Made by a program: the position numbers and the translations under genes
IMG/VR virus record: IMGVR_UViG_2703718769_000016
Location: 1-19,413 of that record
From: a virus
Taxonomy: Duplodnaviria > Heunggongvirae > Uroviricota > Caudoviricetes
Length of the DNA: 19,413 nt
Reading direction: 5' to 3' (one strand)
Part shown: positions 1 through 19,413 of the stretch, one piece after another
How the letters are laid out: the number at the start of each line of letters is the position of its first letter
Position numbering within the stretch: position 1 is the first letter of the stretch
The notes under the pieces: generated by a model
Databases searched by the model: none
Seen by the model: only the letters and a program-made list of their open reading frames with translations
What the model was told of the DNA's origin: nothing

Positions 1-1287
1 TCATCGTCTCGCTCTGTGGGGCATGTATGGGACACTTTCAGTTAACTCCTTATTGAGCAGTTCTATCTGCCCGATATTGTTATCTTTCATCCATGCTCCG
101 TAAACATTGAAAACCATTTGGGCGTTTGCATGTCCCATCTGGTTTGCGATAAAGCTTGGATTAGCTCCCGCCGATAATGCCCAGCAGGCATAAGTATGCC
201 TGGACTGATAGGCTTTCCTGTGCCGTAGTCCCGCCCGTCTCAATGCCGATGCCCATGAGTCTCTGATGGAGTCTGCTTTGTAGTGGTGGCCTGCCTGCTG
301 GCATTTTTTCACCAGTTGCGGATTAAAAACAAATGTGCATTCATGTCTTACGGTGCGTCCGAACTCCCGAAGTTTGACGTCAATTTGATATTGAGTACCA
401 AATCTTGTCATTTCAGCCTGACTTTTCAGGGTATCAACGGCTGGTTGAACAAGATGAATAACACGATCTGTTCCCGCTTCGGTTTTTGGTAGAGTGAACT
501 CACCGAGTTTTGTATAATTACGACGGATAGTCATTGTTTTAGCTTTTAAATCAATATCCTCCCAGGCAAGAGATATCAGCTCACCATGACGAATGCCTGT
601 GTATACTGCTAAAGACCACAGGTTTTTTGTTTGTTGATGGTGGCAAGCATCAATAAAACGAATGAATTCGTCATGTGTGAGCGGATCTGGTTCTGTTCTT
701 GATCTTTTTAATGGTGTCAGACCGTTAAACGGGTTTGATTCTGTGTATCCGTTGTCAGCTGCAAATTGAAACATACCTGCAATTGTCGTCATGTAGTAAT
801 TAACTGTAACTACAGATCGCCCTTTGACAGGAGTTGTCTTGCCGTTCGAGAGATTGTGATACCCGGTCAATAAATCTTTCCTGATAAAGAGTAAATCTTC
901 TTTTGTTACAGATGAAGCCAGTCGATTTTCCCCTATACGAGGGAGCATGTTTCTCACCACAGATTGATACCGATTGAGCGCGTTACCACCTATCTCGATT
1001 TTCTTCAGATCCAGCCATTTTTCGGCAAGTGCCTTAATGGTTATCTCCCTTTTCCCCAGACCGAAGTGTTTCAGATTTGGAGACTCAGGGAACTGCGCAG
1101 CGTAGTCGAAATTCCCCATTCTGATTGCAAAACAAACTGAAGTCCTGAGTTCGCCTGCAATCTTCCGGTTTTTGGCTGTGTCAGGAATACCGAGGTTTTC
1201 TCTGACACGTTTGCCGTTATAGTGAAACCATATGCGGAGTGAGCCGCCATGGTTTTCAACGCCTGTTGGGTATGATGTGTTACTCAT
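1..1287 (-). CDS. int: Phage tyrosine integrase (lambda Int family site-specific recombinase)
   Basis: 428-aa ORF; C-terminal catalytic-type residues (R...HxxR...Y pattern, e.g. RHTYACW, GHANAQMVFNVYGAW); N-terminal arm-binding-like domain; SD GGGAGG upstream of ATG at 1287; sits at the prophage edge next to an excisionase-like gene. Confidence 0.9.
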   Translation of the reverse strand: MSNTSYPTGVENHGGSLRIWFHYNGKRVRENLGIPDTAKNRKIAGELRTSVCFAIRMGNFDYAAQFPESPNLKHFGLGKREITIKALAEKWLDLKKIEIGGNALNRYQSVVRNMLPRIGENRLASSVTKEDLLFIRKDLLTGYHNLSNGKTTPVKGRSVVTVNYYMTTIAGMFQFAADNGYTESNPFNGLTPLKRSRTEPDPLTHDEFIRFIDACHHQQTKNLWSLAVYTGIRHGELISLAWEDIDLKAKTMTIRRNYTKLGEFTLPKTEAGTDRVIHLVQPAVDTLKSQAEMTRFGTQYQIDVKLREFGRTVRHECTFVFNPQLVKKCQQAGHHYKADSIRDSWASALRRAGLRHRKAYQSRHTYACWALSAGANPSFIANQMGHANAQMVFNVYGAWMKDNNIGQIELLNKELTESVPYMPHRARR

Positions 1288-1320
1288 TAAACCTCCCAGA
1301 CGTCCAGGAGCATTAACAGG

Positions 1321-1575
1321 TTAACCGGAACTTGCATTTTTGGCACCTGGTTGTTTCTGGTTTTTTATCCACCGCATAATTGCATCTATGTTGTACAGGC
1401 ATTCACTGTTTGGTTTTGGCTCTCCATCCACAGAGAAGTGGATATATTCCCTTCCTAACATCCATGATGTTCTACGTGCTCGCTCGATAGTGCCTGATTT
1501 TAATCCTGTTGCAGCAATTAAGATGCTTTCAGCGCACCATTCACTGGGTGTTATCTGATAGATAATTTGTTGCAT
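1321..1575 (-). CDS. Putative excisionase / DNA-binding protein (Xis-like)
   Basis: 84-aa ORF immediately upstream of int on the same strand; small basic protein with wHTH-like segment (ITPSEW...SGTIERARR); ORF track starts at a TTG (1590), ATG at 1575 more likely. Functional call is mostly positional. Confidence 0.55.
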   Translation of the reverse strand: MQQIIYQITPSEWCAESILIAATGLKSGTIERARRTSWMLGREYIHFSVDGEPKPNSECLYNIDAIMRWIKNQKQPGAKNASSG

Positions 1576-1632
1576 AGAATTGCCTTGCAACCGCCGCCAC
1601 TATAGCTGGTGGACGGCGATCAGGGTTGAACA

Positions 1633-4116
1633 TTAAAAATCAGCTTGACTCGGGATCAGTTTTTGCCAGATTGCTGACACGTATTTTGCCTGGTAACGCG
1701 CATCGTGCAGGGCGTTATGGCGTTCACCTTCGAATGGAATAGTCGTTCTGGCATCGAAATCTATCACCAGTCCCAGAGCAACCATCGTTCGTACATCACG
1801 ATCGTTGTTGTAGCGCCACGGACAGGGGATCCCCTGTCGTTCATATGAACGGCGTAAAATTGCGTTGTCGAAGTTGGCTCCATTTCCCCACACCTGAACA
1901 AAAAATTCACCGGAGTTTTCGGCGATAAACTCCCTGAACTGCAACAGCGCGTCATCCAACGGGATTTCATTGGTAAGAATGGCGGATTGTGCTTCGCGTG
2001 ACTGTTTCAGCCACCACTTAATGGTGTCCCGATCGATGACTCCGCCTGCGGTTTCCAGATCGATAGTTTTGCTGAATTCTGGTCCCATCTCTCCGGTTAC
2101 CGGATCAAAAAACTTACCGGCTATAGCGTTGACTGGCGCATCAGGATTTTTTCCCATTGTTTCAAGGTCAATCATCAGATGGTGCCACAACCTGCTGGTG
2201 GATGTGACTTCATTATGACCGTTCACCTTAATTAAGGGATTTGCTGTCTCGCCAGTTTCATTATCGCTATCGTGATGCTGATCACCGTCAGCATTCTCCT
2301 TGCACGGATGTTCAGGGCTTTCCTGTTTCTCCGGATTTTTTTCCTGATATTCATCCAGGTTTTCTTCATTAAAGGTGTCCTGATACGTTGCGTCGCCCAT
2401 CACCGCGCCACAGTCAGGGCAGTTACCCCCACCAGTCTGGCCGCAGGAATCGCAGGCTTTTTCGGTTTCCGGTTGTGCTTCTGGCTCGTTTTGTAACGCA
2501 TTTGGGCTGTTTTGTTCCGCTTTCTGGCCGTTCTGTTCCGTTTCTTGCTGGTTCTGGTTCACAGAATCGCGGGTTTCAATCCCCTTAACCCATTTCGGAT
2601 CATTTTGGTCGCTAATCCATTCAACAAACTCTCCGCGAGAGGCAGCCAGTACTTTGTCTGCATCGACAGGATTTTTGGGCAGAATGTTTTTCCGTGCCTC
2701 GTGGAGTTCGGCCCGTAACTTCTCGTACTTCGTATCTATCTGTGACTGAGCATCCAGCGGCTGCGTGTCCTGATGATGTTCAGTTGTGTCCGGTTCCACT
2801 GTTTCAGCCGTTGCCTGCTCATCTGCCATTGCGTCAGATGGTTGAGGTTTTTCTTCATCATCCTTTTTTCCTTCTTCTGTTACACGCTGTGGCATCGGGG
2901 CAGAGGAGCGACCGCAGGCAATGGCCACAATCATCGGGTCGGGGGTAGCGTGGTCTGTTTCAGTCAGTACCCTGTTCAGATATTCAGTGACGTGCGCGGG
3001 GATGACCTCGATACCAATTGGTGCTTCTTTCACGGACGCAACCACGATGGCGCGGGAATAATCCAGCCCACCAGGCATGGCGATGAATTTGTCGCGGAAA
3101 ACAGAAAATGGCGGTTTATTTTCAGCGATAATTTCCTCAATGCGTTTCGCGTGTGCCGGATGAAGGTTATAAATGTCCACGTCCATTGAACGAGCCAGTA
3201 CACCTGTGGCCACATCGCGCTCCAGTGACGTCAGATCGTGGACGAAACCTTCGCCGCGATCGGTAAGAATTCCACCGCCAGCATTAGCACCTGATGGGGT
3301 GCGATTGATTTCAGATACATAATTTCCCTTCGCCCACTCTTTTGTCAGTAATCCCTGATCCAGATAATCAGTTTTCATCCAGATGGATATGAACTTGTCG
3401 AATTCTGCCGGGCTGATACGACGGGTTGCTGCGTGAGTGAATGCTCTGGATACCGACTCCGCCAGTCTGCTCAGATGGTGGTTTGTCAGCTTATCCAGTT
3501 CAGGATGAGAGCGTACAGCTGTGAGGAGGCTCTGGAGGTTACTGTCCTCCATATCCATTTCCATGCGGATCACTGTATTGCGTTGTTCCGGTGTTGCGTG
3601 GTGCCTGTATTTTCCGCCTTCTTCCTTGCCGAAAAAGTAGAGATGCAGGAAACGATGAGTCAGACTGAGAGTGGCGACGGGAATTTCACATTCATGGCAG
3701 TCATCGTTACTGTCCTGGGATTTATTTTTCTCTGCGTTCTCTGGCTGAGCACCGCTTTGTTCATCGTTGTCATTGCTGGCTGTTACAGCAGCTTCGCCGT
3801 TGATGTTGTCATTGAAGGGTATAGCCATCATGGTGATACCATCTTCCCCGCCTTTTTCATAGCGGTTGCAGAATTCAGTATCAAACACGCCTTCCGGTGG
3901 AAGGTCATTCACGACGGGGAAATTTACGCGAACGGGTTTTTTGAAATCATCCTCGTCGTAGCCTGCATCGTCCATGGCTGCAATGCAGCGGGAAACTGCG
4001 ACAGAAAGTTTTCTGGCATCAGCCCAGAAAAAACCGCCTTTGATGCCAAGGCGTTTTCTGACTTTATCGTTTTTTGCTTCGCAGTGTAGTGCAAAAGTCT
4101 GTTTATCAGCGCTCAT
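1633..4116 (-). CDS. Prophage exonuclease, 827 aa, with C-terminal DnaQ-like DEDDh 3'-5' exonuclease domain, internal zinc ribbon and acidic low-complexity linkers
   Basis: C-terminus has motifs DLETMG (Exo I), [11 protein letters not shown] (Exo II), [10 protein letters not shown] (Exo III, DEDDh); [16 protein letters not shown] zinc-ribbon-like motif; long D/E/Q/N-rich segments; occupies the recombination-module position between xis and kil. Confidence 0.75.
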
Positions 4117-4223
4117 TGTATTTAAACCTCTGGCTGGATTAGAATTAGCGGCCCTTTGTCTGATTTCTCCGAATACGGTGACGCAGGGAGAAATCCGGTA
4201 GCCTGCGCTGCCGGATTTTTATT

Positions 4224-4610
4224 TCAGTGGAAGGTTGCCTGGTTTGCTGTTTTGTGAGTTGTTTTTCCCTTTTCGTGCTGGCATTCAGGGCAGTCGCACT
4301 CAGAATTTTCTCTTGCAAACTCAAGAGCCTGCGCCAGTGTATGGATTTGTTGTGCTCCAATGTTGCTTCTGACGACTTCACATGCAGCATGAATATATGG
4401 GCTTGGTGCTTTGCCATTTAACCCACATGAAACCAAACGACTGTCTTTATATTCGTTATTTCCAACTTCTGTAAGCACTGAAAAAGAAAATACAAAGTCG
4501 ATTTTGTATTCTTTGCATATTTTACTGATGCGTTCTGCAATTTCTTTGAGTTCATTTATTGCATCAGGACTGGTTTCGGAAAATATTTCATTTTGCTCAA
4601 GTTCTTTCAT
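4224..4610 (-). CDS. Hypothetical protein (AT-rich accessory gene in the early-left operon)
   Basis: 128-aa ORF, markedly AT-rich (K/E/I/N-rich), C-terminal CDCPEC motif; same strand and spacing as the neighbouring early genes. Confidence 0.5.
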   Translation of the reverse strand: MKELEQNEIFSETSPDAINELKEIAERISKICKEYKIDFVFSFSVLTEVGNNEYKDSRLVSCGLNGKAPSPYIHAACEVVRSNIGAQQIHTLAQALEFARENSECDCPECQHEKGKTTHKTANQATFH

Positions 4611-4684
4611 TTTTCAATTTCCGTTATTGATAACTAATGTAAATTACTGTTTGGTGCATATATTCGAGAGTATTTTATTACTCA

Positions 4685-4906
4685 TTACCATGATTCAGCT
4701 TTTACCGGCAAACCATCACGTCCCAGGAAAACTTTAATCATGCAGTCGGTAATGCATGTTTTTGTCGTGAAGTTACGAATATAGAGTTTTCTCTTTTCAA
4801 TATTGTTTGCTGAAGCGATATATGTCCGACCTTCATGAAGAACATAATCGCCAGGCGTCACGCACTGACGTGGTATTTCATCAGTTCCGAAGTGATGAGC
4901 AATCAT
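4685..4906 (-). CDS. kilR: KilR-like host-killing / cell-division inhibitor protein (73 aa)
   Basis: 73-aa product [35 protein letters not shown]... recognised from memory as Rac prophage KilR-like; SD GGAGAT 6 nt upstream of ATG at 4906; ORF track's longer start (4924) overlaps the SD. Confidence 0.55.
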
Positions 4907-5486
4907 AATTATCTCCATTTTCACAAATGAACTTTGTTGATGCAGTGCCTGGTGCCTCTAGGTGACGTTAACCAGTTAACAATTAACGCCGGAATACATA
5001 AGAGGATACTTACGCCAGTAAAAGACCGCTTTACTGATTTAACTGTTCCGCGTGCGCTTAGCCGCATTCACCGCATCACAAAATTCACTTTAAAAAGGGC
5101 GGCAGAGCAGTCACGGAGTAAAACTGATACCGCCAAACGTCACCAGAAAATTGATAACAGAGGGCGTTGCAGCGGGGTTGTCACTTAAGCGTATGGTCAA
5201 CCTTACAACCCGGTGTCCTCAACGGGGAAGAAATAACCCCGCCATACTTACCGCCGCGCCATTTCGCGGATTGCCACAACCGGAAGCACACGGTCGAAGA
5301 AATCTAACGACAAGCCTTCTAAGGAAAAGACGCCTTCGCCGTGTGCTTTCGTGTTGTGCCCTGACTTTTCAGGGAAATATCCTTTCAGTAAACTGTCAGT
5401 GCCGGATGCTCACCCGTGTCCGGTGCACGTTCTCCCCCTCACCAGTGGATAACTCCAAAACTACTGACAACCCCAGGAGGGTGAAT

Positions 5487-5741
5487 ATGGCAAATATTTA
5501 TAGTCCTGACGAATATTTCAAAATAACTAATCAAAACATCAAAAATATTGTTGCCACTCAACAACTCTTTGGTAAATTACTTGGAGTAATTGCTGCCCGC
5601 ACAGGTTTGACTAATGAACTAAAGGAGATAATTGAATCCAGTGCTGCGACAGAAGAATCGATGTCTGAGCATGTTGAGTATTCAAAGCAGTTTATTCTCA
5701 ACTCAATGTCTTTGGTTCGCATAATTAAAGACCATTCTTAA
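5487..5741 (+). CDS. Hypothetical 84-aa protein, opposite strand to the early-left operon (sieB-position moron)
   Basis: Strong SD (CCAGGAGGG) 5-7 nt upstream of ATG at 5487; AT-rich coding sequence; predicted helical soluble protein; the long upstream extension to 5151 looks non-coding (R/K-rich, no SD). Confidence 0.5.
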   Translation: MANIYSPDEYFKITNQNIKNIVATQQLFGKLLGVIAARTGLTNELKEIIESSAATEESMSEHVEYSKQFILNSMSLVRIIKDHS

Positions 5742-5940
5742 CGCTTAAGAACACTTCGTTTATGAAGCATCCACTCGCATCTGGTGATGTTGTATTTATC
5801 GTAGTTAAATCGCTTTTCTTAATAGCGCGTTTAGCAATCCAGATGCGGGCCTCAGTACCTGCATTTGGTTCCACCTGCTGGAGGCGCTTTGCATCTTCCA
5901 GAAGCAGGGCGATAACGTGTTTTAATTCTGCCTCGTTCAT
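5725..5940 (-). CDS. Hypothetical small protein (71 aa), early-left operon
   Basis: ATG at 5940 lies 1 nt after the stop of the upstream 51-aa ORF (GGTGAATAAAATG), i.e. translationally coupled; ORF track begins it at an upstream GTG (5949). Confidence 0.4.
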   Translation of the reverse strand: MNEAELKHVIALLLEDAKRLQQVEPNAGTEARIWIAKRAIKKSDLTTINTTSPDASGCFINEVFLSVKNGL

Positions 5941-5941
5941 T

Positions 5942-6097
5942 TTATTCACCTGAGTTTCTTTCCAGCCAGCGACGCGCGCCAGCTTCGGTTTTAAACGTTT
6001 TGCTTCTGGTATACGTCATCGCGGTGAACGTACCGTCCTGGTTTGGGAACACGCCGAAAACCAGAGATTCATTGTTGCCAAGATTGAGCATATCCAT
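5942..6097 (-). CDS. Small 51-aa protein, YdaF-like (first gene of the leftward operon)
   Basis: Not in the ORF track (under 60 aa). MDMLNLGNNESLVFGVFPNQDGTFTAMTYTRSKTFKTEAGARRWLERNSGE; SD GAGG 6 nt upstream of ATG at 6097; length and position match Rac ydaF from memory. Confidence 0.4.
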   Translation of the reverse strand: MDMLNLGNNESLVFGVFPNQDGTFTAMTYTRSKTFKTEAGARRWLERNSGE

Positions 6098-6264
6098 GTT
6101 GACCTCATTTACCCTTAACGCCGGGTAGCGGAACTAAAAACCTGCTGCGCTGTTATACAAAGTGTTCCCGCCGTCATGTTCATACGCCTCGGGCTGGCTA
6201 CTTAACCCCTGACCACTGCCGGGTAACTCGAAGTATTGCCCTGCATTCTGTGAAGCGGGGTGGG

Positions 6265-6320
6265 TTGTAATGAATATAAGAATATTTAGTTTTGCCGTCA
6301 AGTTGAATATAAATATTTTT
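6265..6320. promoter_or_regulatory. OL-like operator/promoter region (repeated TGAATATAA sites)
   Basis: TGAATATAAG at 6271-6280 and TTGAATATAAAT at 6303-6314; the same 12-mer recurs at 7031-7042 on the other side of the repressor gene. Confidence 0.35.
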
Positions 6321-6346
6321 AAGATAAAAGGCCGGCAAAGCCGACC
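6318..6346 (-). terminator. Rho-independent terminator downstream of the repressor gene
   Basis: Minus-strand hairpin GGTCGGC-TTT-GCCGGCC (one G-U pair) followed by TTTTATCTT. Confidence 0.5.
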
Positions 6347-6370
6347 TCTGATTACAGGGAAAAGCGGGAG

Positions 6371-7015
6371 CTAGAGGCTGAACTGAACACCTTTTGCTAC
6401 AGCAACGATGTTACATTCCGGTGTAAGTAAGGATGATTGATAGCGTGGGTTAAGGGGGGCTAAGTACACGAGCTTTCCATCAATAACTAATTTTTTTATA
6501 GTCATGGATGGTTCGTTTGTGAGTGGATCTGGGACTATTACTGCGACGATGCTACCATTTTTATATTTTTCGCCAGGCCTCATGATCACTGTGGCTCCAA
6601 CTGGAATGCTTGGGGATCCTGATGGATTGTGCATAGTATCATCAGGCATTGAAACGGCAAAATCTCCCTCCTTGACATCAAAGAATGTGGTGATCCTGTC
6701 GACATTTCCCATAGTTTTCTCTCCTTTTAATATTAGGAAAGAAATCGCTTCTCCCCAAGAAAGGTATGGGATTTGGGTACCTGGATTTTTCTGCACAAGG
6801 GATGATTCAGGTGATGATACTCCATACAGGAGATAGGACTCAGTAGTGCCTAGTGCTAGGGCTAATTTACTAAGAGCTTTGCTACCTGGTTCGTTTAGAT
6901 CTTTCTCCCAGTATCCTATTGTTACCCCAGTTACGCCAGAAAGCTTGCCAAGTTCAACTTGGGTCAGACCTTTGTCTTTTCTGAGTTTCTTAAGCCTAAT
7001 GCCAAGGCTTTCCAT
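6371..7015 (-). CDS. CI-like prophage repressor (N-terminal HTH_XRE, C-terminal S24 LexA-like peptidase domain)
   Basis: N-terminal LTQVELGKLSGVTGVTIGYWEKD helix-turn-helix; C-terminal domain with S24-type fold features; SD GGGAGA upstream of ATG at 7015; divergent from a Cro-like gene. Confidence 0.85.
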   Translation of the reverse strand: MESLGIRLKKLRKDKGLTQVELGKLSGVTGVTIGYWEKDLNEPGSKALSKLALALGTTESYLLYGVSSPESSLVQKNPGTQIPYLSWGEAISFLILKGEKTMGNVDRITTFFDVKEGDFAVSMPDDTMHNPSGSPSIPVGATVIMRPGEKYKNGSIVAVIVPDPLTNEPSMTIKKLVIDGKLVYLAPLNPRYQSSLLTPECNIVAVAKGVQFSL

Positions 7016-7024
7016 TATTTTCTC

Positions 7025-7114
7025 CCGCGAATTGAATATAAATTATTTTAGATTGTATTGACCTAAAAAAAATTACCCTTTAATCTAAAAATACTTAGTT
7101 TTTAAGGGGGCGAA
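7025..7114. promoter_or_regulatory. OR-like operator region with divergent promoters (pR-like for the cro-like gene, pRM-like for the repressor)
   Basis: TTGAATATAAAT at 7031-7042 (identical to the 6303-6314 site); TTGACC at 7057-7062 then 17 nt then TAATCT; SD AAGGGGG before ATG 7115. Confidence 0.4.
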
Positions 7115-7342
7115 ATGCGAGTTGATGAACTTGTCCAGTTTTTTGGTTCTGTCCAAAGAGTCGCTGATTTTTATGGGGTAACCCGAGAAGCTATATACAT
7201 GTGGCGTAAGCGTCCCGGCGAAATAGTTCCCAAGGGGAGGGCTGCTGAAGCAGTTGCATACTCCAAGGGAAAATTATCGTTGAACCCAGAACTTTACAAA
7301 AAGAAGGATAACACCTCGAACGAAAGGAAAAATGATTCATGA
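7115..7342 (+). CDS. Cro-like HTH regulator (YdaS family)
   Basis: 75-aa protein with HTH (FGSVQRVADFYGVTREAIYMWRKR); divergently transcribed from the CI-like repressor; stop overlaps the next gene's ATG (ATGA). Confidence 0.7.
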   Translation: MRVDELVQFFGSVQRVADFYGVTREAIYMWRKRPGEIVPKGRAAEAVAYSKGKLSLNPELYKKKDNTSNERKNDS

Positions 7343-7776
7343 AAATCAAACATGAGCACATCCGCATGGCGATGAATGCGTGGCTGCTTTATCCGAGGGT
7401 AGGGCGCAAAAAAATCGCTGATGATATAGCGACAGCATATTTTGAGCTTGAAATGACTTATCCACCAATGCATGACACCTCTACGACAGAGGGTATTGGA
7501 TTGAACATACAAAATATTTTTCGCTGGCTTGAAAAGGATACGCCTGATGCTGTTGAAAAAATTCAGGCACTAATTCCGGCTATCCTGACTGTTCTTCCGC
7601 GTGAACTGCGTTATCACCTCAGTATTTTTGACACTGTTGAGCGCCGTGCATTACTGGCGGCGCAGGAAGCGTTAAGTACGGCAATTGATGCACATGATGA
7701 TGCAGTCCAGGCCGTTTACCGGAAAGCGTATTTCAGCGACGGCGGGTCATCCGGCGAGTCTGTTGTGGTGCATTGA
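7339..7776 (+). CDS. YdaT-like (CII-analogue) early regulatory protein
   Basis: 145-aa ORF translationally coupled to the cro-like gene; family assignment by position and recalled similarity only. Confidence 0.5.
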   Translation: MKIKHEHIRMAMNAWLLYPRVGRKKIADDIATAYFELEMTYPPMHDTSTTEGIGLNIQNIFRWLEKDTPDAVEKIQALIPAILTVLPRELRYHLSIFDTVERRALLAAQEALSTAIDAHDDAVQAVYRKAYFSDGGSSGESVVVH

Positions 7777-7862
7777 TATTTATGCCAGACCCCTGCTGAT
7801 TCTGTTGATTGGGGAATCACAGATTATCACCAGAGGATGGTTCGTCACAAGGTGAGGCAATT

Positions 7863-8873
7863 ATGGCCGCATTACCATACATGCAACTTTACATAGCTGA
7901 TTACCTGGCGGACACCATGCATTTGTCCGCAGAGGAGCACGGTGCGTATTTGTTGCTGATGTTCAATTACTGGCAAACAGGGAAGCCAATACCCAAAAAC
8001 AGACTGGCAAAAATCGCCCGTCTGACTAACGAGCGATGGGCTGATGTTGAACCATCCTTGCGGGAGTTTTTTTGCGATAACGGCGACGAATGGGTGCATC
8101 TTCGGGTTGAGGAAGATCTGGTATCAGTCAGGGAAAAATTAACCAAAAAATCAGCCGCCGGAAAAGCATCTGTTCAAGCCAGAAGAAGCAGAAAGGAAGC
8201 ATATGTTCAAACAAAACAAGAGAGAGATTTAACAGGTGTTCAAACAAATGTTGGTGTTGTGTTTGAACATGACGCAAACACAAAAGCAACTAATAAAGAT
8301 ACAGATCTAAAAGAATTAAACCCCACACATAACGCGCGCATGCGCGAGAGTGCTCCAACCGGTGAGTCGAATGGTGCGTCGTTGCAGACAGCCGAACCTG
8401 AATACCTGGACGGCCTGAGCGAACCGATCGGGAAATTTTCGATGACCACTGTCTGGCAGCCGTCGCCGGATTTTCGACAACGGGCAGCAGTGTGGGGTAT
8501 GGCTCTGCCTGAGCCGGAATTTACACCTGCTGAGCTTGCTGCATTCCGGGATTACTGGATGGCGGAGGGGAAGGTTTTCACGCAGGTTCAGTGGGAGCAG
8601 AAATTTGCCCGCCACGTGCAGCACGTCAGGGCACAGGTAAAACCAGTCAGCAAGGGGGTAAGCCATGCAGCATCAGGTGGCACGGCATCACGGGCAGTTC
8701 AGAAAATCCGGGCAGCACGAGAACAGTGGGAACGTGAAAACGGATTTATCAGCAACGGAAACGGCCTGGAAGCTGTGGGAACTTATGGGGGAGGTTTATT
8801 CAAACCGCTGGACTCAGAAGAACGGGGCCGCACCTTCGAAGCTCTGGATTGCCCAGATTGGCGCGATGACTGA
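7863..8873 (+). CDS. Replication initiation protein, DUF1376 (YdaU-like) N-domain with DnaT-like C-terminal region
   Basis: SD AAGGTGAGG then ATG at 7863; N-terminus MAALPYMQLYIADYLADTMHLSAEEHGAYLLLMFNYW typical of DUF1376; central low-complexity linker whose DNA carries iteron-like repeats. Confidence 0.7.
   Translation: MAALPYMQLYIADYLADTMHLSAEEHGAYLLLMFNYWQTGKPIPKNRLAKIARLTNERWADVEPSLREFFCDNGDEWVHLRVEEDLVSVREKLTKKSAAGKASVQARRSRKEAYVQTKQERDLTGVQTNVGVVFEHDANTKATNKDTDLKELNPTHNARMRESAPTGESNGASLQTAEPEYLDGLSEPIGKFSMTTVWQPSPDFRQRAAVWGMALPEPEFTPAELAAFRDYWMAEGKVFTQVQWEQKFARHVQHVRAQVKPVSKGVSHAASGGTASRAVQKIRAAREQWERENGFISNGNGLEAVGTYGGGLFKPLDSEERGRTFEALDCPDWRDD
8170..8275. repeat. Iteron-like repeats (TGTTCAAAC core), candidate replication origin inside the initiator gene
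   Basis: tgttcaagc at 8172, tgttcaaacaaa at 8204 and 8238 (direct, 32-34 bp spacing), inverted copy tgtttgaaca at 8262; flanked by an A-rich stretch. Confidence 0.35.
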
Positions 8874-9327
8874 ACAGCAAATCCGGCTGGTCTGCCGTCA
8901 GTGCATGGACCGCTGCCGGGCGGGTGAAACGTGGCCCCCGGACCTGGCTGAGTTTGTTGCGCTGATTTCGGAGAGTGGGGCAAATCCATTTGGTCTTACG
9001 GTGGATGCCGTGATGGAGGAGTACCGTCGCTGGCGCAATGAATCCTGGCGGTACGACGGGAGTGATAAATACCCGTGGCCACAGCCTGTGCTGTACCACA
9101 TTTGCCTCGAGATGCGTTCAAAGGGGATTGAGCGCCAGATGACCGAAGGGGAGTTAAAACGGCTTGTGGAAAGGCAGCTGACGAAATGGGCAAAGCATGT
9201 TGGTAATGGCCTCAGTGTTCCGCCAGTCCGGCGACAACTGGCAGCACCCAAACGCCCGCCAGGGCCAACGCCAATTGAATTGCTGAAACAGGAATATGAG
9301 CGCCGGAAGGCGGCCGGTTTTGTCTGA
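8665..9327 (+). CDS. Lambda P-like replication protein (helicase loader family); start uncertain
   Basis: C-terminal two-thirds aligns by eye to lambda P ([14 protein letters not shown] / PFLPSPGQFVAWC; YPWPQP / YPWKSN). Strong SD AAGGGGG before ATG 8665 but that start overlaps the upstream gene by 208 nt; alternatives are ATG 8785 and ATG 8866 (ATGACTGA overlap with the upstream stop). Confidence 0.6.
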
Positions 9328-9361
9328 GTTGAGAAGTAATTTTTACCGGGAGGAAAATTTA

Positions 9362-10075
9362 ATGGAAACCGTATTTGACGCACTGAAAGCACTGAAAAAA
9401 GCCTCGTCGCACGAGATTGCAGCCCGTCTTGAAATCAGCCGTGACGATGCTGTCAACGAGCTGTGGAAGCTGAAACGCCGTGGTGAAGCTGATAACAAGG
9501 GGTCGATGTGGTGGCTGACGAGTGAGGCAACTGAAATGGCCACAAAAACCACTGCGGAGATGCTGATTAACGCAATTGAACAGCATGGTCCTCAGTCGGC
9601 TGACGAACTGGCGTTAATGTTCGGGATTACCTCCCGCCGGGCGAATTCAACGCTGGCAATGGCAATAAGCAAAGGTCGTCTGATTCGAGTAAATCAGAAC
9701 GGTAAATTTCGTTACTGCCTGCCGGGCGATAATTTACCAGCAGAGCCGAAAGCTGCATCGGTAACGGAAACTGCTGGTAAAGCCTTTCCTCAGCCAGCAG
9801 GTGTTGCGTTACCAGTCCGGGAAGCGGAAACACAGGAAGAAATTAAAACTGAAAGTGTGGCGGTCACAGTGCAGTCACAGCCGTCGTTCACCAGAAAGCA
9901 TCCGGATAGTCTGATTTTACCATCGCTGCATGTGGCTAACCGCGAACTGCGCCGGGCAAAAGGTCAGGTTCAGAAGTGGGAGCGAGTCTGTGCTGCGCTG
10001 CGTGAGCTGAACAAGCACCAGGATATTGTTCGACAGATTACTGATTCATCCTGTTGTGTTGCATCAGACAAGTGA
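9362..10075 (+). CDS. Hypothetical protein with two winged-helix-like segments
   Basis: SD GGGAGGAAAA before ATG 9362; 237 aa; wHTH-like stretches ([23 protein letters not shown] and [29 protein letters not shown]). Confidence 0.6.
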
Positions 10076-10090
10076 TTGCAGGGGACGCTG

Positions 10091-10594
10091 ATGGCAAGAG
10101 TATTTACACCAGAAGAGCGGGAAAAAATTAAGGGGCAGGTTGTTGAACTCGTACGCCAGAGCGGTCGCGAGACGTTACGGCAACTGGAAGCTAAAACAGG
10201 TGCAACAAGATATCTGGTGATCGTTCTCGCCAGAGAGCTGGTTGCCAGTGGTGATGTATACAACTCTGGCTACGGGTTATTTCCGTCTGAACAGGCTCGT
10301 AAAGACTGGCAAAACGCCCGCAAAAAACTTTCAAGGGAAAAGGCGAAGAAACCGGCTGTGGTTGATCCGGACCTTATCTGGTCATTACCAGACGGAGAAA
10401 TACGCCGCTACGACAGGCGCCTGAACATAATCTGTCGCGAGTGCCGGAATAGTGAAGTTATGCAGCTAGTGCTGGCGTTTTATCAGGGGGTGGGGTCAGG
10501 AGGTGGTGCTGTGAGTGAAATTAGCTATCAGGCTTCAATTTCCGCTGGCATTCGCATCAAAGGAGAGGAGCATGGAAATAAAACCAGAAGATGA
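10091..10594 (+). CDS. Hypothetical prophage protein
   Basis: 167-aa ORF; ATG 10091 follows GGGGA; ORF track start at 10076 is a TTG; same strand and tight spacing with neighbours. Confidence 0.5.
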   Translation: MARVFTPEEREKIKGQVVELVRQSGRETLRQLEAKTGATRYLVIVLARELVASGDVYNSGYGLFPSEQARKDWQNARKKLSREKAKKPAVVDPDLIWSLPDGEIRRYDRRLNIICRECRNSEVMQLVLAFYQGVGSGGGAVSEISYQASISAGIRIKGEEHGNKTRR

Positions 10595-10928
10595 GTTAAG
10601 TAATATTGTTTTATTTCCGGTAAAAGAGGATGACCCACGTAATCAGGTTAATTTTCTTTATGAGCCATCGGAAAGACCATATTGTCATCACGCCTCTGTC
10701 CGGGTTGACGAAAAAGAGCGTCAGGTCCGCTGTAAAATCTGCGGTGCAGTTGTGGAGCCATTTGACTGGATGCCCTCTGTGGCGAAAAGAGAAACCAGAC
10801 TGGCAGATGATGTAAGGCTCTTGCGCCAGGAGGAACGGGAAAGGCGGAGAAATGTAGAAAAGCTAATTCAGATTGAGCGTAACGCGAAAGCGCGGATACG
10901 CAGGGCGGCAAAATCAAGAACTGAATAA
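10572..10928 (+). CDS. Hypothetical protein with zinc-finger-like motif (C/H-x...CxxC)
   Basis: SD AAAGGAGAGGAG before ATG 10572; PYCHHASVRVDEKERQVRCKICGAV motif; basic coiled-coil-like C-terminus. Confidence 0.5.
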   Translation: MEIKPEDELSNIVLFPVKEDDPRNQVNFLYEPSERPYCHHASVRVDEKERQVRCKICGAVVEPFDWMPSVAKRETRLADDVRLLRQEERERRRNVEKLIQIERNAKARIRRAAKSRTE

Positions 10929-11021
10929 TTAAATTTAGCACTGTTAAAAATTTAATCCTTAACCGGAGGGATTTCTGCACCCTCAGAACATCAGGAGGCC
11001 GTTCGAAATGGCGGTAGTGAA

Positions 11022-11204
11022 ATGCGAAAATTCAAAATAATTATTGAAACGGGAATAGCTGGTGGAGATTTTGAGGATGTATTCGAAGTAGATGATGACG
11101 CAACACCTGATGAAATTCATGACGAAGCAAAAGAAATTTTCTTTAACTACTGCAATTACTCATACCACGAAATAAAAGATGAAGAGGAAGGACAAAATGG
11201 CTGA
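11022..11204 (+). CDS. Small acidic hypothetical protein (60 aa)
   Basis: ORF with acidic composition; stop overlaps the next ATG (ATGGCTGA). Confidence 0.4.
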   Translation: MRKFKIIIETGIAGGDFEDVFEVDDDATPDEIHDEAKEIFFNYCNYSYHEIKDEEEGQNG

Positions 11205-11373
11205 TTTTGGTTCAACTAAATATAACGCCAGTTTTGAAGAATGGCATGAACTGTTAATGGATTATGCAGAGTTACGCGGTGGAAGTGCCGCTGATGCTGA
11301 AGCATGGCGTGATGATTATGAAGCAGGGAAAACTCCGGTCGAAGCATATTGTGATGAGTGGGGCGATGAATGA
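11197..11373 (+). CDS. Small acidic hypothetical protein (58 aa)
   Basis: SD GAGGAAGGA before ATG 11197; coupled to neighbours at both ends. Confidence 0.45.
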   Translation: MADFGSTKYNASFEEWHELLMDYAELRGGSAADAEAWRDDYEAGKTPVEAYCDEWGDE

Positions 11374-11729
11374 GCGAGATTAATTATCAGGAAGGGCATG
11401 AAAAGGCAGGGCAGGCAAAACCAGTGGCATGGCGATATCGCTACGTGAAAAAAGGCGTTACAGACTTTCAGGGGAAGCAGTGGGCTGGTGACTGGAAATA
11501 TGTCCAGACAAAAGAAGATTGTAACGACAGACCGAACTATGAAATTCAGGCGTTATTCACGGCACCGCCAGCCCCGGTGACATCAGAAGGACTAGTTAAA
11601 GCCGTGTGCTTTTATGAACAGGTAAAGCGTGAGAATCCACCAGTCGAAACAGGTGCATGGAAAGATGCTGTTGACTGGGTACTCAAAGAGGCTTGCCAGG
11701 CTGTAAGCATTAGCAACAAAGGGGGGTGA
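11370..11729 (+). CDS. Hypothetical prophage protein (119 aa)
   Basis: ATG overlaps the upstream stop (ATGA); plausible globular composition. Confidence 0.55.
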   Translation: MSEINYQEGHEKAGQAKPVAWRYRYVKKGVTDFQGKQWAGDWKYVQTKEDCNDRPNYEIQALFTAPPAPVTSEGLVKAVCFYEQVKRENPPVETGAWKDAVDWVLKEACQAVSISNKGG

Positions 11730-11732
11730 GTA

Positions 11733-11909
11733 ATGCGTGTGGCATGTATCAGTTTGTTACCGTACCCGACTCGTTTTTTGGCTTCTGCGCTAATTGCAAA
11801 GCCGCGTGTCCTGATGGATGACAGCATCATCCCGACACCAAAGCGCCGCCATACCGGTATTGCAGCGGCACGACGAGCAGCAAAGAAACGCAGGAGAGCA
11901 AAACGATGA
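11733..11909 (+). CDS. Small basic protein (58 aa), not in the ORF track
   Basis: Strong SD AGGGGGGTGAG before ATG 11733; C-terminal KRRHTGIAAARRAAKKRRRAKR; stop overlaps the next ATG. Confidence 0.3.
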   Translation: MRVACISLLPYPTRFLASALIAKPRVLMDDSIIPTPKRRHTGIAAARRAAKKRRRAKR

Positions 11910-12100
11910 AAAACCGTAAAGCAAAAATTCTGTTAGCTCGCAGAAACGGTGTTGGTGTCTGGCGGTGGGTGAGGATTAGTAACAGACGGGTGAGGTTGAC
12001 GGGGTGTTGCGGTGTTATGGGGCACAGTTGTTGCAAAAAGCCCAGCGCGGCGCAAAACCGCTGGAAAAACCACTGTTATCTGCGCACTAAAGGAGAGTGA
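11906..12100 (+). CDS. Questionable small ORF (64 aa) over a G/T-rich repeat region
   Basis: SD AGGAGAG before ATG 11906 and exact stop-start abutment with neighbours, but W/R/C-rich translation and GGGTGAGG repeats suggest it may be non-coding. Confidence 0.2.
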   Translation: MKNRKAKILLARRNGVGVWRWVRISNRRVRLTGCCGVMGHSCCKKPSAAQNRWKNHCYLRTKGE

Positions 12101-12101
12101 G

Positions 12102-12617
12102 ATGGCGTTAACACACCGCGAACTCTGTCAGATTGCGTACAAGTTCCTTAAGCGCAACGGGTTCAAGGTTTGCTTTCATGACCGCTTTATAGCTGTAACC
12201 AGTACCGGAGAACAGCCAGATGCTATGGGATTCAGAAATTCAGCATCATGCCTGATAGAGGCGAAGTGTTCTCGTGCTGACTTGTTGGCAGATAGAAAAA
12301 AGCGTTTCCGTAAAAATCCCTCTCTTGGCATGGGCGACTGGAGATTCTTTATTAGTGAGCCGGGAATTATTTCAATTGAGGATTTACCACCTGGCTGGGG
12401 ATTACTTCACGTTGTTAACGGAAGAGTACGGAAAGTACATGGGTGGCCCAAGGGTAATTGCTGTTGGGGTAATCCTGACGATAAGCCATTTACTGGAAAT
12501 AAGCAGGTTGAATGCGATTACATGTTGTCTGCATTAAGGCGCATGGAGTTGAGAGGGCACCTTAATGAAATATATGACGGTGTAATTGTTAATAAGAAAG
12601 AAGGAAACGCGGCATGA
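12102..12617 (+). CDS. Putative PD-(D/E)XK-fold nuclease-like protein (MmcB-like)
   Basis: SD AAAGGAGAG before ATG 12102; motif pattern D...(IEAK) consistent with a PD-(D/E)XK core (PDAMGF...[12 protein letters not shown]); 171 aa. Confidence 0.45.
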
Positions 12618-12958
12618 CGACTTTTACCAGAGAGCAGTTAATAGCTCACGCAGAGGAGACTATTGAAGCACAGAGACTGTGCATACCGGGCACAATCGAC
12701 AATGACATCATCCGCACATATAAGATGGATATTGCTGTTCTGGAAATCGCACTGGCATCGCTGGCAGCAGAGCCAGCCGGTAAATTGCATGAATACAAAC
12801 CAGTGGGACATCAGCGTCTGGTCGACGAGTTAACCATGCTGGTAAAGCAGTTAACCTGGCAACTGAGGAAAACGAAGCCGGACTGTAAATTGCCGGGTAA
12901 GGCGATGGACTACCTGAAGCGAAACGGACTGATAAGTGCAGAGGATGTTTTACGATGA
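12614..12958 (+). CDS. Hypothetical prophage protein (114 aa)
   Basis: ATG overlaps the upstream stop (ATGA); helical composition. Confidence 0.55.
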
Positions 12959-13038
12959 CCTGGCATGGGGCATTCACAACGGTAGGGATTGCAATGGCGG
13001 TGGTGCTGATTGTGTATTCGATTTGTCGCTGGGGGTAA
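12955..13038 (+). CDS. Putative 27-aa hydrophobic peptide ([27 protein letters not shown])
   Basis: ATG overlaps the stop of the preceding gene (ATGA); single predicted transmembrane helix; too short for the ORF track. Confidence 0.3.
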
Positions 13039-13149
13039 AAACGATTTGCGGGGAAAGGATAGTTAAGTAGAATTGCTGCGGGTGCTTGAGGCTATCTGTC
13101 TCAGGCATGAACACCAAAAGGCAGATAGAGAAAAGCCCCAGTTAACATT

Positions 13150-13215
13150 ACGCGTCCGGCAAGACGCTTAACATTAATCTGAGGCCATATCTATGCTCTA
13201 CACACGTAGGTTAGC
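13150..13215 (-). ncRNA. Predicted Sok-like antisense RNA of the hok locus (approximate position)
   Basis: Inferred from hok-family organisation; candidate minus-strand promoter (TTGCCT then 17 nt then TAACCT) would place a transcript antisense to the upstream in-frame ATG and SD at 13181-13195. Confidence 0.25.
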
Positions 13216-13249
13216 CTCTTACGTGCCGAAAGGCAAGGAGAAGCAGGCT

Positions 13250-13405
13250 ATGAAGCAGCAAAAGGCGATGCTAATCGCCCTGATCGTCATCTGTTTAACC
13301 GTCATTGTGACGGCACTGGTAACGAGGAAAGACCTCTGCGAGGTACGAATCCGAACCGGCCAGACGGAGGTCGCTGTCTTCACAGTCTACGAACCTGAGG
13401 AGTAA
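13250..13405 (+). CDS. hok: Hok/Gef-family type I toxin (51 aa membrane peptide)
   Basis: MKQQKAMLIALIVICLTVIVTALVTRKDLCEVRIRTGQTEVAVFTVYEPEE: hydrophobic TM helix plus conserved RKxLCE...EVA motif of the Hok family; SD AAGGAG; an in-frame upstream ATG at 13193 with its own SD (mok-like leader); structured 3' region with fold-back hairpin and terminator. Confidence 0.8.
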   Translation: MKQQKAMLIALIVICLTVIVTALVTRKDLCEVRIRTGQTEVAVFTVYEPEE

Positions 13406-13475
13406 GAGACCAGGCGGGGGAGAAATCTCCCGCCACCTCTGATGTGTCAGGCATCCTCAACGCACCCGCACTTAA

Positions 13476-13495
13476 CCCGCTTCGGCGGGTTTTTG
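13476..13495 (+). terminator. Rho-independent terminator of the hok transcript
   Basis: CCCGC-TTCG-GCGGG followed by TTTTT; preceded by hairpin GGCGGGGGAGA-AAT-CTCCCGCC at about 13414-13434. Confidence 0.6.
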
Positions 13496-13506
13496 CATTA
13501 GTCTGG

Positions 13507-13545
13507 TTGACAAAAACAGGAAAATGCGAAAATATAAGGTTTACG
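13507..13545 (+). promoter_or_regulatory. Candidate sigma70 promoter for the two-gene insert
   Basis: Perfect -35 TTGACA at 13507-13512; A/T-rich -10 candidates (AAATAT / TATAAG) 17-20 nt downstream; lies between the hok terminator and the 13571 ATG. Confidence 0.35.
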
Positions 13546-13570
13546 AATTCTAAAAAAAGCGAAACTTGAA

Positions 13571-14221
13571 ATGAATGAAAATCAGTTAGCTCCTTGTTGG
13601 GAATTTCAACCTTATCTTGCTGAAAGCAATGTTCGCCAGTTGTTGGCGGAGATCGCTAACGTACTTGAGCAGTTGTACTATCATAAGCACGTATTAGACA
13701 GCAACTGGTCTGAAGGTGTAAGGGCTTATGATTGGGTCAGAAACCATCTTATTCAAAATGAAGGCGCAATTCCTGGTCTTAAGATGATTTCCAAGGGGTT
13801 GGACTATGTAGTTGCTTTAAATAAAGTTCCGCTACAATTTACCAAAGATTGCATTAATAACCCCAAAAAGAAACATCGCCTGCGTCGAAATAAAGTAGAG
13901 CATGAGCAGCTTTCATTGTTTGGTGATGTTGAGGCTGAGCAAGATATTACATGGCGAGTCATAGCGGAGCCATTTTTATCCGAAGAGGGAGATGGTGAAT
14001 TAGAGTCCACACTGCCTCGTTGGGAGGTGGCTCTTGTTGGGTTTAATATCTATGGTGCTCAGATTAGTATGGTTTCTCATCAATCTACAGCATCAATGCC
14101 ACTTATGCCCCTTGACGGTAACACACTCCCTGGCGAAGCGGAGATTAATAAGGTGTCTCTTCGTCGGCGTACGAAGGATAAAATTTTGGATGTGAGCAGT
14201 AATGGAACATCAGGTGAATAA
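13571..14221 (+). CDS. Hypothetical 216-aa protein, candidate toxin/effector partner of the HTH-M78 peptidase
   Basis: Long ORF in a low-GC insert; no motif recognised by eye; 3' end overlaps the start of the downstream HTH/peptidase gene by 20 nt (operon). Confidence 0.6.
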   Translation: MNENQLAPCWEFQPYLAESNVRQLLAEIANVLEQLYYHKHVLDSNWSEGVRAYDWVRNHLIQNEGAIPGLKMISKGLDYVVALNKVPLQFTKDCINNPKKKHRLRRNKVEHEQLSLFGDVEAEQDITWRVIAEPFLSEEGDGELESTLPRWEVALVGFNIYGAQISMVSHQSTASMPLMPLDGNTLPGEAEINKVSLRRRTKDKILDVSSNGTSGE

Positions 14222-15305
14222 CTTCACTGAGTATCGAGGCGATAAGCTCAAACTAGCAAGAATGGCTATTGGGCTTTCATGTGAAGAGTTGGCCGAAAAA
14301 ATTGGCAAAACAAAACAATTCGTTAGCAAATTGGAGAAGGGATTTAGGCCATCAGAGCAATGCCTGGAGTTAATAGCCTCAGCTCTTATGATTAAGCCCG
14401 ATTTTCTATTTACTGAGCGAAAATATGCTCTGGAAAGCGATGTTTGCCATTTTCGGAGTAAGAAGTCCAGGACTCAAACGCTGACTAATAGTGTCTTGGC
14501 TAGGGCTGAGATTCTTAATATTATAATTTCTGCTGTTGAAGGTGAAATCGAATTCCCTGATGTCAACATACCAGAGCACCCAGGAACTGAATTACTTACC
14601 CCGAATGATATTGAGCGAGTGGCAGAAGATTGTCGCCGTGCATGGAATCTAGGTCTTGGCCCTATATCATCAATGGTGAAATTGGCGGAGAGTTTGGGGG
14701 TAATCGTTGCGCATGTTACGGGAGTCGATGATCGTGTTGATGCATTCACTGTTCACAATAACAGGCCTGTTATTATCAGGAACAATGTAAAAAAAAGCAT
14801 ATGTAGATTTCGCTCTGATTTAGGTCATGAGTTAGGGCATTTAGTAATGCATGAGGGCATAACTACTGGTGATAAACTTACGGAATCACAAGCTGATCAC
14901 TTTTCTAGCGCCTTATTGGTTCCTAGGCTATCTTTCATTAAAGAATTTCCACGAATACGAGGTAAGCAATTCGATTGGAGTGCTCTGGTTGAATTTAAGC
15001 TTAGATGGAAAATTAGCCTTAAAATGTGTATTTATCGAGCCAGTGCATTAGGACTATTGACCCAGGAACAGGCAAGAACTGGCTATATGCATCTTAATTC
15101 TAGAGGGTACACGAGAGTTGAACCAGGTGATGAACTTTTGCGCCACGAAGAACCAAGTATGCTGTCCGAAGCGATTGACATGCTGGATGATGCAACTTGG
15201 TTAAGAATTCTTATGAAAACTGGCTTGAGTCAAGATTTAATTCGTGAGTTGTTCTCCATCAATCGACCTATTACAAATCCAAGAAATATTTTTCAGATTG
15301 TTTGA
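14202..15305 (+). CDS. Xre-family HTH fused to ImmA/IrrE-type (M78, COG2856) zinc metallopeptidase
   Basis: N-terminal HTH (LKLARMAIGLSCEELAEKIGKTKQFVSKLEKG); HEXXH zinc-binding motif HELGHLVMHE about 140 residues later; 367 aa, typical for HTH-COG2856 fusions. Confidence 0.85.
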   Translation: MEHQVNNFTEYRGDKLKLARMAIGLSCEELAEKIGKTKQFVSKLEKGFRPSEQCLELIASALMIKPDFLFTERKYALESDVCHFRSKKSRTQTLTNSVLARAEILNIIISAVEGEIEFPDVNIPEHPGTELLTPNDIERVAEDCRRAWNLGLGPISSMVKLAESLGVIVAHVTGVDDRVDAFTVHNNRPVIIRNNVKKSICRFRSDLGHELGHLVMHEGITTGDKLTESQADHFSSALLVPRLSFIKEFPRIRGKQFDWSALVEFKLRWKISLKMCIYRASALGLLTQEQARTGYMHLNSRGYTRVEPGDELLRHEEPSMLSEAIDMLDDATWLRILMKTGLSQDLIRELFSINRPITNPRNIFQIV

Positions 15306-15310
15306 GCATA

Positions 15311-15335
15311 CCCGCTACGGCGGGTTTTGTTTTTT
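15311..15335 (+). terminator. Rho-independent terminator after the HTH-M78 gene
   Basis: CCCGC-TAC-GGCGGG followed by TTTTGTTTTTT, 6 nt after the stop; near-identical core to the hok terminator. Confidence 0.65.
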
Positions 15336-15407
15336 CCGGGCTTTTTGGTTTACAATCCGCACGCCAGCCTGAACAACTGGCACCTGCTGCGCCAGCAGAG
15401 AAAAACG

Positions 15408-15686
15408 ATGGCGCACAATACCAAATCACACAATTCTGATAATTCAGCTGTCTTTGCCAGCAGGCACGGGCGGCGTTCCCGCACATTCAAATCTGACTGG
15501 TTCCAGCATGACCCATGCACAGAAGAACAGGCCGAATGGTTAATTCAGTGCTACCGCAGGCGCGGATACGAGTTTCAGAAAGACCTCAGCCTCGACCGAC
15601 TGCACTGGATAATCTCTGTGAGGCTCCCTTACTCCGAGCGCCCACCGCGTCCATCCCGCACATTCCAGCAACGTATCTGGAGGTAA
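15408..15686 (+). CDS. Hypothetical protein (Rem-like position upstream of the YdfU-like gene)
   Basis: 92-aa ORF from the first ATG with any SD-like context (15408); stop TAA overlaps the SD/GTG start of the next gene; start uncertain. Confidence 0.4.
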   Translation: MAHNTKSHNSDNSAVFASRHGRRSRTFKSDWFQHDPCTEEQAEWLIQCYRRRGYEFQKDLSLDRLHWIISVRLPYSERPPRPSRTFQQRIWR

Positions 15687-15687
15687 C

Positions 15688-16737
15688 GTGCGGGTATTAC
15701 TTCGACCTGTTCTTGTGCCAGAACTCGGGCTGGTGATCGTTAAGCCGGGCCATGAATCCATGCCGGTATTCCAAAATACCCGGGTACTGGTGGAGCCGGA
15801 ACCGAAAAGCATGCGTAATCTGCCGTCCGGGGTCGTTCCTGCCGTTCGCCAGCCGCTGGCGGAGGATAAATCATTACTGCCATTTTTCAGCGACGAACGA
15901 GTGATTCGTGCTGCTGGTGGCGCTGGCGCATTGTCTGACTGGTTACTGCGCCATGTTAAATCCTGCCAGTGGCCACACGGCGATTATCACCACAGTGAAA
16001 CCGTCATTCACCGTTATGGCGCTGGCGCGATGGTGTTGTGCTGGCACTGTGACAACCAGCTGCGTGACCAGACATCCGAATCACTCGGGCAACTTGCTCA
16101 TCAAAACCTGTCAGCATGGATGATTGACGTCATACGCCATGCAATGAATGGCACGCAGGAGCGGGAATTGTCGCTGGCTGAATTATCCTGGTGGGCGGTC
16201 TGCAATCAGGTGGCGGACGCGTTTCCGGAGGCAGTATTACGTCGTTCTCTGGGGTTACGTGCGGAAAAAATCCGCTCGGTGTATCGCGAAAGCGACATCA
16301 TACCGGGAGAGCAGACCGCCACCAGCATACTGAAGCAGCGCACAAAAAATATTGCGCCGCCGTCTCACGCCCGCCAGCAACAGAACCCACCACAGGAAAA
16401 GACGGTGGTATGCATCACCGTTGATCCGGAGTCTCCGGAATCTTTTATGAGGCGACCTAAACGTCGCCGTTGGGTAAATGAGAAATATACGCGCTGGGTG
16501 AAGACACAGCCGTGTGCGTGTTGTGGTCAGCCAGCCGACGATCCCCATCACCTGATTGGTCACGGTCAGGGAGGGATGGGAACAAAGGCCCACGATATTT
16601 TCACGCTACCGCTGTGTCGGGAGCATCATAACGAGCTTCATGCGGATCCGCTGGCGTTCGAAGAAAAGCATGGTTCTCAGGTTGATTTAATTTTTCGTTT
16701 TCTTGATCACGCCTTTGCAACCGGTGTGCTTGGGTAA
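15688..16737 (+). CDS. YdfU-like DUF968 protein with C-terminal HNH-like Cys/His motif
   Basis: 349-aa ORF (same length as K-12 Qin YdfU from memory); GTG start with GGAGG SD; C-terminal CACCGQPADDPHHLIGHGQGG...CREHHNELH zinc-binding HNH-like signature. Confidence 0.7.
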   Translation: MRVLLRPVLVPELGLVIVKPGHESMPVFQNTRVLVEPEPKSMRNLPSGVVPAVRQPLAEDKSLLPFFSDERVIRAAGGAGALSDWLLRHVKSCQWPHGDYHHSETVIHRYGAGAMVLCWHCDNQLRDQTSESLGQLAHQNLSAWMIDVIRHAMNGTQERELSLAELSWWAVCNQVADAFPEAVLRRSLGLRAEKIRSVYRESDIIPGEQTATSILKQRTKNIAPPSHARQQQNPPQEKTVVCITVDPESPESFMRRPKRRRWVNEKYTRWVKTQPCACCGQPADDPHHLIGHGQGGMGTKAHDIFTLPLCREHHNELHADPLAFEEKHGSQVDLIFRFLDHAFATGVLG

Positions 16738-16749
16738 AAGGGGGTATTG

Positions 16750-17112
16750 ATGTGTATAGAGTTTGTTTTGCCTTACCCGCCGACGGTGAATACTTACTGG
16801 CGACGTCGTGGCAGCACATATTTTGTATCAAAAGCCGGGGAGCGTTATCGCCGGGCAGTGGCGTTTATTGTTCGCCAGCAGCAGTTGAAATTAAGCCTGT
16901 CCGGACGGCTGGCAATAAAAATTATTGCAGAGCCACCGGATAAGCGCCGCCGTGACCTGGACAATATTCTGAAAGCACCGCTGGATGCGCTGACGCACGC
17001 GGGGTTGTTAATGGACGATGAACAGTTTGATGAAATCAATATTGTACGTGGTCAGCCAGTATCTGGTGGACGGCTGGAAATAAGAATTACAGAGGTGGGT
17101 GTGCATGAATAA
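16750..17112 (+). CDS. rusA: RusA Holliday-junction resolvase (crossover junction endodeoxyribonuclease)
   Basis: 120 aa; motifs PPTVNTYWRRRG, DKRRRDLDNILKAPLDALTHAGLLMDD and GGRLEIRITE match the RusA family; SD AAGGGGGT. Confidence 0.85.
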   Translation: MCIEFVLPYPPTVNTYWRRRGSTYFVSKAGERYRRAVAFIVRQQQLKLSLSGRLAIKIIAEPPDKRRRDLDNILKAPLDALTHAGLLMDDEQFDEINIVRGQPVSGGRLEIRITEVGVHE

Positions 17113-17794
17113 CCAGTATTTACAGTTTGTTCGTGAGCAACTCATGATTGCCACTGCAGATCTCAGTGGGTCGACAAAAGGCCAGCTGGAAGCCTGGCAG
17201 GAAAATGCCCTGTTCGATACAGGGCGTTACAGACGCAAAAAAATTCGTTACCGCGATGAGGTAACTGGAAAAATGATCACGCGGGATAATCCCCCGATCC
17301 AGGGTAAACAATCACTGGCGAAAGGCTCATCAATTGCGCTGGTCAGTCCTGTTGAGTTTGCAACATCATCGTGGCGGCGTGCCCTTCTGGAACTGGAAGA
17401 ACATCAGAAGGCGTGGTTGTTGTGGTGTTATGGCGGAAACATTTGCTGGGAGCATCAGATCGCGATAACGCAGTGGGTGTGGAGTGAATTTAAAACTCAG
17501 TCCGGCTCCAGAAAAATTGCAGTGAAAACGCTGGAGCGTGTGAAGAAGTTGATCTGGCTGGCGGCACAGGATGTCAGAGGATGGGTTACCGGGTGTGAGG
17601 TCTACCAGAGACAGGAGCTTGCCAGACTGTGTGGAGTTAAGCCTGATAACTGGAGCCATAATTATGCGAACTACTGGCGTGAGATGTGCGATATTTTTAA
17701 GCGCCTCGATAGAGAATCCTTGATTTGCTCCGTGAAAATAAGAGCGCAACAAAAAGCGACCTTTTCACGACGAGATATTGCAAAAGTCAATTAA
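17105..17794 (+). CDS. Putative late-gene antitermination protein (Q-like), function inferred from position
   Basis: 229-aa ORF whose ATG overlaps the rusA stop (ATGAATAA) with SD GAGGTGG; followed about 70 nt downstream by a promoter-like element and a strong terminator (pR'/tR'-like); no Cys-rich zinc finger seen, so the family is uncertain. Confidence 0.4.
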   Translation: MNNQYLQFVREQLMIATADLSGSTKGQLEAWQENALFDTGRYRRKKIRYRDEVTGKMITRDNPPIQGKQSLAKGSSIALVSPVEFATSSWRRALLELEEHQKAWLLWCYGGNICWEHQIAITQWVWSEFKTQSGSRKIAVKTLERVKKLIWLAAQDVRGWVTGCEVYQRQELARLCGVKPDNWSHNYANYWREMCDIFKRLDRESLICSVKIRAQQKATFSRRDIAKVN

Positions 17795-17816
17795 ATCGCG
17801 TATGTTTCGTATAAAT
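17778..17816 (+). promoter_or_regulatory. Candidate pR'-like late promoter
   Basis: TTGCAA (17778-17783) then 17 nt then TATGTT (17801-17806); TATAAAT at 17810-17816 as an alternative -10. Confidence 0.25.
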
Positions 17817-17856
17817 CTGATATTTTGCCGATTTTGTACGCGATGGCAAAGTAAGA

Positions 17857-17882
17857 AAAAAACACCGCCAGGTGGTTTTTTT
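17857..17882 (+). terminator. tR'-like Rho-independent terminator downstream of the Q-like gene
   Basis: AAAAAAACACC-GCCA-GGTGG-TTTTTTT: hairpin flanked by an A-run and a T-run (bidirectional-looking). Confidence 0.45.
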
Positions 17883-18005
17883 ATGTCCGAAAATCTCGTC
17901 AGTACAGTAAACGCGCTGGTGGTGGTGAATACCGGTCTTTCAGCTTGCTGGCTTTTTTGACAAGAGTTATTGGTGTGTCACGTTAACCGGAAAAGGGAAA
18001 AAGAC

Positions 18006-18203
18006 ATGCTGAAACAGCAGGATATGACCGAAACCGCCAGAGTGGTGTTTAATGAATTAAGCGTCACTGAACCGGCGACAGTCGGGGAGATTGCGCAGAA
18101 TACTTATCTTTCACGTGAACGCTGCCAGTTAATACTGACCCAGCTTGTTATGGCGGGGCTGGCAGACTATCAGTTCGGTTGTTACAGACGCCTTCAGTCC
18201 TGA
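18006..18203 (+). CDS. Small wHTH-like DNA-binding protein (65 aa)
   Basis: SD AAAGGGAAAAAG before ATG 18006; TVGEIAQNTYLSRERCQLILTQLVMAGL resembles a winged-helix recognition segment; terminator overlaps the stop. Confidence 0.45.
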   Translation: MLKQQDMTETARVVFNELSVTEPATVGEIAQNTYLSRERCQLILTQLVMAGLADYQFGCYRRLQS

Positions 18204-18215
18204 AGGCTTTTTTAT
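18190..18215 (+). terminator. Rho-independent terminator
   Basis: Perfect hairpin GCCTTCAG-TC-CTGAAGGC followed by TTTTTTATTT. Confidence 0.6.
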
Positions 18216-18354
18216 TTGTGGTAAATGGGCGGCTGGTGGGTGTTAGGGGCACTCACCAGCCATCTGCTCATGCGTCCGGATCACAAGCAAACCTCAGGCC
18301 CATCTGCTTTGCGCAAAAGCAGAATGAGCCTATCAGAGACAGGCTTAATGATCC

Positions 18355-19413
18355 ATGCTTAATACTGTAAAAATATCCAGTTGTGAGTTAATCAACGCCG
18401 ACTGCCTGGAATTTATCCGGTCGTTACCCGAAAATTCTGTTGACCTGATAGTCACGGACCCGCCGTACTTTAAAGTGAAGCCTGAGGGCTGGGATAACCA
18501 GTGGAAGGGCGACGATGATTACCTGAAGTGGCTGGACCAGTGTCTTGCGCAGTTCTGGCGGGTGCTGAAACCTGCCGGAAGTCTTTACCTGTTCTGTGGC
18601 CATCGCCTGGCATCTGATATCGAAATCATGATGCGTGAACGCTTCAGTGTGCTGAACCATATTATCTGGGCGAAGCCGTCCGGACGCTGGAACGGGTGCA
18701 ACAAGGAAAGCCTGAGGGCGTATTTCCCCGCCACAGAGCGCATTCTGTTCGCGGAACATTATCAGGGGCCGTATCGCCCGAAAGATGCCGGGTATGAGGC
18801 GAAGGGCAGGGCACTGAAACAGCATGTGATGGCCCCGCTGATTGCTTACTTTCGTGATGCGCGCGCTACCCTGGGGATAACGGCAAAACAGATTGTGGAT
18901 GCCACAGGAAAGAAAAACATGGTGTCGCACTGGTTCAGTGCCAGCCAGTGGCAGTTACCGAACGAGGATGATTACAGAAAACTTCAGGTGCTGTTTGCCC
19001 GGGTGGCAGAAGAGAAACATCAGCGGGGTGAACTGGAAAAGCCACATCACCAACTGGTCAGCACATACAGTGAGCTGAACCGGCAGTATGCCAGCCTGCT
19101 GGAAGAGTACAAATCACTGCGGCGTTATTTTTCCGTATCGGCAGCCGTTCCTTATACGGATGTCTGGACGCACAAGCCTGTGCAGTATTATCCGGGCAAA
19201 CATCCCTGTGAAAAACCGGCAGATATGTTGCGGCAAATGATTACCGCCAGCAGTCGTCCGGGTGACCTGGTTGCAGATTTCTTCATGGGGTCCGGTTCGA
19301 CAGTCAAAGCAGCGATGGCGCTGGGGCGTCGTGCAATTGGTGTCGAGCTGGAGGCTGAACGTTTTGAGCAGACCGCAATGGATGTACAGAATTTAATCAG
19401 AAAGAGAGAGTGA
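18355..19413 (+). CDS. DNA methyltransferase, beta-class amino-MTase (N6-adenine or N4-cytosine), apparently orphan within this window
   Basis: Motif IV TDPPYF near the N-terminus (residues about 34-39) and motif I DFFMGSGST near the C-terminus give the beta-group motif order; 352 aa; ORF ends exactly at the window edge. Confidence 0.85.
   Translation: MLNTVKISSCELINADCLEFIRSLPENSVDLIVTDPPYFKVKPEGWDNQWKGDDDYLKWLDQCLAQFWRVLKPAGSLYLFCGHRLASDIEIMMRERFSVLNHIIWAKPSGRWNGCNKESLRAYFPATERILFAEHYQGPYRPKDAGYEAKGRALKQHVMAPLIAYFRDARATLGITAKQIVDATGKKNMVSHWFSASQWQLPNEDDYRKLQVLFARVAEEKHQRGELEKPHHQLVSTYSELNRQYASLLEEYKSLRRYFSVSAAVPYTDVWTHKPVQYYPGKHPCEKPADMLRQMITASSRPGDLVADFFMGSGSTVKAAMALGRRAIGVELEAERFEQTAMDVQNLIRKRE

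Follow-up and report, generated by a model that had tools for sequence, protein, structure and literature searches.

RecET is a workhorse of recombineering. In the Rac prophage of E. coli K-12, recE lies in the order kilR ... recE ... xis, int, and recT, ralR, and rcbA sit between recE and xisR. The C-terminal residues 564-866 of RecE form a PD-(D/E)XK nuclease of 5′-3′ polarity, and the N-terminal region of the protein is without assigned function (PMC11611040).

T4 DexA (exonuclease A; PDB 8KEL/8KEN) belongs by sequence to the DEDDh family and has its conserved catalytic pentad. DexA is a stand-alone protein, as is its E. coli homologue EcD (HAK9828821.1); plasmid-borne EcD is reported to shield E. 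coli against T4 and to degrade T4 genomic DNA while leaving unmodified DNA intact (PMC12153337). Rv2179c of Mycobacterium tuberculosis, the namesake of the Pfam family PF16473, is described as an exoribonuclease and comes from a cellular organism; it has neither RecE-N nor a phage context.

We analyzed positions 1-19,413 of IMG/VR record IMGVR_UViG_2703718769_000016 (Caudoviricetes); the whole stretch of 19,413 nt is referred to as the window. One gene of the window occupies the same slot as recE in Rac. Its product retains the N-terminal region of RecE, about 560-600 residues in RecE itself. The catalytic end has been exchanged for a DEDDh domain of predicted opposite polarity, and the annealase has been dropped.

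Organization of the gene and its surroundings

The ORF is intact, starts with ATG, and encodes 827 amino acids. The features of the protein and of the neighboring genes are summarized in Table 1. The protein is strongly acidic (D + E = 144, K + R = 87), and stretches that are poor in hydrophobic residues and acidic or Q/N-rich were found at about aa 106-135, 406-465, 511-555, and 571-630. The Pfam family PF06630 (Exonuc_VIII) matched aa 54-195 (E = 1.1e-12). Four cysteines are arranged as C555-x2-C558-x7-C566-x2-C569, an arrangement also present in K-12 RecE and kept in at least 90% of 20 family members. The match of this cluster to the Pfam double-zinc-ribbon family (DZR) was not significant (E = 0.45).

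Table 1 Features of the exonuclease gene and its neighbors in the window.
Feature	Position	Strand	Remarks
Tyrosine integrase at prophage end	1..1287	-	adjoins host yecE
xisR excisionase	1321..1575	-	immediately downstream of exonuclease gene
RecE N-terminal region + DEDDh exonuclease fusion, 827 aa	1633..4116	-	RefSeq WP_062873436.1 'exonuclease'
DEDDh 3′-5′ exonuclease domain (predicted), aa 645-817	1666..2184	-	PF16473 Rv2179c-like, T4 DexA family
Junction peptide, aa 630-647	2176..2229	-	without counterpart in RecE
Final acidic linker common to RecE, aa 570-629	2230..2409	-	recombination breakpoint at about aa 628 (nt ~2230)
Cys4 knuckle, putative zinc-binding site, aa 555-569	2410..2454	-	conserved in RecE
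Acidic linker, predicted long helix (aa 457-476), and Q/N/E-rich linker; aa 416-554	2455..2871	-	common to RecE
Conserved all-alpha RecE-N core, orphan fold, aa 143-415	2872..3690	-	motifs RTxSGAxAGGGNxTDR, DFDIYN, PGxLDYSRA, LTETDH
Variable N-terminal head, aa 1-142	3691..4116	-	includes PF06630 start and first acidic/N-rich linker (about aa 100-140)
128-aa protein upstream (phrog_2016)	4224..4610	-	same position in Shigella phage 75/02 Stx
kilR	4685..4906	-	same early-left operon as exonuclease gene

Located between kilR and xis, the gene is encoded on the strand that reads leftward from the cI/cro region. Only 57 nt separate its stop codon from xisR, and no ORF matching an annealase was found in this interval. 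Scanning the remaining ORFs of the window against PHROG and Pfam revealed no member of the RecT, Red-beta, Erf, Sak, or Rad52 families. Thus, the adjacent annealase that defines a two-component recombinase is absent from this locus, as the preliminary description had claimed for the region between the exonuclease gene and xis. The same slot and the same absence of an annealase are repeated in four related loci, those of O157, vB_EcoS-689R5, Tritos, and Citrobacter phage Chris1; the fused protein of Chris1 shares 36% identity with the protein studied here.

No promoter-like site was detected by a weak consensus scan in the region directly upstream of the gene (4117-4223), and the counts of predicted promoters and terminators did not exceed those in shuffled sequence. 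From the gene order and this weak scan, we infer that the gene is expressed from PL only. The window as a whole is mosaic relative to its best match.

The N-terminal region is that of RecE

BLASTP aligned aa 51-629 with residues 43-591 of K-12 RecE at 58% identity over 579 aa, and the identity rose to about 90% over aa 255-629. RecE residues 592-866 showed no similarity to the product of the ORF. Nucleotide comparison with Rac recE gave a similar picture: identity was 76-97% across aa 265-622, then fell to about 30-40%, and was at the random level from about aa 628. The head (aa 1-142) shared only about 30-60% nucleotide identity with Rac recE, and it is near-identical to that of gp06 of Shigella phage 75/02 Stx.

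By sequence, the first ~630 aa are thus RecE's own N-terminal region, with its disordered acidic and Q/N-rich linkers and its CxxC-x7-CxxC knuckle. The preliminary description had reported the low-complexity stretches and the cysteine cluster correctly, but had regarded the region as unexplained, which no longer holds. The alignments place the origin of the gene in a clean domain swap at about aa 628. Because the recE homology ends at this point, the RecE nuclease, recT, ralR, and rcbA of Rac are replaced here by the fused DEDDh domain of about 180 aa.

The protein is named 'exodeoxyribonuclease VIII' in GenBank phage records and in nr, and its 629 N-terminal residues are indeed RecE-like. If the name were correct, it would be a genuine exonuclease VIII, namely a RecE-type 5′-3′ exonuclease acting on dsDNA. 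However, the NCBIfam exoVIII model (PRK09709 equivalog) matched only at positions 1-602 of 877, leaving 603-877 unmatched, and its score of 843.6 was below the cutoff of 1269. The unmatched nuclease residues of RecE, the DEDDh C-terminus, and the absence of recT speak against this identity in the same way. We consider it refuted at the sequence level and give it hardly any credence.

The RecE-N core (aa 143-415) was modelled confidently as an all-alpha structure (pLDDT 85.7). Structure comparison of this model revealed no annealase fold, no nuclease fold, and no structural relative, and the 827-aa protein matched no annealase family in Pfam or PHROG. An annealase hidden within the N-terminal region, which would have contradicted the preliminary description, was therefore not found. 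The full-length AlphaFold2 model was discarded, as its mean pLDDT was 41.9 and the DEDDh domain was also poor; its input alignment was shallow, with 20 sequences of 75% identity or more. A Foldseek search of this discarded model against the PDB returned nothing (best E = 0.9).

The C-terminal domain is a predicted DEDDh exonuclease

The Rv2179c-like family PF16473 matched aa 645-817 over its full profile (positions 1-177 of 177) with E = 3.9e-61 and 206.3 bits, well above the cutoff of 27. The motifs DLETMG (aa 650-655, nt 2152-2169), FDNAIL (aa 749-754, nt 1855-1872), and HNALHD (aa 800-805, nt 1702-1719) all lie inside this match. These motifs had been recognized in the preliminary description, and the domain search agrees with it in assigning the C-terminus to the DEDDh Rv2179c/DexA type, not to the RecE/YqaJ PD-(D/E)XK type. 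Alignment with T4 DexA showed that the catalytic D-E-D-H-D pentad is complete: D650, E652, D750, H800, and D805 correspond to D7, E9, D119, H186, and D191 of DexA, respectively. The pentad was invariant in 20 close relatives and was kept in 12 of the 14 diverged fused representatives. In three comparisons, dN/dS of the domain was about 0.10, indicating purifying selection.

The nearest solved sequence was 8KEL, a 227-aa phage exodeoxyribonuclease (E = 1.9e-5), which is the DexA of PMC12153337. The domain is 32% identical to DexA and lacks several of its loops; unlike DexA and EcD, it is preceded by 640 aa of RecE-N. Closer to it (52-57% identity) are prophage versions that stand alone and have about 185-199 aa, such as those of Salmonella phage F1055 and PhiR46_1; the stand-alone homologues begin at a Met equivalent to M648. 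The protein upstream of the stand-alone exonuclease in F1055 was checked as a possible split RecE-N and was found not to be one. The C-terminal domain is therefore a predicted 3′-5′ exonuclease, the polarity being that of its family; polarity and substrate, DNA or RNA, are both assigned by homology to DexA at the above identity.

The substrate could alternatively be RNA, with the domain acting as an exoribonuclease on the 3′ ends of phage or host transcripts or of RNA-phage genomes. Pfam describes PF16473 as a 3′-5′ exoribonuclease domain, and many RefSeq and nr entries use this name; in addition, a 2026 preprint reports defence against RNA phages by DEDDh exonucleases that carry auxiliary domains (PMC13344964). 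However, sequence searching led to a single solved structure, that of the DNA exonuclease DexA, and the fusion partner is a module of a DNA recombination enzyme. According to the preprint, its TONDO proteins differ in sequence from the DEDDh domains otherwise associated with defence (PMC13344964), and no connection with the present family was shown. We regard action on RNA as quite improbable.

The homology with DexA raises a further possibility, HREX-type superinfection exclusion, in which the domain would degrade modified (5hmC-type) DNA of incoming T-even phages and spare host DNA, as reported for EcD, and the gene would serve the prophage in defence. The primers for EcD give a protein start of MIDTET and a size similar to that of the stand-alone relatives of our domain (PMC12153337 supplement). 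DexA D169, the proposed recogniser of 5hmC (PMC12153337), aligns with D786. W152 of DexA, a second proposed 5hmC residue, aligns with N770, and a Trp (W767) lies three residues away; this placement comes from an alignment at 32% identity. On the other hand, the D169/D786 column is Gly in most of the diverged fused relatives. The defence form is said to be marked by the loss of DexA D90 (PMC12153337); our protein keeps the equivalent residue as D722. S87, given with D90 as a tetramerisation residue of DexA (Ala at EcD position 78; PMC12153337), aligns with P719. The gene belongs to the PL operon, from which Rac lysogens do not express recET, and no promoter-like site precedes it. PADLOC (PADLOC-DB 2023) gave no match for the exonuclease or its neighbors, and RecE-N accompanies recombination proteins elsewhere. 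We also searched for EcD with its primer sequences: the reverse-primer 20-mer had one chance match in IMG/VR, without an exonuclease ORF, and the forward 17-mer had 99 chance matches in GTDB genomes, none of them in enterobacteria. On this evidence, a defence role is unlikely. Should the DexA-like domain share the action on modified phage DNA claimed for EcD, pathogenic E. coli would carry a phage-exclusion factor in the form of a very common prophage gene.

RecE-N is joined to different partners

Among 82 long RecE-N representatives, the C-terminal part was the RecE nuclease in 19, DEDDh in 14, a Rad52-like tail in 9, RecT in two, and an unidentified tail in 26. For the Rad52-like tail ('tail B'), the Pfam match is below threshold (E = 0.015), and the assignment otherwise relies on a single phage protein with a RAD52-like annealing annotation, to which the tail is 38% identical. 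Deletion may have given rise to the two RecT fusions.

Two phage proteins illustrate this variety. Gp06 of Shigella phage 75/02 Stx shares 75% identity with our protein over aa 1-617 and is preceded by the same genes, kil and the 128-aa protein. Unlike the protein studied here, gp06 has a short tail without a nuclease domain and is followed by a complete Red-like module (gam-like, RecT-like, and exonuclease genes), whereas the window has the fused DEDDh domain only. Gp07 of Pectobacterium phage ZF40, annotated 'exonuclease', has an N-terminus of the RecE-N type and, like our protein, sits in the slot bounded by cI and xis/int. In place of a nuclease it ends in a probable Rad52-like annealase, and a Mu Gam-like gene follows it.

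Proposed role of the fused protein

We consider it fairly probable that the gene, a mosaic RecE-family member in the early-left (PL) operon of a lambdoid prophage resembling Rac, encodes an exonuclease that acts on DNA ends in the 3′-5′ direction and is delivered to them by the RecE-N module. The protein would be made from PL after induction or infection and not in the repressed lysogen. RecE-N would bring the DEDDh nuclease to the same substrate or partner that it serves in RecE, and the nuclease would then act in a metal-dependent manner, most likely at DNA 3′ ends. Strand pairing, if any, would be supplied by the host. The pay-off may lie in phage recombination, in the trimming of replication ends, or in destroying competing DNA. 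A role in promoting recombination is not self-evident, because the 3′ tails on which recombination usually depends would be degraded by a 3′-5′ exonuclease.

A delivery role is suggested for RecE-N because it occurs alone beside gam, recT-like, and exo genes, and is also found joined to either the RecE nuclease or a probable Rad52-like annealase; such co-occurrence of domains points to the role indirectly. Combined with the DEDDh domain, RecE-N would therefore make a single-polypeptide processor of DNA ends with a polarity opposite to that of RecE, not a two-component exonuclease/annealase recombinase.

More tentatively, RecE-N may be an autonomous orphan-fold module through which exchangeable effectors of DNA ends are docked to a single target in the phage or the host, a broader reading that is possible but doubtful at present. 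The effectors would then be nucleases of 5′-3′ or 3′-5′ polarity and annealases of the Rad52-like or RecT type; in some cases there would be none, and Red-like genes would be encoded alongside. If this were true, the DEDDh version would be a one-protein, annealase-independent system for end processing with reversed polarity. The natural swaps would also make the function of the RecE N-terminus testable, for example the boost that full-length RecE gives to linear-linear recombination. The relatives with RecE-N form a natural module-swap set for working out what RecE-N binds or recruits.

Distribution and naming of the fused family

DNA of the DEDDh domain was present in 3760 of 5426 complete E. 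coli genomes; most E. coli genomes have only a 5′-truncated pseudogene copy, located in a Qin-like remnant. Whole-gene megablast reached 80% coverage in only 167 genomes, a figure unsuited to counting intact copies, given the strong divergence of the N-terminal head. Many 90% clusters consisted of full-length ORFs (about 800-850 aa), one of these clusters being seen on 856 contigs, and the gene is intact in the isolated temperate phages vB_EcoS-689R5, Tritos, and Chris1.

These data bear on whether the ORF is a non-functional chimera that illegitimate recombination left behind in decaying prophages. Mosaicism is pronounced in lambdoid prophages and is also seen in the window relative to its best match, and the predominance of truncated copies would fit such an origin. 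However, the many clusters of full-length ORFs, the intact copies in isolated phages, the low dN/dS of the nuclease domain with its invariant catalytic residues, and the persistence of the architecture down to the diverged protein of Citrobacter make a mere by-product very improbable.

The gene is ordinary in frequency and already catalogued, and the fused architecture, which is very common, has annotations in RefSeq, Pfam, and PHROGs. Literature searches on PF16473/Rv2179c and PF06630/DEDDh retrieved no study of the fused protein; the sole mention is by Majorek et al. 2014, whose DEDD clusters include one of 'Exodeoxyribonuclease VIII enzymes'. RefSeq names the family "exonuclease", "3′-5′ exonuclease", or, often, '3′-5′ exoribonuclease', and the thousands of database records that carry the name 'exodeoxyribonuclease VIII' appear to be misnamed.

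Gene order of the prophage

The window covers the left arm of an E. coli Rac-like lambdoid prophage together with its early region; the integration site adjoins yecE. The best RefSeq match, NZ_CP045712.1, was 99.9-100% identical over the first ~8 kb and 92-95% identical at 8-10 kb. Collinearity was lost beyond ~10 kb, indicating that the prophage is a mosaic not represented whole by that record. In the gene order summarized in the table, the fused exonuclease, an intact ORF of 827 aa, takes the position that recE has in Rac, distally in the leftward early operon. The two-gene insert in the nin region resembles a moron or regulatory cassette.

Positions of features in the window and in compared loci
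Feature	Sequence	Position	Strand	Remark
int	window	1-1287	-	
xisR	window	1321-1575	-	
Fused exonuclease	window	1633-4116	-	
RecE-N core, aa 143-415	window	2872-3690	-	
128-aa protein	window	4224-4610	-	function unassigned
kilR	window	4685-4906	-	then further small genes
LexA-family repressor	window	6371-7015	-	faces cro, ydaT and replication genes
nin-region insert	window	13571-15305	+	two genes, low GC (~0.42)
216-aa protein	window	within 13571-15305	+	first insert gene; phrog_5786, no Pfam match
367-aa HTH_3 + Peptidase_M78 protein	window	within 13571-15305	+	second insert gene, 3' of the 216-aa gene; IrrE/ImmA-like
ZF40 gp07	L010	3968-6133		RecE-N + tail B
75/02 Stx gp06-gp03	L113	3501-7310		
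Exonuclease remnant, E. coli NCTC9066	L003	7001-8065		annotated as pseudogene

The N-terminal region is that of RecE

The N-terminal region was left unexplained in the preliminary description. BLASTP against K-12 RecE identified it instead as RecE's own N-terminal region (RecE-N): aa 51-629 matched RecE 43-591 with 58% identity, and with ~90% from aa 255 on. The match takes in the linkers and the Cys4 knuckle, which in RecE reads CNACGQTGGDNCPDCG. The acidic or Q/N-rich stretches and the Cys cluster noted earlier are real, consisting of four hydrophobic-poor stretches and C555, C558, C566, and C569. Only positions 1-602 of 877 of the NCBIfam exonuclease VIII model were matched, with a score under the cutoff.

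DNA identity to Rac recE was 76-97% over aa 265-622 and at random level after ~aa 628 (nt ~2230), which marks a clean recombination breakpoint. Past this point Rac continues with RecE's nuclease domain and with recT, ralR, and rcbA, whereas in the window a junction peptide of 18 residues leads into the DEDDh domain, with xis next. Stand-alone DEDDh-domain proteins of temperate phages have as their first residue precisely the Met that corresponds to M648, which suggests an in-frame fusion of a free-standing exonuclease gene to a truncated recE. Salmonella phage F1055 encodes such a version directly before xis/int (185 aa, 57% identity to the DEDDh domain), and PhiR46_1 encodes another (199 aa, 52% identity).

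In the RecE-N core, a comparison of 16 diverse relatives showed the highest conservation at polar or charged motifs (TDR, DFDIY, DYSRA, and TETDH). These motifs would fit a putative binding or catalytic site over a mere scaffold.

The C-terminal DEDDh domain

A 3'-5' exonuclease domain had been proposed from three DnaQ-like motifs at the C-terminus. The Pfam search agreed: aa 645-817 matched PF16473, named as an Rv2179c-like 3'-5' exoribonuclease domain, along the entire profile (E=3.9e-61). Among solved structures, the sequence search matched only 8KEL and 8KEN (E=1.9e-5), which differ at the S87A/D90A positions. Both contain a 227-aa 'Exodeoxyribonuclease' that is DexA, the T4 exonuclease A of PMC12153337. 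DexA residues 4-174 are identical to 'DNA exonuclease A' of the T4-like phage FelixPlatter, whose sequence was used for the alignment. The three motifs are all present and supply D650/E652/D750/H800/D805, corresponding to the DexA catalytic pentad D7/E9/D119/H186/D191 (residue roles from PMC12153337). As also stated earlier, no annealase lies between the fused exonuclease and xis, nor did scanning of other window ORFs reveal one.

Pairwise dN/dS of the DEDDh domain was 0.10 (three comparisons; dS 0.28 to 0.69), showing purifying selection, while the linkers evolve faster (dN/dS 0.3-0.4). The 20 close relatives compared all share the pentad, and 12 of 14 fused representatives of only 49-87% identity retain it. 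Relatives down to 36% identity occupy the same slot beside different int/xis modules and likewise have no annealase. Together, the purifying selection, the retained pentad, and the recurring slot make a decaying chimera unlikely. In the DEDDh motif of the diverged fusion P0157 (752 aa), Lys replaces the catalytic Glu and Ala the second Asp; this protein is possibly an inactivated nuclease kept for another role.

A rival with real support is that the fused exonuclease could, by analogy, exclude phages with modified DNA, as reported for EcD, the E. coli DexA homologue (PMC12153337). However, the gene lies in a repressed operon, D722 is kept where EcD has Ala, the Asp proposed to recognise 5hmC is poorly conserved across the wider fused family, and PADLOC gave no match.

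As a gene of the leftward operon, the fused exonuclease would be transcribed from PL after induction, as expected from knowledge of lambdoid operons and Rac recET. A scan of the 107 nt 5' of it found no promoter-like sites, and in total no more sites turned up than in shuffled sequence. Its family predicts a Mg-dependent 3'-5' exonuclease, most likely acting on DNA, because DexA, the closest homologue that has been characterised, is a DNA exonuclease and the fusion partner comes from a DNA recombination enzyme. DexA takes part in the scavenging of host DNA and in intron homing, which is a form of double-strand-break repair (PMC12153337).

RecE-N and its partners

Used as query in an exhaustive HMMER search, aa 1-630 matched only 219 clusters (50% identity) among 1.84 billion representatives; the RecE-N family is therefore narrow, and it is mostly from enterobacterial phages. 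We classed the tails of 82 representatives (≥450 aa) by local phmmer, Pfam, and C-terminal tail clustering. The RecE nuclease ended 19 of them and the DEDDh domain 14; two carried RecT sequence and may be deletion derivatives. An unannotated 'tail A' (phrog_26058) was found in 26 and a 'tail B' in nine, the remainder being short-tailed or partial.

Tail A (e.g. relatives P0190, P0195, P0214, and P0243) spans ~200-270 aa with the motif ...VVSCTGHLIP...SPxFSDxEIHxVATTILDxWSD..., and had no match in Pfam or in PDB sequence comparison. It is a fifth partner of RecE-N.

Tail B is probably a Rad52-like single-strand annealing domain. Its motif (...KKSLTDAxKKALSxLGFxADI...) coincides exactly with a sub-threshold Pfam Rad52_Rad22 match (E=0.015). 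It shares 38-48% identity with stand-alone phage proteins, one of which is annotated as a RAD52-like annealing protein and adjoins a Gam-like gene. PHROGs (phrog_7838 and phrog_2489) and GenBank label tail-B proteins 'exonuclease', which is likely a systematic misannotation; the PHROGs label probably stems from annotation transfer. Relatives with tail B include P0127, P0142, P0184, P0194, P0198, P0217, P0254, and Pectobacterium phage ZF40 gp07, which occupies the same slot, with a Mu Gam-like gene after it.

Shigella phage 75/02 Stx gp06 (682 aa) shares 75% identity with aa 1-617 of the fused exonuclease but, unlike it, has no nuclease domain. Gam-like, RecT-like, and exonuclease genes lie directly downstream, and the same kil and 128-aa genes as in the window lie upstream, indicating that RecE-N can exist as a separate protein beside a Red-like module. 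Thus, the fused tails and these neighbours point to RecE-N as an autonomous unit that accompanies recombination functions, fused or adjacent. Such co-occurrence suggests that RecE-N delivers whichever effector it bears to a common target. The fused exonuclease is valuable mainly because it belongs to a natural series of module swaps, which could open the long-elusive function of the RecE N-terminus to testing.

Naming and frequency

The fused exonuclease is a domain-swapped RecE relative, very common and present in databases already. Majorek et al. 2014 had listed a DEDD cluster of 'Exodeoxyribonuclease VIII enzymes'; our literature search found no experimental work on the fused RecE-N/DEDDh protein. 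RefSeq names it 'exonuclease', '3'-5' exonuclease', or '3'-5' exoribonuclease domain-containing protein', and many GenBank records wrongly name it exodeoxyribonuclease VIII.

Of 5426 complete E. coli genomes, 3760 contained DEDDh-domain DNA, and a single genome could hold as many as 7 copies. Many of these probably represent a 5'-truncated copy in a Qin-like cryptic prophage remnant; in NCTC9066 the remnant retains int and xis but, of the exonuclease gene, just the 3' 1065 nt, which encode the linkers and the whole DEDDh domain. Intact copies of ~800-850 aa with both Pfam domains made up the best 120 protein clusters of the homology search, one of which was seen on 856 contigs. O157:H7 prophages have them, as do phage-collection records such as vB_EcoS-689R5, Tritos, and Citrobacter phage Chris1, and partial matches were found in mEp460, Evi, and HannyBb.

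Follow-up and report, generated by a model that had tools for sequence, protein, structure and literature searches.

Accessory genes of lambda-like prophages are exchanged in a small number of variable slots, and here we report that ORF128, a gene of 128 codons, is a rare alternative to racC in the slot downstream of kilR (or of kilR-ydaE) and upstream of a RecE-family exonuclease gene. The account that best unites the observations, and which we hold with moderate confidence, is that ORF128 is a genuine orphan accessory gene, a substitute for racC with a stably low GC content, which is expressed with its operon and encodes an acidic, non-enzymatic binding protein. The gene was studied in a stretch of 19,413 nucleotides (the window), positions 1 to 19,413 of IMG/VR virus record IMGVR_UViG_2703718769_000016, in which the following features are of relevance.

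1633-4116, minus strand: exonuclease gene, downstream neighbour of ORF128 (PF06630, E 1e-12; PF16473, E 4e-61; phrog_607)
4137-4670, no strand assigned: approximate extent of cassette-specific DNA, ORF128 with both spacers (megablast homology breaks)
4190-4219, tail to 4226, no strand assigned: GC-rich hairpin directly 3' of the ORF128 stop codon, with an A-run and a T-run as flanks (folding)
4224-4610, minus strand: ORF128 coding sequence (phrog_2016; identical to RefSeq WP_062873437.1, 'hypothetical protein')
4281-4298, minus strand: codons of the cysteine knuckle C105-D-C107-P-E-C110 (residue conservation in 15 sequences)
4611-4684, minus strand: AT-rich spacer between kilR and ORF128, 74 nt, 25.7% GC (composition and sequence)
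4685-4906/4924, minus strand: kilR, FtsZ-directed division inhibitor, upstream neighbour in the same operon (phrog_294, E 2e-38; RefSeq kilR)
5097-5148, minus strand: DicF sRNA homologue (Rfam RF00039, 76.7 bits against a gathering threshold of 48, E 1e-16)

Coding status of ORF128

An initial annotation, made from the sequence alone, had described a 128-aa gene between an exonuclease gene and kilR, and this description was borne out: the listing of open reading frames places 128 codons, from ATG to TGA, at exactly 4224-4610 on the minus strand, and the neighbours are the PF06630/PF16473 exonuclease and the phrog_294 kilR. ORF128 is a real protein-coding gene, catalogued but uncharacterised, since a full-length match to phrog_2016, an annotated RefSeq CDS, the ratios of substitution rates, a conserved open frame and an RBS-like GGAA all concur. 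The match to phrog_2016, a PHROGs family with no function assigned, aligns residues 1-128 to profile positions 1-128 of 128 (E 1.1e-75, 253 bits). The RefSeq CDS is 100% identical and its product is 'hypothetical protein', which is also what every source label reads for the 249 contigs carrying the exact protein. In pairwise Nei-Gojobori comparisons of six diverged alleles, dN/dS was below 1 throughout, ranging from 0.17 to 0.83 with most values at 0.2-0.45 (dS reaching about 1), and by this measure the gene is under purifying selection. All 22 full-length variants retain the open frame, the other five frames being variable; a frame of 128-130 codons is preserved down to 58% amino-acid identity. 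The RBS-like GGAA (4619-4622) lies 8 nt 5' of the ATG, and GGAA or AGGA is kept in all variants 8-10 nt 5' of the start codon; in variants that contain ydaE the remainder of the spacer is replaced.

Distribution and position

ORF128 was found in 81 of 5426 complete E. coli genomes and was always chromosomal, as compared to racC in 1772 of these genomes, 1388 of them with at least 99% identity. It was further present in six phage records (Shigella Stx phages 75/02 and POCJ13, phiSTEC1589-Stx1c, PhiR5_2) and in 38 IMG/VR viral contigs; a search of plasmids yielded none, nor did any of 185,579 GTDB species-representative genomes contain it. A database of 5.8 billion sequence clusters gave 26 related clusters, all from E. 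coli, the family spanning 58-100% amino-acid identity, and a profile search of 1.84 billion cluster representatives retrieved only ORF128's own family. On the sequence collections covered, the family (phrog_2016) appears as an orphan confined to lambda-like phages of E. coli and Shigella, Stx-converting phages included. Most carriers are prophages located at ynfG. E. coli FHI_NMBU_11 has an essentially identical prophage integrated beside yecE, in which ORF128 is annotated as WP_062873437.1. The two prophages, otherwise nearly identical, diverge over the right half of the window, where that of FHI_NMBU_11 has a ParDE toxin-antitoxin pair. In the window, that half holds an HTH and IrrE/M78-peptidase protein (14202-15305, plus strand; PF01381, PF06114) that precedes DUF968 and the Q antiterminator (17099-17794, plus strand; PF06323, E 4e-83).

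The window was compared to 43 related loci. The order kilR-(ydaE)-ORF128-exonuclease was observed in 43 of the 44, and likewise in the RefSeq genomes inspected, and an exonuclease N-terminus of one type lies directly downstream of ORF128 in all 44, the window included. The 44th locus, L045, has a truncated copy of ORF128 and no kilR, and is a deletion or rearrangement variant in which the exonuclease junction has been retained; on this contig (IMG/VR 2563366883_000019) only residues 49-128 are encoded, at 5001-5240, with unrelated DNA upstream.

In the K-12 Rac prophage, the interval between recE and kilR is annotated with racC and ydaE, and racC and ydaE also occupy the ORF128 slot in sibling prophages, while a sibling with the same hybrid exonuclease as the window has dicB and a gene for a DUF1482 protein there. 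The earlier suggestion that ORF128 takes the racC/ydaE position of Rac was thus right as to the interval but too wide as to what is replaced: ydaE and ORF128 occur together (kil-ydaE-ORF-exonuclease) in 8 of the 44 loci, and ORF128 is therefore an alternative to racC specifically and not to ydaE.

RacC is the closest counterpart, by positional equivalence only: it is encoded in the same slot as the last small gene before a recE-type exonuclease, downstream of kilR/ydaE and on the same strand. The two genes are similar in size and composition (91 aa and 39.1% GC for racC, 128 aa and 39.5% GC for ORF128), both have a GC-rich hairpin at once 3' of the coding sequence, and both proteins are orphans without a Pfam family. 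However, no sequence relationship is detectable between them (hhalign probability 0.08%, E 0.65, for the ORF128 profile against RacC), RacC does not have the cysteine motif of ORF128, and racC is common and nearly invariant whereas ORF128 is rare and diverse (58-100% identity). YdaE and YnfU, small zinc-binding proteins of Rac and Qin, are encoded in the same operon segment and are, like ORF128, small and cysteine-containing, but YdaE matches the Rtr1/RPAP2 zinc-finger model (PF04181) and ORF128 does not, and hhalign of ORF128 against YdaE gave a probability of 0.16%.

A mosaic and exchangeable cassette

Genomes with the same exonuclease match the window by megablast only up to position 4136 (query 437), and genomes with ydaE-kilR only from position 4671 (query 972) rightwards. 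Homology is accordingly broken about 20 nt before the start codon of the exonuclease gene and about 14 nt past the stop codon of kilR. Within these limits ORF128 is itself a mosaic, in which N-terminal, central and C-terminal tail variants are found in different combinations. In binned comparisons, for example, locus L005 shows 100% identity with the window over 3850-4150 and 4450-4500 but only 62-76% over 4300-4450. These alignments place recombination junctions at and inside ORF128, and the gene is an exchangeable cassette.

ORF128 is also the most diverged of the three neighbouring proteins, with a mean pairwise identity of 86% (minimum 60%) as compared to 95.5% for KilR and 92.5% for the exonuclease N-terminus. 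Co-variation of ORF128 with either neighbour was considered and rejected: the correlations were at the level expected of linkage and there were clear discordant pairs, such as identical KilR proteins with ORF128 at 60-64% identity and exonuclease N-termini of 98-99% identity with ORF128 at 72-79%, so that a specific partner is not supported.

Relation to the recombination genes

The exonuclease of the window is a hybrid, in which a RecE N-terminal region (aa 54-195) is joined to an Rv2179c-like 3'-5' exoribonuclease domain (aa 645-817), and recT, bet and gam are absent from the window. Most carriers of ORF128 encode instead a RecE-family protein (about 685 aa), with gam, bet and lambda exo downstream. 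The strict adjacency of ORF128 to the exonuclease gene keeps a recombination-related role in consideration, either as a partner or regulator that binds the N-terminus of the RecE-family exonuclease or as a Gam-like inhibitor of host nucleases. Such a role would explain why ORF128 stays beside the RecE-family N-terminus in 44 of 44 loci, even where ydaE separates it from kilR or kilR is missing. The gene order in lambda is kil-gam-bet-exo, and with respect to the recombination genes ORF128 is placed as gam is; it is moreover acidic, like known DNA-mimic inhibitors. However, most carriers already encode Gam just downstream (kil-ORF-recE'-gam-bet-exo), and none of the 15 ORF128 family members searched matched the Pfam Gam families. 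The same type of exonuclease is also found with DUF1482 and dicB, and the variants of ORF128 do not track those of the exonuclease, as the discordant N-termini and locus L005 exemplify. We consider a recombination accessory doubtful on this balance.

Operon context and the hairpin

The DicF homologue precedes kilR by about 190 nt and is on the same strand, and the operon thereby combines two FtsZ-directed division inhibitors, an sRNA and KilR. The sRNA kilS is annotated at the equivalent position in K-12 Rac. An open reading frame of 48 codons (4921-5067, minus strand) overlaps the 5' end of kilR and has a weak match to phrog_24763 (E 7e-8), but is without RefSeq annotation in the matching prophage, and Rfam gave a sub-threshold STnc100 match at 4892-5095 (24 bits against 47).

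Co-transcription of ORF128 with this operon is assumed from gene order and strand. Expression on induction, together with the early-left operon, would follow from the strand shared with the neighbours, from the absence of a promoter-like site upstream and from the dispensability of the upstream spacer. A consensus scan, which may miss weak promoters, found no sigma-70-like site upstream of the ORF128 start; the one promoter-like match near the gene (4617-4590) overlaps the start codon, and the region as a whole had 4 promoter-like sites where shuffled sequence gives an expected 3.7. The terminator-shaped hairpin 3' of ORF128, on the other hand, counts against co-transcription.

This hairpin has a strong intrinsic terminator shape only on the plus strand, antisense to all neighbouring genes. 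On the plus strand it folds at -24.2 kcal/mol (z -4.4), with a 13-bp stem followed by UUUUUAUUU, and on the minus (coding) strand at -17.2 kcal/mol (z -2.5), with a U tail that is weak and not conserved. The stem with its A/T run is intact in 22 of 23 variants, the exception being the L004 type, which has a deletion; in one variant a change closes the single mismatch of the stem. An analogous hairpin with a plus-strand T-run follows racC in K-12. A -10-like hexamer, TAGAAT, at 4140-4145 on the plus strand could give a plus-strand RNA of about 75 nt, although its -35 region is poor.

The AT-rich 74-nt spacer upstream of ORF128 and the conserved hairpin directly 3' of its stop codon could be taken as the promoter and terminator of an autonomous moron, expressed from the repressed prophage to the benefit of the lysogen, for example in defence or exclusion, and a composition unlike that of the exonuclease gene and a patchy distribution would agree with this. 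We regard it as improbable. No sigma-70-like site was found upstream, the promoter-like sites are as many as in shuffled sequence (4 versus 3.7), and the spacer is fully replaced in the ydaE variants with ORF128 retained. The hairpin lacks a strong or conserved U tail on the coding strand, PADLOC returned no match, and ORF128 replaces racC rather than being inserted between genes that are otherwise adjacent. With no promoter of its own seen in the consensus scan, ORF128 would fall outside the strict definition of a moron.

Base composition and origin

The GC content is 39.5% in ORF128, 47.7% in the window and 49.8% in the exonuclease gene; the GC of ORF128 at the three codon positions is 0.50, 0.37 and 0.32 (GC3 31.8%), and the gene lies at the 5th percentile among windows of 387 nt. 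A sharp drop in GC over about 4200-4700 had been described at the outset. The drop is real, but it was overstated and misplaced: the lowest 387-nt window of the 19.4 kb is at 4416-4802 (32.3%, about 3 SD below the mean) and spans the 5' approximately 60% of ORF128, the 74-nt spacer and the 3' end of kilR, while the 3' third of ORF128 has 47% GC, equal to the window average. In the window kilR (40.0%) and xis (41.5%) are as AT-rich as ORF128, and in K-12 Rac the GC content is 39.1% for racC, 36.8% for ydaE, 41.9% for kilR and 37.2% for sieB. All 22 full-length variants sampled have 37-41.5% GC and the same AT-rich 5' part. The drop in GC is hence a regional and family trait and not the footprint of an insertion of ORF128.

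These comparisons bear on the proposal that the compositional discontinuity marks a horizontally acquired accessory gene. That ORF128 is accessory and exchangeable is upheld by its occurrence in 81 genomes versus 1772 for racC and by the breaks in homology. Composition as evidence of a foreign source did not hold, since the GC content is the same as that of kilR, racC, ydaE and sieB and all 22 variants fall within 37-41.5%; with the neighbours and the slot alternatives (kilR, racC, ydaE) equally AT-rich, composition does not indicate foreign origin. A recent arrival of the cassette from an AT-rich source that does not belong to the enterobacterial phage pool, with the GC trough as the mark of insertion, is disfavoured and in our estimate very unlikely. 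It would accommodate the 5th GC percentile of ORF128, the GC minimum at 4416-4802 and the loss of homology, on either side of ORF128, with most of the related prophages. Yet the trough does not coincide with the cassette, in that it extends into the 3' end of kilR and leaves out the 3' third of ORF128, and a homologue outside E. coli and Shigella was absent from all collections searched. The family is confined to the E. coli/Shigella lambda-like phage gene pool yet deeply diverged within it (58-100% amino-acid identity, dS up to about 1), which points to a long residence there, as judged from these sequences. As a point of method, low GC is here a regional trait and no evidence of foreign origin.

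The idea that the AT-rich stretch is non-coding, either regulatory or RNA-coding, with an accidental open frame could draw on the absence of a known domain, the low-confidence structure prediction and the strong antisense-direction terminator shape that adjoins, but is effectively refuted by the data on selection and conservation, in that dN/dS is below 1 in every comparison, the frame of 128-130 codons is kept at 58% amino-acid identity with a gradient of GC over the codon positions (0.50/0.37/0.32), and Rfam contained no RNA family matching within 4224-4684.

Homology, predicted structure and possible mode of action

The homology and structure-prediction searches that had been proposed returned no match to a known structural or regulatory protein. 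Pfam gave nothing above threshold for 15 members of the ORF128 family, PADLOC no family at E up to 1, and a profile search of the PDB only a repeat-protein artefact (6g6o) and coiled-coil designs, none of them credible. Two AlphaFold runs, started from different family members, reached a low pLDDT of 57 and 60, and both models have helices at about 15-34, 43-54, 57-65, 71-81, 86-101 and 108-121 or beyond, their input alignments being shallow (about 1.5 effective sequences) and overlapping almost entirely; Foldseek with both models found nothing at E below 2 in the PDB or BFVD. Nothing was found in the literature on ORF128 or on the function of RacC.

Several sub-threshold candidates were discarded. 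DUF1281_C, a ferredoxin-like domain known from Api92-like proteins, was the best Pfam match, with residues 26-64 at E 0.0025 (18.1 bits against a gathering threshold of 22.8) and with 8 of the 15 members at E up to 0.5, but several unrelated families reach comparable scores, the PDB yielded no such structure at E up to 10, and the models show helices where this domain needs strands. The YnfU family of NCBIfam (NF038384) scored 13.4 bits with the C-terminus of ORF128, against a cutoff of 36 (E 0.044). DUF6340, DUF711 and OB_NTP_bind were further noise below threshold in the Pfam, NCBIfam and PADLOC scans.

A C-terminal CDCPEC motif and a composition rich in a few residues had been pointed out from the translation, and both are found in the protein. 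The motif occupies residues 105-110, and the most frequent amino acids are E (16), A (11), K (10), S (10), I (9) and N (8). Among 15 family members C107 and C110 are invariant, C105 is present in 13 and C32 in 14, and a further cysteine is found at position 62 or 66 depending on the type of central block, which is a single linked block change and not a series of independent events. H74, K120, T121, N123 and the C-terminal H128 are invariant, and invariant residues cluster in D38-R58 and in S70-A76 (SPYIHAA). The members are without exception hydrophilic and acidic (pI 4.5-5.95, net charge -3 to -13), and none has a hydrophobic segment. Such features would fit a small non-enzymatic protein with a cysteine cluster, of metal-binding or disulfide type, and a conserved C-terminal tail.

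For a family with no homologue of known function, the mode of action that we infer is as follows. The early-left operon, consisting of the DicF-like sRNA, kilR, ORF128, the exonuclease gene, xis and int, all on the minus strand, would be transcribed once the repressor is lifted. ORF128 would then be made as a small, acidic (pI 4.5-6), soluble and probably helical protein that acts without catalysis. The cysteine cluster (C32, C62/66, C105, C107, C110 and possibly H74, as candidate ligands) may hold the protein together through a metal or through disulfides, and during induction ORF128 may act on a host or phage protein by binding and modulating it, with contacts likely made through the variable blocks and through the conserved tail at the C-terminus (K120, T121, N123, H128). 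A tentative and rather unlikely extension of this proposal is that phrog_2016 constitutes a new family, restricted to E. coli and Shigella, of host-takeover or counter-defence proteins, in which a cysteine-knuckle acidic helical inhibitor would carry mosaic, fast-diverging surface blocks that track a variable target in the host or in rival phages, and for which RacC would be a functional analogue.

Significance for Rac-like prophages

ORF128 is a phage ORFan in an already known variable slot and as such a fairly ordinary finding. Like the accessory genes of the lambda early-left region (gam, kil, ral and the ea genes) and abc of P22, it is small, non-essential and patchily distributed amid genes for recombination and division inhibition, and, like them, it moves as a cassette through recombination at gene boundaries, but it has no homology to any of these genes. 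Carriers of ORF128 include the inducible Stx-converting phages 75/02 Stx, POCJ13 and phiSTEC1589-Stx1c as well as a prophage from the O104:H4 outbreak lineage, and the operon of ORF128 also encodes two cell-division inhibitors and a recombination nuclease. To know what ORF128 does would close one of the last gaps in the Rac-like early-left operon, and might also explain racC, which has stood unexplained for decades.

Follow-up and report, generated by a model that had tools for sequence, protein, structure and literature searches.

DicF was among the first bacterial small RNAs to be described. In the Qin prophage of Escherichia coli K-12, dicF lies in a long untranslated spacer that follows ydfA, ydfB and ydfC and precedes dicB and ydfD. 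According to the K-12 literature, DicF is made when RNase III and RNase E process the polycistronic early transcript, is Hfq-dependent and represses ftsZ as well as other mRNAs; in a published study of K-12, in which the minus strand was probed, no additional promoter was found in the operon. The Rac prophage of K-12 has a comparable order, reading kilR, a small RNA slot occupied by KilS (98 nt), sieB on the opposite strand, the DUF1391 gene ydaF and the repressor gene. The sieB genes of lambda, P22 and Rac are examples of lambdoid morons and of accessory genes expressed in lysogeny: AT-rich and mobile single-gene inserts on the opposite strand of the early operon.

The locus studied here belongs to a 19,413-nt stretch of phage DNA (the window) from a Rac/Qin-hybrid prophage of E. 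coli FHI_NMBU_11. Its gene-free interval is very probably the long, conserved and untranslated spacer of an early-left operon of dicBF type, working in the manner set out below (Table 1). The operon reads repressor gene, DUF1391 gene, small genes, spacer and kilR, and its division inhibitor is Kil, not DicB. As in Qin, the spacer stands after ydfA-type genes, and it is about 90% identical in nucleotide sequence to the ydfC-dicB spacer of K-12 over its whole length, the terminator and the long-duplex sequence included. Of 5426 complete E. coli genomes, 4720 contain DNA that matches the spacer, with about 11,000 places found among the complete genomes, and in phage Tritos ydfB/ydfC-like genes, DicF and dicB are annotated at the corresponding place. 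The window differs from Qin in having Rac-type kilR where Qin has dicB, a LexA-like repressor type where Qin has DicA/DicC, and a plus-strand gene of 84 codons together with a truncated small gene in place of ydfB and ydfC. The order of genes is that of Rac, and Rac shares the segment 4900-5105, terminator included; however, the block's 5149-5486 part is absent from Rac, whose small RNA slot holds KilS instead of DicF and whose sieB is unrelated to the 84-aa gene. The initial annotation, made from the sequence of the window, had placed the 84-aa gene at the position of sieB and denied that its product was a SieB analogue. The Rac order bears out the first statement; the second agrees with the lack of a SieB match in Pfam or PHROG and with a soluble three-helix model of the protein.

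Table 1. Features of the spacer and its flanks, in window coordinates.
Feature	Position	Strand	Basis
kilR (Kil, FtsZ inhibitor), downstream of the spacer in the early-left operon	4685-4906	minus	PGAP; PHROG 294 'Kil protein', E 2.4e-38
Gene-free interval	4907-5486 (580 nt)		left limit set by kilR ATG at 4906 (PGAP)
kilR 5' UTR, from DicF terminator to kilR	4907-5096	minus	folding and conservation
DicF sRNA with Rho-independent terminator hairpin	5097-5148	minus	Rfam RF00039 and K-12 identity
Upstream part of putative 190-nt DicF precursor	5149-5287	minus	K-12 alignment and literature
Least conserved middle of spacer	5288-5398	no strand	conservation profile and deletion variants
Plus-strand RNA element (H1, second hairpin, SD)	5399-5486 (~85 nt)	plus	folding z, wobble pairs
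84-aa accessory gene, WP_033801181.1	ATG 5487, stop 5739-5741	plus	SD, homologues, model
3' flank of window-specific cassette	5742-5817	no strand	homology limits
Remnant of small early-left gene, family MNKMNE.ELKHVIALLLED..., normally ~51 aa	5818-5940	minus	PGAP, PHROG
ydfA/ydaF-like DUF1391 gene, first of early-left operon	5942-6097	minus	Pfam PF07151, E 5e-28; PGAP

The interval is non-coding, as the initial annotation had supposed, although it begins at 4907 and not at 4925 as given there. Of the 64 distinct indel events that 147 unique homologous copies show within 5149-5470, 52 are not multiples of three, and the in-frame open stretch upstream of the start codon of the plus-strand (cargo) gene varies from 0 to 131 codons. 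This indel spectrum and the variable in-frame stops rule out a hidden coding frame, and because of them the 196-aa ORF at 5151-5741 and the 139-aa call P0002 are best regarded as chance N-terminal extensions. The two hairpins previously named in the interval do exist, displaced by 1-2 nt: CCCTGA/TCAGGG (5359-5374) falls within the least conserved middle of the spacer, and CCGCG/CGCGG (5254-5269) within the DicF precursor. The claim that the interval is rich in hairpins, however, does not stand on the single sequence. It holds 8 perfect 5-bp hairpins, whereas dinucleotide shuffles give 4.5 +/- 2.3, and 22 of 200 shuffles have at least as many. For the block as a whole, local-MFE z is likewise unremarkable, at -0.35 (plus strand) and -1.55 (minus strand). 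Structure in the spacer becomes detectable only when sub-regions and strands are taken separately, and through compensatory changes in relatives.

The minus strand of the spacer carries dicF. The covariance-model scan proposed with the initial annotation places DicF well above the gathering score of Rfam RF00039 (76.7 bits against 48, E 1e-15), covering model positions 1-52 of 52, and the sequence is 100% identical to K-12 dicF (b1574), seed regions and terminator hairpin with its U-run included. The suggestion of a small RNA in the interval was thus correct, and the RNA in question is already known; the main feature is not a new RNA. Identity with K-12, together with a conserved minus-strand duplex described below, suggests that DicF is processed from the early transcript here as well. 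Since the alignment with K-12 is free of indels from DicF to 137 nt upstream, the published 190-nt species would correspond to 5097-5287. On this mapping from the K-12 literature, the 5' end made by RNase III would lie at about 5287 and the RNase E site at the 5' end of DicF.

Upstream of DicF the precursor contains the CCGCG/CGCGG hairpin, a variable hairpin (5223-5241) and a GTATGG/CCATAC pairing (5191-5196 with 5242-5247). Pairs in the precursor hairpins are 91-99% canonical, and the compensatory changes that the initial annotation had recommended seeking are found in relatives, including phage P1. A candidate long-range stem at the RNase III 5' site (CCGUGYGC with GCGCACGCGG) appears in the MFE structure of the window; judging from the alignments by eye, its place seems to be taken by a C.A mismatch in most relatives. 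An attempt to assign the GGGGTTGTC/GACAACCC helix to a strand from its wobble pairs was given up, the alignment giving mixed signals for both strands. Within the precursor, the sub-block 5158-5280 recurs on the same strand in phage cdtI, in Stx2c phages and in the 'dicF-like region' of P1. In P1 it stands in the leader of the C1-controlled ban operon and in cdtI it follows the repressor gene as the first element that is conserved; the window shows no N-like gene from the repressor to the module, and an intrinsic terminator occurs in mid-operon. These observations would suit a cis-acting processive-antitermination RNA resembling put of HK022, by which an operon without N passes the DicF terminator and continues into kilR and the exonuclease gene. 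Such a role is nonetheless unlikely, as comparison with HK022 pL and its early region gave no similarity longer than 11-mers (at E 0.75 or worse), Rfam has no family for the module, and the folding z of 5149-5287 is not significant on either strand. The published assignment of the 190-nt DicF precursor suffices as an explanation of the conserved module.

On the other side of DicF, the kilR 5' UTR contains the long duplex. Its arms (5069-5099 and 4915-4947) pair over 22-30 bp, enclose three small hairpins and reach the first Gs of the kilR Shine-Dalgarno sequence (GGAG, 4916-4913). The minus-strand MFE of this UTR is -64.7 kcal/mol (z -3.76), a stability matched by none of 200 shuffles, and for 4925-5096 folding gives z-scores of -4.75 (minus strand) and -3.12 (plus strand). 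On the minus strand the 22 core pairs are canonical at a level of 98% or more across the 147 unique copies, and the G.U/U.G pairs 5088/4927, 5092/4922, 5073/4943 and 5072/4944 are canonical on that strand only. The duplex is likely to be the RNase III site that yields the 3' end of the 72-nt form of DicF, RNase III processing itself being taken from the literature. The Rfam scan found no family besides DicF above threshold; STnc100 (RF02076) at 4892-5095 on the minus strand scored 24 bits against a gathering score of 47 (E 0.0097), and the kil 5' UTR structure may be distantly related to that family without belonging to it.

These minus-strand features suggest the following course of events. 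Firing of the repressor-controlled leftward promoter would give a minus-strand transcript that runs from ydfA through the small genes and the spacer into kilR. Cleavage by RNase III at about 5287 would release the 190-nt precursor, and trimming by RNase E the 53-nt DicF ending at its own terminator. In transcripts that read through, the sequence just 3' of the terminator would pair with the kilR 5' UTR, forming an RNase III substrate that touches the kilR Shine-Dalgarno sequence and gives rise to the 72-nt form. DicF and Kil would then both block FtsZ-dependent division.

The initial annotation had instead read the approximately 560 nt as one long structured leader, riboregulator or small RNA on the plus strand, controlling the 84-aa gene. 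Three observations favor a leader of this kind: the conserved SD-ATG junction at the right edge is common to many cargo ORFs, the segment 5399-5486 has plus-strand-specific structure, and the cargo leader is always accompanied by the whole block unless a contig end intervenes. However, the stretch is mostly the known untranslated dicBF-type region, read on the opposite strand, whose leftward transcription and processing are documented in the literature and whose principal features, DicF and the long duplex, belong to the minus strand. The block is equally conserved in the roughly 60% of spacer copies without a plus-strand gene (the right-edge classes comprise 47 plus-cargo, 49 ydfC-type and 21 abutting-gene copies), and matching DNA occurs in 4720 genomes as against 4 for the 84-aa gene. 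On the plus strand, a folding signal is missing from the sub-regions of 5097-5398, where z lies between -0.3 and -0.8. A riboregulator in the form of an anti-SD hairpin, with compensatory change between leader variants, was rejected after comparison with its control, P(SD paired) being 0.65 against 0.79 for shuffled upstream sequence. A leader spanning the whole interval is therefore most improbable.

What stands of the leader is its last 85 nt or so, where structure specific to the plus strand coincides with the shared ribosome binding site; the rest of the stretch does not share in it. This right-end element has a folding z of -2.89 (plus strand) and +0.78 (minus strand), and among 44 unique relatives in four right-edge classes mean z ranges from -3.3 to -5.5 (plus) against -0.2 to -1.5 (minus). 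Three wobble pairs in the 11-bp hairpin H1 (5399-5426) are canonical in 13/14, 13/14 and 9/14 variants when read on the plus strand, as opposed to 1/14, 0/14 and 2/14 on the minus strand. The second hairpin is retained in leader variants A and B despite their unrelated sequence. The strong Shine-Dalgarno sequence previously noted is AGGAGGG at 5475-5481, with a 5-nt spacer to the ATG. The element is probably the 5' leader of the cargo gene.

A rightward promoter for such a leader may be found just upstream. No plus-strand promoter exceeded the consensus threshold in the scan, the best and sole candidate matching 8 of 12 consensus positions (TTTTCA at 5366-5371, a 17-nt spacer and TAAACT at 5389-5394, with a predicted start at about 5399-5401). 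A -10-like hexamer is kept in place in two non-homologous replacements of this segment (TAAAAT in L199/L223, TGtTATTAT in L334), which is consistent with 5366-5394 acting as a promoter. The structure of the element is equally strong in ydfC-type copies without a gene, so it may not be a cargo leader at all. It could be a short antisense RNA, or a promoter acting by transcriptional interference, directed against the incoming early-left transcript (the ydfC 3' end), with the small ORFs merely exploiting it. The plus-strand folding signal is in fact strongest in ydfC-type copies without a plus-strand ORF (mean z -5.5), the element is conserved in K-12 Qin, and the sas antisense RNA of P22 sieB provides a precedent at this type of locus. 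An antisense or interference role is rather unlikely: no terminator or defined 3' end is seen, K-12 annotation includes no such RNA, and the candidate promoter is weak.

The 84-aa ORF is a genuine gene, though a rare one. Its AT-rich character, remarked on in the initial annotation, is confirmed by a GC content of 0.35-0.39 against 0.50-0.54 for the block, and the whole cassette, this gene included, occurs in 4 of 5426 complete E. coli genomes. That the ORF is a chance product of AT-rich filler DNA might be suggested by its rarity, its status as an orphan without family assignment, and the failure of a promoter and terminator scan to find either. Yet homologues 30-58% identical, in Salmonella and Edwardsiella, occupy the same kind of slot each time, and across these genera and Escherichia they keep both length and the same invariant residues; the ribosome binding site is strong, and AlphaFold2 gave a confident model from only 6 sequences. 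A chance ORF is thus extremely unlikely, and largely refuted. The protein has no family match in Pfam or PHROG, and a Foldseek search of the model against PDB and BFVD returned nothing below E 1. Identification as an AroQ-class chorismate mutase was considered and rejected, there being only 7-9% identity to that fold (1ybz, 1ecm) and neither a Pfam CM_2 match nor conserved catalytic residues. The resemblance is probably that of a generic helical hairpin only, one that may dimerize.

Cassette-specific DNA extends from about 5470-5487 to about 5817, homology to other loci ending at about 5470-5486 and resuming at 5818-5839. Beyond it lies the remnant of the small leftward gene, whose 3' end the cassette replaces. 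PGAP describes this gene as 'incomplete, missing C-terminus' (the mechanical ORF is 5725-5949), PHROG 30817, 12693 and 2982 match residues 4-48 only, and intact 51-aa relatives were found. The 84-aa gene arrived on an AT-rich cassette of about 330 bp that replaced ydfC-type DNA and the end of its neighbor. Like the lambdoid morons, the cassette differs in base composition from the flanking phage DNA. It seems to differ from them in bringing no recognizable promoter or terminator of its own: none flanking the gene passed the scan, no plus-strand terminator was seen after the ORF, and the candidate promoter lies outside the cassette in the conserved spacer, which also supplies the ribosome binding site and leader common to at least 10 other cargo families. 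Our guess is that the protein serves as an accessory (moron) factor in conflicts of phage with host or of phage with phage. It would probably be transcribed rightward from the weak promoter just upstream of 5399; because such transcription converges with the early-left operon, expression would be expected mainly in the lysogen, and upon prophage induction it would be shut down by head-on transcription and duplex RNA.

The initial annotation also raised the analogy of a retron, a type III toxin-antitoxin system or another RNA-based defense with the 84-aa protein as partner, and beyond that analogy nothing speaks for it. The region contains no tandem repeats, the ORF list and annotation show no reverse transcriptase or other defense gene nearby, and only DicF passed the Rfam threshold. 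PADLOC defense models matched neither the 84-aa protein nor nine other slot proteins (eight further cargo proteins and one convergent-gene protein of the MEFKDLP family). This possibility has almost no probability.

In about 40% of spacer copies the ribosome binding site is followed by a small ORF, and in different prophages such ORFs (57-94 aa), belonging to at least 10 families without relation to one another, lie behind this one SD-ATG junction. No relationship among the cargo families was found with hhalign, and they show no likeness to known families. A literature search found no description of a plus-strand slot or hotspot beside dicF. The variable slot is a modest new observation. Tentatively, and at well under even chances, the spacer may be a two-faced exchange platform, in which the minus strand has an allelic small RNA slot and the right end a conserved rightward promoter and structured leader for hypervariable small proteins. 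At one fixed terminator, the minus-strand slot would accommodate DicF, KilS and six or more further hairpin-terminated alleles, and the right-hand 85 nt or so would drive small proteins expressed in the lysogen. In copies without cargo its product would be an RNA antisense to the early-left transcript, and convergent transcription with RNase III cleavage of the duplex would render cargo and early-left expression mutually exclusive.

If the platform exists as proposed, the cargo proteins would be an unexplored source of accessory or anti-phage factors from prophages. The common ribosome binding site in a widespread spacer offers a sequence-defined way to harvest uncharacterized prophage accessory genes, including the 84-aa family. 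The plus-strand element predicts a rightward transcript even in the Qin prophage of K-12, where it would start at about 1,649,130 on the reverse strand, and the allelic nature of the small RNA position, held by DicF, KilS and others, bears on the evolution of prophage small RNAs.

The interval between kilR and the 84-aa ORF is, on comparison of homologous copies, truly non-coding; its limits, 4907-5486, follow from the start of kilR assigned by PGAP. Among 147 unique copies drawn from IMG/VR and annotated collections, 52 of the 64 distinct indel events in 5149-5470 are not multiples of three, and the open stretch in phase with the ATG of the cargo (the small plus-strand ORF at the right edge of the block, in the window the 84-aa ORF) varies from 0 to 131 codons. 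The initial annotation had seen no convincing frame here, and this evidence bears it out. By the same evidence two longer predictions are artefacts, namely a mechanical 196-aa ORF (5151-5741, plus strand), which runs through the non-coding block, and P0002, a 139-aa N-terminally extended form of the 84-aa protein in some annotations, whose extension crosses the block and is unconserved. Both hairpins originally named are present. Taken as a single sequence, the block does not exceed dinucleotide shuffles in hairpin richness: it contains 8 perfect 5-bp hairpins versus 4.5 +/- 2.3 in the shuffles (22 of 200 reach 8), and local MFE gives z values of -0.35 (plus strand) and -1.55 (minus strand).

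The Rfam covariance-model scan that had been proposed as a check revealed the sRNA DicF on the minus strand, opposite to the 84-aa gene (76.7 bits, gathering score 48). By alignment, the whole block is approximately 90% identical to the ydfC-dicB spacer of prophage Qin in E. coli K-12; DicF itself is identical between the window and K-12, and the 137 nt upstream of it contain zero indels. A search with the block plus the 84-aa gene as query hit 4720 of the 5426 complete E. coli genomes, with a median of two sites in each, and almost every hit spans the block part only; further hits came from E. albertii, E. ruysiae and Citrobacter. Phage Tritos is annotated at the same position with three small genes (ydfA/B/C equivalents), DicF, dicB and ydfD. 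Published processing includes a 190-nt species with a 5' end generated by RNase III, corresponding by alignment to 5097 to about 5287 of the window, and the 53-nt DicF with a 5' end generated by RNase E, while the 3' end of DicF is formed by a Rho-independent terminator or by RNase III cleavage, which yields a 72-nt form. The RNA component is a known one, DicF with its spacer, joined here to a Rac-type kilR in place of the dicB that lies downstream of the spacer in Qin of K-12. The main feature is an ordinary one for which an explanation exists already. The original observation as a whole is confirmed and its interpretation partly supported, in that the region is non-coding, structured and holds an sRNA. 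That sRNA, however, is on the opposite strand, and of the supposed leader no more than the last ~85 nt plausibly serve the 84-aa gene.

Coordinates of features in and around the block
Feature	Position	Strand	Remark
128-aa gene	4224-4610	minus	early-left operon
kilR	4685-4906	minus	early-left operon; followed by 128-aa gene and exonuclease VIII-like gene
DicF	5097-5148	minus	sRNA slot
Three-helix module	5158-5280	minus	upstream of DicF
Named hairpin	5254-5269
Named hairpin	5359-5374
Right-end element	5399-5486	plus
H1	5399-5426	plus	first hairpin, 11-bp helix
SD AGGAGGG	5475-5481	plus	84-aa ORF
84-aa ORF	5487-5741	plus	amid early-left genes
Truncated small gene	5818-5940	minus	early-left operon; flagged truncated by PGAP
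DUF1391 ydfA/ydaF-like gene	5942-6097	minus	early-left operon
LexA-like repressor	6371-7015	minus	early-left operon
sok antitoxin RNA (RF01794)	13080-13255	plus

Strain FHI_NMBU_11 of E. coli (NZ_CP045712.1) is a 100% match to the window, which belongs to a lambdoid prophage whose integration site adjoins yecE; its early-left operon is the minus strand of the region. The 128-aa early-left gene has a full-length match to PHROG 2016, a family of unknown function (E 1e-75), and a weak, below cut-off match to the Api92-like ferredoxin-like domain PF18406 (E 0.0025). Elsewhere in the prophage, the sok match (117 bits, gathering score 59) points to a hok/sok-type type I toxin-antitoxin locus.

The Rac prophage of K-12 exhibits the same architecture as the window, with leftward kilR, an sRNA and rightward sieB, but its sRNA is KilS (98 nt, northern-verified) rather than DicF. 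Canonical DicF occupies this slot in most of 212 loci. At least six other alleles (loci listed: L003, L010, L014, L031, L042, L058, L082, L089, L158, L199, L218 and L334) differ from it, each a hairpin plus terminator of 43-62 nt, and stop at the same GGCGG...CCGCC terminator position. The DicF position constitutes an allelic sRNA slot. Strain 2015C-3121 carries the same 84-aa gene, yet a divergent allele in the slot.

Between the DicF terminator and kilR the minus strand folds far better than shuffles (z = -4.75 for 4925-5096; z = -3.76 for 4895-5100, where 0 of 200 shuffles fold as well). A long-range stem of 30 pairs joins 5069-5099 to 4915-4947, and among the 147 unique copies canonical pairing on the minus strand is 98% or higher for its 22 core pairs; pairs 5088/4927, 5092/4922, 5073/4943 and 5072/4944 occur as G.U or U.G, which become A.C on the plus strand. 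Such long duplexes are a classic RNase III substrate. The duplex is located where the 3' end of the 72-nt DicF is reported, and its outermost pairs (4913-4916 with 5098-5099) take in the first two Gs of the kilR SD together with the 3' side of the DicF terminator stem, so that translation of Kil may be linked to RNase III cleavage and to folding of the terminator; we infer that the duplex couples DicF 3' processing to kilR expression. Rfam STnc100 gives a sub-threshold match at 4892-5095 on the minus strand, spanning the kilR 5' UTR structure (24 bits against a gathering score of 47, E 0.0097).

The module upstream of DicF consists of three helices that are 91-99% canonical, with compensatory changes in relatives, and is more widespread than DicF itself, being found in phage cdtI (directly downstream of the repressor gene), Stx2c phages and phage P1. 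In P1 (NC_005856, 68739-68833; 75% identical to window 5173-5269) its annotation is "dicF-like region"; there it lies within the leader of the C1-controlled ban operon, upstream of the phage tRNA genes, and the strand is the same. This hairpin module may act in early transcripts more generally, in processing or antitermination.

The right-end element shows the opposite asymmetry to the kilR-side segment, with a folding z of -2.89 on the plus strand versus +0.78 on the minus strand; across 44 unique relatives from all four right-edge classes, mean z ranges from -3.3 to -5.5 on the plus strand and from -0.2 to -1.5 on the minus strand. Three wobble pairs of H1 are canonical on the plus strand in 13/14, 13/14 and 9/14 variants, compared with 1/14, 0/14 and 2/14 on the minus strand, and the second hairpin is kept in both leader variants despite quite different sequence. 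No plus-strand promoter passes a consensus scan. The best candidate (TTTTCA 5366-5371, 17-nt spacer, TAAACT 5389-5394) has its predicted RNA start at the foot of H1. It is weakly supported by two non-homologous AT-rich replacements of this segment: with the distance from H1 unchanged, the one in L199/L223 keeps the -10-like hexamer TAAAAT and the one in L334 an extended version, TGtTATTAT. Sequestration of the SD by an anti-SD hairpin failed a shuffled-upstream control (0.65 vs 0.79).

What follows this element is variable. Block copies were retrieved by means of a 23-mer neutral towards the right edge, and of 118 classifiable loci 49 continue into ydfC as in K-12, 21 have a leftward "MEFKDLP"-family gene abutting the block, 47 possess a GGAGG(G/A)T(G/A)A...ATG motif followed by a plus-strand ORF, and one falls outside these patterns. 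The cargo ORFs comprise at least ten unrelated families of 57-94 aa, all starting at the same junction, and their leader is always accompanied by the entire block unless cut by a contig end. Searches of Pfam, PHROGs and PADLOC gave these families no known function, save one marginal GhoS-like match, and hhalign revealed no relationship between three of them and the 84-aa family. The cargo is usually followed by a convergent gene with a conserved N-terminal ~55 residues and a varying C-terminus. Immediately to the right of the cargo in L010, L011, L015, L031, L064 and other loci, and convergent with it, lies a member of the leftward MEFKDLP family (MEFKDLP..QEMA..VRSQLATLDLS at the start, 106-216 aa, highly variable C-termini), often overlapping the cargo by about 20 nt; only a remnant, the truncated small gene, is left in the window. 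Cargo and convergent C-terminus do not strictly co-vary, and the same C-terminus can accompany different cargos.

The 84-aa ORF (WP_033801181.1) is a real gene of unassigned function. Its strong SD is present and its AT-richness stands (GC 0.35-0.39 versus 0.50-0.54 in the block). DNA specific to the window extends from about 5470-5487 to about 5817 and has taken the place of ydfC-type DNA and of the small leftward gene's 3' end. Gene and block occur together in just 4 of the 5426 complete E. coli genomes, although the protein cluster is found on 418 contigs. A profile search and an exhaustive HMMER search revealed a small family of homologues of 81-84 aa and 30-58% identity in Salmonella enterica subsp. 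salamae, Edwardsiella anguillarum and metagenomes, likewise opposite to a leftward early operon and behind a long gene-free stretch. In Salmonella this stretch includes the same block, whose sRNA slot holds just a terminator hairpin. In an E. anguillarum prophage (L338, 3089-4000) a GC-rich 913-nt stretch without a called gene precedes the distant homologue; this stretch neither resembles the DicF block nor matches any Rfam family.

No description was found in the literature of a conserved spacer that itself provides many interchangeable small ORFs with a structured plus-strand element and a shared RBS. The variable slot together with the plus-strand element represents a modest, testable novelty. 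While sieB holds the same opposite-strand position in Rac of K-12, the 84-aa protein is, in line with what was first proposed, not SieB-like, and its gene is a new and rare member of the opposite-strand accessory (moron) class at the sieB position.

Follow-up and report, generated by a model that had tools for sequence, protein, structure and literature searches.

The region analyzed here is, with a probability that we put at about three in four, the immunity switch of a Rac/Qin-like lambdoid prophage of Escherichia coli, at which dimers of a P22-C2-like repressor would occupy predicted 18-bp dyad operators. As about five such 18-bp sites are arranged almost exactly as in phage P22, we view the region as a new immunity type of a well-known switch, that of the lambda CI/P22 C2 family. 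The parts of a lambdoid CI/C2 switch can be recognized from the sequence: a repressor with HTH and S24 domains, a divergent cro gene, predicted operator dyads (OR) over the promoters PR and PRM, and a predicted OL1 at the promoter PL (Table 1). From this arrangement we infer repressor binding and cooperativity, as well as the roles assigned to the promoters and the activation of PRM. By the window we mean the whole 19.4-kb stretch of DNA that was analyzed.

The prophage and its repressor

The window represents a lambdoid E. coli prophage located beside yecE and 99.9% identical to one in strain FHI_NMBU_11, with a left arm of the Rac/Qin type that encodes an integrase, an excisionase, a RecE-like exonuclease, kilR, and the DicF RNA (5097-5148). 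Of the 5,426 complete E. coli genomes, 474 contain the immunity module, in most cases an allele of about 86% identity, and the repressor subfamily, found in approximately the same number of these genomes (~474 of 5,426), is also represented in Salmonella, Yersinia, and Arsenophonus. Literature searches with the accessions of the repressor proteins and with the operator strings returned nothing relevant to this repressor or its close relatives.

By Pfam, the repressor possesses an HTH_3 domain at residues 8-62 (E 8e-12) and a Peptidase_S24 domain at residues 110-206 (E 1e-10). It is about 31% identical to P22 C2 and to the cI proteins of phages 21 and 434, and 24% identical to lambda cI, while its N-terminal domain matches the P22 C2 structures 1adr and 2r1j. 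Both the Pfam composition (HTH_3 plus S24) and the nearest solved structure (P22 C2) would set it apart from the repressors of the PaaR2/RacR type. The recognition helix, GV(T/S)(G/D)V..GYWEKD, is kept in all of the relatives. Val31 is invariant among them and aligns with Val33 of P22 C2, the residue that packs against the operator's TTAA core (PMC5175364); in the refined model of the relatives' sites, the most conserved operator positions are T4-A5-A6.

The S24 domain deserves a separate mention. In an alignment with lambda cI and P22 C2, the active-site motif GNSM/GDSM is replaced by DDTM, with Thr for the catalytic Ser, and Ala-Ile (EA-I) is found at the cleavage site in place of Ala-Gly (QA-G/SA-G), while the Lys of KKL is retained. 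The set associated with RecA-stimulated self-cleavage, Ala-Gly together with the Ser/Lys dyad, is incomplete in this repressor, and both the Thr-for-Ser substitution and the loss of Ala-Gly are shared by the closer half of the repressor family, suggesting that the repressor may not be inactivated by RecA. A broader proposal, possible but less likely than not, would be that of an SOS-blind CI subfamily with a full P22-like OR/OL, in which the S24 fold would serve oligomerization only, induction would proceed via an antirepressor or via flipping of the switch by Cro, and the base preferred at position 3 of the operator half-site would depend on whether residue 30 is Gly or Asp.

Operators predicted from the relatives

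Relatives of the repressor were gathered at two distances, as loci whose repressors are 67-69% identical to that of the window (one from Salmonella, one from a read-archive assembly), and as more than 25 loci at 40-53% repressor identity, from Yersinia, Arsenophonus, Xenorhabdus, Proteus, Rahnella, Kosakonia, Serratia, Enterobacter, and other genera. The operator motif was learned from 21 non-redundant distant loci, none of them from E. coli, by an unsupervised, palindrome-constrained EM search of their repressor-cro spacers, and many seeds converged on AACTAAGTTAACTTAGTT. In the family, the operator reads A(A/T)CTAAGTTAACTTAG(A/T)T, a palindrome of 18 bp; the versions present in the window are richer in A/T. 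When the independent position weight matrix (PWM; these matrices derive from predicted sites, not from proven ones) was run over the 19.4-kb window, ranks 1-3 were taken by OR1, OL1, and OR3, and rank 5 by OR2. When the OR spacer was shuffled locally 2000 times, the score of OR1 was never reached, and no shuffle contained three sites scoring 3 bits or more. Two relatives from E. coli, L001 and L003, have the five homologous sites, and no others, as their top five matches over 4-7 kb. The simple pattern CTAA-N6-TTAG, allowing for at most one mismatch, is not enriched over the whole window (7 found versus 5.6 expected), and only its clustering is informative. Two further PWM matches in the window, at 10923-10940 and 10856-10873 (5-10 bits), at the end of a coding region, look like background.

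The layout of the sites is shared as well. In about 22 loci, three OR sites are found, counted from the start codon of the repressor, at approximately +21, +46, and +70, along with two OL sites 33-36 bp apart, and the frame common to the loci is O3, 4 bp, TTGACC, 17 bp, TAATAT, the -10 containing the first bases of the last operator. An arrangement in 20-bp dyads, with OR consisting of two sites 47 bp apart, was also considered and was overturned by the relatives and by P22, which point to 18-bp units with a weak middle site.

Table 1. Features of the proposed immunity region, with coordinates in the window; sites and promoters are predictions.
Feature	Position	Strand	Remarks
PL leader	6098..6266	-	non-coding module; 85-95% identity in ~3,400 E. 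coli genomes
PL	6273..6301	-	-35 TTGACG (6301..6296), 17-bp spacer, -10 TATATT (6278..6273); putative promoter of the leftward early operon
OL1, ATATAAGAATATTTAGTT	6274-6291		second-best match, 16.0 bits; overlaps PL -10
OL2, ATATAAATATTTTTAAGA	6307-6324		weak/degenerate; positional homologue of the relatives' OL2
Intrinsic terminator	6327..6349	-	G+C-rich hairpin of 9-10 bp; followed by the U-tract UUUUAUCUU (6318-6326)
Immunity repressor gene	6371..7015	-	CI/C2 type, 214 aa; Pfam HTH_3 + Peptidase_S24
PRM -10 (candidate), TATATT	7035..7040	-	putative; inside the right copy of the 12-mer
OR3, ATATAAATTATTTTAGAT	7036-7053		third-best match, 14.3 bits; 20-24 bits with refined PWMs
PR	7058..7086	+	-35 TTGACC (7058-7063), 17-bp spacer, -10 TAATCT (7081-7086); would drive cro; family-conserved layout
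OR2, ACCTAAAAAAAATTACCC	7061-7078		weak, 5-7 bits (6.1 bits, rank 5, with the independent PWM); in PR spacer
OR1, ATCTAAAAATACTTAGTT	7083-7100		top match in the window, 20.5 bits; 21.8-22.6 bits with refined PWMs
cro-like gene	7115..7342	+	75 aa; Pfam P22_Cro, E 2.6e-9
YdaT-family gene (CII equivalent)	7339..7776	+	Pfam YdaT_toxin, E 1.2e-10

On the right side, the cro-like gene starts 99 bp from the start codon of the repressor and is divergent to it. The most conserved element of the region is the core of OR3, ATATAAATTATTTTAG, invariant in all of the alleles, including the relatives with 67-69% identical repressors; OR3 ends 4 bp before the PR -35, and 20 of 24 relatives show this spacing as well. 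A site at the offset of OR2 (+25 from OR3) is present in most relatives, its homologue scoring 10.6-15.4 bits in L001-L003, and the register of OR2 versus the -35 equals that of the P22 OR2. OR1 overlaps the -10 of PR and the region of the transcription start. PR itself was assigned from conservation in the family, where the layout is TTGACC/TTGATC-17-TAATAT/TAATCT; a generic promoter scan left it unlisted, its score falling under the threshold because its -10 matches the consensus at only 3 of the 6 positions. The fit to consensus is poor for both this -10 (TAATCT) and the proposed PRM -35 (GGTCAA), and relatives possess TAGNTN at the position of the PRM -10. A PRM start near 7028 would place the center of OR2 at about -41.5 and the center of OR3 at about -16.5 (about -42 and -19 in lambda). 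Repressor at OR1 would cover the -10 of PR, and repressor at OR2 would sit in the PR spacer, touching the -35, their joint occupancy silencing cro and ydaT. The OR2-bound repressor would be positioned to activate PRM, occupancy of OR3, over the likely PRM -10, would result in autorepression, and Cro would probably act on the same operators as the repressor.

On the left side, OL1 is 86% identical to OR1 over 21 nt, and PL is the best promoter-like match within 5900-7400 (10 of 12 positions). Downstream of it are a DUF1391/YdaF-like gene (5942-6097, minus strand) and the DicF RNA, as in the dicB operon of Qin. Repressor at OL1, over the PL -10, would block PL and with it expression of the DUF1391 gene, DicF, and kilR. 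OL2 is placed between the PL -35 and the repressor terminator; upstream of the -35, it would act as a weak auxiliary site, 33 bp from OL1 and needing cooperativity with it, and it may join OL-OR contacts. The terminator, which had been proposed on inspection between the repressor stop and the left site, is confirmed by folding, in which the stem GAGGUCGGC-UUU-GCCGGCCUU dominates (-16 kcal/mol, z = -2.4), and the hairpin is kept in relatives despite substitutions in stem and loop; it is unlisted in a consensus terminator scan. The PL leader adjoins different immunity regions, including that of K-12 Rac, and it is recognizable in other genera. Considered as a possible HK022 put-type RNA, it gave no match in Rfam and no similarity in sequence to the PL region of HK022; neither special stability in single-sequence folding (z = +0.5) nor a consensus structure in RNAalifold on a mixed alignment was detected.

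What connects these sites to the repressor is a co-variation of protein and DNA. A is found at half-site position 3 in 28 of the 82 half-sites of repressors with Gly30, that of the window included, and in 1 of the 86 half-sites of repressors with Asp30, few independent lineages standing behind these counts. The co-variation supports direct reading of the sites by the repressor, and by the same token the ATATAA half-sites of the window would be legitimate variants. It also speaks against the sites being bound chiefly by another protein (Cro only, YdaT, IHF, Fis, or H-NS) and not by the S24-type repressor, an alternative that we consider highly improbable. The DNA is A/T-rich, of the kind favored by nucleoid proteins, Cro and repressor share operators in lambdoid switches, and PaaR2 and YdaS both protect the same spacer in prophage CP-933P (PMC8630535), all of which would agree with such an alternative; however, sites that are dyad-symmetric, 18 bp long, and built on a TAA core fit an HTH dimer of the P22 C2 type (PMC5175364). 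As to YdaT, its CP-933P homologue has its binding site, TTGATTN6AATCAA, at the 3' end of the cro-like gene (PMC9986795), and the sole match to this sequence in the window at no more than one mismatch, ATGATTCATGAAAATCAA at 7332-7349 (1 mismatch), is at the same place, across the cro stop and the ydaT start, outside the predicted operators, in which no such match is found.

The repeat flanking the repressor gene

The first-pass annotation of this DNA had started from an identical 12-mer on both sides of the repressor gene, with a related third copy, and had read these as OL/OR-like operators. The 12-mer, TTGAATATAAAT, does occur as two exact copies in the 19.4-kb window, both on the plus strand, at 6303-6314 and at 7032-7043, the latter one position higher than originally reported (7031-7042), and the related copy is indeed at 6271, as TGAATATAAG (6271-6280). 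The flanking context attributed to the repeat is exact for the left copy, and for the right copy it holds only after a shift of 1 nt (TATTTT, not TTTTT). The repressor gene is, as claimed, bracketed by the two exact copies. The operator reading survives in that all three of the named sites fall on predicted operators (OR3, OL2, and OL1), but the unit is the 18-bp dyad, not the 12-mer, of which 8 of the 12 bases (ATATAAAT) are inside an operator, TTGA being flank. The left copy is made of TTGA and the first 8 bases of OL2, the right copy of TTGA and the first 8 bases of OR3, and the third copy represents the left half of OL1. OR1 and OR2, the predicted blockers of PR, had been overlooked, because their half-sites read ATCTAA and ACCTAA, not ATATAA. 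That the sites define the immunity specificity of the prophage, a further claim of the annotation, we may reasonably infer.

A low-complexity AT origin of the repeats had been named as what would discredit them. In dinucleotide-preserving shuffles of both repressor-flanking regions, an exact 12-mer is shared with P = 0.002 when the full left spacer is used and with P = 0.011 when only its 81% A+T part is used, which is above chance, if not overwhelmingly so, and the repeat can thus be considered real and modestly non-random. A search at up to two mismatches finds only the exact copies (2 versus 2.2 expected) and is uninformative. The identity of the copies is broken in the nearest allele, that of O111:H8 (97% identical), by a G in place of the window's A (TTGAATGTAAAT). 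Sequences such as GGGAATCTAAAT are found in other alleles, indicating that exact identity is a feature of the lineage and is not conserved.

The left exact copy is in the weakest of the sites, and it is positional homology with the OL2 of relatives that argues for it. Against the composition of the window, OL2 scores 6.2 bits (rank 6), or 10.8 bits (rank 4) with the model built only from relatives of the Gly30 type, but against an AT-rich background it scores from -1.3 to +3.3 bits, with a local shuffle P of 0.08. Its core varies among the E. coli alleles, reading ATCTAG in UTAK-23 and A35 and ATGTAA in O111:H8, and with core-position substitutions in several alleles, OL2 may be decaying or non-functional. 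Could the identity of the 12-mers then be an A/T-rich coincidence, with the right copy residing in a real operator and the left one being non-functional or vestigial, for example DNA trailing the terminator or DNA upstream of PL? At -1.3 bits and P = 0.08, OL2 is indistinguishable from the local AT-rich background, and the shuffle probabilities for the shared 12-mer, at 0.002-0.011, the 4 of 12 bases outside the operator, and the alleles just described point in the same direction. We nevertheless regard such a coincidence as unlikely, in view of the second site that is found upstream of the PL -35, 33-36 bp from OL1, in about 15 loci from several genera, at 12-19 bits, of the 14.6 bits scored by the OL2 homologue in two E. 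coli alleles (L001 and L003), and of the left half-site of the window's OL2 (ATATAAAT), identical to that of the invariant OR3.

It is also conceivable, if somewhat doubtful, that the repeated (T)TGAATATAA is mainly a promoter element, the -10 hexamer TATATT on the minus strand, selected for the strength of PRM (7040..7035) and PL (6278..6273) and not for recognition by the repressor. The best promoter match has the TATATT of 6278..6273 as its -10, the OL1 of the window differs from other alleles by a C to A change that converts TAGATT into TATATT, and the -10 in the right copy is at the position expected for PRM from lambda-like geometry. Such a role is, however, compatible with that of an operator, as operators over -10 hexamers are usual in this class; the left copy is without a usable -35, the sequence 17 bp upstream being CGGCCT, within the terminator stem, and conservation extends over whole 18-bp dyads, beyond the hexamers. 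Recognition of the dyads by the repressor is the reading that we prefer.

Relation to P22 and other lambdoid switches

The proposed repressor-operator switch resembles the immC region of P22 in multiple respects. One is the HTH_3 plus S24 architecture of the repressor, with an N-terminal domain like that of C2, and another is the operators, dyads of 18 bp that share a TAA core; between the family consensus ATCTAAGTTAACTTAGAT and the P22 consensus ATTTAAGATATCTTAAAT (PMC5175364), 14 of 18 positions agree. The centers of the OR sites are spaced by 25/22 bp in the window, 25/23 in P22, and 23/24 in lambda. In the window as in P22, the gap between OR3 and OR2 is 7 bp, the PR -35 being composed of the last 3 bases of the gap and the first 3 of OR2; the equivalent of Val33 is conserved, and the Cro protein belongs to the P22_Cro family. 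In contrast, the recognition helix is TGVTIGY in the window and SNVAISQ in C2, only two OL sites were detected in the window versus OL1-3 in P22, the repressor gene of the window is preceded by a Shine-Dalgarno leader, the analogue of CII is YdaT and not C1, and the S24 domain possesses Thr for the catalytic Ser and lacks Ala-Gly. The P22 immunity type is characterized by the half-site ATTTAAG with a TTAA core (PMC5175364), while the half-sites of the window read AT(C/A)TAA(A/G); as operator position 3 is C or A, not T, an immunity different from that of P22 would be expected. The predicted geometry is the same as in P22, and the specificity probably different.

With lambda, the window shares the divergent repressor/cro pair, a three-site OR with a spacing of about 23-25 bp, the OL at the leftward early promoter beyond the repressor gene, and, as predicted, the geometry of PRM, with OR2 near -42. 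It differs in its operator sequence, which is unrelated, in its repressor (24% identical), in being without rexAB and the N/nut system, in the distance between OL and OR (~790 bp versus 2.4 kb in lambda), and in OR3 being predicted strong and OR2 weak.

Another relevant system is prophage CP-933P of E. coli O157:H7, in which a spacer of ~97-99 bp carries PR, PRM, and several 18-bp palindromes, along with a PL with OL sites (PMC8630535); a short palindrome-bearing PR/PRM spacer and a PL with OL sites are predicted in the window as well. The CP-933P YdaT is an equivalent of CII (PMC8630535, PMC9986795), and PaaR2 replaces lambda CI and is followed by the toxin-antitoxin genes paaA2-parE2 (PMC9986795). 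The half-site in CP-933P is, however, different (GTTTAGTAA), four inverted repeats are reported there, and the repressor gene of the window is followed by a terminator instead of toxin-antitoxin genes.

Qin and Rac share with the window the gene order of repressor, leftward promoter, ydfA/ydaF-like (DUF1391) gene, and DicF, and the PL leader (6098-6266) is common to the window and K-12 Rac. In Qin, DicA, whose N-terminal domain is C2-like, represses dicBp, the analogue of PL (PMC3441716; bioRxiv 10.1101/2023.04.14.536235). [quoted passage not shown] The window joins a C2-like S24 repressor with a YdaT-type CII equivalent and a left operon of the Qin/Rac type.

Overall, the analysis provides a testable operator map, with five sites, three promoters, and one terminator, for an uncharacterized immunity type often found in pathogenic E. 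coli, among others in prophages of O157:H7, O111, and O55. As the PL operon carries the cell-division/toxicity functions DicF and KilR, the strength of OL would matter for the physiology of the host. In an otherwise textbook arrangement, the map shows the extent to which the P22-type layout is conserved while specificity drifts.

Change in predicted operators and a candidate YdaT site

In the lineage of the window, both predicted left operators, OL1 and OL2, carry A instead of C at operator position 3, along with altered flanks (6271-6314, compared with the relatives' loci L001-L003, L005, L052, and L053). Because of these changes, OL1, OL2, and the right operator OR3 of the window all read (T)TGAATATAA, while other alleles read AATCTAAA, and the substitutions in the two left sites may represent short-patch conversion from OR3. 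The change at OL1 also converts the -10 element of the predicted leftward promoter PL from TAGATT to TATATT, and selection on the promoter may likewise account for the substitutions, as may drift.

One further candidate element is ATGATTCATGAAAATCAA at 7332-7349, which straddles the stop codon of cro and the start codon of ydaT, and which differs by one mismatch from the operator of CP-933P YdaT, TTGATTN6AATCAA (PMC9986795). In CP-933P, site OM occupies the same place. The element may serve as a site for the CII-like YdaT or as an analogue of PRE.

The S24 domain of the repressor

In the S24 domain of the repressor, Thr replaces the nucleophilic Ser of lambda cI (Ser149) and P22 C2 (DDTM versus GNSM/GDSM), and the Ala-Gly cleavage site is absent (GEAISFL versus VQAGMFS), while the Lys of KKL is retained. 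Both alterations are kept among relatives down to approximately 50% identity; remoter relatives retain DSM, and two of these also retain QAG. The repressor may not respond to RecA/SOS.

The PL leader and RNA genes

Across approximately 3,400 E. coli genomes the PL leader, which is non-coding, keeps 85-95% identity beside differing immunity regions, among them that of K-12 Rac, where it lies between racR and ydaF. Its core, AAGUAGC..GGCGUAUGAA.., is found again in Yersinia, Kosakonia, Kluyvera, and Arsenophonus, with stem changes that, by eye, look compensatory (CCCCA/UGGGG, CCCGA/UCGGG, CCGGUG/CACCGG). The leader had no Rfam match and no similarity to HK022 putL, and RNAalifold gave no consensus for it. 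One possibility is that this module forms a leader RNA element. The Arsenophonus nasoniae contig L011 holds a second core copy, at 454-539. The two copies share the strand of the repressor gene and flank it, the first lying downstream and the other approximately 1 kb upstream; prophage modules arranged in tandem or as a mosaic could account for the pair.

Features of the prophage and leader counterparts in relatives' loci
Feature	Position	Strand	Rfam match
Altered S24-domain positions of repressor	residues ~90-92 and 126-129 of gene 6371-7015	-	
PL leader, non-coding	6098-6266	-	
PL-leader counterparts	L007 3251-3343; L017 1417-1509; L027 2206-2298; L011 2283-2375		
DicF antisense sRNA	5097-5148	-	RF00039, 76.7 bits
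sok antitoxin RNA	13080-13255	+	RF01794, 117 bits

DicF sits downstream of PL within the leftward operon, a placement like that in the dicB operon of Qin. The sok RNA match indicates that the right arm of the prophage carries a hok/sok-type toxin-antitoxin locus.

Follow-up and report, generated by a model that had tools for sequence, protein, structure and literature searches.

The stretch of DNA analysed here, referred to as the window (19,413 nucleotides; IMGVR_UViG_2703718769_000016:1-19413), has a Rac-like lambdoid prophage of E. coli as its genomic setting. An S24/LexA-type repressor gene on the minus strand (6371-7015) is followed by a Cro-like gene (7115-7342), a YdaT-like gene (7339-7776) and, on the plus strand, the gene of an initiator protein of 336 amino acids (7863-8873). 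The stop codon of the initiator gene is overlapped (ATGA) by the start of a lambda P-like gene on the same strand (8866-9327; Pfam PF06992, Phage_lambda_P, E = 2.4e-15), which presumably encodes the helicase-recruiting partner, and a DUF1627 gene comes after it.

The initiator consists of a DUF1376 winged-helix domain at its N-terminus, a basic disordered linker and a DnaT-like single-stranded DNA (ssDNA)-binding domain at its C-terminus. DUF1376 (PF07120) matches residues 5-86 with 90.7 bits against a gathering cut-off of 30.1, and the DnaT DNA-binding domain (PF17948) is located at residues 192-258, where the profile match and the DnaT fold are both present. The AlphaFold model is confident for the N-domain (residues 20-80, pLDDT of about 90), which is predicted to be a winged helix, and for the DnaT domain; residues ranging from 124 to 188 are disordered. 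A structure search with the full-length model was dominated in its top matches by the DnaT domain and returned generic winged helices for the N-domain, which are best taken as no more than a fold assignment. The N-domain and that of the K-12-type YdaU share 95% identity. Among phage records the closest to the gene is Escherichia phage Rac-SA53, with 91.8% identity across the whole gene, and the 250-bp region round the repeats described below has matches in 1429 of 5426 complete E. coli genomes.

A cluster of short repeats lies inside the initiator gene, between the parts encoding the DNA-binding (residues 5-86) and partner-binding (residues 192-258) domains. The core array (8237-8269) is composed of TGTTCAAACA at 8237-8246, a degenerate TGTTGGTGTT at 8249-8258 and an inverted TGTTTGAACA at 8260-8269, the members being 12 and 11 bp apart. 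Two distal repeats precede it on the plus strand, TGTTCAAACA at 8204-8213 and a degenerate copy with one mismatch, TGTTCAAGC, at 8171-8179, the latter a weak candidate site that is probably auxiliary. Exact copies of TGTTCAAAC are found at 8204-8212 and 8237-8245 on the plus strand and at 8261-8269 on the minus strand, and these are the only three in the whole 19.4-kb window. The extended site is a near-palindrome, TGTT-NN-AACA, with three matches in the window, all at the array, against 0.55 expected; three or more matches were reached in 3 of 200 shuffles. Inverted pairs are formed by 8203-8218 with 8255-8270 (16 nt, 94%) and by 8237-8246 with 8260-8269 (10 nt, 100%). A repeat search revealed no other iteron-like array anywhere in the window, only two-copy families. 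Clustering of this kind is modestly unusual within the window, three or more copies of some 9-mer inside 70 nt being obtained in 9 of 400 first-order Markov simulations (p ~0.02 for the window alone), and the case for a function is therefore built on the comparisons with other loci.

The lowest-GC part of the gene is located directly beyond the array, at 8292-8320. It holds the window's short version, AATAAAGATACAGATCTAAAAGAATTAAA, of a conserved (GATACA)n tract, a candidate unwinding or helicase-entry element situated at a junction of modules, and includes one GATC (8305-8308). Directly 3' of the A-rich tract there is a perfect GC-rich palindrome of 12 nt, CGCGCATGCGCG (8335-8346), detected as a hairpin on the minus strand. 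An earlier, sequence-only reading of this DNA had described three direct copies and one inverted copy of a repeat in the linker-coding part of a DUF1376/YdaU-like initiator gene, followed by an A-rich stretch, and this description is borne out in each of its parts. The start-to-start distances of the three direct copies are exactly 33 and 33 bp. The repeat-coding part corresponds to residues 103-136, which AlphaFold models as the end of a low-confidence helix and the start of the disordered segment; since that segment falls between the two confident domains, the repeats sit in linker-coding DNA. The region from 8240 to 8339 has a GC content of 28-37% and an AT skew of +0.30 to +0.58, whereas GC elsewhere in the gene is 45-60%.

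Close relatives of the gene differ at the distal copies: the K-12 type has TGTTCAGGC for distal repeat 1 (8171), and Rac-SA53, in which distal repeat 2 (8204) is mutated, has ATATTCAAAA. In more distant homologues the protein alignment has a 4-codon gap in place of distal repeat 2. The exact core copies at 8237-8246 and 8260-8269 are invariant among the close relatives aligned. From these alignments the trio at 8237-8269 appears to be the core, and the copies at 8171 and 8204 appear to be additions with an auxiliary role.

We sampled 50 DUF1376 homologue loci from one-genome-per-species contigs, with hosts in Enterobacterales, Pseudomonas, Azotobacter, Methylococcaceae, Propionivibrio, Marinobacterium and Frateuria and metagenome-assembled genomes (MAGs) assigned to Planctomycetaceae, Terracidiphilus and Bacillales. 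Because these loci are related by descent, Fisher p-values calculated from them overstate their independence. Nearly all of them have two to four near-palindromic CGTT(C/G)AACG-like words at the equivalent spot, usually 11 bp apart and in both orientations; the words are present in 29 DUF1376 homologues ranging from Enterobacterales to Pseudomonas, Azotobacter and assorted MAGs. The window trio at 8237, 8249 and 8260 is the positional counterpart of a CGTTCAACG / GTTGAA / CGTTTGAACA trio in distant homologues. One locus (L037), which reads GGGTGTTCAACGGGTGTTCAACGACCGTTCAACGAC, carries three copies of GTTCAACG spaced by 11 bp and read in three frames, as C-S-T, V-Q-R and F-N-D; two others (L023 and L024) carry CGACCGTTCAACG three times with spacings of 11 and 22 bp, and the array of Pseudomonas phage UFJF_PfDIW6 reads CGACCGTTCAACGACCGTTGAAATCCCGTTGAACG. 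In 30 DUF1376 loci, the density of GTT[CG]AAC is 10.3 per kb within the 110 nt that precede the tract and 0.28 per kb over the remainder of the loci, a 37-fold difference, and all three reading frames are used. A motif-free autocorrelation of 5-mers in the 80 nt upstream of the tract gave 5.3 self-matches per locus at a lag of 11, 2.4 at 22 and 1.8 at 33, compared with about 0.1 in control segments. Because neither 11 nor 22 is divisible by three, the 11/22-bp period is helical and not a period of codons. In the protein alignment, G-V-Q-T of the window stands opposite D-R-S-T of its relatives although the DNA word persists (GTGTTCAAACA compared with CCGTTCAACG), so the word has remained and is now read in a different frame. 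Since the words are helically phased and occur in all three frames, the comparison indicates that the repeats are constrained as DNA and not as peptide. An alignment of N-domain residues against the change of repeat word between the CGTTCAACG and GCGAACGC groups revealed no residues linking the two.

The tract is a regular companion of these arrays, a (GATACA)n or AATAAAGATACAGATCT tract being located directly 3' of the array in almost every homologue. Its form in Enterobacterales is AATAAAGAT(A/C)CAGAT...GATCTAAAAG, and in other hosts it is a pure (GATACA)n run. With the tract defined from the protein, as alternating Asp/Glu-X, GAT accounts for 107 of its 108 Asp codons, whereas the rest of the same genes uses 190 GAT and 249 GAC. 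All 69 of its Thr codons are ACA, compared with 86 of the 438 Thr codons outside the tract in the same genes. The result is the same with a DNA-pattern definition of the tract, which is biased to ACA, and the frozen codons are also seen in loci of 57-65% GC. GAT-ACA is always translated as Asp-Thr, and since the codons are frozen as well, the tract is under constraint at the level of DNA and of peptide alike. Slippage or homogenisation of a microsatellite could in part account for the identical hexamers, but it fails to explain why the same hexamer is kept across such different hosts. In Enterobacterales loci, GATC occurs in the tract at 28.9 per kb compared with 3.0 per kb in the flanks, about 10-fold, and this enrichment is absent in the loci of non-enteric hosts, which suggests a host-specific tuning of the tract. 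GATC sites are found in the AT-rich part of P1 oriR and in the 13-mers of oriC; the enteric tracts recall these, as a lead only. The A-rich stretch is not mere low-complexity DNA but holds a specific hexamer tract of very wide conservation.

Mosaic relatives separate the parts of the locus from each other. The K-12-type YdaU matches the window at about 94% identity over a stretch that begins at the start codon and takes in the repeats and the tract; the similarity is wholly lost at about 8313, and the partner of this YdaU is the DnaC-like YdaV. The initiator of an O157 prophage has the tract, the downstream CCCCACACATAACGCGCGCATGCGCGAG, the CGCGCATGCGCG palindrome, the DnaT domain and the P partner in common with the window; its N-domain differs, with no DUF1376 match in the N-terminal half, and five GTCACGA(C) words about 10 bp apart occupy exactly the position of TGTTCAAACA in the window. 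A second GTCACGA cluster lies 260 bp upstream in the O157-type gene. The breakpoints thus flank the tract, the K-12 type changing just to the right of it and the O157 type just to the left, and the P-like gene co-varies with the C-terminal module of the initiator. Because the two types keep opposite parts, the N-domain and the repeats form one cassette and the tract, the C-domain and the partner another, with the tract at the joint.

Other kinds of element were also considered for the locus. A scan for DnaA boxes (TTWTNCACA) gave a single match in the window, at 19207, and none near 8171-8346, and a DnaA-dependent origin resembling oriC was rejected as there is no cluster of DnaA boxes at the locus. 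Iterons of the plasmid type (17-22 bp at a spacing of about 22 bp) do not fit units of 9-10 bp spaced by 11-12 bp, or 33 bp for the distal copies. Membership of the lambda O family (Phage_rep_O) was likewise rejected, as the profile search matches only DUF1376 and DnaT. An Rfam scan of 7000-9500 with E-values up to 1 gave no match, and a structured RNA element was rejected since the folding of 8160-8350 (z = -2.2) is accounted for by the inverted repeats.

Rac has been reported to possess an active origin, oriJ, which supports plasmid replication (PMC3945230; Potrykus 2000, as cited in PMC11014345). The K-12 ydaU gene has the same array as the window (TGTTCAGGC, TGTTCAAACA twice and TGTTTGAACA) and the same tract, and because the K-12 Rac homologue carries this array, its position is probably the sequence-level counterpart of the genetically defined oriJ. 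In K-12 Rac, a K-12 type of C-terminus and the DnaC-like YdaV stand where the window has the DnaT domain and the P-like protein. The RefSeq record of MG1655 has no origin feature at this place and annotates YdaU as a DUF1376 protein. The primers that PMC3945230 describes as framing oriJ fall within ydaV, 0.7 kb further downstream than the K-12 repeats, and their amplicon encodes the Walker A region. As an origin this amplicon was rejected, having neither repeats nor an AT-rich dip and belonging to a gene that is absent from the window's element; we take it as a nearby copy-number probe.

The position of the published primers is one reason to ask whether the repeats might be sites of the initiator or a regulator for autoregulation, titration or handcuffing, with the true origin elsewhere, for example further downstream, within or close to the helicase-loader gene. 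Iterons are used for autoregulation by many initiators, and the second repeat cluster of the O157-type gene, 260 bp upstream, could be a control locus. However, the repeats always adjoin the conserved low-GC tract, the classical pairing of iterons with an unwinding element, and they lie inside the gene, far from the promoter. The ydaV amplicon itself is of ordinary GC and without repeats, and no other repeat array or DnaA box is found nearby. Moreover, the window has a P-like gene in the place of ydaV, so that an origin internal to ydaV could not serve its prophage, and the N-domain, the repeats and the tract are all that the two elements have in common. A purely regulatory role with a separate origin therefore seems unlikely to us.

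Less probable still is that the repeats simply follow from the coding of a repetitive, low-complexity linker peptide, with an 11-residue V-Q-T repeat and an acidic TD stretch after it, and that they were generated by duplication and slippage and have no role as DNA. This is a serious rival because the three direct copies share one frame, at 33 bp or 11 codons, and read VQA, VQT and VQT; the region is also predicted to be disordered, hexamer tracts are prone to slippage, and the constant Asp-Thr reading of the tract means that the protein frame matters too. It is difficult to reconcile, however, with homologue words that are spaced by 11 and 22 bp in three frames and encode unrelated peptides, with the R-S-T that relatives have opposite V-Q-T although the DNA word is kept, or with the inverted copy, which encodes V-F-E-H. 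Unrelated N-domains are accompanied by different DNA words at the same place, and the Asp and Thr codons of the tract do not drift, even in GC-rich hosts (GAT 107/108, ACA 69/69). We consider equally improbable that the tract and the flanking repeats are chiefly a recombination joint for the swapping of initiator halves and not an unwinding element. The breakpoints on either side of the tract, and its occurrence in initiators with unrelated N- and C-domains, are what such a joint would lead one to expect, but they are also compatible with an origin, because origins of the lambda type have the boundary between specificity and partner modules at this point; a joint leaves the helical phasing of the upstream repeats and the restriction of GATC enrichment to Enterobacterales unexplained.

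Taken together, these observations make it very probable that 8171-8346 is the replication origin of the Rac-like prophage, lying inside the linker-coding part of its own initiator gene. The features that point to it are the array between the two domains, the adjoining AT-rich region with its conserved tract, and repeats that are kept as DNA, their words changing with the DNA-binding domain or in distant homologues; judged from sequence comparison, the evidence for an origin appears strong. The sequence-only reading had proposed an origin inside the initiator gene in the manner of lambda, and the homologue comparison, the mosaics and the dependence of the repeat words on the N-domain all support it. 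It had named conservation of the repeats among homologues as a check, and arrays phased by 11 bp and read in three frames are indeed found at the same spot. Its suggestion that the segment is constrained at once as coding sequence and as protein-binding DNA agrees with frames that vary while the word is kept. The likeness to lambda gene O that it had drawn holds for the layout of the origin and does not extend to the initiator, which is not an O homologue (no Phage_rep_O match). The origin is thus very probably of a lambda-like functional class, built on a non-O and uncharacterised initiator family (DUF1376/YdaU).

It seems plausible to envisage initiation in three steps. The DUF1376 winged-helix domain of the YdaU-like protein would bind the TGTT-NN-AACA words, and the core trio at 8237-8269, one helical turn apart, would stack the proteins on one face of the DNA, while the 8204 and 8171 copies, separated by three turns, would be auxiliary sites. 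The nucleoprotein complex would then strain and open the low-GC tract AATAAAGATACAGATCTAAAAGAATTAAA (8292-8320), which is bounded by the GC palindrome. Finally, the DnaT-like ssDNA-binding domain and the P-like protein would bring the host DnaB onto the opened strands, a delivery of helicase that we infer from the identities of the domains and the order of the genes. In lambda, transcription through the origin region assists replication, and transcription through the initiator gene from the early rightward operon may assist here. The constraint would be dual because this DNA has, in addition, to specify a flexible basic/acidic linker that the protein tolerates.

The proposed arrangement has counterparts in characterised origins. 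Lambda iterons are 19 bp long, whereas the sites in the window are 9-10 bp at a spacing of 11-12 bp, with distal spacings of 33 bp. The lambda origin occupies a central position in its initiator gene, where repeated initiator sites are followed by an AT-rich region, and the N-domain and iterons of O form one module and the partner-binding part another, the same cassette arrangement as here (PMC7466680). As in the window, the sites of lambda ori in gene O are dyad-symmetric and a P-family gene follows; the N-terminal half and the iterons are exchangeable together, while the C-terminal half goes with the P partner, and in Stx-phage variants extra distal iterons add residues to the protein. In contrast to lambda O, the window initiator combines a winged helix of the DUF1376 family with a DnaT-like C-domain and has no homology to it, and the unwinding region has a tract of GATACA-type hexamers that is conserved far beyond lambdoid phages. 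Phage SPP1 provides a second parallel, as its oriL is located inside gene 38, which encodes the replisome organiser G38P, and its AB boxes, bound by G38P, adjoin an AT-rich unwinding element (PMC5737612). The origin is thus embedded in the gene of its own binding protein, as in the window, although SPP1 differs in the family of its N-domain and in its host (Firmicutes). Iteron plasmid origins (P1 oriR, pSC101, R6K) resemble the window in having repeated initiator sites by an AT-rich region; the sites of the window, however, are shorter, one helical turn apart and inside coding sequence, with no DnaA box nearby.

The layout is not confined to genes with DUF1376. At least 120 viral contigs contain the exact word GATACAGATACAGATACAGAT; 80 of these loci were read, 76 of them with enough upstream sequence. 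In 58 of the 76, (GATACA)3.5 falls at residues 100-220 of an open reading frame (ORF) of 200-450 amino acids, and some 6-mer occurs at least three times in the 90 nt before the tract in 74% of these 58 loci, compared with 4.4% of control windows. The repeated words vary by locus and include GAACGCA, GTAACG/GTTAC, GTGACG/GTCAC, GTCGC, GAAACGTT, CGTTCAACG, GAAGCA and others. Among ten ORFs with (GATACA)n, the N-domains are DUF1376, Phage_rep_org_N (with Phg_2220_C), Lin1244_N or unassigned, and the window's layout of repeats and (GATACA)n recurs in one viral contig whose initiator has Phage_rep_org_N. Distant DUF1376 genes of cultured phages have repeated words of their own in the linker DNA: AGCA(A/T)TGCT repeats followed by (TCACCT)3 in a Leptolyngbya phage, ATGCAAATGCA-type repeats in a Rhizobium phage and AACCCAAGTGGTT twice, 33 bp apart, in an Acinetobacter phage.

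We tentatively propose, with slightly more doubt than belief, that the tract is more than an acidic linker, being a DNA element common to many otherwise unrelated initiators, acting as an unwinding and helicase-entry (or priming) site for interchangeable cassettes of N-domain and iterons, doubling as a recombination joint and retuned with GATC in Enterobacterales. The hosts included in this same tentative proposal range from Enterobacterales and Pseudomonas to those of MAGs assigned to Planctomycetes, Acidobacteria and Bacillales. If true, it would amount to a pan-phage origin architecture of winged-helix domain, 11-bp-phased iterons, (GATACA)n and partner domain, in this order. We found no description of the layout of phased repeats and (GATACA)n in the searchable literature, and a literature search for GATACAGATACA or DTDTDTD in the context of phage origins gave nothing; nor did the searchable literature, in which the original oriJ mapping papers are not included, tie DUF1376 or ydaU to an origin. 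The (GATACA)n element with its wide distribution may be new. Origins of the lambda-like kind are already known, and one built on a non-O initiator would be a new instance; the less expected result is the occurrence of phased repeats and (GATACA)n across unrelated N-domains.

For the Rac prophage, the array and tract provide a nucleotide-level candidate for oriJ, which is unannotated in the K-12 reference record. The locus is also an example of doubly constrained DNA, coding and at the same time a putative site of protein binding and unwinding, in which the constraint on the DNA overrides the reading frame, and its layout accounts for where initiator genes recombine. DUF1376/YdaU, a widespread phage and prophage domain of unknown function, gains a putative function and a testable DNA target. 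Phased repeats followed by (GATACA)n are a possible signature by which origins and initiator genes may be found in uncharacterised temperate phages and in metagenomic viral contigs.

The initiator of an E. coli O157 prophage (L053) carries an N-domain that is not of the DUF1376 type, while its tract, DnaT domain and P partner are the same as those of the window. Two clusters of GTCACGA(C) repeats with a spacing of about 10 bp are present in this gene, one within the N-domain coding region (L053 2168-2228) and the other immediately 5' of the tract (2449-2498). Within the N-domain coding region of the window, the repeat word is matched in part at two further places, by GCTGATGTTCAA (7955-7966) and by GCTGATGTTGAA (8040-8051), at a distance of 85 bp from each other. 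By analogy to the upstream cluster of L053 these might be weak auxiliary sites, or they might have arisen by chance.

Some DUF1376 genes contain an inserted segment after the N-domain, which matches T5orf172 weakly (KIGYSKNPWARLSELR) and is located at about 3265-3560 in L022, L028, L029, L031, L034 and L036. The DNA of these inserts is rich in CTACG, CGTAG and GTAGCTAC words, which in L022 are found immediately 5' of the AATACAGATCCAGATAAAGATACAGATCT tract. These words may represent another class of repeat.

On the 3' side of the tract, C runs are present on the coding strand in many loci and form hairpins in some cases. Examples are the K-12 ydaU run GATCCCCCCCTAAATCCCCCCCGGGGG (L005 and L175, about 4628-4655), that of L040 (about 515-545) and those of the viral loci L070, L082, L110 and L119. 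The position of the C run is occupied in the window by the GC palindrome. On the minus strand (window 8349-8321), this palindrome and the GGGGTTTAATTCTTTTAG stretch after it are scored as a hairpin with a T run resembling an intrinsic terminator, and the predicted element would halt antisense transcription before the candidate origin.

The tract is also enriched about 10-fold in GATC sites in Enterobacterales loci (28.9 vs 3.0 per kb), as exemplified by L012 (3406-3453) and the window (8305-8308). No such enrichment was found in the tracts of loci from non-Enterobacterales hosts. This distribution of GATC sites suggests a Dam/SeqA-type control of the candidate origin.

Primers published as framing the Rac oriJ (PMC3945230, supplementary table) yield a 155-bp product within ydaV, in its Walker A region (L175 5241-5395, E. 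coli K-12 MG1655). The sequence of this amplicon is not origin-like. Current annotation seems not to fix the nucleotide position of oriJ.

The exact (GATACA)3.5 word is carried by at least 120 viral contigs, L055-L134 among them (compare window 8292-8320). Among the 76 viral contigs with sufficient upstream sequence, 58 have this word in the middle of an ORF (200-450 aa), and in those ORFs it is immediately preceded on the 5' side by short-repeat arrays, the repeat sequence of which varies between loci. N-domains of the ORFs bearing the word include DUF1376, Phage_rep_org_N and Lin1244_N as well as unassigned ones. The combination of short-repeat arrays with a mid-ORF (GATACA)n element looks like a general origin and initiator architecture.

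Follow-up and report, generated by a model that had tools for sequence, protein, structure and literature searches.

A long out-of-frame overlap, probably genuine and anciently conserved, between a replication initiator gene and a lambda-P-like helicase loader gene

Replication of bacteriophage lambda involves two adjacent genes on the same strand, an origin-binding initiator gene (O, 38686-39585) followed by a helicase loader gene (P, 39582-40283), which overlap by only 4 nt. In the classical view, the C-terminal part of O contacts P. An O' product formed by read-through was reported to reach 35 or 62 codons into P (PMC3640518, citing Yates 1977). Lambda P consists of domain I (residues 1-29/40, a disordered N-terminal lasso) and domains II, III and IV (PMC12661323), and deletion of residues 9-86 leaves it non-functional and abolishes initiation (PMC3640518). 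The C-terminal domain of O is not visible in the cryo-EM maps of the DnaB-P complex, and it was speculated that the N-terminal lassos of P engage O (PMC12661323).

Long gene overlaps are already known from phages, in which two proteins are encoded by one DNA and disordered or weakly constrained segments of one protein lie opposite constrained segments of the other. Rz/Rz1 and the phiX174 genes are embedded genes, not tail-to-head overlaps of two replication partners. Among 715 co-directional overlaps of more than 60 bp in prokaryotic genomes, none was found to be real, and the longest real overlap measured 56 bp (PMC2478687).

The DNA analysed here is a 19,413-nt stretch from a virus of the class Caudoviricetes (IMG/VR record IMGVR_UViG_2703718769_000016), referred to as the window. 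Its sequence and the list of its open reading frames reveal a Rac-like lambdoid replication module, comprising a repressor gene, a cro-like gene, a YdaT-family gene, a replication initiator gene and a second open reading frame, termed P below (Table 1). The initiator gene is likely to start at ATG 7863, with GGTGAGG just 5' of that codon. A preliminary description of this DNA had noted that the frame opened by ATG 8665 overlaps the end of the initiator gene. This layout was confirmed, while the size given there, 208 nt, was corrected to 209 nt with the stop codon included. This pair of genes is related to lambda O-P, with the same gene order and strand and a loader related to PF06992 that has the same length and domain order. 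It differs in that the initiator reads about 69 codons into P, so that the two genes share the 5' 209 nt of the P gene. We consider that the two replication genes truly overlap out of frame and that this arrangement is ancient and conserved, with a probability of roughly 0.8.

Table 1 Features of the replication module and of the initiator-loader overlap in the window.
Feature	Position (nt)	Strand	Remarks
LexA-type repressor gene	6371-7015	minus	
cro-like gene	7115-7342		
YdaT-family gene	7339-7776		
Replication initiator gene, 336 aa	7863-8873	+	Frame 0, TGA 8871-8873
DnaT-domain DNA common to TL-2011b-type phages	8315-8617	+	From nucleotide similarity search with 7800-9400 (query 516-818)
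DnaT domain of initiator	8436-8636		Followed by the C-terminal tail, residues 259-336
Shine-Dalgarno sequence AAGGGGG for P	8652-8658	+	Within the initiator CDS (codons Lys-Gly-Val), 6 nt before ATG 8665
Lambda-P-like helicase loader gene (P), long form, 220 aa	8665-9327	+	Frame +1, ATG 8665, TGA 9325-9327
Dual-coding overlap, 209 nt including stop codon	8665-8873	+	Encodes the initiator tail (frame 0) and P residues 1-69 (frame +1)
5' part of overlap, initiator frame dominant	8665-8745	+	P frame encodes a variable, disordered leader (P residues 1-27)
Conserved initiator segment	about 8691-8738	+	Within the 5' part of the overlap; modelled helix
3' part of overlap, P frame dominant	8746-8873	+	First helices of the P domain-II-like fold
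Initiator frame opposite the 3' part	8746-8873	+	Acidic, Gly-rich tail; disordered in a low-confidence model
Alternative ATG, P codon 41	8785-8787	+	Start used by annotators in Citrobacter, Klebsiella and Salmonella (180-181 aa forms)
Initiator acidic motif LF(K/E)PLDxEE(R/W)G	8796-8828	+	Same bases encode the P motif (V/I)YSNRWxxKNG
ATGACTGA, ATG of P codon 68 over the initiator stop	8866-8873	+	RefSeq start in E. coli (153 aa form)

The second open reading frame was assigned to a family by profile searches and by structure prediction. The Pfam profile PF06992 (Phage_lambda_P) matches residues 58-187 with 58.7 bits, against a cut-off of 26, and the profile phrog_109, 'P-like helicase loader', aligns residues 11-219 with profile positions 15-235 of 236 (1.1e-62). 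A profile search of the PDB retrieved lambda P chains at 1.2e-6. An AlphaFold2 model of the 220-aa protein, built from 30 sequences and of moderate confidence (pLDDT 71), is disordered over residues 1-27 (pLDDT 40-48), with helices starting at residue 28. The top Foldseek matches of this model are the lambda P chains 9oa1_Z/Y/V in the DnaB-P complex. With the fully resolved full-length chain 9oa1_Z, the match has E = 8.7e-6 and a probability of 1.0 over 215 columns, and a TM score of only 0.43 because the domain arrangement is flexible. The modelled protein resembles lambda P (PDB 9oa1, 8v9t, 8v9s) in its disordered N-terminal leader, its helical domains and its C-terminal helix. BLASTP of the long protein against lambda P aligned only residues 85-192, in the C-terminal half, at 24% identity, and the by-eye alignment to lambda P in the preliminary description therefore needed profile and fold methods. 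With these, its claim that similarity to P extends upstream of 8866 was borne out, the Pfam match starting at residue 58, the phrog_109 match at residue 11 and the Foldseek alignment covering 215 columns. By profile and modelled fold, the gene is a lambda-P-family helicase loader, related to lambda P in sequence and fold and predicted to load DnaB.

The layout was then compared across loci. A scan of species-representative genomes yielded 31 further loci from Enterobacterales, with P identities of 45-91%, which were pooled with closer relatives. The comparison set comprises 34 loci including the window (loci are given as L numbers), each with an intact upstream initiator open reading frame of 300-394 aa, and with P identities of 46-99%. 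In all 34 intact loci, which belong to many genera, the initiator gene extends 149-227 nt past the first P-frame ATG, and the two frames keep a fixed relation, with the initiator frame lagging the P frame by one position. The first P-frame ATG lies 32-42 codons before the Met-41 position. The overlap past P codon 41 ranges over 53-125 nt, and in distant loci the initiator stop is not at the window's position. Degraded exceptions are L034, which is frameshifted, L038, which contains internal stops, and L030 and L035, which are prophage remnants abutting host genes. L035 was considered as a natural non-overlapping P gene, and was rejected as such a remnant.

A tblastn search of phage genomes revealed that the Vibrio phages D67 and D65 carry a loader open reading frame matching P residues 14-131 with about 33% identity. 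It overlaps an O-like gene by 212 nt in D67 and by 200 nt in D65, in the same frame relation as in the window. Across the Vibrio-phage-type loci, including a related metagenomic contig, the overlap measures 200-218 nt, again in that frame relation, and the initiator tails end similarly to that of the window (...QEE(R/W)G...D.D). The same layout, with both frames open, down to these diverged loci indicates that the overlap is old and is not an error of the window sequence. Vibrio phage-derived loaders beside O-like genes, and VdhL of Vibrionaceae, have been described in a paper whose main text does not contain the word 'overlap' (PMC11087808). The D67 and D65 pairs share the overlap and the tail ending with the window, whereas the C-terminal half of their loaders is unrelated to P in sequence. 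A search for chromosomal Vibrio relatives of VdhL matched mostly phage-sized contigs.

These loci also bear on the explanation that the overlap is an artefact, either of an initiator made too long by a sequencing indel or a frameshift mutation, or of pseudogene decay at the locus. Errors of this type account for most long co-directional overlaps in prokaryotic genome annotations (PMC2478687), and the few degenerate copies listed above show that decay does occur. However, both frames are open in the 34 intact loci of many genera and in the Vibrio-phage-type loci, both frames carry signatures of selection (see below), and an indel within the overlap that separates the window from L001-L003 is in-frame for both genes. 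Lengthening of the initiator by a frameshift or indel had been put forward in the preliminary description. Homologous initiators normally end at the equivalent of 8873, with a conserved tail, and we give an artefact practically no credence.

The start of P translation was located from signals shared among the loci. An SD-like core (GGAGG, GAGG or GGGG) is present 3-9 nt before the first P-frame ATG in 31 of the 34 loci, compared with a background of 0.0026 per codon for an SD with an ATG in that frame elsewhere in these initiator genes. The three loci lacking a recognisable SD are L025, L026 and L029, and that of L041 is weak. The initiator residue encoded across the P ATG is H, N, D or Y in each of the 34 loci, all of which have NAT codons, followed by A, V, G or E, all of which have G-initial codons. 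The limitation of this residue to amino acids with NAT codons indicates that the ATG itself, and not the initiator residue, is conserved. The upstream gene contains a conserved start signal for the downstream gene, in agreement with the earlier choice of ATG 8665, with its strong SD, as the best P start.

The openness of the P frame provides less information. Over 8665-8745 it was significant when judged against the average stop density, but not when the initiator protein was held fixed, since synonymous recoding under that constraint left the P frame open in 60-90% of trials at most loci. Because the 5' part of the P frame is often open by chance, its openness alone is weak evidence, and the case for ATG 8665 rests on the start signal together with the other points.

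The recoding result fits a reading in which P starts at ATG 8785 (Met 41), with an overlap of only 89 nt and the upstream 40 codons open through an accident of initiator composition. Met 41 is nearly invariant, and this start is the one used by annotators in three genera (Table 1). Against it, codon 41 is CTG in L026, L029 and L041, the P-frame motif AWxLWE is conserved upstream of Met 41, and codon periodicity in the P frame begins at about 8746. A start at 8785 would also cut the modelled helix 28-45 in half. Only a weak GGGA precedes this ATG, whereas the conserved SD and ATG, with the NAT-restricted initiator residue, lie about 40 codons upstream. In several loci (L021, L013, L033 and L029), no start codon is present between the first ATG and codon 41. 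We consider it unlikely that P starts at 8785, although Met 41 could serve as an additional, secondary start.

In the RefSeq model, P starts at 8866, coupled to the initiator stop, giving a protein of 153 aa that might also be a second, shorter isoform beside the long one. This start is called by PGAP and by phage annotators, and an ATGA-type junction, found in lambda O/P and phiV10, is what is usually seen. A protein starting there would, however, be without the counterparts of lambda P domain I and of roughly half of domain II, and lambda P from which residues 9-86 are deleted is non-functional. The window and L001-L003 have identical P residues 28-67, in a stretch over which their initiator frame varies, and the P-frame periodicity likewise begins well upstream of 8866. 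Codon 68 is Met in 88% of the aligned sequences and another residue in about 12%, the initiator stop of distant loci lies elsewhere relative to P, as noted above, and no SD precedes ATG 8866 in the window sequence. A start at 8866 is thus very unlikely. ATG 8665 lies 209 nt upstream of the initiator stop, which rules out termination-reinitiation coupling for the long form; only the unsupported ATG 8866 fits an ATGA-type junction.

A later start, at 8785 or 8866, had been an option in the preliminary description. The alignments do not support it: the conserved AWxLWE and the CTG codons at position 41 count against 8785, and the non-Met residues at codon 68 against 8866. A genuine, conserved dual-coding overlap was absent from the options considered there, and is the one that the sequence comparisons support.

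Selection in the two frames was analysed in a nucleotide alignment of 22 loci. The least conserved codon phase is the wobble position of the initiator up to about nt 8740 and the wobble position of P from about 8740-8750 onwards. The change of phase falls where the modelled fold of P begins (residue 28, nt 8746) and where the conserved initiator segment ends. Within the overlap, the 5' part shows a conserved initiator motif and a variable P frame. In the 3' part, when the P protein was held fixed, only about 25% of synonymous recodings per locus kept the initiator frame open. The wobble positions of P codons 46, 51 and 52 are G in 13, 15 and 15 of 17 lineage representatives, respectively, with binomial p-values of 6e-5, 5e-7 and 5e-7 that are optimistic because the lineages share ancestry. 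These bases keep GAA (Glu) in the acidic initiator motif. At codon 51 the G is kept although the P residue itself may be Q, V, T, A or I, and AAA is otherwise the prevailing Lys codon. Wobble conservation over the 3' part as a whole is only marginally raised (p = 0.08 without Met and Trp columns), suggesting that selection on the initiator frame in this part is local and limited to a few codons. Much of the apparent conservation of the tail (LD, DW/DR) is forced by conserved P residues. Purifying selection is detected in both frames within the overlap, with the constraint partitioned between them.

An overlap of this kind could also be a site of programmed frameshifting, leading to an initiator-P fusion (+1) or to a chimera of the P leader and the initiator tail (-1). 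The initiator (107-347) and P (279-482) both match one profile, phrog_15931 (482 positions), and phage annotations therefore probably include fused members. The SD-like AGGGGG inside the coding sequence also recalls the +1 site of prfB. However, the database fusions P0099 and P0030 are single sequences, and no X_XXY_YYZ heptamer was found in the P frame of 14 loci. In the initiator frame, no heptamer is conserved, and the window has none. The SD is not followed by an in-frame stop or an obvious hungry codon, and RNA folding of 8620-8720 revealed no significant structure (z = 0.09). No programmed frameshift site was identified, and we regard frameshifting as highly improbable. With neither RNA structure at the start nor a conserved slippery heptamer, regulated unmasking of the P start is likewise unsupported.

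The initiator contains a DUF1376 domain (PF07120, residues 5-86, 7.7e-26) and a DnaT DNA-binding domain (PF17948, residues 192-258, 2.6e-17), and the profile phrog_3992, 'primosomal protein', matches over its full length, as expected for a phage replication initiator; the NCBIfam DnaT match is below its cut-off. A model of the tail, shallow (6 sequences) and of low confidence (pLDDT 50), shows a helix at model residues 94-109 followed by disorder, with residues 110-153 at pLDDT 30-38. The model was built from the matches of a search with the 89-aa initiator tail, which were E. coli fragments only and gave no view of how the tail is distributed. No similarity was detected between the tail and lambda O, including the C-terminal region of O. 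A resemblance between the end of lambda O, ...LDLTNTDWIYGVDL, and that of the window initiator, ...LDCPDWRDD, was rejected, because the P residues W-I-A-Q-I-G largely determine those of the window initiator.

The same tail was found on at least six unrelated initiator cores. Three of them contain DnaT, preceded by DUF1376, by HTH_36 or by an unassigned N-terminus; the others are HTH_36/DnaD_N without DnaT, DUF1376 without DnaT, and Phage_rep_O. The loader is also mosaic, Vibrio phage loaders matching only P residues 14-131 and the P proteins of phi80 and HK225 only residues 92-220. Phages TL-2011b and phiV10 have the same DnaT domain as the window with a P-family gene next to it, and TL-2011b shares DNA with the window (Table 1). 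In these phages, by contrast, P is of a longer subtype (258-261 aa), the initiator tail is short and unrelated, and the overlap is only 29 nt in TL-2011b (258-aa P) and 4 nt in phiV10. The nucleotide similarity to TL-2011b stops at 8617, a short distance before the SD and ATG of P, revealing a mosaic joint. As both the cores and the C-terminal halves of the loaders vary, the tail of the initiator and the loader's N-terminal half form the unit that is kept together. The overlap would keep these two parts as one portable module that can be joined to many origin-binding cores.

We infer from this co-inheritance that the tail may be a loader-recruiting element, in line with the contact between O and P in lambda and with the proposed role of the P lassos. 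It is also possible, though we hold it only tentatively, that the overlap encodes both sides of an initiator-loader handshake in two frames of one DNA. The probably helical segment and the acidic tail of the initiator would then bind the P lasso or domain II that are written over them. Recombination that swaps cores, or the DnaB-binding C-terminal halves of loaders, could in that case not part the cognate partners. Such a handshake would explain why one tail occurs on at least six unrelated cores, why the tail changes with the P subtype, as in TL-2011b, and why enterobacterial and Vibrio loaders share only their N-terminal half, along with the tail.

The overlap is largely hidden by current annotation. 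The region is matched in 1321 of 5426 complete E. coli genomes, about a quarter. Three E. coli records in RefSeq give 'replication protein P' a length of 462 nt, with its start at the 8866 equivalent, and phage records place the start there or later. The P lengths called among database proteins cluster at 220-223, 177-181, 153 and 140 aa, indicating that the start is called inconsistently and that the usual choices minimise the overlap. The loader is short by 67 residues in the E. coli RefSeq records checked and by 40 in other genera, and gene calling left out the initiator gene entirely in some Vibrio-type contigs. A systematic annotation error is exposed, in which the overlap is removed by shortening the loader.

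Comparison of the loci shows a conserved architecture, a conserved start signal and frame-specific selection at the level of sequence, and both products are probably made in vivo from these boundaries. In the mechanism that we propose for this genuine overlap, the initiator would be translated through to TGA 8873, and P would be translated independently from ATG 8665, with the strong SD that lies inside the initiator gene as its ribosome-binding signal. The overlap would be tolerated because constraint is partitioned between the frames. Over the first ~80 nt, a conserved and probably helical initiator segment would lie opposite a disordered P leader comparable to lambda P domain I. Over the last ~125 nt, the folded, domain-II-like start of P would lie opposite a loosely constrained, apparently disordered acidic initiator tail, of which a few Glu residues are kept.

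A description of this initiator-loader overlap was not found in the literature searched. The locus provides a well-supported exception to the rule that annotated prokaryotic co-directional overlaps above about 60 bp are errors (PMC2478687). It also suggests how so long an overlap can be stable, each protein setting a weakly constrained, probably disordered segment opposite a constrained segment of the other. For the way in which O-type initiators engage P-type loaders, a short portable tail tied to one loader subtype is a concrete candidate for the element by which the initiator recruits its loader.

DNA similarity between the window and the TL-2011b-type phages, DnaT-domain relatives that carry a different short tail and a different P gene, is confined to 8315-8617, and it ends shortly 5' of the Shine-Dalgarno sequence and ATG of P, the lambda-P-like helicase loader gene. 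From this comparison, window 8617/8618 is assigned as a mosaic recombination joint, separating the DnaT domain of the initiator from a module comprising the initiator tail and the loader. The loader, too, is a two-module mosaic. The enterobacterial loaders and those of Vibrio phages D67 and D65 have only the N-terminal half in common (residues 14-131), while phi80/HK225 P has only the C-terminal half in common with the enterobacterial loader (residues 92-220). Of the two modules, one could possibly face the initiator and the other DnaB. VdhL loaders are described in PMC11087808.

The protein family phrog_15931 (482 positions) was matched by the initiator (window 7863-8870) at positions 107-347 and by P (window 8665-9324) at positions 279-482, with both frames of the initiator/P overlap falling on the same columns. 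Its members probably include initiator-P proteins that are fused or frameshifted. Two single-member database fusions were also found, P0099 (DUF1376+P, 333 aa) and P0030 (P+DUF1627, 291 aa). The DUF1627 ORF 3' of P is open from ATG 9296, a start that would give a 32-nt overlap with the P end; the annotated start in relatives is the ATG at 9362, preceded by GGGAGGA. The choice between the two is probably an ordinary start-choice issue.

In the Vibrio-type metagenomic contigs L045 (1900-2694) and L046, the gene caller retained the long loader ORF but made no gene call whatever for the O-like initiator, whose open frame of 271 aa overlaps that ORF by 200 nt. The missing initiator call is the reverse of the annotation failure in E. 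coli, where the loader is called too short.

Within the initiator gene, a stretch lying between the DUF1376 and DnaT domains (window 8160-8300) falls to a GC content of 0.33 and contains TGTTCAAACA-type repeats in both orientations.

Repeat pairs between the DUF1376 and DnaT domains (window coordinates)
Feature	First copy	Second copy	Length (nt)	Match (%)
TGTTCAAACA-type repeat pair	8203-8218	8255-8270	16	94
TGTTCAAACA-type repeat pair	8237-8246	8260-8269	10	100

This stretch resembles an iteron/origin region. Ori-lambda sits within O, and the putative origin region of the window likewise lies inside its initiator gene.

Follow-up and report, generated by a model that had tools for sequence, protein, structure and literature searches.

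The segment at positions 13046–13494 of the DNA analyzed here (the whole 19,413-nucleotide stretch of IMG/VR record IMGVR_UViG_2703718769_000016, referred to below as the window) is, with a probability of roughly 0.8, a type I toxin-antitoxin cassette of the hok/sok family that is complete and probably works, belongs to the hokD/hokW subtype, and forms a moron of a lambdoid prophage, within its early/nin region. Every sequence element of the cassette is present, intact, and conserved. The assignment of the locus to the hok/sok type, proposed in a sequence-only reading of this DNA, is supported by a match of 117.1 bits to the Rfam family RF01794, by a match of the toxin frame to the Pfam family HOK_GEF, and by 93.8% identity to the hokW-sokW locus of Sakai prophage 5 (Sp5). 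The locus belongs to an ordinary, already catalogued type, the hokD/hokW kind of the lambda-like prophages of E. coli, and it matters little in itself, being routinely annotated (as "HokD" by PGAP and as "MokW-like host killing" by PHROG) and having a near-identical allele that has been characterized experimentally. Its use is modest: it represents K-12 hokD in an untruncated, ancestor-like state, it makes clear that the model called "sok" in Rfam in fact reports the sense-strand hok leader, and it illustrates cleanly how one cargo slot of a prophage can hold a type I toxin-antitoxin locus beside a RosmerTA-like defence pair.

Genomic context and prevalence

The location of the locus inside a prophage, also part of the sequence-only reading, is well supported by the other genes of the window, which include those for an integrase, a RecE-like exonuclease, an S24 CI-like repressor, Cro, and YdaT, as well as DicF, the DUF1376/DnaT replication genes, DUF968, RusA, and Q. 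The best match was found in strain SHP24, where a 99.6% identical locus is part of a lambdoid prophage next to potC and sits between ead/Ea22-like genes and DUF968-RusA-Q. In a megablast search with the whole window, none of the complete E. coli genomes covered more than 67% of it, and the prophage is therefore a mosaic. Sequence related to the locus is present in 4942 of the 5426 complete E. coli genomes searched with megablast, with a median of 2 such places in a genome and a maximum of 10, and the name assigned by PGAP to the homologous gene is hokD.

The two genes directly downstream of the cassette (13571–14221 and 14202–15305) match the PADLOC models RmrT (E=3.6e-24) and RmrA (E=8e-107; Pfam HTH_3 and Peptidase_M78), respectively, and constitute a RosmerTA-like defence pair; in SHP24 there is almost nothing in the corresponding slot. 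Directly upstream of the locus there is a hydrophobic ORF of 27 residues (12955–13038) that recurs in at least 35 related loci.

Toxin and leader reading frames

The hok toxin frame (13250–13405, plus strand) encodes 51 residues. Its Hok/Gef hallmark, previously noticed from the translation, is borne out by matches to Pfam HOK_GEF (PF01848; E=2.6e-22, 78.6 bits at a cut-off of 22) and to PHROG 251, "MokW-like host killing" (E=2.8e-32), and the invariant residues of the Hok family are conserved. The NCBIfam Hok models gave matches only under their curated cut-offs (45 bits vs 73), and Pfam and PHROG were used in their place for the assignment. An identical Hok protein is encoded on 24 IMG/VR contigs, and the identity of the window protein to the known family members is 98% for K-12 HokD, 92% for HokW, 80% for HokC, and 39% for R1 Hok. 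The Shine-Dalgarno (SD) sequence of hok, GGAG (13237–13240), read directly from the sequence, precedes the hok ATG by 9 nt.

The upstream in-frame ATG at 13193, suggested earlier to be the start of a mok-like leader with an SD of its own, indeed opens a frame of 70 codons (13193–13405) that shares its stop codon with hok, and its SD, GAGG (13181–13184), lies 8 nt upstream of mok and is invariant in the 52 homologous loci described below. The same in-frame arrangement of mok is found in K-12 mokC/hokC (again with a shared stop), in Sp5 MokW, and in the R1-type locus.

Two minor features of the coding region may be mentioned here. The sequence CUACGAA (13387–13393) carries a TACG motif at the codon of Tyr47 (13388–13390), and is a candidate site for A-to-I editing by TadA, which would convert Tyr to Cys; in K-12 hokD the homologous TACG undergoes such editing (PMC5630033). 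The minus-strand ORFs antisense to hok (for example 13219–13383, 54 residues) were taken as by-products of the hok frame, the hok DNA in this region being almost invariant.

Predicted organization and folding of the hok mRNA

A putative hok promoter, read from the sequence, is located on the plus strand at 13046–13073, with a −35-like hexamer TTGCGG (13046–13051) and a −10 hexamer TAGAAT (13068–13073) separated by a spacer of 16 nt. The Rfam leader match begins 7 nt downstream of this promoter, which is conserved in both SHP24 and Sp5. The full-length hok mRNA is predicted to comprise ~415 nt (13080–13494, plus strand), with its 5′ end placed at position 1 of the RF01794 model and its 3′ end at the intrinsic terminator.

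The match to RF01794, an Rfam family named "sok", extends over 13080–13255 on the plus strand and reaches 117.1 bits (gathering score 59; E=1.6e-26), covering the model from end to end (1–157 of 157); the sole other Rfam match in the whole window is DicF at 5148–5097. Alignment to the hok/relF loci and scoring with the Rfam models, proposed earlier as a check of the locus, place its leader on a par with those of K-12 hokC (118.3 bits), Sp5 hokW (113.5 bits), and hokB (109.7 bits), and the R1-type plasmid locus scores 87.2 bits. In all loci scored, the RF01794 match is found on the hok-sense strand; the model therefore represents the leader of the hok mRNA, and a plus-strand match is the expected one.

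The full-length RNA folds with a minimum free energy (MFE) of −169.1 kcal/mol (z = −7.4), and none of 100 shuffled sequences folds as well. At the 5′ end of the mRNA, both the MFE folds and the RF01794 structure define the tac element GGGUGCUUGAGGC (13080–13092), for which there are three alternative partners: 13098–13108, with which it would form a metastable hairpin, the ucb element at 13133–13139, and the fold-back inhibitory element fbi at 13455–13467. The last of these, CCUCAACGCACCC, is complementary to tac, and in the full-length MFE fold the two elements create a 12-bp helix between 13080–13091 and 13455–13467. In the consensus structure of RF01794, residues 13080–13087 are paired instead with 13133–13139, whereas the MFE fold of the truncated RNA contains the 5′ metastable hairpin (13080–13092 with 13098–13108). 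Both the tac/fbi lock and the 5′ metastable hairpin have been described for R1 (PMC9841398).

The ucb, or anti-SD, box AAGCCCC (13133–13139) would pair with the SD of mok as long as the RNA is closed and with tac once it has opened, and for the full-length RNA a probability of 0.75 was computed for pairing between ucb and the mok SD. The downstream complementary box dcb, GCCUC (13214–13218), is defined by the RF01794 structure, and its pairs are invariant. Close to the 3′ end, the MFE fold includes a 9-bp stem-loop (13413–13434), whose expected role, judging from R1 (PMC9841398), is protection of the 3′ terminus once the hok mRNA has been processed and shortened. The intrinsic terminator (13474–13494) consists of a 7-bp stem, a UUCG loop, and a U run, and was located by a terminator scan (13474–13491 plus the T run). 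The 3′ UTR had been said to contain a fold-back hairpin plus a terminator, and this description turned out to be accurate, with a hairpin at 13413–13434, with 13455–13467 pairing with the 5′ end of the mRNA, and with the terminator at 13474–13491.

When the 3′ 53 nt were left out, the equilibrium fold showed no ensemble shift to the open form (tac/ucb and SDmok/dcb). The R1-type control behaved in the same way, and the result is thus uninformative and does not count against function.

The predicted Sok antisense RNA and its promoter

The antisense RNA, Sok, is predicted to be 77 nt long and to extend on the minus strand from 13201 to 13125, since the RefSeq-annotated ends of both sokC and sokB of K-12 map to these positions (5′ end at 13201 and 3′ end at 13125, alignment A3). 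In its predicted fold (z = −4.65), an unpaired 5′ tail (13201→13186) is followed by an extended hairpin and then by a U tract. Compared with the hokC type, the hairpin is enlarged, with an insertion of 16 nt (13152–13167) relative to RF01794 and with 18 alignment columns that are absent from the hokC-type rows. The sequence-only reading had postulated an antisense RNA over the start of the leader, at about 13150–13215; its overlap with the mok start agrees with the mapped ends of sokC and sokB, but it is better located at 13201→13125.

The Sok promoter (13236→13208, minus strand) is assigned by homology and consists of a −35 hexamer TTGCCT (13236→13231), a 17-nt spacer, and a −10 hexamer TAACCT (13213→13208), with the 5′ end of Sok falling 7 nt downstream of the latter. 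The hexamers match the consensus at 7 of 12 positions, and a generic sigma-70 scan flagged neither this promoter nor that of hok, both of them being weak matches to the consensus. Because of this weak match and the absence of a flag in the scan, the support for the Sok promoter comes from homology, namely from the annotated ends of sokC and sokB and from the mutated −10 region of sokW. In Sp5, the "pro-less" primers YO-421/422 convert TAACCTA of sokW into GAGCCGG, and protection is abolished (PMC8621323). When the published primers were mapped onto Sp5, this mutation was found to hit a −10 hexamer identical to that in the window; the minus-strand element TTGCCT-17 nt-TAACCT is present just as it was first read, and carries the same −10 hexamer as the one silenced in sokW. 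The window and Sp5 are identical throughout the −35/−10 block and the Sok hairpin, and the stretch homologous to the predicted Sok is covered both by YO-592, the probe used for sokW of Sp5 in northern blots, and by the sokW fragment that gave complementation.

Comparison with known hok/sok loci

The closest characterized relative is hokW-sokW of Sakai prophage 5 (VT2-Sakai; PMC8621323), with 93.8% nucleotide identity over 13040–13477 (96% of the query). Both loci have a 70-codon in-frame mok and a 51-residue Hok (92% identical), and both are located in the early region of a lambdoid prophage, after ead/Ea22-like genes. The tac, ucb, Sok hairpin, Sok −35/−10, dcb, hok SD, 3′ hairpin, and fbi elements are identical in the two sequences, and the window falls in the hokW-sokW prophage allele group, its full locus being more than 90% identical to Sp5 and located in a lambdoid prophage. 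The differences comprise common polymorphisms of the leader hairpin that preserve pairing, the allele of the Sok 5′ tail and mok start (6 of 16 positions), the C terminus of Hok (FTVYEPEE in the window and FVDYESEK in HokW), and the intrinsic terminator after fbi, which is present in the window and in K-12 hokD but not in Sp5 hokW. The downstream cargo differs as well, with the RosmerTA-like pair of the window replaced in Sp5 by a YgiW-like gene.

Disruption of conserved mRNA elements relative to functional hok loci had been named beforehand as an observation that would speak against a working cassette. It was looked for in the alignment with Sp5, and no pairing, start codon, SD, or promoter hexamer is broken relative to the functional hokW-sokW. 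For this reason we consider the copy in the window to be intact at the sequence level and probably active. For Sp5 itself, Takada et al. 2021 (PMC8621323) reported that HokW acts as a toxin, that the sokW promoter is needed for protection, and that sokW supplied in trans gives partial rescue. After treatment with mitomycin C, sokW is lost and the production of HokW sets in, dependent on RecA, and deletion of hokW-sokW halves phage release (PMC8621323).

The second comparison, with hokD (relF) in the Qin prophage of K-12, bears on whether the locus could be a decayed remnant of the same kind, that is, a toxin ORF devoid of its own promoter, mok, Sok, and tac. The PGAP name hokD would suit such an interpretation, and so would the protein, which is 98% identical to K-12 HokD and differs from it by A46V only; the hok SD, coding sequence, 3′ hairpin, fbi, and terminator are ~97% identical between the two loci, and both are found in lambdoid prophages with DicF. 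The homology of K-12 hokD to the window is, however, limited to the region from 13236, at the hok SD, to the terminator, with relE taking the place of everything upstream, so that the hok promoter, tac, ucb, Sok, and mok are missing in K-12. RF01794 has no match in the K-12 hokD region; in the window it matches over its entire length with 117 bits, and mok, the Sok promoter, and tac are all in place. The full-model match and the retained upstream half refute the decayed remnant, to which we assign a negligible probability. The window, with its complete upstream half, differs from the truncated K-12 type of hokD, and the label "hokD" fits its protein only.

The architecture of hokC (gef)/mokC/sokC of K-12 is the same as that of the window, with an in-frame mok that ends at the hok stop codon, and with Sok overlapping the mok start. 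This locus differs in its DNA (~68% identity), in the length of its antisense RNA (59 nt for SokC and a predicted 77 nt for Sok of the window), and in its position on the core chromosome, next to nhaA and with IS186 downstream. The founding member of the family, hok/sok (parB) of plasmid R1, shares with the window a 70-codon in-frame mok (18 + 52 codons in the R1-type locus) and the order of the elements, which is tac, ucb, Sok, mok SD, dcb, hok, 3′ hairpin, and fbi. The 5′ end of the mRNA reads GGCGCUUGAGGC in R1 and GGGUGCUUGAGGC in the window, and the Sok −10 hexamer is found at the homologous position, as TATCCT in R1 and as TAACCT in the window. The equilibrium-fold statistics of the R1-type locus and of the window are also the same. 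R1 differs in that its Hok is just 39% identical to that of the window, and in being plasmid-borne and serving plasmid maintenance.

Conservation of the regulatory structure

The fold was tested on 52 de-replicated homologous loci collected from IMG/VR and GTDB genomes. In the full-length fold 94.9% of the cells are paired, compared with ~40% in slid controls, and compensatory changes affect 23 pairs in the true fold and 8–17 in the slid controls. The tac/fbi helix is paired in 98.1% of the cells and has no compensatory changes, as both of its sides are near-invariant; the tac/ucb pairs are invariant in 51–52 of the 52 loci, and the SDmok/dcb helix (5 bp in the RF01794 structure) is paired in 100% of the cells. 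Given the near-invariance of these three helices, their support comes from conservation and not from covariation. Compensatory changes were seen only in the Sok-complement hairpin, the 3′ hairpin, and the terminator. In the 3′ stem-loop (13413–13434), 97% of the cells are paired and two pairs carry compensatory changes (in 13 and 10 sequences), and in the terminator stem such changes are present in five of the seven pairs. Nucleotide diversity (π) is 0.018 for tac and 0.017 for fbi, and amounts to 0.040 for the Sok promoter in a set of 42 loci.

These data are relevant to the possibility that the locus is intact in sequence and yet physiologically silent, being transcribed but with Hok never attaining a toxic level under natural conditions, and that it persists as a hitch-hiking selfish remnant that has no effect on prophage or host. 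The chromosomal hokA, hokB, and hokC provide a precedent, because, according to a recent report (10.1101/2025.08.07.668861), these apparently intact loci support neither post-segregational killing nor activation by rifampicin; integrity of the sequence is therefore no guarantee of activity. The weak consensus match of both promoters, and the only roughly two-fold effect of hokW-sokW on phage yield (PMC8621323), point in the same direction. On the other hand, the strong conservation of the regulatory helices across the 52 loci (π of 0.017–0.05) and the compensatory changes in the stems would be unexpected without selection, and for hokW-sokW, the nearest relative, toxicity and protection by Sok have been demonstrated. 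A silent locus thus appears unlikely to us, and a probably active cassette is the preferred interpretation.

Proposed mechanism and biological role

We infer the transcription, processing, toxicity, and neutralization of this cassette, as well as its biological role, from its homologues, and the molecular steps outlined here rest on R1 and hokW. The weak promoter would give rise to a stable hok mRNA of ~415 nt, in which tac at the 5′ end pairs with fbi at the 3′ end and ucb sequesters the SD of mok, so that the full-length RNA would be neither translated nor bound by Sok. Slow trimming of the 3′ end as far as the stem-loop 13413–13434 would then permit pairing of tac with ucb, exposing the translation-initiation hairpin of mok. 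The short-lived, 77-nt Sok would pair, by means of its 5′ tail, with the mok start region, thereby blocking the translation of mok and the coupled translation of hok, and the resulting duplex of Sok with the hok mRNA would be marked for RNase III. Once the synthesis of Sok stops, upon induction or loss of the prophage and possibly upon superinfection, Mok and Hok would be made, and Hok would depolarize the inner membrane.

The role that we consider most likely is assistance with lysis and phage release on induction, as in the case of hokW-sokW, with prophage stabilization and phage exclusion as alternatives. A cassette acting mainly in phage exclusion (abortive infection) or as a prophage-addiction module, instead of as a lysis helper, would differ in its biological role only, the molecular mechanism being the same as described above. 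The presence of a RosmerTA-like defence pair immediately downstream, the four-fold enrichment of hok in prophages, and a 42% reduction in T4 plating by R1 hok/sok (as cited in PMC8621323) would all favour such a function. Nevertheless, hok genes overall are reported not to be enriched near defence systems (10.1101/2025.08.07.668861), and the sole direct test of a prophage allele, that of hokW-sokW, revealed a positive effect on the release of the phage itself (PMC8621323). We regard a role chiefly in exclusion or addiction as less likely than a contribution to lysis and phage release.

Variability of the Sok 5′ tail and mok start

The region that includes the 5′ tail of Sok and the start of mok (13186–13201) is a hypervariable patch, with π = 0.349. 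For comparison, π is 0.027 at the third codon positions of hok, 0.050 in the Sok hairpin, and 0.10–0.16 in the most variable of the other non-coding parts. Among 42 de-replicated prophage loci of the hokD/hokW type, which represent the unbiased set for the variability of the tail and, apart from it, share more than 85% identity with the window, the 16-nt tail is found as 13 discrete alleles. These differ from each other at 1–10 of the 16 positions (3–10 among the commoner alleles), and the only features kept across them are the ATG and the register of the stem. A wider patch of 29 nt has 30 alleles among 140 haplotypes; a pattern-based scan of IMG/VR, which forces identical flanks, was used for counts of alleles alone, and not for variability.

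We tentatively suggest, at somewhat less than even odds, that the 16-nt tail could be a hypervariable cassette that determines specificity, in which diversifying or balancing selection would keep the hok/sok loci of co-resident prophages orthogonal, with each Sok controlling its own hok. A search for avoidance of a shared tail allele by co-resident copies gave no signal, as 9 of 10 within-genome pairs differ, compared with ~89% expected at random. If the variability of the tail does reflect selection for orthogonality, it would explain how E. coli tolerates up to 10 related copies of hok/sok. The tail of the locus in the window represents the commonest of these alleles.

Sequence variation at the hok/sok locus

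The most variable part of the hok/sok locus is a short patch (positions 13185–13207) that comprises the 5' tail of the predicted Sok RNA, codons 1–5 of mok, and the spacer leading to the Sok -10 element. Nucleotide diversity (π) in this patch is 0.31–0.35, compared with 0.04–0.05 in the Sok hairpin and promoter on either side of it and 0.027 at the third codon positions of hok. The variation is partitioned into 30 discrete alleles (140 haplotypes), the commonest of which is that found in the window itself. When patch alleles present within one genome are compared, nine of the ten pairs differ, a proportion no higher than would be expected at random.

In all loci tested, the match to the Rfam model RF01794 ("sok antitoxin") falls on the hok-sense strand; these loci include the window (13080–13255), the hokW locus of Sakai prophage 5 (Sp5), and three further comparison loci (L251, L252, and L253). 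The 157 positions of the model extend from the 5' end of the mRNA up to the hok AUG. Since this is the extent and the strand of the hok leader, it is the leader that the model describes, and the strand given by a match is therefore the opposite of that of the real Sok RNA.

The hok coding region and terminator

A TadA motif, TACG, is located on the plus strand near the end of hok, within the sequence CUACGAA (13387–13393), where it consists of the Tyr47 codon TAC (13388–13390) and the G that follows, and represents a candidate editing site. CUACGAA is the seven-nucleotide anticodon loop of tRNA-Arg2, and it is through A46V that the window matches this loop exactly. The homologous position in K-12 hokD carries UUACGAA rather than CUACGAA, and is edited there, converting Tyr to Cys (PMC5630033).

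An intrinsic terminator hairpin follows hok in the window (within 13472–13495), as it does in K-12 hokD and most other loci. The characterized Sp5 hokW locus diverges immediately past the fold-back inhibitory element and lacks the hairpin in the corresponding region (3437–3470 of that locus).

Near-identical hok loci are also found on two tiny contigs (275–431 nt) labeled as Acinetobacter idrijaensis and Xanthomonas pisi, and a locus with 96% identity is present in an "Actinobacillus phage" record (PP818812.1). All three are probably E. coli-derived contamination or mislabeling, and not a true host range.

Neighboring genes

Upstream of hok, a plus-strand ORF (12955–13038) encodes a hydrophobic peptide of 27 residues. 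It shares an ATGA overlap with the stop codon of the preceding gene (114 aa), and the putative hok -35 element lies 8 nt beyond its end. Close variants of the peptide that begin with MTWPEA[LF] precede hok in 35 or more related loci, and some hok loci have a different small hydrophobic ORF at this position. Searches of Pfam and PHROG returned no match for the 27-aa ORF.

Directly 3' of the hok terminator, two overlapping plus-strand genes (13571–15305) encode a 216-aa product matching RmrT in PADLOC (E = 3.6e-24) and a 367-aa product, with HTH_3 and Peptidase_M78 domains, matching RmrA (E = 8e-107). Judged by these matches, the pair looks like a RosmerTA-type anti-phage toxin/antitoxin. In the closest hok-bearing prophage, that of E. 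coli strain SHP24, the slot after hok holds only a 279-nt gene.

Farther away, on the minus strand (5097–5148), the window carries the DicF antisense sRNA (a full-length match to Rfam RF00039, scoring 76.7 bits where the gathering score is 48), an element typical of the immunity regions of Qin/Rac-like prophages.

Follow-up and report, generated by a model that had tools for sequence, protein, structure and literature searches.

Morons are autonomous promoter-gene-terminator units that lie between genes which are adjacent in related phages, a concept introduced by Juhala and Hendrix (PMC3594210). In T4-type phages, promoter-early stem-loops (PeSLs) form repeated regulatory cassettes, each a sigma-70 promoter plus a stem-loop, on either side of non-essential genes, and recombination between neighbouring copies shuffles ORFs and yields mini-circles (PMC2839356, PMC4122927). 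[quoted passage not shown] RosmerTA systems, finally, are toxin-antitoxin systems with anti-phage activity (bioRxiv 10.1101/2022.05.11.491447; PMC10440598).

The stretch of 19,413 nt analysed here (hereafter the window) is a lambdoid (Qin/Rac-like) prophage with an accessory-unit (moron) hotspot between its nin-region genes and its ydfU-rusA-Q block (Table 1). The low-GC insert at this hotspot is bracketed by two copies of a hok-type terminator, T-left and T-right, and resembles a moron in that it is absent where the neighbouring genes of related phages adjoin, has a deviant GC content (0.40 versus about 0.54 for its surroundings), carries its own conserved predicted promoter block and its own predicted terminator (T-right), and encodes a predicted lysogen-benefit function, phage defence. 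Unlike in a typical moron, however, one terminator sequence closes the cassette, the unit before it and each of the alternative cargos; since it is common to all of these, the terminator doubles as a mosaic joint, which falls outside the moron definition. As with PeSLs, the region is hyperplastic and its non-essential genes have a repeated stem-loop terminator on either side; where related phages differ by an insertion, deletion or replacement, the difference stops in the repeat, and the terminator-then-promoter order would insulate the units. In contrast with PeSLs, the phages here are temperate and lambdoid rather than T4-type, the terminator alone is repeated while each cargo has a promoter part of its own, and a locus has two copies instead of dense arrays. 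As in Rad52-like mosaicism, lambdoid phages exchange material with prophages, the breakpoints fall in a short conserved segment and the window has a RecE-like gene, but the homology of 19-26 nt is no longer than the reported minimal pairing segment, and what is shared is a terminator, not diverged coding sequence.

Table 1. Coordinates of the features at the hotspot and in the block to its right (positions of the window).
Feature	Coordinates	Strand	Remarks
hok/sok 5' regulatory region (Rfam sok)	13080-13255	+	RF01794, 117 bits, E 2.5e-27
mok/hok reading frame	13193-13405	+	Pfam HOK_GEF 6.2e-22; hokD annotation in matching RefSeq records
hok ORF	13250-13405	+	51 aa
T-left, predicted native hok mRNA terminator	13474-13494	+	stem AACCCGC/GCGGGTT, loop TTCG, five T
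Unit missing from empty sites	13494-15328	+	1835 nt; ends can slide anywhere inside the 19-nt repeat
Predicted promoter/operator block of cassette	13505-13547	+	hexamers plus repeated motif
rmrT, predicted RosmerTA toxin	13571-14221	+	216 aa; PADLOC RmrT 3.6e-24
rmrA, predicted RosmerTA antitoxin	14202-15305	+	367 aa; PADLOC RmrA 8e-107
T-right, predicted terminator	15310-15335	+	stem ACCCGC/GCGGGT, loop TACG, tail TTTTGTTTTTT
92-aa conserved ORF	15408-15686	+	first ORF of right-hand block
ydfU-like DUF968	15688-16737	+	3' of 92-aa ORF, right-hand block
rusA	16747-17112	+	right-hand block, after ydfU-like DUF968
Q	17099-17794	+	right-hand block, after rusA

The unit to the left of the insert has the parts of a hok/sok type I toxin-antitoxin system, namely a Hok peptide, a sok/5' regulatory RNA and, ahead of a terminator, a 3' fold-back element. 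The fold-back sequence downstream of hok, CCTCAACGCACCC (13456-13468), pairs with GGGTGCTTGAGG at the 5' end (13080-13091) with one bulge, as judged by complementarity, and T-left begins 6 nt beyond it. T-left (13475-13494, ACCCGCTTCGGCGGGTTTTT) lies 70 nt past the hok stop at 13405, and the same terminator is found 3' of hokD in the Qin prophage of K-12 and in all of the insert-free (empty) sites described below. The Rfam scan returned no family besides sok above threshold; a sub-threshold isrK-like match spans the hok 3' UTR and T-left.

Based on its predicted proteins, the insert is a RosmerTA toxin-antitoxin defence system. The PADLOC match of RmrA spans positions 2-342 of the 370-position profile, and Pfam identified HTH_3 (1.7e-8) and Peptidase_M78 (5.1e-11) domains in this protein, while RmrT matched no Pfam family. 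The toxin gene is upstream of and adjacent to the antitoxin gene, the two ORFs overlapping by 20 nt. As in known RosmerTA systems, the toxin precedes an antitoxin that combines an XRE-type HTH with an ImmA/IrrE M78 Zn-peptidase; no unusual feature was detected in the proteins, and it is the site that is peculiar, with hok-type terminators on both sides in a lambdoid nin-region hotspot. GC content is 0.375-0.465 across 13500-15300, compared to 0.52-0.57 in both flanks. A scan of GTDB representatives detected no window-type cassette outside Escherichia, the only occurrence being in E. albertii in a second type of context (EC8-type, see below).

The predicted promoter upstream of rmrT consists of a -35 hexamer, TTGACA (13507-13512), a 17-nt spacer and AAATAT (13530-13535), and the surrounding block contains a repeated motif, GGTTGACAAA and GGTTTACGAA, at a distance of 33 nt. 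This block is also located 5' of rmrT homologues in four other contexts (L214, L215, L216 and L218) and in Tritos, with TTGACA-N17-AAATAT being kept in Tritos and in the unrelated contexts L214 and L215. Since a consensus promoter scan made no call at the block, its function is one that we infer. At the other end of the cassette, T-right lies 4 nt past the rmrA stop at 15305, whereas rmrTA relatives elsewhere have other terminators 22-80 nt past the stop, or none; on sequence comparison, T-right is not native to rmrTA. Pfam and PADLOC detected no transposase, integrase or other recombinase gene in the cargo, which encodes just RmrT and RmrA, and a repeat search detected no terminal inverted repeats at its ends.

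The original prediction was that near-identical terminator cores differing only in the loop flank the insert, and both parts of it hold. The left core, ACCCGC-TTCG-GCGGG-TTTT (13475-13493), and the right core, ACCCGC-TACG-GCGGG-TTTT (15310-15328, ACCCGCTACGGCGGGTTTT), differ at loop position 2 alone (T to A), and both copies were scored as terminator-like, with folding energies of -15.1 kcal/mol for T-left and -15.3 kcal/mol for T-right. When up to three mismatches were allowed, the 19-mer had two matches in the 19.4-kb window compared to 0.01 expected, and two matches were obtained in 0 of 200 shuffles. Among the direct repeats of the region this pair ranks first, and its copies are 1835 nt apart. 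Owing to the loop change, the perfect run between the window's own copies is only 11 nt; the two EC8-type copies are identical and have a 20-nt perfect run in common.

The exact 19-mer is widespread, however. A scan of IMG/VR yielded at least 123 occurrences in at least 120 stretches, and at least 96 unrelated viral contexts contain it (96 of the 123 occurrences among the matches listed), on contigs whose GC content ranges from 0.30 to 0.67 among these matches. Because the 19-mer is a generic terminator, identity of the core is by itself weak evidence of common descent, and the case for the relatedness of the two T copies is, at the sequence level, made by their flanks and by the empty sites.

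The original prediction also took the terminators as precise candidate boundaries of the cargo, in which case a single copy should remain at sites without the insert. Insert-free relatives indeed had a single terminator (L001, L007, L008 and L220), with a 5' flank corresponding to that of T-left and a 3' flank corresponding to that of T-right in the window; the tail TTTTGTTTTTT is likewise found behind the single terminator of empty sites. The empty site spans 715-716 nt compared to 2551 nt in the window, and the difference is exactly the 1835-nt repeat period. These single-copy sites, together with a size difference equal to the repeat period, indicate that the terminators mark the cargo boundaries, and since the tail and flank of T-right are those behind the single T of empty sites, the junction must lie inside T. 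The site was empty in 40 of the 80 IMG/VR loci bearing the 92-aa gene. A simulated precise-excision product aligned in one piece at up to 95.7% identity, and 3383 of 5426 E. coli genomes covered it at ≥80%, short-cargo sites joined from two pieces being counted as well. For the EC8 context, too, there is an empty form, 97% identical. A search for two near-identical (≥99%) prophages of which only one has the cargo found none; identity to empty relatives peaked at 95.7% (window type) and 97.0% (EC8 type), so no recent gain or loss event was caught.

Behind the two T copies, TCTGGTTGACAA and TCTGGTTTACAA resemble each other over 12 nt. A duplication of 45 nt rather than 19 nt, in which the left copy GCAT..TCTGGTTGACAA would correspond to the right flank GCATTCTGGTTTACAA, was considered; the comparison of window-left with window-right gave p = 0.03 only, and that of Tritos-left with the empty site after the T tract gave 0 of 2000 shuffles. 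It was dropped because the block GCAT..GGTTGACAAA..GCGAAAATAT..GGTTTACGAA is native to rmrTA in Limnobaculum, Xenorhabdus and other contexts. The resemblance past the T tract would be microhomology at most.

The hok-ydfU nin-region hotspot is a single terminator-delimited slot with at least seven alternative cargos, and at least six cargos other than the window's are found in the bracket. The cargos enclosed by the T bracket are three rmrTA lineages, a split HTH and M78 peptidase pair, a lipoprotein-like gene, and a doc-like toxin-antitoxin pair. All of the at least six cargos at the site end in the same stem, and the T-tract junctions of different cargos lie a few nucleotides apart. The 1.78 Mb of fetched loci contained no array of three or more cassettes and none of three or more T copies. 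RmrA is only 32-44% identical between the rmrTA lineages (window versus L018 type, 44%; window versus Tritos type, 32%). Window RmrA has closer relatives outside the hotspot (72-75% identical), and L018 RmrA is 54% identical to outside relatives versus 44% to the window, while the margin for Tritos RmrA is small (36-37% versus 32%). For at least two of the three lineages, these closer outside relatives point to separate arrivals rather than divergence in place.

The window cassette is also found in front of a different right flank, in the EC8-type context. While the left flank and the cargo are 94.2% and 93.8% identical between the two contexts, the right flanks are only 72% identical over the part that aligns, and the homology stops at 15335, in the T tail. 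The doc-like cassette behaves alike: 727 nt, beginning at the ATG of the antitoxin and ending with T, are 95% identical between a locus where it follows hok-T (L212) and a locus without hok (L073), such that in the latter T closes a cassette with no hok alongside. Two mechanisms had been proposed in the original prediction, recombination at terminators and a duplication produced by the insertion event. The former is favoured by the occurrence of one cassette before two right flanks with the break at the right T, by the behaviour of the doc-like cassette, and by the sharing of the bracket among several unrelated cargos; the latter receives no support (see below).

Our preferred reading, to which we give a probability of roughly 60%, is that the site is a moron hotspot where each unit ends in a hok-type terminator and where short-homology recombination at T moves the units. 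Each hotspot unit would close with the intrinsic terminator T (ACCCGC-UUCG-GCGGG-U tract), native to hokD-type mRNA, and the window would comprise two tandem units, hok/sok-T followed by promoter-rmrT-rmrA-T. T-left would end the hok mRNA, T-right would keep the cassette promoter from reading into rusA-Q in the lysogen, and N-antiterminated lytic transcription would run past both copies. Since no sequence other than T, which with its tail measures about 19-26 nt, is common to all units and flanks, it is at T that recombination would join units. Where two lambdoid genomes reside together, an unequal crossover between their T copies would add, remove or transplant a unit, with each unit keeping a single T, and the excision and re-integration of a cargo-plus-T circle would have the same outcome. 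As to the pathway and the origin of the first bracket, we infer both; phage Rad52-like or RecET-type recombinases, which are active on short homologies, would be the likely enzymes. Short-homology recombination at T is plausible because the prophage encodes a RecE-like exonuclease VIII, because Rad52-like recombinases have been found to drive mosaic formation on short homologies (PMC3945230), and because of the 20-nt perfect run between EC8-type copies. Several points count against the reading, among them the lack of a recent gain or loss event and of longer arrays noted above, and the lipoprotein-like cargo discussed below. Perfect identity at T extends over 19-21 nt, below the 23-27 bp cited above; T is generic and its stem is also found in L214, so part of the resemblance could be convergent; and selection alone, by keeping the hok terminator and shielding Q, would also concentrate surviving junctions beside T.

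It is unlikely, in our estimation, that the bracket is ancient, with a single old event having put the second T downstream of hok and later cargos having been swapped between the copies via illegitimate recombination or long outer flanks, such that the T copies are identical only through terminator function. The lipoprotein-like cargo fits such a history, since ~100 nt from the 3' end of rmrA survive beside its T-right and its T-left is truncated, which indicates that some replacements occurred inside an existing bracket by illegitimate recombination and not at T. Both T copies also have clear predicted functional roles, and exchanges could run through the outer flanks (hok and the 92-aa gene), where conservation is 90-97%. 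However, for both rmrTA and the doc-like pair, a single cassette precedes two unrelated right flanks and the break is at T, which requires a crossover at T rather than in the outer flanks. Furthermore, selection for hairpin function would permit compensatory changes in the stem, whereas the stems are identical in every cargo type, and closer relatives are found elsewhere for at least two of the rmrTA lineages, of which there are three.

We regard it as very unlikely that the cassette brought its own terminator, matching that of hok by chance because both follow a near-optimal and very common design, ACCCGC-UUCG-GCGGG-U(n). The many unrelated viral contexts of the 19-mer are consistent with such convergence, as are the rmrTA relative in Limnobaculum (L214), which has the same stem with another loop (ACCCGC-CAATGT-GCGGG-TTTTTT), and L215, where a similar terminator is located upstream of the cassette. 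Convergence is difficult to reconcile, however, with a T-right whose tail and flank are exactly those of the empty-site single T, with an identical terminal stem behind at least six different cargos at one site, and with close rmrTA relatives whose terminators differ in both sequence and distance. In addition, no second copy of the core was present outside the hotspot in the fetched loci, with the exception of L202, an unrelated contig with two copies. Ordinary terminator convergence without shared flanks was the outcome that the original prediction had named as speaking against it; the core does appear to be convergent, but the flanks are shared.

A target-site duplication or site-specific insertion, in which a transposase, an integron-like integrase or a hairpin-specific enzyme acting in trans duplicates the hairpin, is hardly credible: although a precise direct repeat of about 19-20 nt surrounds the insert, with one copy at the empty site, and a hairpin might in theory serve as a structured recombination site, the cargo lacks a recombinase gene and terminal inverted repeats, the repeat lies beyond the usual size range of target-site duplications, the T-tract junctions shift between cargos, T is a very common terminator that also ends a hok-less cassette, and the sole integrase in the window is the prophage's own (Arm-DNA-binding domain, 1-1287), 12 kb from the cargo. 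Integron attC sites are imperfect palindromes of 57-141 bp with an integron integrase nearby, whereas the hairpin here is small and perfect (6-7 bp stem, 4-nt loop), without attC-like features; transposon, IS and integron readings were therefore rejected.

The terminator at this hotspot is thus a point of cassette gain, loss and swap, a tidy case of known phage mosaicism that calls for no new mechanism. Exact, testable boundaries are now set for a RosmerTA defence cassette in a lambdoid prophage, and the motif hok-T ... T-(92-aa gene) can be used as bait for new accessory and defence genes in prophages. If recombination at T does move cassettes, this would account for the spread of defence and toxin-antitoxin morons from one lambdoid phage to another in the absence of dedicated mobility genes, and the PeSL idea would extend from T4-type to temperate phages. 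A broader and more doubtful possibility is that the hok-type terminator acts as a portable recombination adaptor in temperate lambdoid phages, the counterpart of the PeSLs of T4-type phages, such that a unit with this hairpin end could be transplanted into, or deleted from, any phage with the hairpin, by unequal crossover or through a cargo-plus-T mini-circle. If so, intrinsic terminators, being ubiquitous and near-identical, would offer defence cassettes a general vehicle between otherwise unrelated phage genomes.

The two terminators of the original prediction were found where it had placed them: the left copy (ACCCGCTTCGGCGGGTTTTT) lies 70 nt past the hok stop codon and the right copy (ACCCGCTACGGCGGGTTTT) lies 4 nt past the stop of a 367-aa HTH-M78 open reading frame, with a single loop base differing between them. 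Both copies scored as terminator-like, with RNA folds of -15.1 (left) and -15.3 kcal/mol (right). When the window was searched for the 19-mer with up to 3 mismatches, only these two sites were recovered, compared with 0.01 expected by chance, and two matches occurred in 0 of 200 shuffles. The pair is also the region's top direct repeat, with a period of 1835 nt. The stretch comprising the hok 3' UTR hairpin and left terminator (13414-13495) matched the Rfam family isrK, a prophage-carried Salmonella sRNA, below threshold (24.6 bits, where the gathering score is 50; E 0.016); a common 3'-UTR layout of two hairpins may explain the match, as may chance.

Features of the window around the paired terminators
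Feature	Position
integrase	1-1287
RecE-like exonuclease VIII	1633-4116
CI-like repressor	6371-7015
sok/hok	13080-13405
left terminator	13475-13494
rmrT	13571-14221
rmrA	14202-15305
right terminator	15310-15328
92-aa ORF	15408-15686
ydfU-like DUF968	15688-16737
rusA	16747-17112
Q	17099-17794

The interval between the terminators has a GC content of ~0.40, compared with 0.52-0.57 on both sides, and holds two overlapping open reading frames. The first had no match among Pfam families, the second carries HTH_3 and Peptidase_M78 domains, and PADLOC called them RmrT (3.6e-24) and RmrA (8e-107), respectively; by these profile matches the pair is a RosmerTA system. RosmerTA pairs a Zn-peptidase antitoxin with a functionally uncharacterised toxin and has been shown to act in phage defence (bioRxiv 10.1101/2022.05.11.491447; PMC10440598). 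Upstream of rmrT, at 13505-13547, the motifs GGTTGACAAA and GGTTTACGAA stand 33 nt apart around a TTGACA-N17-AAATAT promoter-like sequence, and the same block precedes rmrT in L214, L215, L216 and L218, being conserved across genera. This motif pair is a candidate operator for the HTH protein RmrA and a candidate basis for autoregulation. The surroundings are those of a lambdoid prophage. The 92-aa gene is conserved and always 5' of ydfU (DUF968); it belongs to no Pfam family, and its annotations vary between hypothetical and "toxin to Rem".

Comparison with related loci lacking the cargo gave the single terminator copy that the original prediction had proposed to look for. In phage vB_EcoS-640R1 and the E. 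coli prophages L007, L008 and L220, one terminator lies between hok and the 92-aa gene, with the 5' flank of the left copy (..cacccgcactta) and the 3' tail and flank of the right copy (TTTTGTTTTTTCC.GGC.TT.TGGTTTACAAT..). These empty sites span 715-716 nt versus 2551 nt in the window, a gap equal to the 1835-nt period; the flanks and the size difference thus bear out the proposal that the terminators mark the cargo boundaries. When precise excision was simulated on the window, the product aligned unbroken at up to 95.7% identity, and, of the 5426 complete E. coli genomes, 3383 covered it to at least 80%, a count that takes in short-cargo sites, joined from two pieces. Among 80 IMG/VR loci fetched by the 92-aa protein, 40 were empty. 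The empty relative most similar to the window (L220, E. coli PS2Canimalfeces12, 95.7%) has a stem mutation in its lone terminator (821-835, GCTTCGTCGGG), so the terminator is not invariant.

The terminator core is itself widespread. The exact 19-mer occurred in at least 120 IMG/VR stretches, and among the matches listed 96 of 123 occurrences were in unrelated contexts, on contigs with GC contents from 0.30 to 0.67; ACCCGC-UUCG-GCGGG-U(n) is a repeatedly evolving design. Since at least 96 contexts are unrelated, core identity alone would not prove the two copies related. Their relatedness is shown by geometry: because the sequence 3' of the right copy is exactly that 3' of the single terminator in empty sites, the right junction must fall within the terminator. 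The terminator at the window's right copy is not carried by three listed rmrTA relatives elsewhere: Limnobaculum (RmrA 72% identical, cassette 3' of Q) has ACCCGC-CAATGT-GCGGG 80 nt past the stop, a Logan contig (75%) has GGCTCGC-TTCG-GTGGGCC, and no terminator was found after the cassette of a Xenorhabdus prophage (66%). The Limnobaculum prophage (L214) also encodes, beside its lysis genes, a protein of the Acb2/Tad1-hairpin family of anti-defence sponges (6154-6390). We considered a duplication longer than the 19-mer, as GCAT..TCTGGTTGACAA after the left T tract resembles the right flank GCATTCTGGTTTACAA, and set it aside because the left block is the cassette's own promoter/operator region (TTGACA-N17-AAATAT plus repeated GGTTKAC), conserved in every context examined. 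The resemblance may at most be a microhomology.

Several cargos occupy the same bracket between the hok terminator and the terminator preceding the 92-aa gene: window-type rmrTA (L027), the Tritos type of rmrTA (L002 and L038, right loop CTCG), a third rmrTA type of 213 + 373 aa (L018, L071), a split HTH (119 aa) and M78 peptidase (158 aa) (L016, L017, L022, L025, L026, L186), and a lipoprotein-like gene (L004, L006, L056 and others); a doc-like toxin-antitoxin pair lies in the hok-terminator bracket of L212. The three rmrTA types share short patches of nucleotide similarity at most and 32-44% RmrA identity, and those of the window and L018 have closer RmrA relatives outside the hotspot, the margin for Tritos being small; on these comparisons, separate arrivals are the best reading. 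Both terminator copies have identical stems across all bracketed cargo types, cargo genes end 4-17 nt 5' of the right copy, and the left junction of most types falls inside or directly 3' of the T tract. The 1835-nt terminator spacing recurs in L018 (2570 to 4405), whose RmrA is only 44% identical to that of the window, and is 1865 nt in Tritos; the equal spacing is probably a result of conserved gene lengths.

Some loci depart from this arrangement. In the lipoprotein-like type (L004 1976-2000; L006, L056, L064, L075, L078, L080, L082), the left terminator is cut to ACCCGCTTCGGCG|TTTTTT and the hok mRNA has apparently been left without a terminator of its own. L009 carries a 329-nt AT-rich insert after the hok terminator (1341-1669), with no annotated gene and no second terminator, its right junction lying further downstream at ..ACGCCAGCCTGAAC. 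In L216 (E. coli CP157162, 2864-5045) and L217, an rmrTA variant (58% identical) lies just 12 nt upstream of the sok/hok region, and no terminator separates the two; this order is opposite to that in the window, and both units end at the hok terminator. Some 15 IMG/VR loci (L028-L034, L057, L063, L066, L069, L072, L085) have no hok-type terminator; the same ..GCACGCCAGCCTGAAC right block is joined there to a promoter-like TTGACG..GACAAT sequence, ~110 nt before the 92-aa gene.

Breakpoints at the terminator were also observed between contexts. The window's cassette is present in ~237 complete E. coli genomes, mostly in the EC8-type context (L005), where the left flank is 94.2% and the cargo 93.8% identical to the window. 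Past the right terminator, the EC8 type switches to a rem-type flank only 72% identical over the aligned part, homology stopping at 15335, within the terminator tail; an empty form of this context, with a single terminator, also exists (97% identity). The doc-like cassette follows the hok terminator in L212 and replaces hok in L070 and L073, and L212 and L073 share 727 nt at 95% identity, ending at the terminator's end. This phd/doc-like pair (L073 3440-4421) encodes a 164-aa Fic/Doc-type toxin with HPFANANKR; in L070 and L073 hok is entirely replaced, yet the pair stops 17 nt before the same terminator, and in L212 it faces a third kind of right flank. In 933W, hok homology breaks just 5' of the expected terminator position, and no terminator is present there.

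The simplest account of these arrangements is that terminator-ended units would be shuffled by recombination at the terminator, along a pathway that we infer. One unequal crossover between the right terminator of a phage carrying the cargo and the single terminator of another lambdoid genome would join the cargo to the second phage's right arm, the relation between the window and EC8 types, and the reciprocal product would be an empty site. Alternatively, a cargo-plus-terminator circle would give the same products, as with the mini-circles formed by promoter-early stem-loops (PeSLs) in T4-type phages (PMC2839356). Phage Rad52-like recombinases act on short homologies, and the minimal efficient pairing segment of Red-beta is 23-27 bp (PMC3945230). 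The window's prophage has a RecE-like gene. The proposed pathway has weak points: the stretch of identity at the terminator measures 19-21 nt, falling to 11 nt when the two copies in the window are compared. No very recent gain/loss pair was found in the E. coli genome comparisons. Selection that preserves the hok terminator and protects Q against a cargo promoter with constitutive activity would favour junctions next to the terminator too. The lipoprotein-like cargo retains ~100 nt of 3'-terminal rmrA sequence beside the right terminator and has a broken left one (-3.7 kcal/mol), which argues that some turnover inside the bracket occurred by illegitimate recombination. Since the cargo has no recombinase gene and lacks terminal inverted repeats, target duplication of the transposition type is improbable.

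The proposed recombination at the terminator resembles PeSL-mediated shuffling (PMC2839356, PMC4122927) in that one repeated terminator serves as the joint, although here the phages are temperate and only the stem-loop recurs. The window's unit fits the definition of a moron (PMC3594210), being extra DNA of deviant GC with its own predicted promoter and terminator. The cargo is an ordinary RosmerTA, and the case is a well-delimited addition to known kinds rather than a new kind of system; its use lies in defining a hotspot and in offering a case on which terminator-mediated cassette exchange can be tested.

Follow-up and report, generated by a model that had tools for sequence, protein, structure and literature searches.

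A probable RosmerTA-family toxin-antitoxin cassette carried 3' of hokD in a Qin/lambda-like Escherichia coli prophage

The locus described here is a two-gene cassette of 1.8 kb within the window, the window being the entire 19,413-nucleotide stretch of DNA that was analysed. The two genes, rmrT and rmrA, lie on the plus strand, overlap by 20 nt and are found directly 3' of hokD (Table 1). The cassette is AT-rich, with a GC content of 0.411 compared to 0.48 in the left flank and 0.514 in the right flank, and GC3 is 0.37 and 0.35 in the two cassette genes versus 0.44-0.55 in their neighbors. The first-pass annotation had described two overlapping genes in an AT-richer block that sits beside hok and ends in a strong terminator. 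Each of these observations was confirmed: the ORFs lie exactly where they had been placed, the block differs in composition from both flanks, Pfam HOK_GEF, Rfam sok and RefSeq hokD agree on the identity of the upstream gene, and a hairpin followed by a T-run was called from 15310-15325 onwards, shortly after rmrA.

Table 1. Features of the cassette and its 5' flank, in window coordinates.
Feature	Coordinates	Strand	Description
sok/hok regulatory RNA region (flank)	13080..13255	+	Rfam RF01794 sok, 117 bits versus a gathering score of 59
hokD (flank)	13250..13405	+	Pfam HOK_GEF, E 6.2e-22; RefSeq hokD at the equivalent position in locus L001
hokD intrinsic terminator (flank)	13474..13495	+	terminator scan
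Conserved promoter/leader	13505..13570	+	-35, putative -10, two imperfect tandem units
rmrT	13571..14221	+	putative toxin, 216 aa, PADLOC type PDLC03929
rmrA	14202..15305	+	predicted antitoxin, 367 aa: Xre-type HTH, M78 zinc-metallopeptidase and C-terminal domain
Cassette terminator	15310..15335	+	ACCCGCTACGGCGGGT then T-run; hairpin called by terminator scan

The cassette starts right after the T-run of the hokD terminator, a boundary that is backed by phage Evi, in which the site is empty, and by comparison of the junctions. Within the flank, a 70-aa ORF starting at 13193 represents a mok-like frame overlapping hokD. The cassette had been assigned to the position at which K-12 Qin carries relBE, and this assignment was wrong. 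The gene order in K-12 Qin is relB-relE-hokD-rem-hyp-ydfU, so relBE lies upstream, on the opposite side of hokD from the cassette-equivalent site, which holds rem. Elsewhere the equivalent site is either empty or occupied by rem. In lambdoid prophages the gap just 3' of the hokD terminator is a cargo site with three states: empty, rem or RosmerTA.

The terminator of the cassette matches that of hokD, 1,835 bp upstream, at 18 of 19 nt. We considered whether this repeat represents a target-site-like duplication and rejected the idea, since a terminator of the same ACCCGC-N4-GCGGGT type also ends the cassette in genomes that lack hok, namely Enterobacter (L014) and a second locus (L017). This type is also common among lambdoid prophages, and we favor the view that the terminator belongs to the cassette itself. 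The repeat possibly provides a short stretch of homology for recombination.

Of 5,426 complete E. coli genomes, 237 (~4%) carry the cassette, and the annotation of the listed carriers shows the pair intact. L003, L004, L006-L008 and L014-L017 all retain the pairing of toxin and antitoxin, even where toxin identity falls to ~27%. At every locus with enough flanking DNA (L004, L006/L007, L008 and L014-L017) the toxin gene is followed by a gene of ~342-376 aa encoding HTH_3 and Peptidase_M78. L007 is an exception in that its 342-aa antitoxin has no HTH match on record and its gene does not overlap the toxin gene, as the genes do at the other loci. In other genera the cassette has Q on one side and the holin gene on the other, or adjoins a NACHT gene (L017), and none of the deposited phage genomes carries it at the DNA or protein level. 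The proposal that the block is a self-contained insert, and not part of the prophage core, is supported by its occurrence in a small fraction of genomes, by a GC content below that of its surroundings and by the equivalent site being empty or filled by rem elsewhere. Judged from these sequence comparisons, the cassette is optional cargo that is mobile as a unit.

The 68 nt immediately 5' of rmrT are 82-90% identical across genera, compared to 62-81% for the coding DNA and 35-45% for DNA further upstream. Such conservation, above that of the genes themselves, suggests that the region contains a promoter plus operator. Positions 13507-13512 hold a -35 hexamer, TTGACA, which does not vary in the cassettes of five other sources. 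The best -10 at a 17-nt spacing is a weak AAATAT (13530-13535), and the distant homologous cassette in L006 has GATAAT at the same spacing from its -35. The claim that the cassette has its own TTGACA promoter stands as far as the hexamer is concerned, but is weakened by the poor -10 and by a consensus promoter scan that called no promoter at the cassette 5' site. The leader also contains two imperfect tandem units of ~32 nt, each with a GGTTKAC and a GCGAAA element, which are candidate operator sites for RmrA. No RNA structure was detected in the leader (z = +0.6), and the Rfam search returned no match inside the cassette.

The 367-aa protein had been recognized as an Xre-HTH/M78 peptidase, and Pfam identifies HTH_3 at residues 16-69 (domain ~13-70) and Peptidase_M78 at residues 176-281 (domain ~160-285). 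The protein matches the PADLOC RmrA model PDLC03943 over nearly its full length (E 8e-107). It is also homologous along its full length to the experimentally verified RmrA of E. coli OLC-716, with which it shares 29% identity across 300 aa (E 5e-35); the OLC-716 sequence was taken from Table S2 of Millman et al. The zinc-site residues H209, E210, H213 and E228, including an HELGH motif at 209-213, are invariant in 8 of 8 antitoxins, among them the verified one. The NCBIfam model 'spr1629 family repressor/antitoxin' also matches RmrA over its full length, with a score of 152 bits against a cut-off of 335; thus RmrA is not an equivalog of the spr1629 family.

The same domains could be taken to indicate an ImmA/IrrE-type, stress-sensing regulator that cleaves a repressor, possibly its own HTH, in order to control prophage or neighboring genes, in which case the 216-aa protein would be regulated cargo or an accessory rather than a toxin. 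Such a regulator is consistent with the Peptidase_M78 domain (IrrE N-terminal-like) and the HTH, with PADLOC matches of the M78 domain to capP (1.9e-14) and of the HTH to capH (8.5e-6), and with the ImmA/ImmR precedent (PMC10440598). However, the protein matches RmrA models along its full length, and far more strongly than it matches capP, where the similarity is confined to the domain. Furthermore, the prophage already encodes a LexA-like self-cleaving CI repressor (HTH_3 and Peptidase_S24, 6371-7015), and the pair resides in the nin region ~6.5 kb away, far from the lysogeny module, and moves as a unit between unrelated prophage positions. ImmA/ImmR (ICEBs1), IrrE/DdrO (Deinococcus) and CapP/CapH (CBASS) likewise combine an M78 (COG2856) metallopeptidase with an Xre-type HTH. 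There, the protease and the repressor with the HTH are two proteins that control a downstream regulon, whereas here the two are fused and the sole conserved partner is the toxin-like 216-aa protein. A CapH/CapP module would be expected to consist of separate, divergent capH and capP genes upstream of a CBASS operon, and no CBASS genes were found within the window. The anti-repressor alternative raised in the first-pass annotation is disfavored, and we consider a regulator of this kind very unlikely.

The 216-aa protein matches the PADLOC RmrT model PDLC03929 (E 3.6e-24), with residues 7-204 aligned to positions 5-190 of the 198-position profile, and this was the sole RmrT model matched by the aligned toxin-family members (56 of 56). 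The protein had been said to lack any recognizable motif and to be perhaps an undescribed effector. The Pfam search was indeed empty, and NCBIfam gave nothing either; the suggestion of novelty holds as far as an assigned function or structure is concerned, but not for the family as such, which is already cataloged as an RmrT type. RmrT is acidic (pI 5.45) and soluble, without a transmembrane segment (maximum 19-residue hydrophobicity 0.98). Its predicted structure shows an α/β core spanning ~5-172 and a C-terminal tail, ~175-216, that is disordered, and D43, E110 and R129 are nearly invariant in the family alignment. Profile searches against PDB sequences returned nothing under E 0.3, and Foldseek against viral structures (BFVD) gave no significant match. 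The order of secondary-structure elements is compatible with a PD-(D/E)xK nuclease fold (αβββαβ core), but D78, where β2 begins, varies among family members, and no (D/E)xK motif is found in β3.

Homology to the verified OLC-716 RmrT was rejected: BLAST gave E > 6, and sequence-to-profile and profile-to-profile tests gave hhalign probabilities of 0.4% and 1.4%. Since no homology between the two toxins is detected, function is not transferable through toxin homology. This result does not exclude membership in RosmerTA, because diversity among RmrT toxins is established (PMC10440598).

One could go further and read the structural model as that of a new enzymatic effector, a soluble α/β protein with an active site formed by D43, E110 and R129 that would be gated by the RmrA peptidase acting on the conserved, disordered C-terminal tail. 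We regard this proposal as speculative and rather unlikely. Within it, the fold is possibly a divergent restriction-endonuclease-like one without the canonical PD-(D/E)xK motif. If the effector proposal were true, it would provide a new toxin activity as well as an account of how M78-peptidase antitoxins neutralize and release toxins, and RmrA would use the ultra-conserved 68-nt promoter/leader as its operator, which would give a way of approaching the trigger.

The ratios of dN to dS, 0.08-0.24 for rmrT and 0.02-0.04 for rmrA, indicate that purifying selection acts on both genes. This bears on whether the cassette could be a non-functional relic decaying within a defective prophage, as might be supposed given that Qin-type prophages are often defective and that many cluster members are represented in the databases by partial sequences. 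Strong purifying selection on two intact ORFs, invariant catalytic residues, a promoter conserved across genera and the intact annotated pairs in the listed E. coli carriers all argue against decay, which we judge to be extremely improbable.

Based on our results, we conclude that the block is probably a RosmerTA-family toxin-antitoxin/abortive-infection cassette, a 'moron' in the early-right (nin) region of a Qin/lambda-like E. coli prophage. A toxin-antitoxin-like or anti-phage module had been proposed, with RosmerTA named as a precedent and an HMM and PADLOC search as the suggested check, and the proposal is borne out by the PADLOC matches of both proteins. The locus has an M78 antitoxin with an HTH, an adjacent gene matched by an RmrT model, and a two-gene operon with conserved pairing; homology of the toxin to a verified RmrT was looked for and is absent. 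RosmerTA is an established defense family, and current PADLOC models label the locus automatically. RosmerTA confers anti-phage defense, and a ΔrmrA derivative was not transformable (10.1101/2022.05.11.491447). RmrA has been described as a protease-domain antitoxin partnered by diverse toxins (PMC10440598). In addition, rmrA was found to be essential, and clpX to be essential solely in RosmerTA-carrying strains (10.64898/2025.12.09.693261). The RosmerTA homologues of S. thermophilus had little effect on most of the phages tested (PMC12322248), so the RosmerTA label is no guarantee of phenotype.

In the proposed mechanism, rmrT would give rise to a soluble cytoplasmic toxin, and rmrA is probably translationally coupled to it through the gene overlap. 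RmrA, as an HTH-Xre/M78 zinc-metallopeptidase antitoxin, would hold RmrT inactive, and its HTH probably represses the cassette promoter at the GGTTKAC/GCGAAA repeats, which extend over both the -35 and the region where transcription starts. Upon infection by particular phages neutralization would fail, RmrT would arrest the cell, and the infection would abort, protecting the lysogen population and therefore the prophage. The toxicity of PDLC03929-type RmrT, its target and its trigger are inferred, as are autoregulation by RmrA and the substrate of its peptidase. Since this toxin has no homology to a verified RmrT and lacks the transmembrane region of the toxin from phage Kita, its toxicity and role in defense are extrapolated from its antitoxin partner and from how the genes are arranged. 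Our literature search found no paper testing a PDLC03929-type toxin, no paper on how HTH-M78 antitoxins neutralize diverse toxins or what the peptidase cleaves, and no explanation for the essentiality of Clp protease in RosmerTA-carrying strains. The locus offers a convenient entry to RosmerTA mechanism, as it is compact, occurs in ~4% of complete E. coli genomes and has an unusually conserved promoter region.

A related possibility is that the pair is a pure addiction module, that is, a true toxin-antitoxin pair that stabilizes the prophage via post-segregational killing, as hokD would, and has no part in phage defense. The cassette adjoins hokD, itself a maintenance-type toxin locus, and is carried by two E. 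coli plasmids. Essentiality of rmrA has been reported in other species (10.64898/2025.12.09.693261), and several RosmerTA homologues gave little or no defense (PMC12322248). Nevertheless, the two tested RosmerTA systems of OLC-716 and phage Kita do defend, and the cassette occupies classic moron/defense-cargo positions, including the one beside the NACHT gene. Addiction and defense are not mutually exclusive roles, and we consider addiction alone unlikely.

The verified founder, E. coli OLC-716 RosmerTA (Millman et al. 2022), encodes an RmrT of 239 aa and an RmrA of 370 aa in a toxin-first two-gene operon, and its antitoxin has the same HTH-Xre, M78 and C-terminal organization with the same HEXXH and Glu. 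It differs from the window pair in its toxin, as described above, and in its sub-models, PDLC03935/PDLC03949 compared to PDLC03929/PDLC03943. The RosmerTA system of Gordonia phage Kita (RmrT-D5/RmrA-D25; Ernits et al. 2023, PMC10440598) is similar in being phage-encoded and in having an ImmA-type protease antitoxin, and it provides narrow-spectrum defense (PMC10440598). The toxin of Kita depolarizes the membrane and is predicted to have transmembrane regions (PMC10440598), in contrast to the acidic, soluble toxin of the window. PD-λ-2 (Vassallo et al. 2022, PMC9519451) consists of three genes, and its HTH-peptidase component is itself toxic. Its first gene is HigB-like, whereas the window toxin has no similarity to HigB.

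Two further systems, S. pneumoniae spr1629/spr1630 and the E. coli E101 prophage module that renders clpP essential (Rousset et al. 2021 preprint), resemble the cassette in combining a prophage-borne toxin of unknown function with a downstream antitoxin. The E101 module is probably not the same system. Its suppressor mutation, T46S, fits the T46 of OLC-716-type toxins, while the window toxin has W46, indicating that the E101 toxin is probably of the other type.

The proteins encoded by the two cassette genes both match RosmerTA models, in agreement with the first-pass annotation, which had proposed a toxin-antitoxin-like or defence module of this type. In PADLOC-DB the 216-aa protein matched RmrT model PDLC03929 over nearly its full length (E 3.6e-24), while the best match of the 367-aa protein was RmrA model PDLC03943 (E 8e-107), followed by thirteen other RmrA models. 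The predicted Xre-HTH/M78 peptidase architecture was recovered with Pfam, which places HTH_3 at residues 16-69 and Peptidase_M78 (ImmA/IrrE) at 176-281 of the 367-aa protein, and the solved structures closest to its HTH are those of phage 434 repressor and SinR. H209, E210 and H213 (HELGH), E228 and several more positions are invariant when the protein is aligned with the verified RmrA of E. coli OLC-716 and six antitoxins paired with members of the PDLC03929-type toxin family. PHROGs assigned the two proteins to phrog_5786 (unknown function) and phrog_2439 (transcriptional regulator), respectively. CapH/CapP-type regulation, which would also involve an HTH and a protease, is not supported: the matches are at domain level only, a single protein combines HTH and protease, and the window contains no CBASS operon. 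By current computational criteria we assign the locus to RosmerTA with high confidence. The locus is already known, being recognised by current defence-system models and common in E. coli; its residual value lies in a toxin type without an assigned fold and in an unusually conserved putative promoter/operator region.

The RosmerTA system of E. coli OLC-716 was verified experimentally by Millman et al., and both protein sequences appear in their supplementary table (10.1101/2022.05.11.491447). Window RmrA is homologous to OLC-716 RmrA (29% identity over 300 residues, E 5e-35), whereas BLAST of window RmrT against OLC-716 RmrT returned nothing. Similarly, hhalign with a 56-sequence profile of the window toxin family gave a probability of 0.4% against the verified RmrT and of 1.4% against a 22-sequence profile of its family. 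The OLC-716 pair falls in other PADLOC sub-models, RmrT PDLC03935 and RmrA PDLC03949. Judged by these comparisons, the RosmerTA subtype in the window is a catalogued one, and its toxin has no detectable sequence relationship to the tested RmrT. The pairing of a homologous RmrA with such a toxin is in keeping with published work, in which RmrA, an antitoxin with a protease domain, partners diverse RmrT toxins (PMC10440598).

Features of the window (positions, strand and supporting evidence)
Feature	Position	Strand	Remarks
DicF antisense sRNA	5097-5148	-	Rfam RF00039, 76.7 bits
LexA-like CI repressor	6371-7015	-	HTH_3 + Peptidase_S24; immunity region
YdaT_toxin-family protein	7339-7776	+	immunity region; downstream of cro-side genes
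Overlapping unknown ORF pair	12012-12617, 12614-12958	+	phrog_9263/631, phrog_660; no match in Pfam or PADLOC
-35 element	13507-13512		TTGACA, perfect
-10 element	13530-13535		AAATAT, weak; 17-nt spacing
rmrT ORF	13571-14221	+	216 aa
rmrA ORF	14202-15305	+	367 aa
Cassette terminator	15310-15335		hairpin, then T-run, after rmrA stop codon; terminator scan
N6/N4 DNA methyltransferase gene	18355-19413	+	downstream of antiterminator Q; reaches window end

Several features of the block read from the sequence at the outset were confirmed. The two ORFs lie exactly where they had been placed and overlap by 20 nt, a terminator closes the cassette, and the block is richer in AT than the flanking DNA, with a GC of 0.411 (13494-15309) vs 0.48 in the left and 0.514 in the right flank, and a GC3 of 0.37 and 0.35 in its two genes vs 0.44-0.55 in genes nearby. 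The proposed promoter of its own stands as regards the -35 element, but the consensus promoter scan made no call at this site because the -10 element is weak.

The 68 nt upstream of rmrT (window 13505-13570) are 82-90% identical among E. coli, Enterobacter, Serratia, Limnobaculum and a further enterobacterial-type prophage (L017), whereas the coding DNA is 62-81% identical in the same comparisons and the DNA farther upstream is unrelated (35-45%). This region contains the invariant blocks GGTTGACAAAA, CGAAAATAT, GGTTTAC and AAAAAAGCGAAACTT, and consists of two imperfect tandem units of ~32 nt, each with GGTTKAC and GCGAAA, one overlapping the -35 and the other the expected transcription start. 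Even the distant cassette L006 keeps TTGAC, 17 nt, GATAAT and then GGTTTAC. No RNA structure was evident in the cassette leader (z = +0.6), nor did Rfam match anything inside the cassette. We infer a σ70 promoter with candidate operator sites for the RmrA HTH, and 13505-13570 is probably promoter plus RmrA operator.

The position next to hok was also borne out, since a Pfam HOK_GEF match, Rfam sok (13080-13255) and the RefSeq annotation all support hokD directly upstream. The cassette does not, however, occupy the relBE position of K-12 Qin as had been proposed: the K-12-type order is relB-relE-hokD-rem-hyp-ydfU, with relBE upstream of hokD, and the cassette lies in the downstream gap that holds rem in K-12. 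The wider notion of a hotspot next to hok is fair, as the region upstream is likewise variable: the window has the unknown ORF pair there, strain 14EC001 an α/β hydrolase, strain G1/2 QueH, phage Evi an acetyltransferase and K-12 relBE. The ORF pair therefore marks a second variable cargo site, flanking hokD on the opposite side.

Among 5,426 complete E. coli genomes, 237 carry the full block, annotated as hokD, hypothetical protein and HTH protein in all records listed, while hokD loci occur in 4,719 genomes at ~10,800 places. Nothing occupies the equivalent site in phage Evi and strain 21319; in K-12-type Qin, an O157 prophage and strain PBS4 it holds rem. The cassette begins where the T-run of the hokD terminator stops, and a second terminator, matching the first at 18/19 nt, lies at its end 1,835 bp downstream. 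We rejected this repeat as a target duplication; the same terminator type closes the cassette in Enterobacter and in L017, neither of which has hok there, and is thus the cassette's own. Junctions are identical in empty-type (window, L001) and rem-type (L003) backgrounds. In L003 (5064-5138), from E. coli G1/2-type prophages, a truncated rem remnant lies 3' of the cassette, with a gap to the next gene ~290 bp longer than in the window; the cassette therefore entered both backgrounds. Other genera carry the pair in the nin region without hok, between antiterminator Q and holin genes, or beside a NACHT/NB-ARC gene. Two E. coli plasmids carry the cassette, and it was not found in deposited phage genomes at the DNA or protein level. 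From these sequence comparisons, we conclude that the block is a mobile, optional cassette.

RmrA is unlikely to serve the prophage as an ImmA-like anti-repressor, since a LexA-like CI repressor of the prophage's own is encoded within a normal immunity region. The cassette lies ~6.5 kb from there, and its movement is independent of lysogeny modules.

Wherever enough flanking DNA was available (Limnobaculum, L006/L007, the metagenomic contig L008, Enterobacter, Serratia and another enterobacterial-type prophage), an HTH_3 + Peptidase_M78 gene of ~342-376 aa comes after the toxin-family gene. The 342-aa partner in L007 has no HTH match on record, and this locus is the only one without overlap with the toxin gene. 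Toxin identity to window RmrT is 61% in Limnobaculum, 27% in L006/L007 (same toxin) and ~23% in L008. Both genes are under purifying selection, with dN/dS of 0.08-0.24 for rmrT and 0.02-0.04 for rmrA; the toxin therefore evolves faster than the antitoxin. The kept pairing and purifying selection argue that the two genes form a functional unit. Some neighbourhoods are of separate interest. In L008 (150-2690) the distant cassette adjoins a Dcm-type DNA methylase, Vsr endonuclease and HNH protein, resembling a restriction-modification neighbourhood; in L017 (5049-6651) the cassette is directly followed by a large NACHT/NB-ARC protein (Avs-like candidate), resembling a small defence island.

The 216-aa protein had no match in Pfam or NCBIfam. 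It is not an undescribed effector insofar as its type is catalogued, but no fold could be assigned to it either by Foldseek against viral structures or by profile searches against PDB sequences. Exhaustive HMMER searching of 1.84 billion representative proteins yielded a small family of just 59 clusters (E ≤ 1e-3), almost all of ~200 aa, and PDLC03929 is the sole PADLOC model matched by 56/56 aligned members. D43, E110 and R129 are nearly invariant, and W46-x2-G-x-R-x-Y, VPxRF, PKK, QLSL and WR are also conserved. Window RmrT is acidic (pI 5.45) and lacks a transmembrane segment, in contrast to the membrane-depolarising RmrT of Gordonia phage Kita (PMC10440598). A usable AlphaFold2 model from the 56-sequence alignment (pLDDT 82, pTM 0.72), with which a first model from a shallower alignment agrees, predicts a helical hairpin at the N terminus, then a mixed α/β core, and finally a disordered tail of ~40 residues at the C terminus. 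The secondary-structure order fits a restriction-endonuclease-like core, but there is no conservation of the canonical D…(D/E)xK residues, and nuclease activity may be taken as a weak lead only.

The best-supported reading, which we consider likely as a whole, is a RosmerTA toxin-antitoxin/abortive-infection moron. RmrA would neutralise RmrT and probably autoregulate the operon; certain phages would break this neutralisation, leaving RmrT free to arrest the cell. For another RosmerTA member, defence was reported and a ΔrmrA mutant was not obtained (10.1101/2022.05.11.491447); in other members the antitoxin is essential, and RosmerTA toxins have been linked to ClpX/ClpP essentiality (10.64898/2025.12.09.693261). 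A pure addiction role, compatible with defence, seems rather improbable, though RosmerTA homologues from S. thermophilus worked poorly against most of the phages tested (PMC12322248).

Elsewhere, DicF confirms a Qin/dicB-type early-left region of the prophage, and the lowest GC of the window (0.335-0.375, 4401-5000) lies beside it. In the Limnobaculum prophage (L004), where the cassette lies between Q and a holin gene, an Acb2_Tad1_hairpin-family protein just after the lysis genes (7273-7509) is a candidate anti-CBASS/anti-Thoeris sponge. The N6/N4 methyltransferase of the window is an orphan prophage methylase.

Follow-up and report, generated by a model that had tools for sequence, protein, structure and literature searches.

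The window, by which we mean the whole 19,413-nucleotide stretch of DNA analyzed here, is a segment of a lambdoid prophage that encompasses genes for the DicF RNA and the hok/sok system, a DUF968 (YdfU-type) gene, rusA, a gene in the position of the late antiterminator Q, a small open reading frame (ORF) and a DNA methylase gene. The order DUF968/YdfU, rusA, Q, which is shared with phage 82, puts the last of these three after the nin/rusA region and ahead of the late (lysis) genes, and in a 99.9% identical Escherichia coli genome, the region further downstream contains three tRNA genes and genes for an esterase, a holin, a lysozyme and a lysis protein. A previous sequence-only reading of this DNA had reported that a 229-amino-acid ORF in the Q position overlaps the stop codon of rusA, and this ORF is real, with its ATG located 8 nt inside rusA (16747-17112; recognized by the Pfam RusA profile). 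The encoded protein is 100% identical to the RefSeq protein WP_024243668.1, annotated as “bacteriophage antitermination protein Q” (E. coli O10:H32 NMBU-W12E19), and is also encoded, residue for residue, on an IMG/VR contig; the whole 1.4-kb stretch is present in about 300 of the 5426 complete E. coli genomes.

Several other elements of the segment were identified along the way. The DicF antisense RNA gene occupies positions 5097-5148 on the minus strand (Rfam score 76.7 bits), and the sok antitoxin RNA of the hok/sok system maps to positions 13080-13255 on the plus strand (117 bits), both scores being above the gathering score. Lambdoid prophages of E. coli typically carry both DicF and hok/sok. 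Directly 5' of rusA lies the gene for the 349-amino-acid DUF968 protein (15688-16737, plus strand), which has a weak similarity to HNH nucleases at its C-terminus; the DUF968-rusA order also occurs in the PPompW phages, in 689R5 and in an Stx2a phage.

The only Pfam match of the protein encoded in the Q position is PF06323 (“Phage_antiter_Q”), with a score of 279 bits (E = 3.6e-83), the cutoff being 25, and with the alignment covering positions 1-217 of the 220-position profile. PF06323 is the Q82 family (PMC9388147; PMC7171158), one of three unrelated families of Q proteins, the other two being Q21 (PF06530) and lambda Q (PF03589) (PMC9388147; PMC7171158). The protein also matches PHROG 304 (‘anti-termination protein Q-like’, E = 1.7e-103), and it has no match to the PF06530 (Q21/Q933W) profile; by contrast, the Q protein of Stx2_EH2201 matches PF06530 (E = 6.4e-53). 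In a tblastn search of phage records, the Q gene of phage 82 (X92588.1, “phage 82 Q antiterminator”) was matched over its full length, and pairwise comparison with this biochemically characterized protein, which itself matches PF06323, showed 152 identical residues out of 229 (66%) without a single gap (E = 8e-115). The two proteins are of the same length, and their genes share the nin-region position after rusA. The Q protein of phage 434 (“Q82-like”) is 62.9% identical to the window protein, and the same family includes the Q proteins of the PPompW phages, vB_EcoS-689R5 and Gifsy-1 as well as gp40 of N15. Homologs in a large protein collection number 2612, and among those listed with a source name, the label is antitermination protein Q or antiterminator in every case except for a few uninformative ‘hypothetical proteins’. 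Finally, all 26 columns that are invariant in a 54-sequence alignment of the family, which extends down to 25% identity, are kept in the window protein.

The absence of a Cys-rich motif, which was the reason to regard this gene as unusual, is borne out by the sequence: the cysteines of the 229-residue protein (positions 108, 114, 164, 176, 195 and 208) form no CxxC, CxC or Cx4C motif. This is not a peculiarity of the present copy. No Cys or His is invariant or near-invariant in a 16-sequence alignment reaching to N15 gp40 (23% identity) or in the 54-sequence alignment (25%), and C108 is N or S in relatives. With no such residue kept constant across its members, the lack of a zinc finger is a trait of the Q82 family. 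In lambda Q, the zinc ribbon forms the “arm” (PMC9388147), and among the Q families, zinc binding is confined to that of lambda Q. The window protein differs from lambda Q in that it shows no sequence similarity to the latter, does not match the PF03589 profile, and has no Cys4 zinc ribbon motif and thus no arm; its fold resembles the body of lambda Q only distantly. Since only the lambda Q family has a zinc finger, a gene in the Q slot that lacks one should not be taken as odd.

The AlphaFold2 (AF2) model of the protein (mean pLDDT 76.8) comprises a confident helical domain at residues 80-228, with low-confidence segments at residues 31-43 and 63-75, and suggests a putative helix-turn-helix around residues 169-195 within the C-terminal domain. 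When this model was used as the query for Foldseek, Pseudomonas AlpA ranked first, with an E-value of 0.16 that is not significant by itself. A sequence search of the PDB with the protein gave no match, so that there is no sequence-detectable solved structure for the Q82 family, and a search of NCBIfam yielded no model match. These two negative results, together with the missing CxxC, are what could be invoked for the alternative raised in the sequence-only reading, namely, that a non-antiterminator or a strongly divergent regulator occupies the Q slot. The full-length match to the Q82 model far above the threshold and the 66% identity to a characterized antiterminator speak against this, as does the presence of a cognate 82-type pause element directly downstream (see below), and with no Cys or His invariant in the family, the absence of a zinc finger is ancestral and does not reflect a loss. 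We consider this alternative to be next to negligible: of the earlier proposal of a divergent antiterminator or something else in the Q slot, the slot stands and the divergence or non-Q identity does not, and the profile search led to an antiterminator family, PF06323, not to a non-antiterminator one.

Thus, the protein belongs to the Q82 family, its gene is in the Q position, and it is followed by a conserved promoter, pause and terminator architecture (Table 1). Taken as a whole, we hold it to be very likely that the ORF encodes the Q protein of an E. coli lambdoid prophage, a late-gene antiterminator of the phage-82 (Q82, PF06323) family, and that its cognate late control region, of the 82 type, follows on the 3' side; that this particular copy is active in antitermination we infer by analogy with phage 82 Q. 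A Q gene with a late promoter, a pause signal and a terminator is a standard arrangement that is already known and already annotated. The mapping of the late promoter, the pause element and the terminator, with the -35 hexamer inside the Q coding sequence, represents the gain in annotation.

Table 1. Coordinates of the Q gene and of the elements of the late control region in the window.
Feature	Position	Strand	Basis
Shine-Dalgarno sequence GAGGTG of Q, 7 nt before the ATG, within the 3' end of rusA	17092-17097	+	Sequence reading
Q gene, 229 aa, ATG at 17105, TAA at 17792-17794	17105-17794	+	Pfam, PHROG, identity to phage 82 Q, RefSeq identity, AF2 model
-35 hexamer TTGCAA, in the last Q codons (I-A-K)	17778-17783	+	Same distance from the stop codon in phages 82 and 434; 47/48 matching relatives
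Region expected to contain the Q-binding element (QBE), about -29 to -1	17784-17812	+	Predicted
-10 hexamer TATGTT, 17-bp spacer from the -35	17801-17806	+	17-bp spacer and TAnnnT/CAnnnT in 47/48 relatives
Probable +1, first A of AAA, 7 nt after the -10	17813	+	Register fit to 82 pR' (PMC5001585)
Sigma70-dependent pause element TGATATTTT, extended -10-like TGaTATTTT, +6 to +14	17818-17826	+	TGnTATnnT 11 nt from the -10 in 47/48 relatives
GCC discriminator-like element, +15 to +17	17827-17829	+	GCC in 39/48 relatives; PMC5001585
Predicted promoter-proximal pause/Q-loading site, +25, U (T17837)	17837	+	Register with 82 pR'
tR'-type intrinsic terminator: A7 (17856-62), stem CACC/GGTG with loop GCCA (17863-17874), G, T7 (17876-82)	17856-17882	+	Scan, fold, compensatory change
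Second intrinsic terminator, in the late leader, 3' of the 68-aa ORF	18190-18213	+	Scan (stem of 7 pairs, T-run); fold energy -10.5 kcal/mol (z -2.8)

The pR'-tR'-type pair of promoter and terminator that had been noticed 3' of the Q-slot gene is borne out, with support for the promoter coming from comparison with relatives. We compared the corresponding regions of phage 434, 689R5, the PPompW phages, Klebsiella and Enterobacter phages, phiES15, a locus with a CP-933P-type Q (33% identical) and 80 IMG/VR loci. The layout consisting of a -35 hexamer, 17 bp, a -10 hexamer, 11 bp and TGnTATnnT fits 48 of the 50 distinct downstream sequences, the exact spacings being preserved in 47 of these 48. 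The composite pattern TTGCAA-N17-TANNNT-N11-TGNTANNNT-GCC has a single occurrence in the 19.4-kb window (17778-17829) and none in 200 dinucleotide-preserving shuffles. In the CP-933P-type relative (L008), TTGCAA is placed after the Q stop codon, which indicates that the conservation of this hexamer is not a coding constraint. In phage 82, the hexamer could be located relative to Q because the sequence record, which ends at the Q stop codon, still includes it. A consensus scan called no plus-strand promoter in this region; the -10 matches the consensus at 4 of 6 positions, and with 9 of 12 positions matched overall, the promoter fails another rule of the scan.

Two members of the family depart from this layout: in Gifsy-1 (L007) and N15 (L009), it is absent from the 60 nt before and the 200 nt after the Q stop codon, so that the loading sites of these two phages must be organized or located differently. 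In phage 434, the PPompW phages and vB_EcoS-689R5, the promoter and pause spacing followed by a terminator is as in the window.

The register of the downstream elements relies on phage 82. The late promoter of that phage, pR', has been described as containing a -10-like pause element (+9 to +14) with an extended -10, GCC at +15 to +17, an AT-rich stretch and a U at the +25 pause (PMC5001585), and the GCC is needed for pausing at 82 pR' (PMC5001585). With +1 at 17813, the window reproduces these published features, including the extended -10-like element at +6 to +14, the GCC and the U at +25, where the +1 was assigned partly by fitting the phage 82 register, which itself comes from verbal descriptions in PMC5001585. 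The start site, the pause and the location of the QBE we thus infer by analogy with 82 pR'. Slippage at the 82 late promoter is reported in the title of a study cited in PMC5001585, and the AAA start assigned here fits that title.

The sequence-only reading had implied a different register, with TATAAA (17810-15) as the -10, which would put the -10-like element at about +1 and a lambda-like pause at about +16; in lambda, the pause element is located at +1 to +6, the pause at +16/17 and the terminator at +193. TATAAA agrees with the consensus in 5 of 6 positions and catches a reader's eye first, but the hexamers at 16-18 bp (TCAATT or GTCAAT) could not serve as its -35, TTGCAA would be 26 bp away, and relatives have ATGCAA, GTGTAA or AGTCTA in its place, whereas TTGCAA-17-TAnnnT is nearly universal. 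Furthermore, the pause of phage 82 falls at +25, and its element spans +9 to +14 (PMC5001585). The lambda-like register is accordingly very improbable, and its assignment of the -10 is wrong: TATAAA coincides with the start site, and the relatives do not share it.

In the 17778-TTGCAA register, the -10 block resembles the pause block beyond the hexamers themselves, the two forming a direct repeat, TAAATCGCGTATGTT/TAAATCTGATATTTT (17792-17806 and 17812-17826; TAAATC-N3-TATNTT), with the copies 20 bp apart. This repeat may be related to Q binding.

Several other candidate elements near the end of Q and in the leader were considered and rejected. A hairpin of the leader RNA, TATTTTGCC/GGCAAAGTA (17821-17829/17845-17853, +9 to +41), would draw the transcribed pause element into base pairing, and the leader fold to which it contributes has a z-score of -2.86. 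Among 27 relatives, no pair of this hairpin is changed on both sides, and the pairing is no better than in shuffles; uncompensated breaks occur in several lineages, and the hairpin is absent in phage 434 and in three other clades, so we do not regard it as constrained. A CII/paQ site, which in phage 434 reads TTGCAATATTTTGC, was sought on the minus strand at the end of Q; it is absent in the window, which reads TTGCAATATCTCGT and lacks the second TTGC repeat. The inverted repeats 17769/17890 and 17795/17837 are not conserved in relatives, and by a rough estimate, about 0.1 repeats of their length would be expected by chance in a stretch of this size. Finally, a 25-codon ORF (17884-17960) that starts in the T-run of the terminator has its frame broken by a 1-nt indel relative to the copy in an Stx2 phage.

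The hairpin flanked by A and T runs that the sequence-only reading placed about 60 nt downstream of a promoter-like element also exists, and the consensus scan called a terminator-like hairpin with a T-run at 17864-17876; the distance needs adjusting, to about 50 nt from the +1 assigned here or about 57 nt from the -10. The predicted terminated RNA is about 68-71 nt long. The structure is supported by the comparison of the homologous Stx2a phage hairpin, CCGCC/GGCGG, with that of the closest relatives, CCACC/GGTGG, which differ by a compensatory change of A-T to G-C. All promoter-bearing relatives but two have a hairpin and a T-run that end between +50 and +98, mostly near +70. The terminator lies at about +50 in phage 434, L008, phiES15 and the relative L032, whereas in the window and most of the E. 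coli relatives, some 20 additional nt precede it and it is found at about +70.

In the window itself, the stem is short, with four pairs plus A/U pairs, and the 41-nt fold has an energy of -9.7 kcal/mol (z -2.0). Within 17700-17900, a single base sets the window apart from the 99.9% identical E. coli genome, namely, A17862, where that genome (L002, position 9863) and the nearest relatives have C. A C at 17862 pairs with G17875, bringing the energy to -16.1 kcal/mol (z -5.0), and A17862 removes this pair at the base of the stem. As judged from these predicted folds, the tR' stem appears to be weakened in this copy. A small chance exists that A17862 makes the terminator leaky, such that the late-leader genes (the small ORF, the methylase and the tRNAs) would be partly on without Q. 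In broader terms, the window protein belongs to the one Q family that is still without a solved structure and that may act without a closed nozzle.

The weakened stem (-9.7 versus -16.1 kcal/mol) also bears on the possibility that the gene is a true family member but a silent relic in a defective prophage, with a non-functional gene or site, or with a terminator weak enough to leave a leaky, Q-independent late operon. Such a reading can further appeal to DicF and hok/sok in the window, which are common in cryptic lambdoid prophages, and to the stx slot of a close relative, which contains only a pseudogene fragment. It has to contend, however, with an intact ORF that recurs unchanged in independent genomes and on a viral contig, with the retention of all family-invariant residues and of promoter and pause elements that match the consensus of the relatives, and with a near-identical prophage that has an apparently complete lysis cassette. 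On this evidence, we deem a silent relic fairly unlikely and favor a functional antiterminator of the Q82 family.

The mechanism by which such an antiterminator would act can be taken from phage 82 by homology (PMC9388147, PMC5001585, PMC7171158). The sigma70 holoenzyme would initiate at the constitutive promoter, with the -35 at 17778 and the -10 at 17801, starting at about 17813. Region 2 of sigma70 would then re-bind the extended -10-like element, and the complex would scrunch and pause at about +25. Without Q, the polymerase is expected to escape and to stop at the small terminator (17856-17882), releasing an RNA of about 70 nt. When Q is present, its C-terminal helix-turn-helix would bind the QBE (roughly -31 to +8) and Q would engage the paused complex, with stimulation by NusA. 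Q would subsequently travel with the polymerase, which would resist pausing and read through the terminators at 17856-17882, 18190 and later ones, switching on the small ORF, the DNA methylase, the tRNAs and the lysis and morphogenesis genes.

Phage 82 and the window also differ in some respects. One-third of the residues differ between phage 82 Q and the window protein, mostly in the N-terminal part (30-80) and at about 160-200, where the putative DNA-reading helices are located; given this clustering, the QBE specificity of the window protein may differ from that of phage 82 Q. The gene neighborhoods differ as well: in phage 82, ylcG (orf45) lies between rus and Q, whereas in the window rusA overlaps Q directly, and the leader downstream of Q in the window is of the Stx-phage type.

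The latter difference reflects a sharp boundary. From the terminator hairpin (about 17863) to position 19413, the window is 94-96% similar to Stx2a/Stx2d phages (L011, 1501-3048), including the small ORF and the methylase gene, and those Stx2 phages carry upstream a 126-amino-acid Q of the PF06530 (Q21) family. Because the likeness to the Stx2 phages starts exactly at the hairpin, with a different Q upstream, the Q gene, promoter and pause element appear to be an exchangeable cassette that ends at the terminator. Such behavior is to be expected given that Q proteins are specific for their own loading sites, and the junction at tR' illustrates how one Q type can replace another 5' of the toxin slot.

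The shared segment includes, between tR' and the methylase gene, the small ORF, which encodes 68 amino acids (17997-18203, plus strand). Its product matches PHROG 331 (E = 6e-38), a group of unknown function, and resembles a TrmB-like helix-turn-helix at a sub-threshold score, and the ORF is conserved in Stx2 phages.
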